64,000 bases of DNA, taken from Obrimoposthia wandeli. Taxonomy: Eukaryota. The notes under the pieces were generated by a model. The model did no database searches. It was given only the letters and a program-made list of their open reading frames with translations, and was not told the origin of the DNA. The stretch is taken from positions 372,001-436,000 of the forward strand of contig CDROCS010003621.1 of NCBI GenBank assembly GCA_977020255.1, read 5' to 3'. Positions 1-64,000 of the stretch are shown one piece after another. Every line of letters begins with the position of its first letter. Positions within the stretch are counted from its first letter, which is position 1. The position numbers were made by a program, and so were the translations under genes.

Positions 1-1348
1 TTGGGATACTCGGGTGAGATTTATCTACTCGTCGATGAATGGAGTCCTCTTCATCCTCCTCCTCCTCCTGAGTCGACGGTACATCATCACTGAAGAGCTT
101 CTCGTCGGAGTCGGGTATGAAAACAGTCTCTGATTGAAACAACGGGATTATCTTCAATTGACATTGGCGTTTGATGTCCACCTCGAAATTGTCAAAGAGA
201 TAGCTCCTCTTCCTCGTTGGTGTCTCTAACGGTAACATTGTTGCTTGTGCCGAAGTTGACGGATGAGCAGAGGCCTCTGCATTCCGCTGGTGATTACAGT
301 ATTCTCAATTTTCAATCGAATCCTGACTAGTCAGATAGATATAATAGGATCTATGTACGCCTTCTTTCGCTGCCATTGATTGTTCTCTCGGATTCGAGTT
401 GGCGAGAGGTTCGTCCAGCTCCATTAGCTCTTGACTTGCTACTCTGATTGGTTCTTCTTCTCCTTCGCTCACCACTGTAGAGTCTTGACTAAGCAAGTAA
501 TGGAATTGGTGCTGTACTGGAGAGAGATCTCCATATCGTCGTCTAGGTCAACTTTGTTGTAGAAAGTCATTTTCGATTTAAGAAAAATAATGAAAAGAAG
601 TCTCTTTCTATAGACAAACATTAGACTAACCCTCTTTTATCGTCCAATGAGAGTGTGCTATTCAAGTAATTTATTTGAAAATTCGTAGTATTTTCTAAAG
701 TTTTTGACTATCTGTGTGTGTGTATCCTTGGATAGAAAAATAATTTAAATTATTTTTTTCAAAAATTTGATTGTGTTGACTTATAAAACACTTATGCATT
801 ACTTTATATAATTCTTAAAGCCATATATGTGTGTACACATGTAGACAATTGGGTAATTTCAAAAGCTAAATGATAAGCCAAGAATCGTAGGGACCTGCTC
901 AAAATTGTTCTTGATGGAATTCAAGTATCCTATACGCTTAATCTTCTAATTTCAGTTCACCAACTTAACCACTGTACCATACAGTAATTATTCACCTGTA
1001 AGGGTATTCATTAAAACAGGTTTTTGAGAGAGACCGACACCGAATCACTTATAGATGCATTATTTAAAAGCTTGGAAAGGTACTATTATAGGTGAAGCGT
1101 GAAATTTTCGGTGACTGGACACCCTTATAGGTGGGACCCCTTATAGGTGAATAATTACTGTATTTAGCAGCTGAAAAATGTATGTATGTCTCAGGACATG
1201 TATAGATTTTTATACACGTATGTAGTTGAAGTAGTAGAATGAATGTAGACGGTTATATATAGGGAATTTATTTTCACGTACGAACGAGGGGTAATTAGAC
1301 TAGACACACATGGTAACCCCCTGGTTAGACCGGACACATCTACCTAAT
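1..1348. mobile_element. Right end of a second Maverick/Polinton copy (continues left of the window)
   Basis: 1324-1348 (GTTAGACCGGACACATCTACCTAAT) matches the right terminus of the intact element (ATTAGACCGGACACATCCACCTACT, 43709-43733). 1-700 is a degraded homolog of the 41953-42780 gene region, e.g. LSQDSTVVSEGEE and YIYLTSQDSIEN in ORF 305-496. Confidence 0.85.
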
Positions 1349-1404
1349 ATCATGGTGTTTGTGGAAGGGTCAAATATTGATTTGAAAGTTTTTAATGACT
1401 ACTA

Positions 1405-1905
1405 AGTGACTTTGTTTGACTCCCATTACAACGTATTTTCCTATTGTACATGCCCCGTGAGATTTATTTGTACCTACGACAGATATCATTTGTTAAATTA
1501 TTTTATTTCTAATTGCTGGAACTTTGATTTATCTATCTATTCTCAATTTTTCTTTAGCGAAAGCATCTTTACAATTAAAAGCGTCAACTATTACTGGTAT
1601 TTTTTTAATTTGGGTGTTACTATTCAGTTGGGACAATATCCAGTGCACAATTTGTTATGAATGTCTCTACGCGGACTCTACATTCAAAAACTTCAGTATT
1701 TTTAAAGTATGTTTCTTGATATACTTGATATAGTTTTTTATACCTCGTTTAGATCGGTGTCTACACATTGTTGTAAATCCAATAAGATATATTTATTTTG
1801 TATTTTATATTTTGAGCAGTCATATGCTTCTAAAGCATTAATAGGTTTTATTATATTTATAAATAAACAAATTGTAAATATTAATTGAATTATTTTCCAT
1901 AAGTT
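1405..1905 (-). pseudogene. Degraded envelope glycoprotein, chuvirus-G-like (LTR-retroelement env-type)
   Basis: Across frameshifts and stops the minus strand reads LWKIIQLIFTICLFINIIKPINA (signal-peptide-like), LEAYDCS, ILLDLQQC, YQVYQETYFKNTEVFECRVRVETFITNC, VDAFNCKDAF, SVVGTNKSHGACT. This resembles the YDC...SLLD..C...Q....C.......C N-terminus of Jingchuvirales-type glycoproteins. Confidence 0.5.
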
Positions 1906-4900
1906 TTGTATGTTTATGTTGAAATAGCATGTTTGTTTGTTTTAAATTTATTTGTGCCTATTGTTCTTTGTTAGTTTTTTATTGTTTTTGTTTTTTTATT
2001 TTATGTTTGAGTAGTTCGGTTTGTTTTTGAAATTGTATGAGTACCTTTTTCTAATATCAGACAACCGTTTTTAAACATGTCTCCAAATTCAGATTAATTG
2101 TTTGTTTTATTTATTTGTGATTAATTATTTTGATATTGTTGATATATTTCTTTGTAACGATTGTCCATTTCTATAAGCTTTAATTTTAATAATGCAACTT
2201 CGTCCGTATCTGGAGTTTTATCTATATTTTCTATAGTATGTATAGTTGGTAAACGCGAGCACTTATACAGTGTCAACAAGCTTAAGATAAAAACTGTCTG
2301 AATTTTCAGAAGTTATTCTAACCGAAATGGTAGGTCAAGAGCAGTCACCTGCTCAAACTCGCTCTTGATATAATTCAATTATATTATTCACTTATTTCAA
2401 TTCTAGTCTATAACCTAGATTATTGTACTATCTGCCGCAAGTAAACCGATCTTTAGTGGTTGAAAATTGTTTATTTGTATCAGTTGGTCTTTATTAAATA
2501 TATTTTTAAAAATATATATAGATATTGCAATATAATTTTATTAAATGCAACAACAACTAAAAAGACCAGGGGCCAACAATTTTGAGAGTTCATAACAAAT
2601 TTAAAAATAAAATAGCAAAAAATAAAAATGGTAAAAAACAATAATCTGTATAACTTTTCGTAGGAGGCGGCCAGTCACGATGTCCAGTAAAATTGTAATG
2701 TTATCTTATCTCTAAAAACCAGGGTTTTTATATCTTTTTAATTCCTATTTAGTGCCCGGGTCTTTCTGTCGGGGCTTTTGATTTAGATTAGTTTAATCTA
2801 AATGGGGTTTGGTCATTTAGATAATTTGCCCACTTAGGTTCCATCGGGTAACCCGTTAGTAGGTGTGTTTACCTGTTAGTATTGTACAGTTTTATGTACT
2901 TTCCTATACTATAGGACATTTTTACCCAAAGGTGGGATTTTGATGAGTCGTACATTTTTCAATTGGAAATAATTTATGCTTTAAAATGATGTTTTGTTAA
3001 TTTATTCGCAACTTTTAAATGTCTAGAAATTCTTCTTTAAATTTTAATTAATTAAAGTTTTAATTAACAAAAATCACATTTTTTTGAATCTTTCTTGATA
3101 TGAAAGTTGAAAAACTTTCGAGTATACATGAAATAAATTGATATTTCATTACTTATCTATGTATAGTTCAGATTTTGATCTAAGGTCTTTCTTTAAAAAG
3201 TTATTCGTAAAATGGTGAATTTAATACAAAATCATTTTAATATTTTAAAACTATTATTCTTTATTGTGGGTCACTACATAACATTTTAATAAGTATTTTG
3301 GTATAAACTTTATTCATAATTTAAGCAATTGTTATTTATTTGCATAAATTTTTTTTAAGGATAGTAATTTAAATATTAGCTATTTTAATGTTCTTTTAAA
3401 TATAATTCTAACAAATCAGTTTGAAAAAATTCTAGACATAAATAGACTTTTACACAATCATTAAATTTCCCTCCAGACGCACATAGATTGGGATGTATTA
3501 GACCAAATACATCAACTTATTCATTAGATATTATATAAAAATGATTAATTAAAGAATGAGTTTATCTTGATATATGGTTCTACTAGTAAATTATTTTAGA
3601 TCAAGCTACTGCTATCCACTTTCACATATATTTCGAATCGGTGTTTGTTCTGGATTAGGTGCAGCGATGAAACTAAGTTCTTATCGGGCTGATCTCATCG
3701 AAATGCTTACTACAATGTGAAAATTTGGTTTTTGTGACATGGCTCGTTGCTGTCGCTCTCGCGGCTGTCTGGTTGCTTTCACTATAAAATTTGTTGTTAA
3801 ATTATTGTCTCGTTGATCTGTTATTTTTATCGTTTTTTTCTCTATTTTATTATTTGAAATTTGTTGAATGGATAAACAGCTTTCACTTACGTAAGCATTT
3901 CATGCTTTTGACCGGTATTTTGACTAAAGTTATTTATCTTCTTATGGAAGCCTCTAGTTCGTGAGTTCTTAATGGTATAAAACAACAAACATGTCTGACA
4001 CTGTATATGATCGTGATAGGCTCTATTGTGACTTTTCATATTAGTATTAAGAGTGAGTCAATAGCAAGACACATAATAAGACACTCTTTGATCTAAATCA
4101 TTAGTGACATTCCATCAGAAGTCACGAAGTTTTGAGTTTATTCTATTTAGGCATCACCAACGGTTTGCTAGTAGTGGATGAATTTTTTCTTCTTTGATAA
4201 TTAACCTTTGTTAATTTAAACTATTATATAAATAGATCTTACATATTTGTTAAATATTTCTACAAACTACATAAATAACATTTAATTGAATAACTTAACG
4301 AAAAAGTGATATTAAAGAACAAATGTAAAACGTATATTTCGTACACAAACAAGAAATTTTAATGATGTATATCAATTTATTATTAAATTGAAATGGATAA
4401 CTTTCTATATATCTGATCTAATGAGTTTAATAAATTCTGAATACTTACAATGTAGAATTAAAAGCAGTTGTTTTCTAAAAGTTGAACTAGCGATTTTAGT
4501 TTAACAATTTTGTAATGTTTGTTCTATTGTAAGTTTATTAATTTATATTTTTGTAATATAAATTCATTGAAATTCAATTAGTATTTCTTAATTAGTATCT
4601 CTTAATAAAGTTAAAATTTATTCTACTTTGTGAAAATTGTATAAATTAATTTTTTTTCATAACAAATTTAAAAAAATATTTTGACCGATTAAATAAATGA
4701 TTAAACTTTAAAATATTTTTGAATATTCCATAAACTTTTCAATGATAAATGAAATAATTTTACGCATCTTTAAATTTTCAAATATTTGCCAATTTTCAAA
4801 TTTTGTTTTTATTTAAATTTTTTAGGGATTTTAAATTTTTTCTAAGATTCAGGGCTATATCTTTTAGGTAGTATTTAAAATGTAAAATTTAGCACTCTCA

Positions 4901-6695
4901 TAAATAAACTTTTTTAAGAATTTTAACACAAGCCAATTTTTTATAAATTATGAAATAGACGTATGAGTAGCAAATCAACATTAATAATGATACGTCTTGT
5001 TAGTCCTAATATTAAATCAGATGATTTTGTTTTCTATTGGCAGCAGGTACAATGGTTTATTTATATATTTTTATTATTTGTTAAAAAGAATGCCAAAGTA
5101 GCTAATGAAGAAAACAAGTATATCGTTAACACGATTCACTGGGTTATAGAGGATGTTGAAGAGATGAAGGTAGACAAAGAATTGTTGAGTTGTTTTCATA
5201 AAGTAGATATTAAAAGGTTTGGATTTTGGTTTAATTAAACCTTTTATAATTAAATTCTATACGCAGTTATTCGTCAGTTAAGGAGCTTTCTGAGTTATTC
5301 AACAAAAAGCTCGTGATAATTAAGGATGAAGTAAGTTTTAGTTTATTTAGTGTTAAAAATCATCTGTCATACTTATTTAATTTTTATATTTTCTCATTTT
5401 AGATATATTTATATATACGTCAATTTTGATCTTTAATTTAGAATTAAAATCTTTTATAATAATGCAAAAGTTCATTTATATAAATTAGATAATCATCAGA
5501 GTTGAATATCACCTATATTTATTTAAAAAAAAATTTTGAATCTGAATAAACTTACTAAATGTTTAAGCATTTAAACTTACAAATCAACAATGCTAATTCA
5601 AATTATCGGTGGTAATATAAATTCTTACTGACACAAATAAGGTATTGTAGGTAGTGATGTAGTCTGTATTTTTATTATAGAAAAATATTTAATTTAAGGG
5701 TGATATCTAAAATTTAAAATGATTTTATATGTCAAGAACATTTCGTAGACTTAAATGAAGTTTCTAAAAAATATTATTTTTTACGATGGATGTCTATCTA
5801 AAAGTGATAATGAAGCTATTTTATATTTAATTTAAATTAAATTGTTGGGAAAATGAGGATAATTTTAATGATAAAGATGAAATTAATTAAACTGTGGAAC
5901 ACAAGATGTTTCAACAGTAAATTATTATGCAGAAATAAATTAATTAAAATTTACTGTTTCTTTAAATATAATCTCATTAACTTCGTCAGAATATTATAAT
6001 AGTATATTTTTTTACGTAATTAACATAATGTCCATTTATTGGTATCCTAGACTTCACATTTTTAAATTGTACAAATTTATATTCAATACAAACCAAGTCT
6101 TGGTCTTGCATAATTTATGTAATTTTCCATTACATTTTCTATTAAATATACTGTAAAAACTTATTTATAATTGATGTGGTAACAAGCGTGTTGCAATTTT
6201 TTTCTCCTGATTATATAGTTAAAAGACAAAACCTCATAATTTTTCCTTACGTATATATTTTTGTTGTAAAGTATAATTAATTAATAAGTGTATGTAATTC
6301 GATCTCACATTGGTAATTTTATTATGGTATCCAATATTATGTATTTAAAAATTAACATTACGAAGTTTTATACTGTTAATAATTTTCGTTATAATCATTA
6401 GTATTGAAATTCTTCGAGACTTTCACGTTTGTGATAACGTTATTTTATTAAAAAATCTTTTTAATTATCAAACCTACCATAGAACATATTTATCTTAAAC
6501 ATGGAATTTCATTTAAAAATTAAACTAAACGTTTCAGATTAAAATGTTGGCTAGTGGCATCAAATACAACATTAAAAACAATATTGTGAAATATACAATA
6601 TAGCTGTACTTTTTAACATCTAATACATGAATTAAGAGTAAATACGAGGAGAATAAAACTCAGTAATTAGTTATGTTATCAAAAGAAATTATAAG

Positions 6696-6751
6696 CGCCA
6701 TAGTTCAGTGGTATAATGTATGACCTGCAAGTAGTTCAAATCTTTGTGGTG
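6696..6751 (+). repeat. tRNA-derived (SINE-head-like) fragment
   Basis: A-box-like TAGTTCAGTGG (6701) and B-box GTTCAAATC (6734); ends CGCCATA/TGTGGTG can pair; no intact anticodon arm. Confidence 0.35.
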
Positions 6752-6873
6752 ATGACTATTTTACTCCCAATCCTAATACGATAAATTCATTAGAAAAGTT
6801 TTATTATTTTTGGCAACTATCGTCTGTTCGACAGTTATCTAGCAAAACTTAATCGTTTGACCTTTTCTCACAG

Positions 6874-20864
<13,991 letters not shown>

Positions 20865-21268
20865 CTGATTGGTCCTTCCTCTACACCGAATATGAGTCAT
20901 TCTCCCTACACACCTGATAAATTTTACTAGGACCCTATTTACTATTCTATCCTCACGTTATTTCCAATTATCCATTTACCGATTCTATAATTTTTTAATT
21001 TTTTTTATTTCATAAATCCTTCATTTCGATTATAAATTGGTATATCTATTCTGACTGACTGGCATTTGCTTTCCATGCTACACCAATTCTGGTTTGGTGA
21101 CCGCCCTCCAAACTTTCACAGTACTAGCGATATTGACAATTGTCTACTTCACACGAAGGTTATTGGTTGATCCGTTATCAAAGGCAGCAATTCACAACAA
21201 CCAATGGAGACCAACACTATCCAATTTTAATCTCAGATGTTGAAATTTGTATTTAAATACAAGTATTT

Positions 21269-21274
21269 AATAAA
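21269..21274 (+). terminator. Candidate polyadenylation signal of DOT1L
   Basis: AATAAA about 400 nt after the stop, where the moderately GC-rich 3' region ends. Confidence 0.35.
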
Positions 21275-22479
21275 TATTGTTGTTTGTTACTTTTCATACA
21301 CAGTTTATCAGAATGATGTTTATTTTAAAAATTATCTTTTACCATGAAGTTTTGAATATTTTTTCTTTTTGTCAGAAGCATAAATGAAAATTATTTTGAA
21401 ATTAAAATTTAAATATCCACTTTAGCTATAAAACAGTGAAAAAAAATGTATAGGAAGTATATTAAAACAATTATTTATTTCCATTACTACATGAATAAAT
21501 GATTTATACTCATTTCTTTCCTCTACAAAGCATACGTTCAATGTATTTAATCTATTCGTATGCCAATGCATTTTAGCCAATTTTGAAAAAGTTAATCCTA
21601 CACAAATTTCATAATATTTTTTTTTGTCTTATTCCTTTTTTGAAAATCAGCCAGAAATGGTTGGGTGAGAGATTTGGGCTATGTGGAGGATGACACAACA
21701 TCCTCCTGTTATACTTCAAAAATACTTTGTAATATCAGTGTCAATATATGCTTAAATTTAAACTAATTGCATTTATTTAGATGTGCAGTATTTCAAAATA
21801 AATAATTCGACGACGATTATTTATAGAAAAAATGTTGTAAGGGTTTCTTCGAAATACATAAATATAGCTTCACTTTCTGTTTGTGGATTAAAACCAGCCA
21901 CTGTAACAGATATTGTTTGAAACACTTCGAATAAAAATGATAGGATTTAAGTTGAAATTACATGAACTATTTTAATTGTCATAACACGCAATAGTCACTA
22001 AAATCACGGTGGCTTCTATTCATGAAAAATATGCTCTGAACCGAATCACATTTTCGTCTAAATGCATTTCACAAATTATTAGTCTCCAACACAAGTAATT
22101 AGAGTTTATCAGAAGGATTTTAATGATTGTCGTGTGTTATTTGATAGAGTAAGGTTATGCAAGGAGTGGAATGAATGTTTGGTGAAGGTTGTAAAGAGAG
22201 ATGGTAGAAGGAGATCAGCCATTATTGAGAACAAGAGTCATGTGATCAGAGAAATTGATAAGTTTCAGAATGACAGAAATCCAAATGCAATAAAATATCT
22301 GTTGAAAATTGAAAATATGCAAAATCAACAGTCCATCGAATGCTTCATCAAATTAATTTTAAGCCATACAAGTCTATTAAAGTCAAACAACTTTTAACAC
22401 AATATTATGATAAACAGACAGCATTCACTGAGTAGGCACTACCAAACATATACCTTAGCAAAATTCTGTGAACTGAGAA

Positions 22480-22970
22480 CACCTACTTCAGGTTAACGAG
22501 GAAGGTTTTGCTCCGATATACCAGTAGTTGTTTTGGCTGAAACAATCGCTTCATTCTTCCAAGATATGGTTTGGTGTGGATATTTTAAAGTCTTTTTCTT
22601 TGAAAGAACAGTCGTGGTTACTTTGAGATGCTAAAAGAATATTTAGAAAGAAGAGGTATCTGTCAATAATTATATATCAGCAAGATGGGGCTTCACAGCA
22701 TAACGAAAATAATGTTAAAAACTATTTTGAAGAAACCTTTTCGTCGGGACGTATCATTTGCCGACATTTCTACTAGACTTAACCTGCCCAAACTCCTGAA
22801 TTGAATTTAATAAATTTCGTTTGCTGGTGGTACTTAAAGTCCAAAATTGATGAAAAGAAAATTGACAACTTAAAGCAGCTTAAAGAAGTGATTGACAATT
22901 GTATGAGTGAAATAAATGGGGAGATGTTAGAAAAATGTGATAATTTATATATTCTAACATTAGTTTTTAA
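22480..22970 (+). mobile_element. Tc1/mariner catalytic-domain remnant
   Basis: QQDGASQH and PAQTPELNLINFVCWWYLKSKI correspond to QQDGA.AH...WPP.SPDL.P.DF..WGYLKSKV. Confidence 0.7.
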
Positions 22971-23399
22971 CGTTTTACAATATGAATGAGGAAAAATTTT
23001 AAATATGACTTACAATAGTAAATTGTAACATATGCTTGTATTGTTTTAATTCCTCTTTATACTGTACTAAATCATGTTGTAAAAAATATTTAATCAATGT
23101 TCCACTTTTGAATGGAACTGTATTTAAAAACGGAAAATTTTCATTACAAGATATATTTATGAGTGGTTGACCTGAAGGGCAGTTCAGGAATGCCAACAAT
23201 GCAATGATAAAAATATTTAGAGAATCGTCCATGTGTGTATTTTCGAAACGAGTGAAGGGAAAAACTCAAGGCGAATTTCGTGCAAAGATGTATAATATTA
23301 GTGATATTGAGATCCGGAGTTCTGATATCAACCTAAAAACAATTTCTTATACATGAGTATGTCACTAAGGGGACCCTATACTCAAAAAAATGGTAGTTT

Positions 23400-25300
23400 A
23401 ATCAAAATATTTAAGAAATTACTATGGATTTTCAAATAAGCTATCTGTATATGAAGAAACCTATTTTCATTATTTTTCATAAATCATGTCCTTCTACAAT
23501 AATATCTACTCATGCAAGGAGATGGAGGTGGGGCTGTAGGGAGATCTCTATCCAGTACAGAACCGAACGCAACCACCGTCGCAGTACATCGACTTACTTA
23601 GTCAAGACACGACGGTGGTGAACCAAGAAGTATAAGCATCAGCAAGAAGAGCAGAAGTATGAACAAGAGGAGGAGCAGCAAGTCAAGAGCCGATGAACCT
23701 TGGCGAACCTATCGCCACTTCGACTCAGAGACAAACAGTAGCAAGATGAGGGTATAGTAATCCAAATATATTGACCTGATTAGTCAGGAGTCGATTGAAG
23801 ACTGTACTCCTCGGAAAAATGCAGTAGCTCGTCCATCAACTTCAACAAAAGCAACAAGGATGACGACAAGGAAGATAAGCAACCTCTTTGATAACCTCGA
23901 GATGGGCATCAAACACCCATTTAAGATGATCCAGTTGTATCATCCGGAGACAGTCCTGACTCCTGACTCCAACGAGAACCTCTTCGAAGAACCGGCAGCG
24001 AATGATACGAGTTTCGTTCCAGTGACTCAGGAGGAGGAGGAGGAGGAGGAGGAGGAGGAGGAGGAGGAGGAGGAGGAGGAGGAGGAGAAAGAAGAAGACC
24101 TGACTTATTTCATATATGAATGAGATGGAGAGACTCCTGATCCCCCATGCAATACTGTAGTCCAAGAAATCAGCGACAGTATCATGATTGTTTTTGATGA
24201 GGATGAAGATCTCATTTCTTTACTCGACTAATGGGTCGGTCTCCCTCCAAGTCTCTCAACCAGCAACAACACTCCAGTGTAGAAACGACTCAATCATTGC
24301 TGAGTTGGACGATGAAGAGTGGCGTCTATTCACGGCAGAATGGGACAGTCTTACCACTGGTGATACTTCGACTCTTACTCCGACTCTTACTGCAGACGAA
24401 ACGGTGTCTGATGTATTCAGAAGGCCACAAACTCATTTGAGACGAGGCAGGAAAATAAAGGCGACAAATGATGTAAGATTATTTATTAAAAAAATATATT
24501 TTAAACATAATTTTCTTTAGAAACCTCAACTGAATATGGTCTTGTCGGTGACTTCGGTGGAGAGACTGCTGGAACCGAAGATTATCGCAAACCAATGCAG
24601 CCAGGTGTGTCAAGGACTCAGTTGCAATATCTAGAAAGTTATAATTAATTATTCATGTAAGAAGTCGATCGGGTAGAAGACGTGCTGGAAAAGACTGCTC
24701 CTATATTATCGGTGGACCAGAAACATGCAGTGATGCAAAAGTCCAGGAAGAACAAAATAACAACGAAGACAGTTTGGAGGAAGAAGGCAAAGTTTTTTAA
24801 ATGTATTAAGTTTTTTAATGTATTAATGTTCTTTTAATGCAAGAACCAGATCAGATGCAGCTACTGAATGAGTTGCTTAGAAAGGCTACTGTTATCGCAC
24901 CAAGATGCAAGAAGTGGACAGTGGTGCACAATAAGTAGAGGGCGAGGAAAGTGACCAGTTTCTCCGATCGGAATAACTCATCCTCCCAGCCAGCGTCGCA
25001 TACAGGAGACATTACTGGTGAACTGTACTCCGTCACCACCTGTTATTTAGCAGCCATCTAGACTAAGTCAAAACTTGGCTCGAGCTTGGGAAACTGCTGA
25101 AACATCTCCTCTACCCGTGGTATCAAATAGCCAGAATTTGAAGAGGGCTTAGCTCGATGCCAGGTTGTACGAATTCATGGCAGAGCTGAAAACTCCGCGC
25201 CCACAACCTTCCAAGTATCCTATTTTCAAACGACAACATGATGCAGTGGCACGACAGATGGGTAGTGAGAAGAAGGAGAGAAGGAAGAGAGCACCAAGAA
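23400..25300 (+). pseudogene. Degraded copy of the Maverick right-arm SIM-gene (opposite orientation to the intact element)
   Basis: YIDLLSQD, YIDLISQESIED, NLFDNLE, IIAELDDEEW, IKATND followed by gtaag, all homologous to 40565-42669. 24950-25260 is closely similar to the reverse complement of 51340-51660. Confidence 0.85.
24031..24087 (+). repeat. (GAG)19 microsatellite
   Basis: 19 perfect GAG units (poly-Glu) inside the degraded gene copy. Confidence 0.95.
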
Positions 25301-25359
25301 ATTATTGACTTTGTTCGTCTGATTTTTTCTTATATAAAACCAAAATTACGACAATGTAT

Positions 25360-26046
25360 AACCTTGCGTCAACATGCTAGGAGAACTTAGTTTGTTAACT
25401 GAGACATGGGTACTCTCAGACCCACTCCAAAGTCATGACAAATTTTGTCCGAAAATGTAATTTATTTATCTGAATCTGTGGTAAATTAGAATGTTAATTT
25501 ATAAAAATCGATTTTATATCAGGTACTCTTTTGAGGTACTCTATGATTTAGTTACATACTATTAACGTAAAGTATTAGTTTAGATAATTACATTCATTCA
25601 TTGTTAGAAATGAATATGCAACGGTGATAATCGTTTCTAGAAGCTAAAGAACTCTCGAATGATGACCCTGCAACTATTGAACTATTGAAGACATATTTCC
25701 TGAAAATGATGATGAAGAAGATAATCTACGTGAAGCACAGCATATAAATGATGATTCTGAGAGTAATAATAGCATTGATAGTGACGAAGAATTGCAAGAA
25801 AATCAGTTAGTGTTGATGACAGATAGCTAGAACGATTTGAGCAGTAGTGAAGATGATGATGAAGTAAAAGGTGTTAGACGAGTGGCTGATAATTGGTTTT
25901 CTTCTTTAGCTTTGGTTGATAAGCTGAGAGCCCACCAGACAACGTACTTGGGGACAATGCGGTCAAATAAGCGTGAGCTACTTGCTGCAGTGAAATCATT
26001 GGAAGGTCGTACAAAAGGTGATACTAAGTTCTACTACGAACCCATT
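25360..26046 (+). mobile_element. piggyBac remnant, 5' part (split by the Maverick)
   Basis: Acidic N-terminus and ADNWFSSLAL...YLGTMRSNKRE (piggyBac DNWF/GT.R.NKR motifs); 25394-25423 is an imperfect inverted repeat of 44507-44536. Confidence 0.8.
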
Positions 26047-26421
26047 AGAAGGTGGATGTGTCCGGTCTAATCCACACCCCCCTCCCCCTACTGTCCTTTA
26101 AAACCGTGCATGTGTGTGGAGTAAAATTTCGTGTAGGTGTGTCTCCATTCCACCCAAAGGGGGAAGGAAGGGGGTACCCCCTACTGTCCTTTAAAACCGA
26201 ACATGTGTGTGGAGTGAAAATTCGTGCATGTGTGTGGAGTGAAAATTCGTGTATGTGTGTCTTCATCCCACCCAAAGGGGGAAGGAAGGGGGTACCCCCC
26301 TACTGTCCTTTAAAACCGAACATGTGTGTGGAGTGAAAATTCGTGCATGTGTGTGGAGTGAAAATTCGTGTATGTGTGTCTTCATCCCACCCAAAGGGGA
26401 AAGGAAGGGGGTACCCCCCCC
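26047..26421. repeat. Left TIR plus three tandem units (93, 119 and ~119 bp)
   Basis: Units start CCCCCTACTGTCCTTTAAAACC at 26084, 26177 and 26296 and contain the 25-bp sub-repeat CATGTGTGTGGAGTGAAAATTCGTG. Confidence 0.9.
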
Positions 26422-26687
26422 GCCCACCACATTTTTTTAAAATTTTACCACGAATCTCAAAAGTGGTTAGAGAAGACTACGAGAATCCATATTGACCCCG
26501 GCGGCTTTTCGCAGACGAGATTTCAAATATTACTACTATTTTTAAGAAAGATTTTAGATTAATAAATTACTACATGTTAAATATCTATGTCAGTTTTAGA
26601 ATTTAGAGGAGAAAAATCGGTCAGATCTATATAATTTAGAGGAGAAAAAAACAAAATACGAGACAAAATTATTTTTCAAAATATTTC

Positions 26688-27092
26688 TTAAACATAAAAC
26701 AACATATTGGCTTCACTCAAAGTCCAGAGAGGCTGCATTTTCCCGTCATCAGCAAAATATCCATTGAGACGTATTGAGATATTCCATAGTTCTTCATCTA
26801 GAATTGGAGCAATCAAATATCCTAGATCATCTTTAAAATTCAGACCGGGATCAGTTTCAAGCTAGAAACAATTTCCTTCATATACATAATCAGGATTGTA
26901 AAATCCCAAAATATTTTTCAATTGATCAATATCAGTTGTTGTTAAAATTTCGATGAGATATTTATTCTCCACTTTTGATATTTTCACAGGATTCATAACT
27001 CGTATAATTTGATGCCTCTTTAATATATTACATAGTTTTCCTTTAGAAATTCTTTCTGGATAATAAAAATTTGCTACACATCTCTTATCCAT
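26688..27092 (-). pseudogene. Maverick left-arm gene A, unknown function (one internal TAG at 26862-26864)
   Basis: The frame stays open after the TAG (LETDPGLNFKDDLGYLIAPILDEELWNISIRLNGYFADDGKMQPLWTLSEANMLFYV); a homolog of this part lies at 45579-45818. Confidence 0.7.
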
Positions 27093-27227
27093 TCTAAAAT
27101 AAGGAAATTGATTAAAAACAATGTTTATAAAAAAATACATATGAGATACAAATAAGATACAAATAAAACTGATTATTAAATGAAATAAACATAGTAAAAC
27201 CGATTACAATTTATTACACGCAAAAAG

Positions 27228-27710
27228 TTAAAACATAGAAATATGAGCACGTTCAATTTTCCACATAGGCAACTTTGTTCCCATTTCATCTTTCTTGTAA
27301 CCATAAAGTCGAATTGTTTGAGTCCATTGCTTCTTTTTCGAAAACGCATCAATATCAACATAACTTCCATAGTCATCTAGAAATGCTTCATCGGCTCCTC
27401 GGATATAAAATTCGTTCTTATTGAAAGTAAAATTTGGAACTGCCTTTTCAACTTTCTGTTTAAGATATTGAAAATCAGGTTTTTGAATATTTGATAGATA
27501 GTAGCTGAACTTTCTTCTTTCAATTGTCACAGGATTTACTAAAGCAATCAGTTGAGGCTTCTTCAAGAATCTGACTTTGTTTTTGAAATATTGTTTCACT
27601 TCTTCATACATATCCTTATCCGATTCTTCAAACATTTCTATATCTTCGTCATCGCTTAATACCCGTTGGCTATTGTCCATCGTTGATAATTGTTTTTGAT
27701 ATGAATGCAT
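27228..27710 (-). CDS. Maverick left-arm gene B, unknown function (paralog of gene A)
   Basis: 160-aa ORF with a TATA box upstream (27742-27748, minus); degraded homolog at ~46170-46480; shares a DDxG...W...IRLxGY...PxW motif with gene A. Confidence 0.7.
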   Translation of the reverse strand: MHSYQKQLSTMDNSQRVLSDDEDIEMFEESDKDMYEEVKQYFKNKVRFLKKPQLIALVNPVTIERRKFSYYLSNIQKPDFQYLKQKVEKAVPNFTFNKNEFYIRGADEAFLDDYGSYVDIDAFSKKKQWTQTIRLYGYKKDEMGTKLPMWKIERAHISMF

Positions 27711-27727
27711 TTACTGTGATTTGTCCT

Positions 27728-27907
27728 CCAATGGCGCATTCTTTTATACTAATTTCTAACAAAGACATGAATCTCATTGGTTAATATAACTAAAGCATTG
27801 AATTTGATTGGACTAAATCTATATTCAAAATCAAAATTGATTGGAAGAAATATATCATCCAATTATAATAGGTTTGCAAGATAATTACAAGAAACGTGCT
27901 ATAAAAA
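27728..27907. promoter_or_regulatory. Bidirectional CCAAT/TATA promoter region
   Basis: CCAAT/ATTGG at 27728, 27776, 27807, 27840 and 27859; outward-facing TATAAAA at 27742-27748 (minus) and 27900-27907 (plus). Confidence 0.55.
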
Positions 27908-27959
27908 AGCAGGTTCAGACATATATAAAGAAGATTTTACAGAATACAATTTCAGTCTA

Positions 27960-28459
27960 ATGAAACTCGTAGATATAAATTATAAAGGTAGAACAGAAGA
28001 TGATGTTTCGTACTTACCATTCAATGAATGGAAGCCGAGACAATATGTAGAAAAGTTTGACAATTTCACAGTTGTTATTTTTCCTACAGGTTAGTTTTTT
28101 ATTTTATTTTCATATTGAATTCTTTAGGAAATTGTCGTGTTATGGAATGCAAAATACCAATGCTTAGGTTCAATTTACCATTTGGAATTCAAATCACTGC
28201 AATACAATCAATCACGATTTCGGCTAATCTCGGGAAACAGATAAATCTTTTTAAAACTGCAGAGAAAATGAAAGAAGAATGCATGTTTGAACCAGAAATT
28301 TTCCCTGCTCTCAGTTATTTGAAGTTTAAACCGCTATGTGTAAATATATTTTCCAGTGGTAAAGTTATGATATTGGGATTGAAAAATTTTGATTATCCAA
28401 ACATTGTTGATTTGATTTTAGAAAATATATCTTATTACATCTTGTTATCTTTTCTATAA
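27960..28459 (+). CDS. TATA-binding-protein (TBP)-like protein, 153 aa, join(27960-28089,28128-28459)
   Basis: A 38-nt GT-AG intron joins the frames. Repeat 1: WKPRQY...VIFPTGNCRVM. Repeat 2: IQSITISANLGKQINL...FEPEIFPALSYLKFKPLCVNIFSSGKVMILGLK, versus TBP IQN.V.S.D....I.L...YEPELFPGLIYRM.KP.IVLLIF.SGK.V.TGAK. Confidence 0.85.
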
Positions 28460-28487
28460 ACAAACCCGTTTAAACTTATTGTTTTGA

Positions 28488-28760
28488 ATGAATAATACTA
28501 TAAATAGAGACAATGAAGTGGATCGTCTTGTCGACGAAATATTTTCTGGAAAAATTAGGGGTAAAGAAATTTTATCAGAATTAAAAAATAATGATATAAC
28601 AAGAGATAACATTGAAATATTGGTTAGATCACACGTTATTCGAGAATTTAGAAATCGTACACAAATAAATAAAATTATAGCCAAATATTCATTAATTAAT
28701 TTTAGTATTTCATCTACAATAGCTCTAACATTGTACATTTCAATAAGGAAACTTCTATGA
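28488..28760 (+). CDS. Small Maverick protein with hydrophobic C-terminus, unknown function
   Basis: 90-aa ORF tightly packed between the TBP-like and ATPase genes. Confidence 0.5.
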   Translation: MNNTINRDNEVDRLVDEIFSGKIRGKEILSELKNNDITRDNIEILVRSHVIREFRNRTQINKIIAKYSLINFSISSTIALTLYISIRKLL

Positions 28761-28797
28761 TAATATAAACAATATTAAAAATGAAAGAGTATATGCA

Positions 28798-29445
28798 ATG
28801 GAGCTAAATAATAATGCTGTATTTCAAATAGTTGGCCCTAGTGGAAGTGGAAAGACACATTTCGTCTGTAAATTGTTGCAAAATGAATCTCTTTTCAAAT
28901 CTAGTTTCAAAAATATTTATTGGCATCATGGTGGAGGAGGGGAAAGCGGGTTAACCAAAACAGAAGTTTGCAAGTTGAAGGGTATAAAATTTATTGAAGG
29001 ATTTGATGCAAATTGGTGTGAAAGATTGAAAAAAGAAGATGTAATAATAATTGATGATTTGTATGAGGAGGCTAACAAGGAATCGGACTTTAATAATTTA
29101 TTTACAAAGATTGTAAGACATCGTGAAATAACAGTTATATTTATCACTCAAAATCTGTTTCACCAAGGAGGTCACCATAGAACAAGAAACCTTAATGTAC
29201 ATTATTTAGTTTTATTTAAAAATCCTAGAGATCAAACAGTTGTTGATTTTGTGGCCAGACAGACATTTCCTCAAAATAAGAACTTTCTAGTTGATTCATT
29301 CCACGATGCTGCTAAACAATCACATGGGTATATATTTATTGACATTACACAAGCTTGCCCAGATGATTTACGTGTTTTAACAGACATATTTAATTCTAAG
29401 GGAGTAACTGTTTATAAACAAATAGAGAACAATTATAAAAAATAA
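28798..29445 (+). CDS. Packaging ATPase (A32/FtsK-like)
   Basis: Walker A GPSGSGKT, Walker B IIIDD, and RH and TQN motifs typical of Polinton ATPases. Confidence 0.92.
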   Translation: MELNNNAVFQIVGPSGSGKTHFVCKLLQNESLFKSSFKNIYWHHGGGGESGLTKTEVCKLKGIKFIEGFDANWCERLKKEDVIIIDDLYEEANKESDFNNLFTKIVRHREITVIFITQNLFHQGGHHRTRNLNVHYLVLFKNPRDQTVVDFVARQTFPQNKNFLVDSFHDAAKQSHGYIFIDITQACPDDLRVLTDIFNSKGVTVYKQIENNYKK

Positions 29446-29624
29446 ATTCGCAATGCCTTTTACAAAGTTGATAGTAAAACGTAAAGTAAAATCTAAGAAA
29501 TCAAAAAAAAGAATCATTAAGAAAAAAGAAGTGAAAAAATTAATCAAATCTGTAGTTAAAAATAAAAAAAAACTTAAATGGCTTCGAATATAAACAATAT
29601 TTAAATTGAACCTTTTTTATTAAA

Positions 29625-29953
29625 ATGAAGAAAATACAAAGAAGCATACCCTATTTTAAAGCTTTAGTCAAAGCCTCTTCTAATAAGAGAATGATTATTC
29701 TTAAAGCATTTCCATCTTTTGTTGTAGATGATTTATTGGAAGTTTTGTATAATATAGTTTTGGGTCGAGTAAAAGTTGGAAATCGGAAAAATATATTATA
29801 GAAATATAGAAAAACTCTTCTAGATATTGCTAATGTAAAAAGTAAAAAAGGAAACGAAATATTATTCTTAAACAGAATGGTGGTTTCATAGGGGCTGTTA
29901 TTCCAGTTGTTGCTTCAATTATCAGTAGTATTATAGCTGCGACACGTTCATAA
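29625..29953 (+). pseudogene. Conserved small Polinton virion-core-type protein (stop at 29799 plus frameshift)
   Basis: LLEVLYNIVLGRV...ILKQNGGFIGAVIPVVASII: a QxGG protease-site-like motif followed by a hydrophobic helix. Confidence 0.6.
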
Positions 29954-30039
29954 ACAATTATTTCTAAAATCAGCTAAAGATATGGGTGCTAGCCCTTCTT
30001 TACCTAAATTTAAATTTTCTTTCTATTCAAATTGTTGTA

Positions 30040-31068
30040 ATGTAGAAGATATGGTTCAATCCAAAAGATCCAATTGGCTACACAGGAGTTTCAAAATTAG
30101 CAAAAAGAACAAAACAAAATTACAAGAAAACGCAGAAATGGCTGAGCGACCAGTTAGCCTACAGTCTGAAGAAGCCGATGAGAAGATGGTTTCCAACTAG
30201 AGCTTACAAAACCAGCGGTCCTAATAATTTATGGCAAATGGATTTGATGGAGATGATCCCATATTCTTCCATTAATAAGAGATATCGATATATTTTAACA
30301 TGTATTGGTGTATTTAGCAGGTTTGCTCGTGCAATTCCAGTTAAAGCAAAGTCTTCAATAGCTATGCTTGAAGCCATTAAAGAAATATTAAAAGAGGACA
30401 TTCCACAAAATGTGCAAACTGATTTAGGAAAAGAATTTTATAATAAGCAAGTTCAATCATTATTTAAACAAAATAATATAAATCATTACTCTGTGTTTTC
30501 ACAATACAAAGCAGCAGTAGTAGAAAGATTTAATCGTACTCTAAGAGATCGAATAAAAAAGTATTTCACAAAAGAAGGAAATAAAAAATGGATCCAAGTT
30601 TTACCTAAAATAATACATGCATATAATCACTCTGAACATAGAGGTCTCAAGGGAATGAGACCTGTTGATGTTACTAATAAAAACTCTATGGACATTTGGA
30701 TGAACAGGAATAAAAAAGATAAAATTAAAAAAGCTAAATATAAGAAAAACGAATATGTTCGAATTTCGAAAATTAGCTCTACTCCATTTATTAAAAACTT
30801 TGATCAGAATTGGAGCGATGAAATATTTTGTATAAGTAAAATTGATCAAACGAGTAATCCAATAATGTATACTATTAAAGATGCTGACAATAATATCGTT
30901 CACAGTAAATTTTACGAGCAAGAACTACAAGTAATATCAAATAAACCTAGCGTTTTCCGTATTCAAAAAATATTAAAATCTAAGGGTACAGGTAAACATA
31001 AACAATACTTTGTTAAATGGCATGGTTATTCAGACCCAACTTGGATATCAGCATCTAATATAATATGA
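30040..31068 (+). CDS. Retroviral-like (rve) integrase with C-terminal chromodomain; TAG at codon 2 (30043-30045), open from 30046
   Basis: KIWFNPKDPIGYTG...WLSDQLAYSL N-terminus, WQMDL, QTDLGKEF, VERFNRTL (DDE triad), YFVKWHGY chromodomain. Confidence 0.93.
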
Positions 31069-32126
31069 AGTCTATGTATATGGTTTTACCTAGTAACGGA
31101 TGTCCGAAGACTCAACCAGATAATTACGCTAGTAGCTTTATTATCGATTGGGAAAATCCTATAAATATCCAAGGAGAATGGGAAGCGGCTTTAACCGAAT
31201 TTTCTTTTTATTATTCTCCAATTACTATCAGAAAAAACTCACATATTTCGTTTACAAAAGAAGTTGATCATGAAAAAACAACTAAAGTTGTGATCGGGTT
31301 TGATAGTAAAGGAAAATTCTTTTACAATTGTATAGATAAAGAAGTGAAAGTAATATATGAAAAAAACAAAGTCAGATTTAAAAATCGATCAAAACATTTT
31401 CAACTTATTCAAATTATATTCGAATCTGGAAAAGAAGCTCTTCAATTCGGTTTTGATAGTGGACATGTAGTAGGTATGAAGAGATCTGATATTGTCTCAT
31501 CTAAAATGTTTAAAAATGTTCCTAGTAGAGTGGTAAGAGTGTTGTTAGTTGAAACGAGACCAAAGACTGTAGTGGAACTGAAAATGTTTTCAAAAGATTA
31601 TAAAATAGATAGTGAAGTGAATTTCTGTAAATTAATACAGAAGGAATGTAGTGAATATTTGGATAAATGTGAAACATTAAAAAATGGTAAAATAACGTTT
31701 ACAGTAATGAGCAATATAAAACGAGTTTCATTTGATGATAAACTCGCTAAAAACCTTGGTTTAAACAGAAATACCTTTGAAACCCATACAATAAAAACCA
31801 TAAAAGCTAAAAATAAGGCAAAACTTTTAAATGCTGTTAATCATTTATATATTTATACTAATTTAATAGAACCAACGCTTGTAGGAGGACAGCGAGTTCC
31901 ACTTTTGAGAACAATATGGATATCTAAAAATGAAACTAGAGATGGGGACGCTGTCGGTATGTGTATAGATCAACCAATGTATCTTCCAGTTTCTCTCTTT
32001 TCTATAAACAATATTGAAGTAAATATTAGAGATGATTCCGGACAACTAATAGATTTCACGTACGGGGCCAAGACAAGTTTAACAATACATTTAAGAAAAC
32101 AAAATGGCGAATCCAGCAATAATTGA
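31065..32126 (+). CDS. Minor capsid protein (penton-like)
   Basis: LPSNG.P...DN.ASSF...GEWEAALTEF N-terminus; LYIYTNLIEP..VGG..VPLLR and YLPV...INNIEVNIRDDSG C-terminus. Confidence 0.88.
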   Translation: MKSMYMVLPSNGCPKTQPDNYASSFIIDWENPINIQGEWEAALTEFSFYYSPITIRKNSHISFTKEVDHEKTTKVVIGFDSKGKFFYNCIDKEVKVIYEKNKVRFKNRSKHFQLIQIIFESGKEALQFGFDSGHVVGMKRSDIVSSKMFKNVPSRVVRVLLVETRPKTVVELKMFSKDYKIDSEVNFCKLIQKECSEYLDKCETLKNGKITFTVMSNIKRVSFDDKLAKNLGLNRNTFETHTIKTIKAKNKAKLLNAVNHLYIYTNLIEPTLVGGQRVPLLRTIWISKNETRDGDAVGMCIDQPMYLPVSLFSINNIEVNIRDDSGQLIDFTYGAKTSLTIHLRKQNGESSNN

Positions 32127-32481
32127 AGCTTATAGTCAAAGCCAACAAGGAGGAGAATTACCATATTTTATTGGTAAACAATACGGATCTGGCTGGCTTA
32201 GAACATTAGGTAGATTTGCCTTTCCTCTTTTAAAGAGACTCGGGCGATTTATATCAAAATTAGGAAAGGATTACCTTTCATCTAAGGACAATAAACTAAT
32301 ACCAACTTTTAAGAAGCATGCACTTACAGAACTTGATAATATTTTACCTGACGTTGCTTATTTTATTAGAAAAGGTAAATCAAATAAAAGCCAAGAAGGT
32401 AGTGGATTTAAACGTGAAAAGAAGCAAAAAATTAATATAAACAAACGTAAGAAAGTTGATGGAACAATATTTGCAAAATGA
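32104..32481 (+). CDS. Basic virion core / amphipathic-helix precursor protein
   Basis: QQGG, QYGSG and QEGSG putative protease sites; WLRTLGRFAFPLLKRLG amphipathic helix; basic tail; lies between the penton and MCP genes. Confidence 0.7.
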   Translation: MANPAIIEAYSQSQQGGELPYFIGKQYGSGWLRTLGRFAFPLLKRLGRFISKLGKDYLSSKDNKLIPTFKKHALTELDNILPDVAYFIRKGKSNKSQEGSGFKREKKQKININKRKKVDGTIFAK

Positions 32482-33707
32482 GTTGCGCCAAAACCGAATT
32501 GTGTATTTCTGATAAACCACTGCTACAAGTAGTTGTAGATAATGCTTTTTTTGAAGAAATATTTCTAGTTAACTCAGTTTCAGGAACTACTTTAACCGAT
32601 TTAGAATTTAATATTAATGGTTCCAATAGTGAGTATTTAGATTTGATAAATACTTTGCTTTATGTTCAAATAAAAGTATTAACTCGAGATGATACTAAAT
32701 TAGATGAAAATGCAGATGTAACACCTGTAAAATATCTCTTTAATTCTTTATTTAGTGATGCCATTGTTACTCTTAATAATGTCAAAATTGAAGGTGGAAA
32801 TTCTTCCTATGCTCATAAAGCTTTGATTGAAAGTCTTTTGAATTATAGTACTGATACTCAAAATACTAATTTGGCAACCATTGGTTATGATAAAACTGTT
32901 GCAACTCGCAAAGAATGGATTGCAGGTTCTAAAGCTTACGAAATGTGTGGGTCTTTGAGTTTGAATTTCTTTGAACAACCGAAATATTTAATTCCCGGTG
33001 TTAATGTACATATTCGTTTGAAACGTAATAAATGGAATTTTTCTTTGATAAGCACGGACGTTCTAAAACCTAGACTTGATATTTTGGATGCAAAATTGTA
33101 TGTTCGAAGAGTTAAAACCGAGCAGTCAGTTTTAATGGCACATAATATAGGAATGGAAAAAAACAATGCTTGTTATCCTATTAGAGAAACTAAACTTATA
33201 TCTTATTCTTTAGGTACGGGTACACAAGCTTTTAATAAGGATCAAATTTTTGGTGATGTAAGATTACCGAAATTCATTTTAATTTCTTTTCAAAAAACTG
33301 CAAAGTTTCTAGGAAATTATACGACAGATGCAACTCAATTTGACAATCTTAGTGTAGGTTCAGTGACACTTTCAAGAAATACTGATTATCGCGAAACATA
33401 TAAAACAGATTTCGAAGGTGACGCTTATGATTTGGCTTATACCCAATCTATTATTCGGAATTTGGGTCAACTAGATAAAAATATAAACAATGGTATTTCT
33501 TTCACTGACTTTAAAAGCAGCTGCCCGTTCTTCACATTTGTTTTGGCACCAAACTTTGATATAAACCAATGTCAACTACCAAAGGATGGAAATTTACGAC
33601 TAGAAATTAAGTTCAATGCAGCTTTAACACATCCTACTACGGTGTTTATTTACGGAGTATTTGATTCGGAAATACAAATCAATAAAAACAGAACTGTCAT
33701 ATTATAG
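32478..33707 (+). CDS. Major capsid protein (double jelly-roll)
   Basis: 409 aa; KTELC...P..Q, LEFNI.G....YLDL.NTLLYV, PKYLIPGV...IRLKRN, LYVRRV, G.LRLEIKF..AL motifs of the Polinton MCP. Confidence 0.92.
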   Translation: MSCAKTELCISDKPLLQVVVDNAFFEEIFLVNSVSGTTLTDLEFNINGSNSEYLDLINTLLYVQIKVLTRDDTKLDENADVTPVKYLFNSLFSDAIVTLNNVKIEGGNSSYAHKALIESLLNYSTDTQNTNLATIGYDKTVATRKEWIAGSKAYEMCGSLSLNFFEQPKYLIPGVNVHIRLKRNKWNFSLISTDVLKPRLDILDAKLYVRRVKTEQSVLMAHNIGMEKNNACYPIRETKLISYSLGTGTQAFNKDQIFGDVRLPKFILISFQKTAKFLGNYTTDATQFDNLSVGSVTLSRNTDYRETYKTDFEGDAYDLAYTQSIIRNLGQLDKNINNGISFTDFKSSCPFFTFVLAPNFDINQCQLPKDGNLRLEIKFNAALTHPTTVFIYGVFDSEIQINKNRTVIL

Positions 33708-33708
33708 A

Positions 33709-34089
33709 ATGGAGTAAGACATATTTTAAATTTATATTTATTAATTTTTATTTAGTTCAAAACAAGTAAAAGAATCAGCAGAGAAGGTCCTAGGTGATAA
33801 ATTCAATGGAGTTTATCCTATTGATATGATTCCATTTTTTCAATCTGGAGGTCATATTATCAATACTCATACTTCGAATTTACCGGGAGAACATTGGATA
33901 GCTATTTATGTTAGAGAGTGGACAATACATGTATTTGATCCACTTGCAATGTATTATCCACACAAACTTGTTTCGACTATTCTAAAAGGACGAAGAAGAG
34001 TATTTTACAACAAGATACAATATCAGGATCCTGCGACGAGAAACTGTGGACATTTATGTATTTTATGGTTATCGTTGCAAAACAATTAG
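33709..34089 (+). CDS. Adenain-like cysteine protease, 112 aa, join(33709-33713,33756-34089)
   Basis: A 5-nt first exon (ATGGA) and a 42-nt GTAAG...TTTAG intron give MDSKQV...FNGVYPIDMIP; catalytic H (GEHW), D (FDPL), Q and C (QDPATRNCG). Confidence 0.88.
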
Positions 34090-34347
34090 TGTGTTATAAA
34101 AATAAAAATTTTAAATGTTTTATTTTGAATTATTTTTAAATCTCTAAAAATATAAGGGTAAAATAATAAAAGACATAAGACAATTTTTTTTAATACATTT
34201 ATTAATCACAACATCACAATGAGATATGTCAAAGATAAGGTCAAACCTAAAAAAGTATTGAAATAACAAATAAGTTAGAGTCTAGGTGCCATAGATATCT
34301 AAAATTTTAAAAAACTAAACTAAAAAAATCAAAAAATGAAAAACCGT

Positions 34348-37300
34348 TTAAATTCTGAAGTGTCCATAAGCCAGGCTAGCGTTCTTTTCTACCCAAAAGC
34401 GCTTGTCGTCATTACTACTCAAAGCGATCTTTGTTGATTTATGGGAATACAGTTGATGGGCTCTTGAAATAAATCTAGTTTGCTCAACGCTTTCAATACA
34501 CCCAGTATCATAAACTTTCCGGTAGGCCTCATGTGTAAGATTGTTTCTTCCCACACTCTTTGCTCTCATTGAACATGTATTATTAGATGCATGTAAACTG
34601 TAGCATTTAGGGCGTAGGAAAATACAATCATCATACGAAACCTGTCCCTCGCTTTCATCCTTAAATTTCCCGATAATGTCCTTTAAACTCATAGAGTGTA
34701 GAGGATGGTTAGCGGGATATTTATGGGTATCTAGTAAGTTGTCCCTAAACATTGCTGGTAATAATTGATTATTTAAACTAACATTCCTACATTCTAAAAA
34801 GAAAGAGTCAGTGTCCCCAGCTGCGATTTTGATCTCACAATTAAATTTTTGTCGGTATTTCTCCAATTCTATGTATTGAAGCTCATACATTCTGAGTTTA
34901 GAAATGTCTAAAACCGTTTGACCTATATAACTCGGTCGATCGAGACAAATACTCTGTTTTCCTAATAACACTGCTACCAAGTCATCTGCAATTGTAAAAC
35001 TACGCTTGAAGTTGTACTTGCTAGTATATGTTATTAGTTTACGCTCATCATTGCAAAACCGTAGACAAATACGTTTCCGCAAGTCCTCTACAGTTTTTCC
35101 AAAGAGACTATTACTTTTTAACTTGTAAAAATCTCGATCGAATTTGCTAGTGGCCAAATTACGTTTTCTTGAATTCTTCTCAATATAGTCTTTAAACACA
35201 AAGTTTTGACTGAAGCTTATAGCCCGATGAATTCGAGTAACTTTCGCTCCCAACTTTAAGTAGAATTGAAGAAGCCGCCAATGCACAACATAATTCAACT
35301 TGTCTTCATGGGTTAACAATAATTTCTTAACCTTTGAATTAGGTGGGCATTGATGAACAGGCGCTACTGGAAGATCATCTAATTTATCATGCACATTGGG
35401 AGGGATTTTTATGTCCACCTCAACCAAATAGCCGACGTCGGATGAAACTGTATCAACAGTAGCCAAATCTGTCATCAACTTATTCAACTGATCCACATCA
35501 TAAACCCACTTAAAGTTGGCATGAGGTAGAGGTTGAGTAAGCGCCCACCCATACAAATTATTAATATCGATGTACAGAATCTCCGTGGATTGATTTTTGA
35601 CAACATGATGTTTGTTGACAAAAGTCATTCCACCGCGTATACCATAATCATACATTTGATACATCGCGGGATCTTGCAGTAACTCGATATTAATTTTAAG
35701 AGTTTTTATTGCTGTTGCCCATGAAAGACCAGGTAAACTAAAGAAATGCATGGGATCTAGCCCATCTTCTGCTAAAGACTTTACACGAAAGGACTCAAAA
35801 ACATCAGCTAAAAGATAAATGTCTAACTTCATATAATAAAGCATATATTCGAGAAGATTTCGACAATTATTCACCCAAAATGTACGGGCCTCATTATAGT
35901 CTTGAAGACTTACACCCTCAAATTCAGTTATGGGTGGGATTTCAGTTGTATTTTCTAAATCTGCGAAAGTTTTTGCAAATTTAAACGGAAAAATCCCCTT
36001 ATCGTTAACCGAAGCTGGAAACACTGACTGTGTAATTGACCATGCATTTAAAGATGCTGTTAAATTTTTTAAAGACCCGCTCAAAAACTGCACAGAATCT
36101 ATGAATCTTAAACTGCAGAATTCAGTATATGCAGTTAAAGATAAATATTTCTCTGAAGTTTGAGGTATACATGAAATTTCCCAAGAGCTTAATGTACCCA
36201 ACGCGTATTTAAGTATATGATGCAAATCATATCCTTTGAGGTTATGAAACACGATGGGAATGCGTGGTTTTTTAGGGAGACGACGGCCAAGGATACAAAG
36301 GTTGCACGCCGCTCCCAAGTATCGCCCCGTAACATGATCGTGATCTCTGACTAACTTAGACTGGGTTCCACACAAATAACATAATCTACAAGAATTAAAA
36401 TTAACCCAGTCTATGCCTGTCATGATCATTGCTTGATGAGCATTGAGATCATACCACGGTTTGACAATTGTTGTTCCTAATTCCTCTAATTTTAACATAA
36501 AATCTAAAATACATTTTGGACCGGAAAATTTATGATACTGGGTAATATTGGGGCCTAAGAATAGTAGTCCTGCCGAAGCCGGTAGGTGAATACTCTCATA
36601 CTGGTCGTGTAATGCTAAAATTGACTCAAAATCTGCATACACCCTGAATTCCACGGGTATGCATTTTGCCCAATCCCTGAATTTTAAATCCTTATCCTTA
36701 GGCATGGTGTATAACGTATTGTAATTAGGATTCAGTGAACATAATGTCAGATGTTTGATGTAAGAGAGCTCAGATCGGAACCCATGCAAACATCTATGAC
36801 ACCACTTACACCTTATCCTAACCGGTAAGGCTCCATTATCTAAATTTAGAAGACGATCTAAATTGGGAATTGCAGCATAATGGAATTTTTTATTATGTTC
36901 GAGCAAAATTAAGTTGACCTGAGTCCCCTCATTTTTACTCCTATAAATTACATCTACAAAAGGATTTTTAACATTTTCTTCATCTGTTACATTAACTGGG
37001 ATATCAGTATTGTATTTGAATACATTAATACTCAATTTATTAAGGTGTTAAAATCTTGATATCGCAGTTAATTTAACTGGAAAGTCTATTCCATGATACT
37101 GCAATTCATTTAAAAAAGGGGTATATTTACTGACACGCTCTCTATGCTCAGTAATTACATCCCCTTTGAGGATGGCCAACACGCTATACAGAAAGCAAAG
37201 GTTATCACTGTTTTGTACGTTAACAATGGAACGTGAAAGTTGAAGAGATCTAGGTGAAGGAATGTATGAACTCCCCGAAAGATATATCATGTCAGTGAAC

Positions 37301-38950
37301 TTTGTTAGAACAAAGCTAACATCGTGAATTCTAACTAGAGTCCATCCACTACTTAACTCGCTATAATTAGCAATTTTTTCATCCAGGTTTCTTCCAATTT
37401 CAGTTACAAAATTATCATAAAAAACAGTTGCTTTATGTGAAATTACCCAAGTTTTAGTTTCCTCATTGACATTTTTAAACTGCACTGTTGCGCAAAATTG
37501 AACCTTAGCCTGTCCTAATTTAGTCACTTCTGATTTTAAAAGATTTTCAATATTTGAATCTACACCTACGTTTAATAAAATTTCATTTCCTAATGGCACC
37601 TTAACTATAACATATTTATTATTTAGGTGATACTCTATAGTAGCACCGTTTTCTCTACGTTTTTTGGGTGGGACCTTATTAAGAAATTGGCCTCGCGTCT
37701 TTCTTCCGTTTGTCGCTGACAAACCTCCCCCTAATTGAACAGGAAGACAACTATTTATATTAATAGTTGAGACAATCGCAGCTGAGGTTGAAGGTGCTGC
37801 TATTGGTGATGCTGCCGATGTTGAGGCAATTGCAGCTGATGTGGAAGGTGCTGCTATTGTTGATGCTGCCGATGTTGAGGCAATCGTAGCTAATGTTGAA
37901 GGGGCTACTGTAGCAGGTGCTACCGATGTTGAGGCAATTGCAGCTCGTGTTGTAGGTGAGGCAACTAATGTTGGTTTCGCAGATGATGCGCTTGTAGACG
38001 CACTGGTCACTAGATCATCAGTAGCTGATGTCATTGAAGCGACTGTTGTGGACGTCGATGATGCATGTGCTGAAATTAATATATTAAAAAAAAAATATTA
38101 AAAAAAAAAAACCTCTAAGGCGTGCTAACATCGATGTAGGCACTCGAGATGGGGGAGACATAGCTGTCCTATCAGATGACGGCTGTATCATGGTACTTCC
38201 TGAATAAAAAAAATATATATATATATATAATAAAAAATAAAATATATAATTTTAAAAAATAATAATAAAAAATACCTAATGAAGGCAATCCAAGTTGAGC
38301 TGGAATGTAGTCCTCTTCATTGATGGAATCCATCCAGCTGTCGTCCGTTGACTCGACGAAATCGGATTCCTCGATGGTTTCCAACCAATAGTTATCGCTC
38401 CACTGAGGCTGCTCTATCTCGAAATCTGACTGGGTGATATTTTCCATCCAGTCATTGTTTGAGAATTGGGTTGCTGGTGCCAACTCCTCAAAATCTTCTT
38501 CGGAGATCTCGTTCATCCACTCATTGTTAGACATTTGAGTGGATGAGGCAGCAGCAGAATCAGGAGCCGGGAGAGAAGGACCAATGGCAGGACCATAAAC
38601 TGGTAGACTGACTGCCACTGGAATTGGAGCAGGAGCTGGAGCGGCCTGCGAATCGCGCACCAATTGCACGATATCCCTCTTCTTGTTGTTGGCCGTGAAA
38701 CACGATAGGTGAGCTCGATGTTCACCGAAGAAGTCTCGAAACTCCTTCTCCTCCATTGTTCTGCAGAATGGGCAGACGAAGAAGTGAAGCCCGCGAGACT
38801 TTGTCCGATAGTAGGCGGACATTGTCTCCATGCAGGACTCTCCTCCATGCGGAGCCGAAGCACCACAATATGCTGGAAACAGGATACAAGTAATCTGAAA
38901 TAATAAATATTAATAAGGAAATAATAAATATAAATTCTTACCATAGGCAT
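34348..38950 (-). CDS. Protein-primed DNA polymerase B with long spliced N-terminal extension; join(38950-38942,38894-38276,38199-38113,38069-34348); one in-frame TAA at 37048-37050
   Basis: YADFES, RDHDH.TG, FHNLKGYDLH, YIDINNLYG, KLKSNSLFGK and GDTDS motifs. Three GT-AG introns (47, 76 and 43 nt) join all frames into 4437 nt. F*HLNKLSINVF corresponds to the usual FE..N.ISINVF. Confidence 0.9.
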
Positions 38951-39181
38951 TATTTCAAATTGTCGGGGATTTAAATGAAGAAGGTGTTTGCTTATATACT
39001 AAAATTTATGCACACATGCTCTTTTCCTATTGGATTAAAAAATTGAATTTATTCCTCCACTGAGAAGGATTGTTTATCTGTTATTGGTTAAAAAAAATAT
39101 TTTTTATTCCTCCAATCAAAAGGCTTATTTGTAAATAATTGTAAAATTTTAATAATGAATTTCTCTAATTAGAAGAATTGT

Positions 39182-39670
39182 TTATCTACATGTCAAGTAA
39201 TAATAAGAAAGACTTAAACATTTTTTATATGCGCAATGGTCACCATGATTACGATATGGACAGCAAATATTTCGTGGAATTTTTAATAGATGATCACGCG
39301 AAATATTTAAAGTATTCAACCTCAATTTAGGAAAATATTTTTTTAAAGTCTTATATTTTTTGCCATCCATTTCATCTAAAACATAAAAAATTCCATTTTC
39401 AATATCAAAATTAGATGTTATTGTATCGAAAATACATATTTCACAAAAAGCCTTATGCCCATCTTTCCATTTTAATAAATGAAAGTAATTAGTTAGATAT
39501 AAATTAGTAAATTTTTTCTTATAATCTAAATTTTTAAACTGGATATCTATTTGAAATATGAAATGCAAAGGATGAAAAACGTCGCATACATCCATAATAC
39601 ATAATTCTTTTATAATATAATCACCATTTTTGTTAATGAAAGCCTCAAAATCTATGATATATTCCTGCAT
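39182..39670 (-). CDS. DEDD/DnaQ-fold (MAEL-like) Polinton accessory protein
   Basis: IDFEAF...YIIKEL N-terminal motif, H.L.W.DG centre, C-terminal CPYRNHGDHCA Cys/His cluster. Confidence 0.55.
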   Translation of the reverse strand: MQEYIIDFEAFINKNGDYIIKELCIMDVCDVFHPLHFIFQIDIQFKNLDYKKKFTNLYLTNYFHLLKWKDGHKAFCEICIFDTITSNFDIENGIFYVLDEMDGKKYKTLKKYFPKLRLNTLNISRDHLLKIPRNICCPYRNHGDHCAYKKCLSLSYYYLTCR

Positions 39671-39987
39671 AATTATCTAAATTTGTATCAAATCCCGTTG
39701 TTTATAACGAAAAAAATTATTAAAATAACAAAGTACTTTCATGATAAGATTGGTAAAAATTGTCAATTATCCTAAGAATATTAAAATAAATTATATTAAA
39801 AGTTTTTTTATATTCTTCCATTAAATCTGGAGATAATTTTATGTATAATTTATTTCAAATTTTATTATCCATTTTACAAAAACATTATATATAAATTTGT
39901 TTATTTTTAGTATGCTTATGTAAAATATTTAGACAATTATGTAAAATATTTAGACAATTATATAACCTAATCAATAAAGACGAAAAA

Positions 39988-40314
39988 TTAATCAAAAAAT
40001 TTACCTAATTTACCCTCTTCCGGTTTAATCTGGAGGATCCTTTTTCTTGCTGCTCGCCGAACATCCTCCATCTCTTCTCTTTTTTTTTCATCCACCTTCC
40101 TTTTTTCCAATTCGATCTTCTTGTTCCACTCCACGACCCGACGTCGTTCTGCTAGCCGCCTGTCCTGAATCTCCACCCGACGATTCCACTCGGTCGCGAC
40201 AGCAGTATACAAATTCTGGTTGAGGATCCTCTTTCGTAAGTCTCCTTTCTTCTCATTTATTCTTATGTTTGCCTCGATCTTCGTCACCAAACTTTGCAAT
40301 TTAATGAATTCCAT
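39988..40314 (-). CDS. Charged coiled-coil protein, unknown function
   Basis: 108-aa ORF with TATA box upstream; degraded homolog at 50640-50920 (ILN.NLY..VA). Confidence 0.6.
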   Translation of the reverse strand: MEFIKLQSLVTKIEANIRINEKKGDLRKRILNQNLYTAVATEWNRRVEIQDRRLAERRRVVEWNKKIELEKRKVDEKKREEMEDVRRAARKRILQIKPEEGKLGKFFD

Positions 40315-40564
40315 TTTTTAATTATGAAGATGTTAATAAATTTGAACCTATATATATAAATTTAAGATATTTTTTAATACAATTAAATGAAAGTTTAATA
40401 AATCTATAACTAATCATTGCATTTATTTTTAAACCTAAAAATTTTTCAATGATTCCTTATTTATCCAATCACAGGTGAATAAATTATTATTTTTTTTTCA
40501 TGTTGATCTTTTAATAAACTTAAAGATGAGATTTAAATAAATAATAACAATAAAACATATGAAA

Positions 40565-42669
40565 CTAATGTTTATAAATTATATTTTTAAACATCTTTAC
40601 GAAGTCATCATTGGGATCATCCGGGTCGTAATCCCTCCGACAAAGTTTTATAGGAGAAAGCGGTACTGGTTCCTTCTTCTTTGGCCGGCTCAGTTTCTTT
40701 TTCGGCTTCACCGGTTGCTTTGTAACAATTGTCCTTCCCTCGGGTTTTGGCAATAGTTGCCGCAACGTTTTGGGAGGAGGTGCTGCCGATGTTGATTTCC
40801 CCGACATTGAAGCAGTAGCCTTCCTCTTTCGCGGAGCTTTCTTCTGTTTCTCCTCCTTCTCACGCTGAAGCTGGCGTGAGACGGCATCCTGTTGCCCACG
40901 CGAATCTGGAAGCATTGCCGGTGTATCCAGTTCCGCCCGGAATTCGTCCAAACCAGCTTCATCCCAGGCTCTCTTTAAGTTCTGGCTGGTTGTTGGACGA
41001 GAAGAAGCAGTCTCATGCAGACGTGGTTGACTCGAGGGCGGACTTATCTCGATCGGCGAGACTGGGATCCTCTCGTATAAAATTGGACCGTCGTCCACAG
41101 GAGATGGGAGAATCTCCTGCTGGCCAATCACCGCCTCAGAATAATGGCCAATTGAGGTGCGAATTTTTCTCGAGCGCTTCGTCTTTTTCACCTCTGCCCG
41201 CTTTGTCCTTTTCTTAGGGAAAGGAGTAACTTCTCCCCAAGTCTCCTCAATTATCCGGACAGGTTCCTGCAGAAAAACATTAATAAAATTTCAAATAAAT
41301 TTTATTTAATTAAAAAAATATTTAAAATACCAAAAAATTACCTCAATACTTGTATACGGAAGTTTTTCCTGCCGCTCAATCGTTACTTCGCTCGATTTGA
41401 GCAGACAGGATTTCGCCTTTCTAAGACGCCTCGTCTTCCGTACAGCAGCCTGCCTCGTTCGCTTCTGCGGGAAAGGAGAAATTTTGGCCCATGTCTCCTC
41501 AGTTAATTGTATTGGTTCCTGCAACAAAAAACATTAATAAAATTTAAACATATAAATAATTTACCTCGATGACGGGCAGATTAGCCTGTTTCACCAACTT
41601 GGCCTTCTTCCGATGGACCGTATTGGTTTTGACCCGATGGCATCGAGGTTTCTTAATCGCCGCTTGCTTCCTATCGACGGGTAGTCTCCGAGTTGCCTCC
41701 TCCCAAATTTCCTCCACCAATTCGGCTTCCTATTTGAATAATTAAATAAATTTACTAATTTATAATAATATACCTCAATTTTATCCGGAGTCGGTTGGTA
41801 TCTCTGCTCACTCCTGGGATCATCCTGGCTACATTGACTCGCCAAGTACTGCGGTTCAATCAGCCTCTCAATCGTGGTCACTGACGGTGCCAAATCCAGT
41901 TGCAGTTTCTGAAAATAAAATTAAAAAACATTTTAAATAAATGATGTCTAACCTCATTCGTCGCCTTTATTCTCCTAACAGGACGTATCGGAGATTGTGG
42001 CCTTCTGAATGGATCAGGCAGTGCATTGTCGGGTATCGGAGTCGGATTTGTAGAGGGAGTGATACCATCCCATTCGTCGGTGAACAGATGCCACTCATCT
42101 TCATCCAATTCTGCAACCATGGACTCGTTGGCTCCTGGGGCTCCGATACTTGGCTGTATCCATTCCTCCTCCCCATCCGACGGAACGTCATCAGTAAACA
42201 GCTCCTCGTCTGAGTATGGTGCCAGTATTATCTCCGGTTGAGACAGCGGGATCAATTTCCATGGGCATTTGATTGCCGCCTCAAAATTGTCGAAGAGATT
42301 GGATCTCCTTGCTGCTACTGCTGAAGTTGCCGGACGACTGGCTTCTGTGTTCAGCCTGGGAGTACAGTCTTCCCAATTCTCTATCGAATCCTGACTAGTC
42401 AGATCGATATATTGGGATCTCTGTACCCCACATCGCACGCTCATTGGTTCTTCTCTTGGAGTTGAGCTGGCCAATGGTGCTTCTTCTTGTAACAGCTCCG
42501 CTCTTGCTGCTGCTTCTCCTTCGTCTCCTTCGCTCACCACCGACGAGTCTTGACTAAGTAAGTCAATGTACTGCGCCTGAGGTGGCGTTCGCTGCTGTAC
42601 TGGAGATAGATCCCCATACAGCTGAACCTCCGTCTCTTCGTCTAGGTCAACGTTGTTGTAGAATGGCAT
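40565..42669 (-). CDS. 631-aa acidic/basic disordered protein with SIM-like motifs; join(42669-41953,41908-41774,41729-41565,41518-41342,41266-40565)
   Basis: Four phase-0 GT-AG introns (44, 44, 46 and 75 nt); every exon length is a multiple of 3; no internal stops; QYIDLLSQDS and QYIDLTSQDS motifs; TATA box at ~42716-42724 (minus). Confidence 0.85.
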
Positions 42670-43080
42670 TCTTGATTTTGATTTTGATTTATGAAAAATA
42701 ATGAAAAGAGGTTTCCTTATATACAATAAACAATAGACTAGCCCTCTTTTGTCCTCCAATGAGAGCGGGTTATTCAAATAATTTATTTGAAAATCAGTAG
42801 GATTTTCTCAATTTTTTAACTATGTTTGAATGCTGGAATGTCATTGGATAAAACATATTTTATTCGAAAATATAACTATTTTATTCGAAAATATAACTAT
42901 TTTCTTAAGATTTTGTTGATTAAGTTTAACGTCCAATGAAAACGTATTATTCAAAAAATTTATGGTATTTTCTTAAATGTTGTTGATGTTTGAATACATG
43001 TATATCTTTGGATTTAAAATAGTAATATTTTCTTGACTGTACATGTTTGGATGGTATAAAAAAATTCATGAACTCATTTA

Positions 43081-43211
43081 AGGTCAAGTTAAGGTCATGA
43101 CCTTATGAGGTCATTACAGGCCATCATGAGGTCAAGGTCATTTAAGGTCATTATGAGGTCAAGGGTACAAAGTTGTCTAGGTCATCATGAGGTCAATATC
43201 ATTTAAGGTCA
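43081..43211. promoter_or_regulatory. Array of ten AGGTCA nuclear-receptor-type half-sites
   Basis: AGGTCA at 43081, 43092, 43108, 43129, 43135, 43145, 43156, 43179, 43190 and 43206; palindrome AGGTCATGACCT at 43092-43103. Confidence 0.75.
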
Positions 43212-43376
43212 TGATGACTAATTTTGATGACTCACCAAATAAAAATGAAAATTATTTCGAATTTATGTAGTTGATTATTTAAAATTTTTTGCGATATGTG
43301 TCTTTCTTATAAATTCTTATAAATTTTTTTTACGACCTTGTATATATGTATGGATATAAATTCTTATAAGGAAAAT

Positions 43377-43456
43377 TTTTTCGCGCCCGCAGGGCGTGAA
43401 AATATTTTCTCGCGTATAATTTTTCGCGCCCACCGTTCGCGAATTTTTTTTCTCGC
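43377..43456. promoter_or_regulatory. Cluster of E2F-type sites
   Basis: TTTCGCGC at 43379 and 43422, plus GGCGTGAAAA, TTTCTCGCG and TTCGCGAA variants in an otherwise CpG-poor background. Confidence 0.6.
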
Positions 43457-43639
43457 AAGCCTGTATGTATTACTCGTTGATCCACCGCGGGCCCGGAGGG
43501 CACGCTTTGGCCAATTTGACGGCCTCTCAGGACCTTAATCAAAATTTAGGGAGCATTATGAGATTTTTAAATTTAAAGGGTGTTATGGAGTTAATTATTT
43601 TTTTGAGTGTTTGGGAGGGGGGGGTAGAAATATTTTCTA

Positions 43640-43733
43640 CACACCTACACGAAATTTCACTCCACACACATGCACGGTTTTAAAGGACAAGGGGGAGGGG
43701 GTGTGTGGATTAGACCGGACACATCCACCTACT
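43640..43733. repeat. Right TIR of the Maverick
   Basis: Reverse complement of 26047-~26141 with a few mismatches and indels. Confidence 0.95.
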
Positions 43734-44550
43734 CCCATTGGTACTGTTCTGGTGTCATTCTGGGACAAGAAAAAGAAACCTGTGTTAGTGATTGACAGCT
43801 TTGTCAGAGTTGGGGAAGTCGATCCCGTTTCCAACAAAGCTACATCCATTATGCATTTAAACAAAAACCAAGTCGAGAGTAGACGTTATGGATAAAATGG
43901 TGCGTCATTATTCCACAAAGAGGAAATGCTGATGTTGGCCTGTATCTTTATTTTTCCATCTGCTAGATGTCAAATTGGTAAACTCTTTTCGGTTGATGGC
44001 TCAATTTTTCAACATTGATGCAGAGCAGAGGAAGACTTATCATTCAGAATTCATGCTGGATGTTGTATACGGTTTAGTGAAAGATTTGGCAGAGCACAGA
44101 GCAACAACGTACAGAAACGCCCCCTAAAAGGTCAAAATAGCCTGGTAGTTGTGTGACTATGATGCGGCACAACAGCCAAGGGAAAATGAACAAGACTGTA
44201 TTGCAATAAAACGTCAATGTGCTCCATGCTACGTGGAAATCGAAAGGATAGAAAAACGTCTCACAACTGCAACTAGAATCTTAAATTTAATTGAACTGTG
44301 AACTGAACATTTTGTAAATCTTTTGAAGTATTTGATCATGTATATAAAAGATTGTTGTGTTCGTTGACGTTTTTGAAAATTCCTTTACATTAGTTAAGTA
44401 CTTTAATTAATTGTTTTCCTATATATACACTTTATATAATAAATCATTTTCTATTTAACCTAAAATTAAACAGGTTATAGTTGATTTTAATATGTTATAA
44501 TCAATGGGTCTCAGAGTTAACATAACACAGTTAACGCTTAGAATGTTATG
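43734..44550 (+). mobile_element. piggyBac remnant, 3' part
   Basis: PIGTVLVSFWDKKKKPVLVIDS continues the frame of KFYYEPI across the TSD; VDVMDKMVRHYSTKR and WPVSLFFHLLDV match piggyBac GVD.LDQM...Y...R.T.RWP. Confidence 0.85.
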
Positions 44551-47500
44551 TCATAAGATGCTGATAATAATATCATTTGCGGTAAATTTTACGAACAAAT
44601 AAACTTAACGTTTTCCGTTTTCAAAAAAGATTAAAATTTAAGGGTACTTTATTAAGACTTTGTTAAATGACATGGTTATTCAGAACCTACTTGGATATCA
44701 GAATCTAATCTAATATGAAATCTTTGTTATGGTTTTACCTAGTACGGATGCCCAAAAAGTCATCTGGATAACGAGGCTAGTAGCTTTATTATAGATTGGG
44801 AAAATCCTATAAATCTAGAAAGAGAATGTGAAGCAGCTTTAACATAATTTTTTATTTTTTATTATTCTCCAATTTCTATCAGAAAAAACTCTTATATTTC
44901 GTTTACAAAAGAAATGAAGTATCATGAAGCAAATAATCTTGAGATTGGGTTTGACAGTAAAGGAAAATTTTATTTCAAATGTATAATAATATATTTTGAT
45001 ATGAAGGTATTCACTGATTTGGCAACATCTAGTTTGAAATAATTGTGAATAGACATAAGAATGAAGTAAGAATAAAAAAATTATATTTTATATAATATAC
45101 TGCTAAAATTTAATTGGATACTGATTAACCAAGACAATGAGTCACAAAGATACTAACTAACAAAGACCTTTTATCATAAATAATAAAATAAAGGTTACAC
45201 ATCTTTAAGATAATGATTAAAAATAGGCATTTGTTTAAGCATAGTTTCACTAAGAGAAGCAATATAACGTTTAATTTTAACAAAATTGGAAGCAACAGAA
45301 TCACCTTTTAAAAGAGATAAAGTGCAATAACAATGCAAAAAGCATTTAAACTACCCTAATGACAGCATATTAAAACCTTGCCACCATTTTTGATAGAAGT
45401 GCATTTCAATTTTTTTATAAGAAATTTTATCAGTATGTGAATGTTTCCAGTCGAATCCACCTCCCCCTAGGAGGTGAGAGGGTACCTTTGACCTTAAGTA
45501 AACAGGAATCCATATTTACCCCATCACTTTAACTTGTCGTAGATTAGATTTTAGATGATAATTTTTATGAATAAATGACTACATTTTTATGGTTGTTAGA
45601 AGGATAAAAATATGTGGGTCAGACTTATATATTTTTAAGCAACAAAAATAAAAAACAAAATTAATTTCACTACATTTATTAAAAAAATCAAATATAAGAC
45701 ACTTTATTAGCTTCACTCGAAGTCCAAAGAGGTTGTATTTTTCATCGGTATCAGTATAATATCCATTAAACCGTTTTGAAATATTCCATTTTTCTTTATC
45801 TAAAATTGGAGCAATCAAATAACCTAGGTCATTGTTATTGAAATTCGAATTAAATATTTATTTCGACTTTTGATATTTTTACATGATTCCTAACTCATAT
45901 AATTTGATGCCTCTTTAATATATTACATGGGTTTCCTTTTGAAATTCTTTCCAGATAATAAAAATTTCCTACATAGCTCGAAAGAGAATCCATTCTAAAA
46001 TAAAGAAACTGATTAAAAAACATTGTTTATAAAAATATATATATTCAGACAAGATACAAATATTATGAAATAAAAAATTAAAACTGATCACAATTTATCA
46101 CGTACAGGAATATACAAATAAAATAAATATGGTAAAATATAAAGTAACATAGAGGAAAAGAAATAATAAAGGATATGAACACTTTAAATTTTCCACATAT
46201 ATAGATTGTTCCAATTACATTATTTTTATGACCATAGAGCCGAAATTTTACAACTCATTGTTTCATTTTCAGAAACGCGTCAACATCCATTTTTCTTTAC
46301 ATTCATTTAAAAATGCTGAATCAGCTCCTCGGATATAAATTTTGTTCTTATTGAATATAAAACTTCGAACTGCTTTTTCCACTTTCTATTTAAGATATTG
46401 ATGATCTGTTCTTTGAATAGTTGATAGATAAAAGCTAAAGTTTCTTCTTTTAATTGTCACAGGATTTACTAAAGCAAGAACCTGACTTTGTTCATAAACA
46501 GTATTAAAAATGTTTTTTTTTAAATTATGAAAGTACATAGAGAATGAAAAGCGGCTTTAAAATAATTTTCTTTTATTATTCTCCAAATACTATTAGAAAA
46601 ATCTCATATATTTCGTTTACAAAATAAATGAAGTATGATGAAGCAAATAATGTTGTGATTGGGTTTGATAGTGAAGGAAAATTATATTTCAATTGTATAA
46701 ATAAAAAAGTGAAAGTAGTATATGAAAATAACAAAGTAATATTTAAAAATCGATTATAATTTATTCAATTGACATTCAAATCTAAAAAAGAAGCTGTTCA
46801 ATACGACTTTGATAGCGAACATGCAGTGGGTAATAAAAAACAAGTTATTGTCTAATCTAAATCAGTTAGAAATGTTCCAGGTAGAATCGCAAAACTGTTG
46901 TTAGTTGAAACTAGAACTAAAGATTTACTGGAACTGAAAACGTTTTCAAAATATTATAAAATAGATAATGAAGTGAATTTATCTAAATTTTTATTGAAGG
47001 AATTCAGTTAATATTTGGATAAATGTGTAACATTAAAAATAGAAAGTTGATGTTTACAGTAAAGAGCAATATAAAACGGGCCTTCTTTGATGATAAACTC
47101 GCCAAAAGCCTTGGTTTAACAAGAAATACCTGTGAAACACATGCAGTAAATACCATTAAAGCTAAAAATCAGCTAAATCTTCTAAATGCTATTAATCAGT
47201 TATATATTTATACTAGTTTAATAGAACCAACGCTTGTAGTGGGATTGCGAGAACCACGTTTGAGAACAATATGGATATCTCAAAGTCAAACTAAAATTGG
47301 GAAAGTTATCGGTATTCGTAGAGATCAACAGATGTATCTTCCAGTTGCTCTCTCATCTTTAAACAATATTGAAGTCAATATTACAGATGATTTCGAACAA
47401 TTAATAGATTTCACATACGGAGCCAAGACAAGTTTAACAAAACATTTAAGAAAATGAAATGGCGAATCCGACAATAATTGAAGCTTAAAGTCAAAGCCAA

Positions 47501-49030
47501 CAAGGTGGAGAATTACCATATTTTGTCGGTTAACAATATGGATCCGGCTGGCTCACAACATCAGATAGATTTGCTTTTCCTCTTTCGAAGAGTCTCGAGT
47601 GATTTATATCAAAATTAGGAAAGAACTACTTTTCCTCTATAGATAAAAAATTAATACCAACTTTTAAGAAGCATGTACTTAATGATTTTGATAATGTTCT
47701 ACATGATGCTGCTAAGTTAATTAGAAAAGTAAATCAAGTAAAACCAAGAAGGTAGAAGTTTTAAACGTAAACAGAAGCAAAATGTTGATAACAAACGTAA
47801 GAAAGTTAAAGAAACAATATTTGAAAAATGAGTTGCGCCAAAACTGAATTGTGTATTTTTGATAAACCTCTTCCGCAAGTAGTTGTAGATAATGCTTCCT
47901 TTGGAGGAATATTTTTAGTTAAATCAGTTTCAGAAACCACCTTAGCCGATTTAAAATTTAATATTAATAGTTCCAATAGTGATTATTTAGAATTGAAGGA
48001 TACTTTGCTTTATGTTCAACTAAATATAACAAATTGTAATGGTACTAATTTAAAGGAAAATGCCGATGTAACACTTGTTAATGATTTCTTTAAATAATTA
48101 TAAGATAAGAACACTTAATAATGTTAAAATTAAAAGTTGGAATTCTTCCTGTGCTCATAAAACTTTGATTGAAAATCTATTGAATTATAGTAGTGATATT
48201 CAAAATACTAATTTGGCAACAACTTAGCATAGATCCATAATTATTTTATAATATAATCTCCATCTATATTAATGAAAGCCTCAAAAAGTATAAAATATTT
48301 ATGTATAATTATCCAAATAAATCCTAAATGCCTTTGTTTATAATAATTGAAAATAAAAACGAGTAATAAAAATTTATTAATATGAAAATAATATACAATA
48401 TTCATTTTTCTCGTTAATGTTGCTGTATATTTTCATTTCTCCTATGAATATTAAAATAAATTATATAAATGTTGGGGTTTCTATATGAAACTGTGTTCTA
48501 ATATAGATCCTCTGTATGGACGGCCCCAACGTGAGTTCTATAGAAGCAGGACTTGTAGATGGTTGTGGCCTACTTAATGTTATGCTTGCCTGTCTCAATT
48601 CTTATCTGAAGGTTTGTTGTTTCTTAATCTGAAGGGTTAATAACAACGCTTGTAGTTGTAGGAAATCGTTTATTTCTAAGCACACTAAATTAACACGAAA
48701 ATTAACACGTCTAAGTACGTTCTGAAAAGACTTCTATAAGCCTCTACACAAGTGGGGATGAACCACGTATCGATTTTAAAGTTAGGGTTGGTTGATCGCT
48801 AGAGTCTTTACTCTAATTGTGGCACGGTTAAATTGATGGGTTTTCGGAGAGCTATTTGCTCTAAAATAGGGATTGAGTTTAGAGCTGGTTGCTCAAAATT
48901 ATGGTTAGTTTAGATTGATAGAATATAGAAAATGTACTGAGATAACTTAATTTGTTACTCTTCTTTTAAATTGGAATCAACTTTATACTTTGATCGAATA
49001 TCGAATTACAAAGGGAATACCTCAACTTTC

Positions 49031-49478
49031 AAATTTCTTTAGAATATTCTTTTATAATATCAACTTTACGAGCAATGAAAATATCAAATTTTACAAATAA
49101 TTCACTTCAAATTTCTTTAGAATATTCTTTTATAATATCAACTTTACGAGCAATTAAATATCGAATTTTACAAATAATTCACTTCAAATTTCTTTAGAAT
49201 ATTCTTTTATAATATCAACTTTACGAGCAATTAAATATCAAATTTTACAAATAATTCACTTCAAATTTCTTTAGAATATTCTTTTATAATATCAACTTTA
49301 CGAACAATTAAATATCGAATTTTACAAATAATTCACTTCAAATTTCTTTAGAATATTCTTTTATAATATCAACTTTACGAACAATTAAATATCGAATTTT
49401 ACAAATAATTCACTTCAAATTTCTTTAGAATATTCTTTTATAATATCGACTTTACGAGCAATTAATATCAAATTTTAC
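49031..49478. repeat. Tandem repeat, 77-bp unit, ~5.8 copies
   Basis: Units start AAATTTCTTTAGAATATTC at 49031, 49109, 49186, 49263, 49340 and 49417. Confidence 0.95.
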
Positions 49479-49694
49479 GATCAATTTTAACGACACTTCG
49501 CTCTCTGCTCTTACCGTCCTTCGTATAGATTGCGGGACTGACTCGATCCGGTTGCTGCTGGATATCCTTAATCCGATTACGCAGAGACACCTTGTGAGAG
49601 GAACTGCCCCGTGTCGTCCTTGTCCGATCCGATTGATTATCAGATAGCCTCGATCTGATTTCTTCTCGAATTCCGTCAAATTTGTCTCTCCGAT

Positions 49695-49794
49695 GTACTG
49701 AGGGAGCTGACTCTTGGATTGCGATTCTCAGAAGTACTGAGGGAGATGACTCTTGGATTGCGAAGTACTGAGGGAGCTGACTCTTGGATTGCGA
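49695..49794. repeat. Three copies of a 30-bp repeat
   Basis: GTACTGAGGGAG(C/A)TGACTCTTGGATTGCGA at 49695, 49734 and 49765. Confidence 0.9.
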
Positions 49795-52700
49795 TTCTGC
49801 ACGTCTGATTTTTAGAGGGCTCGTATCCAGCTGTGCTCTTACCTCGATTGACGATCGGCTTGGCGTCCGGTCTCGATCGCTAGTTGATGTGCTTCCCGAA
49901 TTTTTCTGAATATTGTGAGAGTCGTGCTCCGTTTTGGTGACGGTTAGTTTTCTGACGGTATTTTAATAAATTCCCTTTAAATATACTTTCTCACCTCTGC
50001 TAATGGACTGTCTCCTCTGCTAATGGACTGCCTCCTAAATCTGTAATGATTGCACTTAAAATTAAGTGCTCTTACTTAGTTGTTGACTTCTGTTGTTGGT
50101 TCGTTCTGGGGACTGGCTCGGTGACTGCAAATCGATTGCGCTAATGCACTTGTCTGAGTGCTTTGATTTTCTCGATTCAATTTATCTTCTTAATTGGCAT
50201 TCTTTCTTTCTTAATTCTTCTTTTAAATTTTCTTCTTAATTTACTCTTGTTTTTTCTTTATTTGACTTGTTTTTTGGGGGCCCTTTGCTTTAATTTTAAC
50301 TTCTTTATATACTACACATGCTTACACATGACCTTCGTGGTCCTAATATTTTCCCGCTAATTTTATTCTTATGAATTTACTTTTATAATTTTATTTTATT
50401 TTTAATTATAACCTTGCTTTCAAGGATTTTTATTTTAATATAAATTGATTAATTATTTAATATTATTTAAAACCTAATCTTAACATAAATGTAAACCTTA
50501 CCTAAGTATTTTGAAAGTTTTGTTGATACTTAGTATTGTTATTTCAAATATTTAAACAATAACAGTTTTTAAAAAATAATAGTTACAAATAAATGAACTC
50601 AAAATAAGCATATTTTTATAAAATTTATTTTTTACGGGAAGATTCTTGGTCCTGTCGAAGATGCAGGATCCCTTTTCTTTCAGATCGGTTGTTATTCTCC
50701 ATCGCCACTTTTTTTCATTCTGCCAGTTGACTATTCTCTATCTCAACCTTCTTATTCCCTCTTCTTTCAGCTTGTCGTCTGTCTTGTCGTCTGTCCCCAC
50801 CCTTTCATTCCTCTCCATCGCGACAGGACCGTATAAGTTATGATTTAAAATCTTCTTTACATTAATTCTGACATTCTCCTCTATATGCGATACGAGCTTC
50901 TTTATTTGCGTTATTTTCATTTTTAAATAAGGAATTGAAAAATAAAGTTGAACCTATTTATATAAATTTAGAAATAATTTTAATACACTTATATTCTATA
51001 AAAGGAATTAATTTGTTAAAAAGTAATTTTTATATCTCTAGTATACTTTAAGTAATCAATAAGTAATCACTTTACTAAAATTAGATTAAAAAACCTTATA
51101 AGTTAAAAGTATCCTTACGAAAATTTATTATAATTCAATAAGTAAAATTTAAAGATTTTAGATAAAAAACATATAAAAAACAACTAGTGGTGCAGCAATT
51201 GCCGTCCCGAGCGGCTTTGGTAGGATATACTGCAAAATTTTGGGAGGTACTGAAGCCAAAGTAGATGCCCTGACCGATGAATTTGGCGGGTTTGAGACTT
51301 TGTTTCTTGGTGCTCTCTTCCTTTTCTCCTCCTTCTCACGATGCAGTTGCCATGCCACTGCATCATGTTGTCGTTTGAAAATAGGATACACGGACGGCTG
51401 TGGGCGTGGAGTCTTCAGTTCTGCCACGAACTCGTACAACCCGGCATCAAGCCAAGCCCTCTTCAAATTCTGGATTTTTGAAACCACGGGTAGATGAGAT
51501 GTTTCAGCAGTTTCTCAAGCTCGAGCCAAGTTTTGACTTAGGGTAGATGGCTGCTAAATAACAGGTGGTGACGGAGTACAGTTCACCAGTAATGTCTCCT
51601 GTATGTGACACTGGCTGGGAAGAGGAGTTATTCCGATCAGAGAAACTGGTCACCTTTTTTTGTATCTTATTGTTCAAGGAGTTGTGTTCACAAAATGGCT
51701 AGTAGGACCCCAAAGCTAGTGTGGTGTGATGTAACGCAGAATGGATAGTTTTATAGCCGAGTTAGCTTTTATGTCGGAAGGATCTGGCAACACCAAGACC
51801 GAATATCGATTAAACAGAGCCGGGACCAATCGACGTAAACAATACTCCTCTGAATCTGTCAGCACGTGGAATATTGTCTTGTGGGTTGTCCCCCGGCTAA
51901 TCTATATGTTACTGGGCAAACGAATAACACAAAGAATTTAACTCGGAATGAATCTTATTTCGATTTCTCTAAAATAACTATATTTAACTTAGCACATTTT
52001 AAACTTCTTAAAATTAATACAGAATACACAATAGTTTTGACACTTTTCTATGCGTATATTTTTATACGCCTCCTGCTATAATCACACTTCAACTTATTCC
52101 CCATGCCTTTCTACCCGTCTATCTAACTCTTTAATTTAATATGTTATTGCCGACTAATTCAATAACGTCGTTTTACTCGAAATGTACTTAAAATTCAACG
52201 TATTTTACTTGAAATATACTTAAAATTCAAACGTCTTTTAGTTGAACTTTACTTAAATTTTCAATTCTTCTTTTATTCAAAATGTACTTAAAATTCAATT
52301 CTTCTTTACTCAACAATGTACCAAAAAATTAAATTCGTCTTTATTCAAAAATGTACTTTATGCAAATTGTGTTTTTTGCTCACCAGTTCAATTTAAATAT
52401 CTGCAGTTCCAAATTTACTAACTTGATTATCTGTAGTTCCGAATTTGCTAACTTGAATAACTGTAGTTCCAAATTTTCTGCAATTCTGATATTTTTCTGC
52501 AATAACTTAAAATTTATTTCTATTTATATATCAAATTTACTCACCTCTTACTTCTTGCGGCCTCTGAAGGTGGGAGATGGCGGCTGCACCTTGAAGCATT
52601 CATGTCTGAGTGCTTCTTCGCAAACAAGTCGATGCAGAGTTTTCCTGTCTGAGTGCTTTTTGGCGAACTAATGGAGTCTGAGTTCTTCTTCACGAACTAA

Positions 52701-55700
52701 TGTATTACTGTTCTTCCTACTTAATTAGTTTTCAACTTTCTTTCCGAAATCCACTCATCCTCCCCACTAGATTTATCTTCCTCGGCCCCTTCTCGCACTA
52801 TTCTACTCATTCCACACACATTTCCCTATGACTTCTTCAATGTATCATTTTTATTCGAAGTGTTTCAAACAGTAACTATTTGGAATTTCGCAGGATAACA
52901 ATAAAAGTGATACTAATCATTCTAAAGTATATAACCATAAAACAATAAAAGTTATAAAATATTTTTGTAAATATTCCATGAAGACCCAAGTTACATTCAT
53001 TCATAAGGACTTTGATGTATGTCATTCCCGTTAATATGATGGGAACATAATCTAAAGAGATACCTCCATTATCAACGAAACTTACTTGGGTAAAATAAAA
53101 ATCCTTAAGAAAGAAATATTTATATTCAATTTGTCTCAATAAATATTAGAAATCATTTTAGATTTTTCTAATTGTTGTAATTAATATATTCCTCAGTTGT
53201 TAGAATTTCTATGTTTCTTTCTCTTTTAAGCTTCGTCATAATGTCACTCTTTTTGAAACCTAGATTAAAGAAACCGGAAATATATACTGTATGATGATAT
53301 TGAAGCTCTGTTTAGTGATTTTTATAATAAATCTCTTTTCAAGTCACTTTGCTGATGTTTATATGTCTACAAAAAAAATTTACAGACTTGAATAGTTATG
53401 AATTATATAAAAAAGGGAAATATAATGGATGAAAATATATCTTATACTTTAGGGTGAAAGTGCTGTGCTATGTTATTGGATTTTCTTGTTTTATCTGGTT
53501 TTCCCTCGATCATATTATCAAAATTTCGTAACCAACCTGACATTGTACAAATCTTCGATTATCATTAACAGCACTTTGGAAAACTGCAAAACGTCCTTTA
53601 ACATTGATTAGTTTCGAGATTACATCAGAGGTGCTGGTCTAATGAATTAGAGTATGGGAATAGTTCAACCATAAAAGATATTAATATATTTGGGTTTTCT
53701 AGGAGATTTTCGTTTTGAAGTGACGTTTACTTTAGATGTAATGACTTAATTATCATGTTTATGTTTTCATTTCAACTGAATTTCATTTCCATTTACAATT
53801 TTCCTATTCAGGCCATGACCAAAATGAGAATCAACAAATTGTAATCATGAGACCTATCTCCGAGATTCAATACATACACATCACCGGCTTGTGTTGACGT
53901 TTCACTCATCAATTTGATGCACAGTCAATATTTAGGTTTGCCATGTCCTTATGAAAAAAACACGATGTGTTAAATTCCCTGACTCATTGAGGAGATTATT
54001 TCGCTTTCTTTTGAGCTTTAGTTGTACTTTAATTCATGTAGAAATTGGGGAAATGTGTTTCTCGAGAAACACAGAATTTCAAGTGATTGATGTTTCCATC
54101 AACGTAAAGGGAATCTGTATTCAAGCACCAAGAGCTCCGGAAACTGTGGGAAGGGGCAATTTCTCTATCAATATTGAAAAAAATATTTATATTATTTTAA
54201 GGGATTTTAATTTGGCCAACGCCAAAATTCTTTGACGTTGGAAATGAAAATTAAGTTATTATCATGAATAATGAAATGTCACGAGTGATTCGCAATATTC
54301 CAAAATATCAAAACAATTGGATTTATAAAGACCTACAATCAAATCATAATACATACTGTTTCAAACGATAAATTGCAGTGTTACCAAATGAGAAGTGTGC
54401 TTTTTTCAAAGAGTTGTGTCGTTTCAACACATGGCATAAATATATTTAGAGATATGGCAGAAATAAAATTATGAAAACGCTAGACGAAGTAAATAAAAGT
54501 TATCAAAATGGTTTGTATGAATGAGTAATTAGGGAGGAAAATATATATTGGGAAGCTGATAAATTATACCCCATCTCAAGAAAGGAAACTGACTGAAAGC
54601 GGAAAACATAAATTTGGTGAACGAATAATTATTGAGTTTAGTTTGGTAGATTAGAAATGTCATTTATTCTTATTTTTTTATTGAAAACATTTTTTAGTGA
54701 ATGCAAAATAACAAATAATCGTTCTAATATTTTTTAATAGTAATATTTATAGTCGTTGCATAATGACACATTAGGGACCTTATAACTAATTAAATAAATT
54801 GAAAAACTAAAATGCTGGAAATGTATTGTTAATTAACTCGTAAATGGGGATTAGATAAAATCAGATGACCTCTAAAGTTGTTACTCATAGAGTCACCTGA
54901 ATTAGAAGCAGCGTCAGTCGCCTAAAATTTCCGATTGGCGATTTAGGCAGCATGTCTAAATATGTTTTCGGATTGGCCAGTAAATTGAAACTGAGGACAA
55001 ATAAAAGAAGAATAACCGCAAGACTTGGACAGAACTGTTAAGAGGATAATAAAGTGTAGTATCGCAAATATTCTATAAATTAGAGTAGACAAAATATTGC
55101 CACATAACTGCAGCACGAATAACACAATTTTGAGAAATAATTCTGAGAGACAATTTACGGTCGAACACCACTAATGTATATCCAAACTATTTCCCTCAAT
55201 TTTGTTTAAATCATAACATTTACAACTCATAAAATAAATAAATTAAATAATTGTATAACGTTTAATATTTATTTGTTCATTGATAAATTATGAGGTTAGC
55301 CTGTATCGGACCTGATTTTTAATTGAAGGGTATAAAAATCATTGATCAATAACAGTTCGCTATTGTAATTTACACAAAGGCCTCACAAGTAGGACTAATT
55401 TATCCCTATCTTTTATGTCGCATAACATGTTTTATAGTTATGCAATTGATCATATTCACCTGTTGTTTATAACCAAATTTTGGTTAGGTATATTGACCAT
55501 ATTAACTTGTTATTTAAAATTACATATTGTCAAATCAATTTGTTCTCTTACTTCATATATATTGTTTTGTATGTCACATGTTTATCATTATTAATTTGTT
55601 TACTTAACCTATTGTGAATACATATTTTGGTAATTGTAAATAATTGTGAGACCTATAACCACGGACTAAAAGTGATAGAATAATATTTTAACAAACACAG

Positions 55701-57087
55701 CCATCAAGATAGAAAAAATGATAAATTTCATATAATTGAAACTAACCAGGATAGGCCTTCAACACAAGTCCTACAGCTTTATAAAACTAGACTTTCTTAA
55801 GAAGTGAACAACTCTAGTTTTAACATATGTATGCTTTAAAAGTTAGATAAGTAAAATATAGTTTTCTCTTTTCAACTTGTGTTTACAGCATTTGTGACTA
55901 CTCTCCTTCGGTCTTTTTATCACAAAATTTGGAAGATGTGCAATGATAAGTATGTCTTTTAGAACAAAGACATTACCCTCCTAGATGACTCATCGATGAC
56001 GTCATTGATGGTTCGTGTTCTATGTTTAGAGTAGGGAGATTGTTTTTTTCAGACAAATACATTACCACCACCACCTCTATATGCGTCATCGATGACTAAT
56101 GTTTTTCTATTTTTAGTAACATATTTGAAACTTATATAACTTCTTATCTAAAGGTCGGTTTGAATGTGGTCTACGCTAAATGATAGCCTTCATCTTCAAG
56201 GGTACTTCTATGCATGTATGGGAAACAAAGGACCTTACGTAATGCAGAAACCTGTATGTAAGTTGGAACTATTCATCATAAATTCTTAATTTAATTATTT
56301 AATTTAAATACATAAATTTCTTAATTATATTATTTAAATAAAAGTTATAAATAAAAGTTAAATATATTTTTATTAAGGTTATTATATATCACGTGTAATT
56401 TATTTAATGCGAAATTTTATTATATTATCAATTATTAAATAAAAGAACATTTCTTTTACTGTATCAATAAAATTAAATAAGCCACGAAGAGTATAAAAGA
56501 AAAAAAAAGAAGTTTCATTTCACTAAATCTAAAAATAGAAATCCAGTCTTTAATCGATGCTATCATAGCAGAACCTTTCGAAGTGAAAGATATCCCGGAG
56601 TTTGTGTGTTTTTGGACAGATGTGATGCCCATCATCCTAAAGGATCTCTTCTGGTAATAATCTACAAGACCACAACTTAGAAACACACTTGAAAAATACC
56701 CCAAAGTCCTCATTAGGACTACATATGAAAGATATGGGAGGGGGAAGGGTAAAACTGTAACTTTTTGTTGAGTTTATTTGAAAAAATATTTTCCTTAAAC
56801 ATTATATAGAAAATTATTTTTTAACTTTAGCTACTTATTATTAAAAGTAGTTGAAGTTTTAAACATGTAAATTAATTTTCATCTACTTTCAAAAATAAAT
56901 TTTATATACATTTCCAAATTTAATTAAAGATATATCTACTTAAAAATATAAGTATTTTATAATTACCAAAAGTAATTAGTAAATGATATAATACAGTCTT
57001 TCGAAAGTAGTGTATCATTCACTTAAAATGATTAAAAATACATGTTAAAAAGTGAAACACTTCAATATTTTGAAAGCAACTAGTAGA

Positions 57088-57154
57088 GCCAGAATGACAG
57101 AGTGGTTAATGCAACGATAGTGTCTCCATATTGTTTCGGATTCCACTTCTGGCA
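57088..57154 (+). pseudogene. tRNA-like fragment (pseudogene or SINE head)
   Basis: GCCAGAA/TTCTGGC 7-bp acceptor-like stem, A-box-like TGACAGAGTGG, B-box-like TTCGGATTC; no intact anticodon arm. Confidence 0.35.
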
Positions 57155-58189
57155 ACTTATTTTTTCTTATTAGAGGACAAAATAATATTAAAACTATATT
57201 TATTTGCGTTTGTGAATGAAATATCTTCTTTTTTAAAATAATTCATAACTAAATTAAAAATATTATTATTATCATCATTAATATTACTATTAAAATAATT
57301 ATTATTATTTCACTAATTAATTTTATTAATTAAATAATATTGTTAAAGATTAGAAATTGAGCTTTACATTAAGTTAAGTATTTATGTTAGATGATGAGAT
57401 TACCACCTGTCATAGTGTATGCAAATGTTTGATGATATTCCCATCTGTCTGATATTTCCATGTGTGTGTACATGTATTCCCTAGTAAAGTAACATTTACC
57501 TTATCTATGTTTACACAAACTGTTTAAATCTTATCAGCAGTTGTCAAATGTTTACATTGAAAAGTTAAGTGTTATATTTATGTTAAGCGACAGCTGCTAT
57601 TTAGATTAAATGAAAAAATAATTAATAGTATAATAATGATGATAAAATCTTTAAATTTAATTAATTTTACAAACATATAATCAAAATAAATGAACACAAT
57701 TTTATATTTAGATATATTCCTTAAATCACACAAGGAAAGGAGGGAAAGGTGGAGTCAGTTACATTTACAAACTTTCAGTAACTCAATTTCTATAATATCC
57801 GGATAAGAGTAGTGTCTATAAGCGACTGACCGGTCCTTCTCTACTCATTTCCGGTTTCTAACAAAACTGCTTAAGGCAATTTTACTCGTCTTCATCGTGT
57901 ACAATTGAAAATTAAATGAGCTTATGCAAGTCTGATGCCCACACTCACTTACTCCGCTTATGTACCTCGCAAGGAAATTACTGTATTTTAAATTAGTTTT
58001 TCGAATGCGAATCTTCTCCTATAGTCAACATACTATTATACTTAGGATTTCATAGCGGGAAATAAGTCAGTTTGAACATTTACGTTTCTACATTTTAGAA
58101 AACGGCGGTCTCTATCACCTGCAATGATTCTAATGTAGCAGTTAAATTGAAATCTGTACTTCTCTAACTGAGTGCATTCTCGCACAATA

Positions 58190-59760
58190 CAAATGTATTT
58201 TTACACTAACTAGTTTAAAGTATTTTTGGTGTTTTACTACCAGGTGGGTAATCCCTTCTTGGAGCTAAAGGCATATCATCTAAATAATCATGCAAAAAAG
58301 TCGACTTCAACTAAATGTGCAGATTGAAAACTGCTTATATCCTTATGTATAGTTCTGAAATTAAGTCCCCGAACTCTGTTCTATTAATCATCCGTGAAAA
58401 CTCTTATACTGATAGAAATTGGGACATAGCCCACCCATAGAAATTGTTTACGTCAATATACAATAAATTATCACCAATATCAGTTGACACGTGATTCTCC
58501 TTGACGAAAGTCATTCCGCCATGGATGCCCTCGTGAAACATCTGATATATCTCAGTAGGTTTTTGTGGTAAAGTAGAACTTGTGGTGGTTGCCTCGCTGA
58601 CCAGCAAAGATTTGAAGGCGTTCACAAACGTTAATTCTAAAATGATAAAATTATGAAATTAAATAAATTGAAAAAACTTAAAATTATTTACTAAATTGTT
58701 AAACTTTAAAAAAGGATTATTGAAAGTTTATTTATAGAATTGAATGTATGCTAAAATATTTTACCAAATTACATGAGAAGGGTCTAAAAAATAAATAAAT
58801 CAAACCAGGTATCGAGAAGAAGTTGAGGGTCTCCAGATAGTCTGAGATAGCCCACCGCCAGAAAGCCGTGAACAAAACTGCGAGCATGTACACATCGACT
58901 TTCAGGTAAACCAACATGTAGTCCCAGGGTGATGTACAATTGAGCTCGGTCCACACCTTTTCTGCAAGCTCGTACTTGTCATTGCTGATATCTTTGCTCC
59001 ATTTGGCAATTATGCTTGTGATTGCCAGAACGTACAGGAAGATTCGCTTTCCGGAGACGAGTTTGGGTGGAAAAACTGAATGGCTTAGAGACACAACACC
59101 GATATTGCCGACAGGTTTTTCAATGCTACTATCCAAAAACTGAAGTGAATCGATAAATTGAATACACACTCCATCTATGTGCGCGGGGATTGCATGGAAT
59201 TTCTCAGTTGATTGTTGAGAGTACGAATAAATCGTCTGAAAAAAAAGCATGTGGTCATGATCTCGAACCTTGTTGATACAGCGCTTATTACACAGGTAAC
59301 AAGTTATAGCAGCATAGTAACTGTTTTCTGAAACCGGTGTAAGTAGCTGTATTACTTTTATCTCATGCCGCTTGTACCAGGGCAACATAACAGTCTTGAC
59401 AAATATCTAGAGCTTGGACAGGAAATCCACAACACAGAATTCACCAGTGAAAAGTGAATAATCCTACGGGTATCTGGTAGCAAAAACAGGTGACATCAGC
59501 ATACCAGCGGCAATCGGGAGGTGGATTTGGTGCTGTATCCCTAGGGTGGGATAATAGCTTTGAAGTCACTATATACCACGAAGGGAGGAGAGATTGTCTT
59601 CGCGTAATCTGTAAATTCAATCACAGGTTCGCTCTACATCCTAAATAAAGTGATCTGAATCATACGACAATGAGAGATATGTTTCTCGTAACTGAGCACT
59701 CACTGAATTCAGTGCAGACATTTATGGGACCAAGGGATTGTATTCTGGGTGCAAACCATA
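58190..59760 (-). pseudogene. Degraded pPolB from a divergent Maverick lineage
   Basis: FTDYAKTISPPFVVYSDFK, CYLCNKR...VRDHDH, FIDSLQFL, GIHGGMTFV, LYIDVNNFYGWAMSQ and HLVEVD...LDDMPLAP align to the intact PolB. Confidence 0.88.
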
Positions 59761-60377
59761 TGTTACAGAAATTAAGCATTTTATTTAATTTCGGTACTGC
59801 CGTGTAGTGAAAGGTTTCATTTTCTTCGCTGAGAAGTAGATTTACGAGTCTGCCCTCGGGATTACAAATTCAGTATATCATACTTCATATATTTCATTCT
59901 CAAACTCCACTCTTATCCCGAATAGAACCTTACAGGTAGCAAATTCGACAACTACTGATCTTAATAAGTCAGTAAAGTGCTGAGGCACATCAAGCTCGAC
60001 AACATTATCGTTAGTTAAGTCTAATGATAATGCAACATATGAACCTCTAAAGCCTCTTCTTCATACTAACTGCAGATGGGGCAGGAGAATGCAATATAAT
60101 ATTGAACGAAGCAGATGATTGAGCGGGAACACTAGAATATGGCTGTGTCTTTGGTGGGAAGAAGATGCTGCTCTGGGGTGAAGCACAAGCTATGGCCTTC
60201 TTCCCTCGGAAGTAGGGAGATGTGGTGACTTCGACTCAAGGCAATAGCCCCCCTGATGCGCTACGCACATTAGGAAATACGAATGTAGCTCAAATTTCTC
60301 ACGAGTAGACATGATTTTTTAAAGTCAATGTCATTATGTAGGTCAAATTTCTCCTGAGTACACATGATATTTTGTTT

Positions 60378-63331
60378 CAAGCCAAGGAACCACGGCAAGA
60401 ACAAGGAGAATATCGTAATTAACAAGCTATACGCCTTCTCAAAAAAAAGCAGCATTTGACCAAATCACGGAGATCCCTATCGACGAGACAACAGCATGCC
60501 CAAACGAGGACAACATACGGGGTTTCTTCACAAGCAAGAGCGCTGAACCAACCCCAATTGACTGGGATGCAGTTCCCGATAACCTTTTCCGAAAAGCACC
60601 AGAGACCTTCGAGATCAGCCACATCACTCCAGAGGAGGTAACTCGAGCGCTGAGAGCAGCACCTAGTAGTGCCCCAGGACCGGACCAAGTAACATATAGG
60701 GACATGTTACACAGCTTCGATAATGGTAACAAACTGGCAAGCCTATACAATGCATGCATTGACGAACAACGGACTCCCGACTCTTGGCAAACCTTCAAGA
60801 CCAAGTTCATCCCAAAACCTAGGAAACAGCGCTACGATGACATCACAGCTTGGCGACCTATCGCAGTCATGTCATGCGTTTACAAGATATTTGCGTCAAT
60901 CATCACAAGACGGATGAGTGATTGGGCCTGGAAGAATAAAATACTGGATTCACGACAAAAATCCCTTGGTGCCTACGAGGGGTGCTATGAGCACAACACG
61001 GTGATTAGCCTGATCACCTCGGAAGTATTGCGAAAGAGGAACCAAGGCTGCGCCTACATCGCCTTCCTAGATCTGGCCGATGCCTTTGGGTCGGTGCCAG
61101 TCTCTTTCATTTGGGGAATGCTGGAAAAAATTAACGTGGCCCCAGCCGCTATCAGACTGCTTGAAGATGTATATAAGCAGAATATGACCAACATTGTCTG
61201 CGGTGACAGGAAAATCAACCGGATCCCAATAAAACGAGGAGTGCGACAAAGGTGTCCACTATTGATGCTCTTATTTAATATGAGCATCAATCCAGTAATA
61301 GAGGCCACAAACCAAAGCCATGGCTCAGGATACAGATTTGAAACCGGTGAAGAAATCCGGACCCTGGCATACGCCGATGACCTTGCACTCATATCTAGCT
61401 CCAAAGAAGGACTCCAGGCCCTGATCAATACCGCTGACAAGACTGCGAGTACACTACAGCTGACATTCCGGCCCAGCAAGTGTGGTGTCCTACGAATACC
61501 TTACAGGAAAAACAAACTAGCTGACAATCTCATGTTGAGAGGAGAAAAAATACCAGAGGTAACTGCGGACACGCCATACCGATACCTTGGCAGCGACAGG
61601 ACTGTAAACGCCAAGCAACATTGCGAGGAGCTGTTGGCTGAAGTGCTTCGACTGACCACGGCAGTGGCAAAAAGCGAACTAAGACCGTATCAAAAGACTG
61701 ACGCATACAATACCTTCATTCACTCAAAGCTGATATTTGTATTCAGACAGGGAAACCTGGTACACTCCCGCTTATCCTGCAACCGAACAGACGAAAGGGG
61801 CTTCGAAGGACTTCTAAGGAAAGTCATAAAACCAATCGCGGGACTAGACTTAGCCAACAGCCCTATCGGAGTTCTCTATGGGCACAAGGACCGTGGAGGT
61901 CTTGGGCTGACAAGGATTGAGGACGAATATAACATTCAGTCCATCATCCAGACGATAAAGATGGCAAATGCACGCGACAGGGACCTGAAGAACCTATTCA
62001 GGCGTGAGCTCACCGAACAATTGAAGTTTCCTAATCCACCAATGACCTTCTCCGAAGCAGTTCAGGGGTTTAATGAAGGGACCCTAGCCACTAACATGAA
62101 AGATACGGGACTTTGGACGCGGCTGTTCCACGCGGCCAAGAAATTCCAGAATGAGCTAAATATCAAACTAGAACTGATTGAGAAGGACCAAGCACTCAAT
62201 CTTTTCATAACCAGCGACCATGGAGGCAGTTTTCTCATGCAGTTCAAGACCTACAAGGCCACAAGTAAGGCGATGCATAACATTGTGCAACTCAGCCAGA
62301 GTCACAAGGTTCTCGAAGACAAGCTAGCGAGTCCAATATATAAGAACGCCACATCAGACACAGACATTAACCGGGCCATCATGAAGGGCCGTCTGACGTA
62401 CCGAGGGTGGTTCTTCATCCACCGCGCAAGGTGCGGGCGAATGAAGGTACGAGGCCCCAGGACTGATATGATCGCCCCATGCAGGAAGGGATGCTAGGAG
62501 CGAGAGTCGATGAGCCATGCAATCGTTGGTTGTAAGCTCATAGCAAAACTACGAATTCAAAGACACGACATGATCTGCCGGGAAACTGCAAGGGTCATGG
62601 AACTAAAATATCCAGGACAGGTAACTCAAGAGCTGACCCACTTATGTGTAGACGATAACGGAAACAGCTGCAGACCACGACCAGACATAACGATCGAGAC
62701 TGACTATAAGGTGATGCTGATAGAGATCAAGATCCCGTTTGACTCTGACATGTCATTTGATCTGAGGCTCACCGAAACTATGTCCAAATACGCGGAGCTC
62801 GTTGAAATGCTAAAGACCCGCCACCCAGAAAACTCGTGCAACTCTACGCGCTAAGGATCGGGACCCTCGGCTTCTGGCCTGAAATCAATAACCGGATCTT
62901 TGCAAATGCTGGTTTTAAAGCAAAGGAGATCAAGGATATCAAGATCCGACTAACCCTGAAAACCATCGAACATACAGCGGCCTCGTGGGCTAAATTCTCG
63001 AGTCATACAACTGGGATCCTGGATAAGTTGTCAGCCGAGGAGCTGGAGAAGATTGAGACCTGGACCTACGTAAAATAAAAAAAACAAAAAAAAAACAACA
63101 ACAACAAGCAAACAACAACCAACAACCAACAACCAACAAAAAAACAACCAACAACCAACAACCACCAAACACCAAACACCAACCAACAACCACCAAACAC
63201 CAACCACCAACCACCAAACACCAACCAACAACCACCAAACACCAAACACCAATCAACAACCAACAACCAACAAACAACAGCAGATTCGTGTGCCGAAAAT
63301 GAGCCTTTTGATCCAACAAAAAAAAAAAAAA
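60378..63331 (+). mobile_element. Non-LTR retrotransposon with RT and C-terminal restriction-like endonuclease (R2/NeSL-type RLE group), disrupted and probably 5'-truncated
   Basis: KLY....KAAFDQI, SAPGPD, WRPIA, FLDLADAFGSV, GVRQ, YADD, GGLG, CCHC knuckle (CRKGC...SHAIVGC), RHD, RPDI...LIEIKIPFD, GTLGFW. Lesions: frameshift in the A8 run at 60441, TAG at 62495, frameshift near 62835. A-run at 63318-63331. Confidence 0.9.
63079..63280. repeat. C/A-only low-complexity tract (CAACAAC / CCAAACA units)
   Basis: About 200 nt made almost entirely of A and C, directly after the RLE stop codon. Confidence 0.9.
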
Positions 63332-63379
63332 TTGTTTATTAATATCTGAATAAAAATAATAAGATCTGAAAACTTCGAC

Positions 63380-63875
63380 ATGGTCAGGAAGAGAAATAAT
63401 GAAGCGCAGGTAAACAACGGGAGTAATTATAACCTCCTGCAGGGTGCCCAAGACGATATTTTTGGGTTACTGCGAAACTATGATGTCAACGAGGAGTGCG
63501 CAAAGATACTGTCTGGTATTATCGACAAATTTGTAATGGCAAAGAACAACATTAGTCTAGAGGAAGCAGCAGACTCGTATGCCGAAAAGAGACCTTTTAT
63601 CAACAATCGAACAGATTTGTTGGGAGACTTGAATAGTGGTGGTCAGAGTTCGAAACTTCGACATGGACAGGAGGAGAAATCGTACCCGAAAAGGTGGCCC
63701 CGCTACAATCGAGACTGCCGAGGGGCCCAAAACTGTACCCGGCTATGACGTAAGAGTACTGAAAAAGTACGCGGACCTACTCAAAGTTCCAATGACGAAA
63801 CCGAGACCCCAAGCAGTTACTGTTACTGCTACTGAGGACCAGCAGCATATTGAGACATGGACCTACGTAAAGTAG
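63380..63875 (+). CDS. Two overlapping short ORFs (63380-63748, 63663-63875) of unknown function
   Basis: Both start within a ~30-nt repeat (AAACTTCGACATGG(T/A)CAGGA(A/G)GAGAAAT). The second ends IETWTYVK*, followed by hairpin GAGGCCCCTATGGGGCCT and AATAAA. Confidence 0.35.
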
Positions 63876-63963
63876 AAGAGGCCCCTATGGGGCCTTTGAG
63901 AAATTGATTGCGTTCACATTAATAAATGTTTGATAAATGTTTGATAAATAAATAAATAATTTA

Positions 63964-63986
63964 AGGTCAAGGTTATTTGAAGGTCA
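63964..63986. promoter_or_regulatory. Start of another AGGTCA array (probable Maverick subterminal region)
   Basis: AGGTCA at 63964 and 63981, in a context like 43081-43211. Confidence 0.4.
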
Positions 63987-64000
63987 TTATGTACTATAGT

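Follow-up and report, generated by a model that had tools for sequence, protein, structure and literature searches.

The core genes of Mavericks/Polintons are normally described as intronless, a premise of the first-pass annotation of this locus that agrees with the available parts of two studies (PMC8097293 and bioRxiv 10.1101/2022.07.12.499685). The first of these (Barreat and Katzourakis 2021), in its available sections, describes vertebrate Mavericks/Polintons with intronless ORFs and no introns within intact elements' genes; the second (Widen et al.), within the same limit, calls the core genes of nematode Mavericks intronless. No fixed spliceosomal introns in Maverick core genes were found in the literature searched, and Kapitonov and Jurka 2006, Pritham 2007, Repbase entries or supplements might annotate exons. 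The available portions of PMC12220804, PMC11296320, 10.1101/2023.08.22.554363, PMC8502044, 10.64898/2026.10.13.758929, 10.1101/2024.03.25.586562, 10.1101/2024.01.15.575659, PMC11131425, PMC5803895, PMC6431247 and 10.1101/809541 hold no report of spliceosomal introns in Polinton core genes; the first of them (PMC12220804) does report group I introns in polinton-like viruses.

The Maverick described here lies in the window, the whole 64,000-nt stretch of Obrimoposthia wandeli DNA that was analysed. Based on the accessible part of PMC8097293, it has in common with vertebrate Mavericks/Polintons the terminal inverted repeats, a 6-bp duplication and PolB, integrase, ATPase, protease and putative capsid genes, but differs in its predicted introns in PolB and protease and in having a TBP-like gene. 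With nematode Mavericks, as portrayed in the text available of bioRxiv 10.1101/2022.07.12.499685, it shares a GC-rich, poorly conserved terminal-repeat flank holding an intron-bearing gene, and it differs from them in five predicted introns in the PolB, protease and TBP-like genes. Since that partial nematode account already has introns in a GC-rich gene next to a terminal repeat, these five introns are the unusual part. Spliceosomal-type introns are also found inside dinoflagellate polinton-like elements (Gozashti and Corbett-Detig, PMC11957031; PMC12166617). There, in the portions available, introners are mobile and multi-copy, mostly inserted post-integration and ~25% in coding regions, whereas the introns considered here are non-repetitive and are passed on with the family, in which they are fixed.

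Anatomy of the element and its nine GT-AG segments

The element belongs to a Maverick family (family A) that is very abundant and recently multiplied in this large genome, which also contains a second Maverick family (family B). Its boundaries, 26047-43733, are set by inverted ends and a 6-bp target-site duplication, with identical plus-strand copies at 26041-26046 (left) and 43734-43739 (right). The terminal inverted repeats, at 26047-26142 (plus strand; inverted pairs I3 and I12, direct family D9) and 43639-43733 (minus strand), agree at 90% and are a feature expected of a Maverick/Polinton; subterminal repeats of ~118 bp follow the left one up to 26418.

The gene set also fits a Maverick/Polinton. 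On the plus strand we found a single-ORF A32-type packaging ATPase (28798-29445; PF04665 above cut-off, E 3.3e-6), a retroviral-type rve integrase with a chromodomain (30046-31068; PF00665 above cut-off, E 2.8e-11; PF00385 under cut-off) and an adenain-type protease (33709-34089; weak PF00770 match, E 0.032). The protein-primed family B polymerase on the minus strand (PolB, four exons, 34348-38950) is ~50% identical over its whole length to PF03175-bearing proteins, and PF03175 itself does not match the window PolB ORF. Two plus-strand single ORFs are candidates for the jelly-roll capsid genes of a Maverick/Polinton. The minor one (31065-32126), without Pfam match, is placed by position and by matches in related elements; the major one (32478-33707, 409 aa), without informative Pfam match, is conserved in family B and metagenomic elements. 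We infer both names from size and place, which are as expected, and from this conservation. A small basic ORF (32104-32481, plus) lies upstream of the putative major capsid gene. The remaining ORFs are a small one at 28488-28760 (plus), a small charged one at 39988-40317 (minus) and three minus-strand ORFs of unassigned function: 26862-27203, with no Pfam match for the part searched, 27228-27710, present in family B too, and 39182-39676, conserved in family B. The window copy is decayed in places: the 5′ end of the integrase is broken, so that its frame begins without Met, and PolB carries an in-frame stop.

All nine GT-AG segments claimed by the first-pass annotation, 38-76 nt long and distributed over four genes, are present at the lengths it gave. 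They are AT-rich as claimed (4-16% GC); GC is ~50% in PolB exons 2-3 and the exons of the SIM gene, while the exons of the TBP-like and protease genes and the final exon of PolB have 30-37%. Removing the segments puts all exons in phase, and the claim of stop-free joined frames fails only in PolB exon 4, at the stop 37048-37050. This stop is seen in 1 of 29 sister copies and therefore reflects decay of the window copy, outside the splice model.

The expected conservation of position in sibling copies holds: each segment recurs in 25-29 of 29 sister copies, these being the best-scoring matches to an intron-bearing query, among which intronless family members would rank lower. Over all nine sites, GT is kept in 250/255 intron copies and AG in 250/255, while lengths vary freely (for example 63-90 nt, in all three residues modulo 3). 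The segments' GT...AG ends with a T-rich 3′ tract are those of U2-type introns. A candidate branch-point motif, TTAAT, lies 7-16 nt before the 3′ end in six of the eight introns tested, a count given without a control for chance in sequence as AT-rich as this. From the variants that copies have in common, pN/pS comes to 0.17-0.37 in SIM exons 1-3, PolB exon 2 and TBP exon 2, as expected of purifying selection. Little or no such signal comes from TBP exon 1 (shared variants: 0 silent, 5 replacement), SIM exon 4 (0.75), PolB exon 4 in its 5′ part (0.61) or PolB exon 3 (0.53, on 5 variants).

The nine segments are very likely ordinary spliceosomal introns removed by the host, with junctions predicted from DNA. 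This reading is supported by phase agreement, by fixed GT/AG ends with variable interiors, by intronless collinear homologs, by conservation of position across diverged families and by purifying selection in most exon frames. The joining in phase of homologous coding sequence is direct for the TBP-like gene and indirect for PolB introns 2-3; for the protease and SIM genes it is supported by cross-family position.

Homologs across the predicted junctions

The TBP-like gene (27960-28459, plus strand) has two exons, of which exon 2 matches PF00352 (E 3.9e-12). Its 38-nt phase 1 intron (28090-28127, plus), in which read-through meets an in-frame stop, is found in 29/29 sister copies at 37-39 nt. 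The two exons align to single-ORF homologs one residue apart. The intron is missing from family B and metagenomic homologs, and at the corresponding site 29 of 30 family B loci read through as one tblastn block. Homologs that lack the intron and are collinear over the junction, family B included, provide one of three tests beyond frame-joining, the others being the PolB exon-2 match and the position of the protease intron in family B.

The protease intron (33714-33755, plus, 42 nt) falls in phase 2 of codon 2, leaving an exon 1 of only 5 coding nt; read-through again gives an in-frame stop, and 29/29 sister copies have the intron. The family A and family B proteases are 57% identical as proteins, and 23 of 25 family B copies have a GT-AG segment of 36-38 nt after ATG plus 2 nt, in the same codon as family A. 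Protein P0127, the sole match of the protease search, begins ~14 residues into the exon-2 region, a start that would fit a missed intron. P0127 and the predicted proteins P0012, P0014, P0032 and P0044 lack the N-terminus. The first exons of the protease and of PolB (9 coding nt) are so short that they are beyond homology testing.

All three PolB introns lie on the minus strand. Intron 1 (38895-38941, 47 nt, phase 0) follows codon 3 and is found in 25 of 29 sister copies at 26-47 nt, GT-AG in all. Intron 2 (38200-38275, 76 nt, phase 1) and intron 3 (38070-38112, 43 nt, phase 1) each occur in 28 of 29, the former at 63-90 nt with GT in 26 and AG in 27, the latter at 43-45 nt with GT-AG in all. 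The diverged copy L171 has introns 2 and 3 at the same positions. Exon 2 matches residues 3-75 of the single-ORF protein P0007 (E 6e-13) and exon 4 matches it from residue 127 (E 5e-53), and the two are therefore pieces of one protein, with exon 2 corresponding to the N-terminus of single-ORF PolBs. Among eight close PolB relatives from metagenomes, four have comparable GT-AG segments, at positions other than these. Intron 2 is without in-frame stop in the window copy, and 30 proteins representing the exon-2 domain are 79-559 aa long; a stand-alone product is therefore possible.

The SIM gene and alternative readings of the introns

The GC-rich SIM gene (40565-42669, minus strand) adjoins the right terminal repeat and has five exons, of which the third, the fourth and the beginning of the fifth are repeats. 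Its four minus-strand introns are all in phase 0: intron 1 (41909-41952, 44 nt), intron 2 (41730-41773, 44 nt), intron 3 (41519-41564, 46 nt) and intron 4 (41267-41341, 75 nt). Introns 1 and 4 are in 29/29 sister copies, the latter at 75-79 nt. In a set of ~70%-identical loci, intron 1 is in place in 22 of 30, at 41-49 nt, with 20 of these GT-AG. The exon repeat flanking intron 4 is 48% identical, and a fourth intron was looked for in diverged SIM subfamilies and not found. Intron 4 is likely to be a duplicate of intron 3, gained by tandem duplication of an exon plus its intron.

For this gene only, the introns may have arrived inside a host gene captured as cargo, the situation in the cargo region of nematode Mavericks. 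We consider this possible but doubtful. The SIM gene is GC-rich, fast-evolving and intron-bearing and lies next to a terminal repeat, like the gene in the available part of bioRxiv 10.1101/2022.07.12.499685, and it has no match in three mapped family B elements. Against capture, no host-gene or Pfam homolog was found: Pfam had no match for exons 1 and 5, and an Atlas search with exon 1 gave no useful match (score 0.76). Furthermore, the gene is conserved over ~70%-diverged subfamilies, keeping the same order upstream of PolB in L171, L186 and L190-L191, and its intron 4 most likely arose within the element. A captured SIM gene would be compatible with our best explanation of the other five introns.

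The introns could instead be copies of an introner, an intron-generating transposon, inserted in the element; this is highly improbable. It has a precedent in dinoflagellate polinton-like elements, in the accessible text of PMC11957031 and PMC12166617, and in a comparison of eight element and two host introns 5 of 45 pairs scored above shuffles at p<0.05, two of them at the floor of 0.005. A signal like this can arise from common splice signals and T-rich tails. The eight element introns compared (SIM intron 4 left out) share no body sequence and lack terminal inverted repeats (matches at 3-7 of 12 positions), and the 29 copies have no presence/absence polymorphism per site. With no multi-copy family bearing terminal repeats among these eight element and two host introns, we rejected an introner origin.

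Barely credible is a reading in which the segments are unspliced AT-rich spacers or decay insertions and the exons are small independent ORFs or pieces of pseudogenes. In its favour, the junctions are predicted, the window copy is decayed elsewhere and the exon-2 domain of PolB recurs in many short predicted proteins. Against it, the segments are common to 25-29 of 29 copies and are therefore older than the insertion, and between diverged families their interiors drift with GT and AG preserved at the ends. Without splicing, the TBP-like protein would be cut inside a conserved fold that is continuous in homologs, and the first Met of the protease would come only at residue 24 of exon 2. We rejected self-splicing introns by reasoning, the segments being too short and GT-AG, and an assembly artefact by their recurrence on dozens of contigs.

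Proposed origin, expression and host introns

In the spliceosomal interpretation, the host nuclear spliceosome would remove the nine introns from polymerase, protease, TBP-like and regulatory-type transcripts. The element would copy itself DNA to DNA using its own PolB, so a gained intron would probably be inherited rather than purged by reverse transcription. Gain lineage by lineage at different times, once via exon duplication, is the most likely history: the protease intron may have been gained before families A and B split, and the TBP-like intron and PolB introns 2-3 in the family A lineage (the PolB tree is a quick one with many open forks).

Host Pol II would have to transcribe both the replication gene and a capsid-module gene inside the nucleus, as happens in adenoviruses, and not in a cytoplasmic giant-virus factory. 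Adenoviruses, whose polymerase and protease are related to those of Mavericks, depend on host Pol II expression with splicing. Their polymerase and pTP take the first few codons from a tiny upstream exon. Their shared transcripts have long leader introns and alternative acceptors; the predicted introns here differ in being host-style mini-introns of 38-76 nt within single genes. The PolB and protease introns would need a nuclear spliceosome, which for this lineage speaks against living like a virophage in the cytoplasmic factory of a giant virus.

More speculatively, and in our view unlikely, a whole TBP-carrying Maverick clade may be turning into spliced, adenovirus-style nuclear viruses with repeated mini-intron gain in core genes. 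The old intron in protease codon 2 could then gate late protease by splicing, and retention of PolB intron 2 might decide whether a short zinc-finger/acidic regulator or the full polymerase is made. The rule of intronless core genes would in that case be partly an effect of ORF-only annotation, and many Mavericks scored dead would be intact. Surveys, as seen in the available part of PMC8097293, score a Maverick as intact if its core ORFs are uninterrupted, and intron-bearing families would therefore be truncated or called fossils; their polymerases would lose the N-terminal domain in databases. Two high-copy families with unlike intron content in one genome make intron gain open to study, and one of the gains is apparently due to exon duplication.

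Finally, we compared the element with its surroundings. The first-pass annotation had pointed to AT-rich inserts in sibling copies at 24475 and 24655. The first proves to be a GT-AG segment of 48 nt (24473-24520), placed where SIM intron 1 lies; the second has no intact donor and lies in a decayed sibling. The same annotation took the element introns to be much shorter than those of the host gene DOT1L. Two short 5′ host exons had been provisionally assigned to DOT1L by their position and likeness, and homology searches with them returned no significant match; we therefore measured ten introns in three other host genes besides the putative DOT1L. The size contrast proved wrong: host GT-AG introns of 41, 42, 50 and 59 nt occur, and those of 41, 42 and 50 nt are AT-rich, like the introns of the element.

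Nine GT-AG segments in a Maverick

The Maverick at 26047-43733 is bounded by inverted repeats (26047-26142 and 43639-43733) and has six identical bases at both flanks, defining an insertion of 17.7 kb. Pfam matches above the cut-off identify a TBP-like protein, an A32 ATPase and an rve integrase; the element also encodes an adenain-type protease (weak Pfam match), a PolB with around 50% identity to PF03175-bearing proteins, and two putative capsid ORFs named from place and size. This family (family A) is very abundant in the 1.35 Gb host genome: a protease search returned at least 150 matches, each with at least 98% identity. The window copy is decayed, with an in-frame stop in PolB (37048-37050), found in one of 29 sister copies, and an integrase frame that opens without a start codon. 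The flanks (25830-26040 and 43740-43900) resemble pieces of a piggyBac-like transposase, and the Maverick thus seems inserted into the remnant of another transposon. Decayed pieces of related Maverick subfamilies also lie at 1-800, 23400-25350, 44600-48400 and 50600-51660; such pieces share 64-90% identity with parts of the element or with one another.

A first-pass annotation had proposed nine short introns in the TBP-like, protease, PolB and SIM genes, the last being a GC-rich five-exon gene (40565-42669, minus strand). All nine segments are found at the lengths claimed, the 43-nt one at 38070-38112, and each starts with GT, ends with AG and has 4-16% GC. Of the continuous stop-free frame that the annotation also claimed, phases match at every junction and the exons are stop-free when translated singly; the exception is the PolB stop at 37048-37050. 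Read unspliced, the TBP-like, protease, third SIM and fourth SIM introns contain a stop, and the remaining introns shift the frame.

We compared each site in 29 other family-A copies. Both flanks were recovered in 25 copies for PolB intron 1, in 28 for PolB introns 2 and 3 and in all 29 for the other six. The positional conservation that the annotation proposed to check was borne out: every sister copy with both flanks has the segment, although these copies are top matches to an intron-bearing query and intronless ones could have escaped. This argues that the segments are part of the mobile element and not additions made after insertion. Pooled over the nine sites, GT and AG are each retained in 250 of 255 cases. 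Segment lengths ignore the frame (63-90 nt for PolB 2, 26-47 for PolB 1, 75-79 for SIM 4 and 37-39 for TBP-like).

For variants shared by at least two copies, pN/pS is 0.26, 0.31 and 0.17 in SIM exons 1, 2 and 3, 0.29 in PolB exon 2 (13 copies), 0.37 in TBP exon 2, 0.75 in SIM exon 4, 0.61 in the 5′ part of PolB exon 4 and 0.53 in PolB exon 3. These values are biased towards 1, since mutations private to the window copy are scored as shared. TBP exon 1 has no silent and five replacement shared variants, and singletons give 0.27 to 3.55. The segments are real, comparison supports them well as predicted introns, and very probably the host spliceosome excises them as standard U2-type introns.

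Probable history of the introns in each gene

The protease looked the weakest case because its exon 1 holds only five coding bases. In a second Maverick family of the same genome (family B), whose protease is 57% identical, a GT-AG segment of 36-38 nt occupies the corresponding position, behind ATG plus two bases, in 23 of 25 copies, and an in-frame stop follows. Three of four distant metagenomic proteases (25-34% identity) open with an in-frame Met and without the intron. On these alignments the protease intron appears to predate the A/B split, yet is not universal.

Six TBP-like homologs were retrieved. Five are single ORFs that cover both exons, and in their alignments exon 1 stops one residue away from where exon 2 starts. 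The remaining homolog starts just upstream of the intron site. The family B gene lacks the intron, 29 of 30 fetched loci forming one alignment block, and the one exception belongs to family A and carries an imprecise deletion. Since the intron is absent from all relatives seen, its gain in family A would be the simpler reading.

The Cys/His-rich domain encoded by the second PolB exon matches residues 3-75 of the single-ORF PolB protein P0007 (E 6e-13). The match of exon 4 to P0007 begins at residue 127, and this architecture requires the removal of introns 2 and 3. The same domain opens other single-ORF homologs, and the catalytic core is contained in a single 3.7-kb exon. The second half of exon 2 (38276-38594, minus strand) forms an acidic, Trp-spaced repeat, and a Ser/Thr/Ala repeat of 54-nt period stands at the start of exon 4; both lie in the linker from the N-terminal domain to the conserved part of PolB. 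The 30 proteins taken to represent the exon-2 domain measure 79-559 aa; such lengths would fit an independent protein, or else short contigs and introns missed in annotation.

The diverged copy L171 keeps all three PolB intron positions with different intron sequences. In family B one frame spans the N-terminal domain and linker, but 28 of the 29 loci carry a GTAAGT...AG segment of 53-79 nt that stops a few bases short of the start codon, close to where intron 1 sits in family A. Among eight close metagenomic relatives with the 5′ region, not all independent as several contigs come from one assembly, four are single ORFs (L199, L200, L203 and L206) and four have AT-rich GT-AG segments of 42-52 nt (L201, L202, L222 and L237); those of L201 interrupt the conserved PolB region at sites other than the window's. 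In a quick tree (65 rows, 23 labelled, short alignments excluded) the intron label takes three changes, two of them required by branches with good support, and the single-ORF L203 is nested among intron-bearing rows. This pattern would fit gain on more than one occasion, together with some loss.

The SIM gene adjoins the right terminal repeat, has around 50% GC and gave no Pfam match and no useful Atlas match; its YIDL, acidic-Trp and basic repeats presumably point to a putative nuclear regulator, and it may be captured cargo. No SIM match was found in the three family-B elements mapped. Among 30 diverged loci (around 70% identity, some overlapping the same element), the position of intron 1 is kept in 22 (41-49 nt, GT-AG in 20), introns 2 and 3 have identical positions in several, and a search for a fourth gave none. 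Exon 4 is 48% identical to the beginning of exon 5 (E 2e-19), exon 3 is a remoter repeat, and introns 3 and 4 end in a similar way. Intron 4 is accordingly most likely the product of a tandem duplication of a phase-0 exon plus intron. L202 has a comparable repeated exon-intron unit.

Intron origin, host introns and other features

Dinoflagellate polinton-like elements carry introners, according to Gozashti and Corbett-Detig (PMC11957031, PMC12166617). Such an origin is unlikely here: the eight element introns tested lack terminal repeats, and pairwise similarity is weak (5 of 45 pairs at p<0.05, with two host introns included). As ordinary introns they could persist if the element replicates from DNA to DNA, with no reverse-transcription step purging them, and dependence on splicing would imply nuclear expression of the replication and capsid-module genes.

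The annotation's statement that Polinton genes are normally annotated as intronless ORFs agrees with two papers. One saw no introns in the genes of vertebrate Mavericks that are intact (PMC8097293); the other calls nematode core genes intronless, with intron-bearing cargo near a terminal repeat (Widen et al., bioRxiv 10.1101/2022.07.12.499685). The literature searched, which covers text passages outside older subscription papers, Repbase and supplements, nowhere describes fixed spliceosomal introns in the core genes of Mavericks.

The annotation's contrast with longer host introns does not hold, as the element introns fall within the host's smallest class (41, 42 and 50 nt). AT-rich GT-AG segments of 42 nt (5047-5088) and 50 nt (5217-5266) lie upstream of the DOT1 exons, at the apparent 5′ end of DOT1L, a membership that search did not confirm; a DOT1L exon matches human DOT1L (E 1e-24), in keeping with a probably animal host. 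Ten introns from three further host genes range from 41 to 410 nt and include a 41-nt, AT-rich intron (10% GC) near the start of PRP8. Compared with the 5′ mini-introns, those measured inside host genes have greater length and higher GC content. Tandem look-alike DOT1L exons (11417-11523 and 11799-11905), each bordered by AG and GT, are possibly mutually exclusive.

Family B (L181-L182, L184-L185 and L187-L188) is high-copy and has a different gene order, in which PolB and a TBP-like gene free of introns lie head to head. At the G000 loci L317-L328, second-subunit genes of RNA polymerase are numerous and uninterrupted (63 PF00562 matches); some, such as L323, read as bacterial rpoB and others, such as L317, as intronless eukaryote- or virus-type genes in several copies. 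Contamination, retrocopies or the integration of large-virus DNA could each account for them. The window also contains a reverse transcriptase ORF (PF00078) followed by a simple C/A-rich repeat tract (60419-62854), and a tandem array of six copies of a 77-nt unit (49002-49542).

Follow-up and report, generated by a model that had tools for sequence, protein, structure and literature searches.

A selected orphan gene with duplicated exons and two conserved SIM-like motifs near the terminal repeat of a Maverick/Polinton element of Obrimoposthia wandeli

Little is known of how Maverick/Polinton elements switch on their genes and cope with silencing by the host, and most of their accessory genes have no assigned role. 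Adenovirus E1A is spliced, disordered and the first protein expressed, and its EVIDLT sequence binds Ubc9 (PMC5930299; PMC5030357). The Oncoid genes of adintoviruses and Polintons are defined by LxCxE/CK2, CR1 and paired CxxC motifs (Starrett et al., 2021, PMC8502044); neither “SUMO” nor “splic” occurs in the main text of that paper. Proteins with several SUMO-interacting motifs (SIMs) include PIAS1 (VIDLT), RNF4 and Daxx, along with the viral proteins ICP0, K-bZIP, LANA and BGLF4 (PMC4907222; PMC3991395; PMC8616421; PMC12751080). A high-affinity SIM string has been described as one of V/I/L/F/Y, then V or I, then DLT (PMC3991395), while the classical core is hXhh, and many matches to consensus or degenerate SIMs are false (PMC8616421). 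As for gene structure, no introns were seen in the genes of intact vertebrate Mavericks (PMC8097293), and introner insertions have been described in dinoflagellate polinton-like elements (PMC12166617). Among the listed titles and abstract openings of the open-licence literature, none describes a Maverick transactivator that is spliced or carries a SIM.

We analysed a window of 64,000 nucleotides from Obrimoposthia wandeli (contig CDROCS010003621.1, positions 372,001 to 436,000 of the forward strand), to which all coordinates refer (Table 1). It contains a Maverick/Polinton that is complete at 17.7 kb, with CCCATT at either side as a perfect 6-bp target duplication. By Pfam, its open reading frames (ORFs) match an rve integrase (E 2.8e-11), the packaging ATPase Pox_A32 (E 3.1e-6) and a chromo domain, and weakly an adenoviral-type protease (E 0.035), with no match at E 0.01 for protein-primed PolB or jelly-roll capsid proteins. 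From polymerase-like motifs and gene order we take the polymerase (pPolB) to lie at 34348-37047, and the capsid ORFs were assigned by gene order. Terminal inverted repeats, a 6-bp duplication, core genes and flanking accessory regions are shared with the vertebrate elements described in PMC8097293, whereas in the element here three genes hold short candidate introns, about nine in all.

Table 1. Features of the element, the gene and its upstream DNA, and older copies within the window
Feature	Position	Strand	Remarks
Full-length Maverick/Polinton	26047..43733	.	inverted repeats at the termini; target site duplicated over 6 bp
Two E2F-type TTTCGCGC sites	43375..43429	.	variable between copies; 0.02 expected
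AGGTCA array	43081..43211	.	11 half-sites including AGGTCATGACCT palindrome; candidate nuclear-receptor enhancer
Core promoter candidate	42670..42770	-	TATATAAG at -54
Exon 1 (predicted)	41953..42669	-	239 codons; net charge -30
Motif 1, QYIDLLSQDS	42544..42573	-	residues 33-42
Motif 2, QYIDLTSQDS	42385..42414	-	residues 86-95
Intron 1 (predicted)	41909..41952	-	44 nt, phase 0
Exon 2 (predicted)	41774..41908	-	45 codons
Intron 2 (predicted)	41730..41773	-	44 nt, phase 0
Exon 3 (predicted)	41565..41729	-	55 codons; older module type
Intron 3 (predicted)	41519..41564	-	46 nt, phase 0
Exon 4 (predicted)	41342..41518	-	59 codons; duplicate of exon-5 module; missing from many older lineages
Intron 4 (predicted)	41267..41341	-	75 nt, phase 0
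Exon 5 (predicted)	40565..41266	-	233 codons; net charge +19; third module
Older broken copy	59..620	-	covers the 5′ portion of exon 1; changed in each IDL core
Older broken copy	23446..25300	+	both motifs present

Several other features of the element and its surroundings were recorded. A TBP-like gene at 27960-28459 on the plus strand (PF00352, E 6e-12) is apparently interrupted at 28090-28127 by an intron of 38 nt. A further four GT-AG candidates on the minus strand, likewise short and AT-rich (38941-38895, 38275-38200, 38112-38070 and 34344-34299), extend across 34299-38941, in and around the polymerase region, and suggest that pPolB is spliced and extended at length on its N-terminal side. 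An ORF at 38172-38909 (minus strand) combines a CxxC..H..H..C zinc-like pattern with four W-x-x-x-I-x-[EQ]-x-D-[FY] repeats. Outside the element, fragments of other Maverick copies, about 80-90% identical to its capsid-block or exon-5-like regions, occupy 44700-48500 and 50500-51700, and a reverse-transcriptase ORF of 692 residues (PF00078) lies at 60419-62497 on the plus strand.

With its start 1064 nt inward of the right terminal repeat, the gene considered here reads inward and lies upstream of pPolB on the same strand. Our model has five predicted exons on the minus strand, running from 42669 down to 40565 and giving 631 codons and a stop. The four introns are all GT-AG and contain 9-16% GC, compared with 48-53% in the exons. 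The preliminary description had proposed five exons joined by phase-0 introns; this predicted structure is borne out in the sequence, where every peptide that it quoted was found. Exon 1 contains two SIM-like motifs, four SQ sites, one S/T-P-x-R site, and the acidic-aromatic blocks NLFDNFE and AELDEDEWHLFTDEW.

We assembled two sets of copies for comparison. For the young set, 40 DNA matches were narrowed to the 30 best loci, of which the window is one, leaving 29 aligned copies; for the older set, three of 45 loci were excluded (one fragment and two that overlapped) and five near-duplicates were then removed from the remaining 42, leaving 37 copies with a mean pairwise identity of about 69%. 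Variants found in at least four of 30 young copies include 52 synonymous and 41 non-synonymous changes and no stops (pN/pS 0.23), whereas variants private to one young copy have a pN/pS of 0.67 and include 28 stops; three of the 29 young copies are free of stops and frameshifts. This difference between shared and private variants indicates that the reading frames were selected while the element spread and decayed after insertion. The gene is under purifying selection. In the young copies the introns diverge less than the exons, which might be held against coding, an argument that we reject because the mutation rate of G and C here is two to three times that of A and T. When exon 1 was used as a protein query, 150 candidates in the genome were scored, all 92-100% identical, which sets a lower bound on the number of copies. 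Among the 37 older copies, 13 show a match to the terminal repeat no more than about 1 kb upstream of the gene, and eight have the downstream neighbour gene beside it, so the terminal slot of the gene is old.

The splice sites are also largely retained. In the 29 young copies, 226 of 232 splice-dinucleotide positions are intact. Among the 37 older copies, intron 1 keeps its GT in 31 and its AG in 24 (the same dinucleotides within exons are kept at 51% and 55%), while intron 2 keeps GT in 19 and AG in 22, near background in noisy alignments; when older loci were scanned directly, many had AT-rich introns where introns 1-3 lie, the copies being about 70% identical. The description had every intron following a GAG codon. 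All four do so in the window, but intron 2 is preceded by CAG or CAA in 21 of the 37 older copies, and GAG as a special signal is rejected. We also considered a fifth intron near the 3′ end, where the last 36 nt are AT-rich and begin with GT, and rejected it because six older loci (L032, L042, L047, L082, L096 and L104) retain a peptide like that of the window and end in a stop at much the same position. A separate rearrangement is seen in one older copy (L032/L033/L037, G000:C298), which carries an 837-nt tandem duplication that reaches from the end of exon 1 as far as exon 3.

The related modules at the start of exons 3, 4 and 5 had been read as duplicated exons, and module identities confirm this. 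Over 54 residues, exon 4 and the start of exon 5 share 48% identity; exon 3 is 32% identical to exon 5 and 25% identical to exon 4. The duplication can be followed further, to between one and four modules per lineage. The distance from exon 3 to exon 5 is 220-237 nt in 10 of 33 measurable older copies, compared with 479 in the window, which fits absence of exon 4 in those copies; many of the remaining measurable copies are cut or rearranged. There is one module in L040 and in L095, three in L092 and four in L105, each following an AT-rich intron or an acceptor-like stretch. A tree of 32 module segments from the window and 14 hand-picked loci separates exon-3-type from exon-4/5-type modules (100/100) and joins exons 4 and 5 of the window (100/97) apart from the extra L092 and L105 modules (97/85). 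With long branches and an unsettled bootstrap, the tree suggests repeated duplication or conversion of modules. This is a Maverick gene that would have evolved through repeated whole-exon duplication, in a group of elements whose intact vertebrate members are reported as intronless (PMC8097293).

The two motifs of exon 1 are set apart from their surroundings in several ways. They agree at nine of ten residues, seven of these through different, synonymous codons, and only one of 16 flanking residues agrees. An internal 10-mer repeat with at least nine matches arises in one of 2000 shuffles of exon 1, and two [VILFY][VI]DL strings in eight of 20000; the element's other ORFs (3844 residues) contain one [VILFY][VI]DL string and no [VILFY][VI]DLT. 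For conservation, motif 1 ranks first of 230 ten-residue windows of exon 1 and the motif 2 core first of 236 four-residue windows. YIDL of motif 1 is exact in 17 of the 37 older copies (27 fully aligned), and that of motif 2 in 21, with YVDL in three more. The two YIDL cores rank first and fifth of 236 windows across the 37 older copies, and second and 15th once GC-to-AT decay is corrected for. These ranks are driven by the 21 copies found with an N-terminal query, and they are non-independent between related copies; in the 16 older copies found without that query, the cores drop to ranks 38 and 17, and in the eight of these that carry the 5′ half, 9 and 14, with full motif 2 at 65 of 230. The exon-1 blocks AELD, NLFDN and RRIKATNE are about as well kept as the motifs, and a lineage-level count of unchanged codons gives 18 of 20 for the motifs against 161 of 219 for the remainder of exon 1 (Fisher p 0.08). 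The expectation that the motifs exceed their flanks in conservation holds to the extent that the cores are among the best-kept windows, but not in the lineage-level count or against the other blocks. Together, the ranks and the codon-diverse 9/10 identity support selection on both motifs, and the pattern of selection marks them as functional sites.

Other motif claims fared less well. VDLDEE, listed beside the two motifs, is unremarkable, with VDLD ranking 62 of 236 four-residue windows. The IDL and SQ motifs had been described as retained in two diverged copies within the window. Both are present in the broken copy at 23580-23800, whereas in that at 305-496 SQDS survives and both IDL cores are altered (HYLLSQDS and YYIYLTSQDS).

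Assignment of the motifs to the SIM class is plausible. In the window YIDLT of motif 2 fits the high-affinity SIM string, and motif 2 is the only one to do so, but 14 of the 37 older copies have I in place of its T, which 16 keep; IDLL of motif 1, followed by SQDSS, fits hXhh with flanking acidic or phosphorylatable Ser residues, hXhh/hhXh-type cores being common (69 in the 3844 residues of the element's other ORFs). The host encodes SUMO, with an exon 77-79% identical to three database proteins, two of them named as flatworm proteins, pointing to a likely flatworm host. As in the multi-SIM proteins, a hydrophobic core is followed by acidic or phosphorylatable residues in more than one copy, and YIDLT resembles the VIDLT of PIAS1 (PMC4907222). 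The differences are that the motifs here are predicted from sequence and lie 53 residues apart, in a gene without a RING or other ligase domain: neither a RING/CxxC of a SUMO-targeted ubiquitin ligase (RNF4/ICP0 type) nor a corresponding Pfam domain was matched. SUMO or Ubc9 would be the likeliest partner of the YIDL motifs, with a chance that we put slightly above even.

If the SUMO link is wrong, the motifs may bind another partner through YxxL, which we take to be a motif class of LIR/Atg8 or adaptor type. The best-kept part is Y-I-D-L, and the fifth position varies, between L and F in motif 1 (L in the window) and between T (16 copies) and I (14 copies) in motif 2 among the 37 older copies. 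However, D is retained at position 3, the core is followed by S, T, D or E as in SIMs, and the many K/R stretches of the protein point to the nucleus; we regard a YxxL partner as distinctly improbable.

The SQ dipeptides had been read as ATM/ATR sites. SQ is enriched (8 compared with 2.9 expected, p 0.005) and is retained at residues 39, 92 and 143 in 17, 22 and 18 of the 37 older copies, but S/TQ taken together is not (p 0.13), and the same residues would also fit what we take to be a CK2-type context. For both reasons ATM/ATR is not singled out. These sites raise the possibility of a replication or DNA-damage cofactor, in which SQ and SIM-like motifs would either tie the element's linear, protein-primed DNA to repair factors of the host or keep these away from it. 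An S/T-P-x-R/K site that recurs near residue 226, and the position of the gene upstream of pPolB on the same strand, are in keeping with such a role, but a PIP-box pattern is absent from the exons and the S/TQ count argues against it, and we consider it quite unlikely.

Charge shifts along the product from an acidic N-half, in exon 1, to a basic C-half, in exon 5 (Table 1). Exon 5 contains predicted helices at 93-142, K/R-rich stretches and a conserved C-terminal PNDDF..F...IY.K end. Single-sequence folding gives a pLDDT of 45 for exon 1 and 61 for exon 5, with helices only in exon 5; the product is likely disordered, low single-sequence pLDDT being a weak indicator. The basic modules are repeated and variable in number, and exon 5 carries a net +19, as might be expected of a particle protein that condenses the genome or forms the core and has a chaperone-like acidic half. 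Yet the gene lies outside the intron-free capsid block, on the opposite strand and with its own candidate promoter, and the two capsid-position genes already have a small basic ORF between them, which makes a core protein very improbable.

Protein searches, which used single exons as queries, found no known relative. Pfam gave only sub-threshold matches, viral contigs and PDB sequences yielded no homologue, and the ESM Atlas returned one match of 0.76 for exon 1 and none for exon 5. Comparison of exon 1 with longer proteins gave none among 4353 candidates, which is weak evidence. Two matches among 1.84 billion representatives are long bacterial-type repeat proteins, which we rejected because their scores sum weak repeats. 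By these searches the gene appears to be an orphan. LxCxE, CR1, CxxC, PxDLS, the PIP box and a consensus SUMOylation site have no match within any exon.

E1A lies at a terminal position in its genome, and the gene here shares that placement. Both are also motif-bearing, spliced and largely disordered (the last two here by prediction), and the EVIDLT of E1A resembles YIDLT (PMC5930299; PMC5030357). Against this, Pfam, PDB and profile searches found no sequence homology and no sign of the conserved regions CR1-CR4, and LxCxE, CR1, PxDLS and CxxC are absent; the product has 631 residues compared with 289, with two copies of the motif and a long basic C-half from duplicated exons. With the Oncoid genes of PMC8502044 it shares the place of an accessory gene upstream of PolB that is known by short linear motifs only, but their LxCxE/CK2, CR1 and paired CxxC are absent from all exons here. 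By analogy the gene may work like E1A, but it is neither E1A nor a member of the Oncoid group.

An 11-nt box, CATTGGAGGAC, occurs upstream of a gene near each end of the element, at 27723 and at 42751 (minus strand), and nowhere else in it. Between the core promoter candidate and the terminal repeat lie an AGGTCA array and two E2F-type sites. We take these by consensus to be nuclear-receptor sites and, for TTTCGCGC, E2F sites. The 11 AGGTCA half-sites compare with 0.32 expected and were equalled in none of 300 shuffles; at least six are kept in 27 of the 29 young copies, and the palindrome in 21. In older lineages the array was found by blastn in none of 37 copies, which have at most three half-sites. 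A perfect E2F site is present in only eight of 29 young copies and two of the 37 older ones. Upstream of the gene CCAAT shows no enrichment. The earlier proposal of an immediate-early regulator gains circumstantial support from the terminal position and this upstream DNA.

The reading that we favour, as evenly balanced between right and wrong, is of a selected terminal accessory gene whose product is a probably disordered nuclear early regulator that would dock host SUMO through the two YIDL motifs. The anatomy, one half acidic and motif-bearing and the other basic, would fit a spliced nuclear regulator transcribed by the host. A TATA promoter, with sites for host factors by the terminal repeat, would let host RNA polymerase II transcribe the gene, and the basic modules would take the protein to the nucleus, probably to DNA or chromatin. 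There, the YIDL cores, with neighbouring phosphorylatable S/T and acidic residues, could bind SUMO or Ubc9, and the acidic-aromatic blocks of exon 1 could form an activation surface for the element's other genes. Gain or loss of phase-0 modules, which leaves the frame intact, would tune the amount of basic sequence. A bolder version, and an unlikely one in its entirety, is an adenovirus-like programme in which a spliced, terminal E1A analogue is switched on by nuclear receptors and E2F at the terminal-repeat enhancer, engages SUMO via its two motifs and hands the cascade to the TBP-like factor of the element, while its exon modules expand and contract in conflict with the host.

The same motifs could instead serve a decoy against silencing, the other role proposed at the outset, in which the protein binds SUMOylated chromatin repressors and shields copies of the element, and is not mainly an activator. 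Two selected SIM-like motifs and the growth of the family to at least 150 near-identical copies are compatible with this, and viral SIM proteins have been described as countering SUMO-based restriction (PMC12751080). However, no feature here sets a decoy apart from an activator, Pfam and PDB searches found no ligase, protease or known DNA-binding domain in the gene, and the conserved acidic-aromatic blocks would be left unexplained; we think it rather unlikely. The decoy, the replication or repair cofactor and the YxxL partner overlap as explanations.

Taken as an early regulator that docks SUMO, the gene is a concrete candidate for how a Maverick deals with its host, and it offers two motifs that can be altered by point mutation, an acidic half that can be separated from the rest, and upstream DNA of defined extent. 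If the SUMO link is true, an integrating relative of adenoviruses would have come to an E1A-like solution in which no homology can be detected; if it is false, a well-supported orphan gene of predicted spliced structure remains, of modest interest. A final observation concerns ubiquitin-like sequences elsewhere in the genome, where five contigs (G000:C2592, C2050, C4682, C1456 and C1351) carry tandem ubiquitin-like units with a 270-nt period in separate short frames, which differ from the 228-nt arrays of polyubiquitin.
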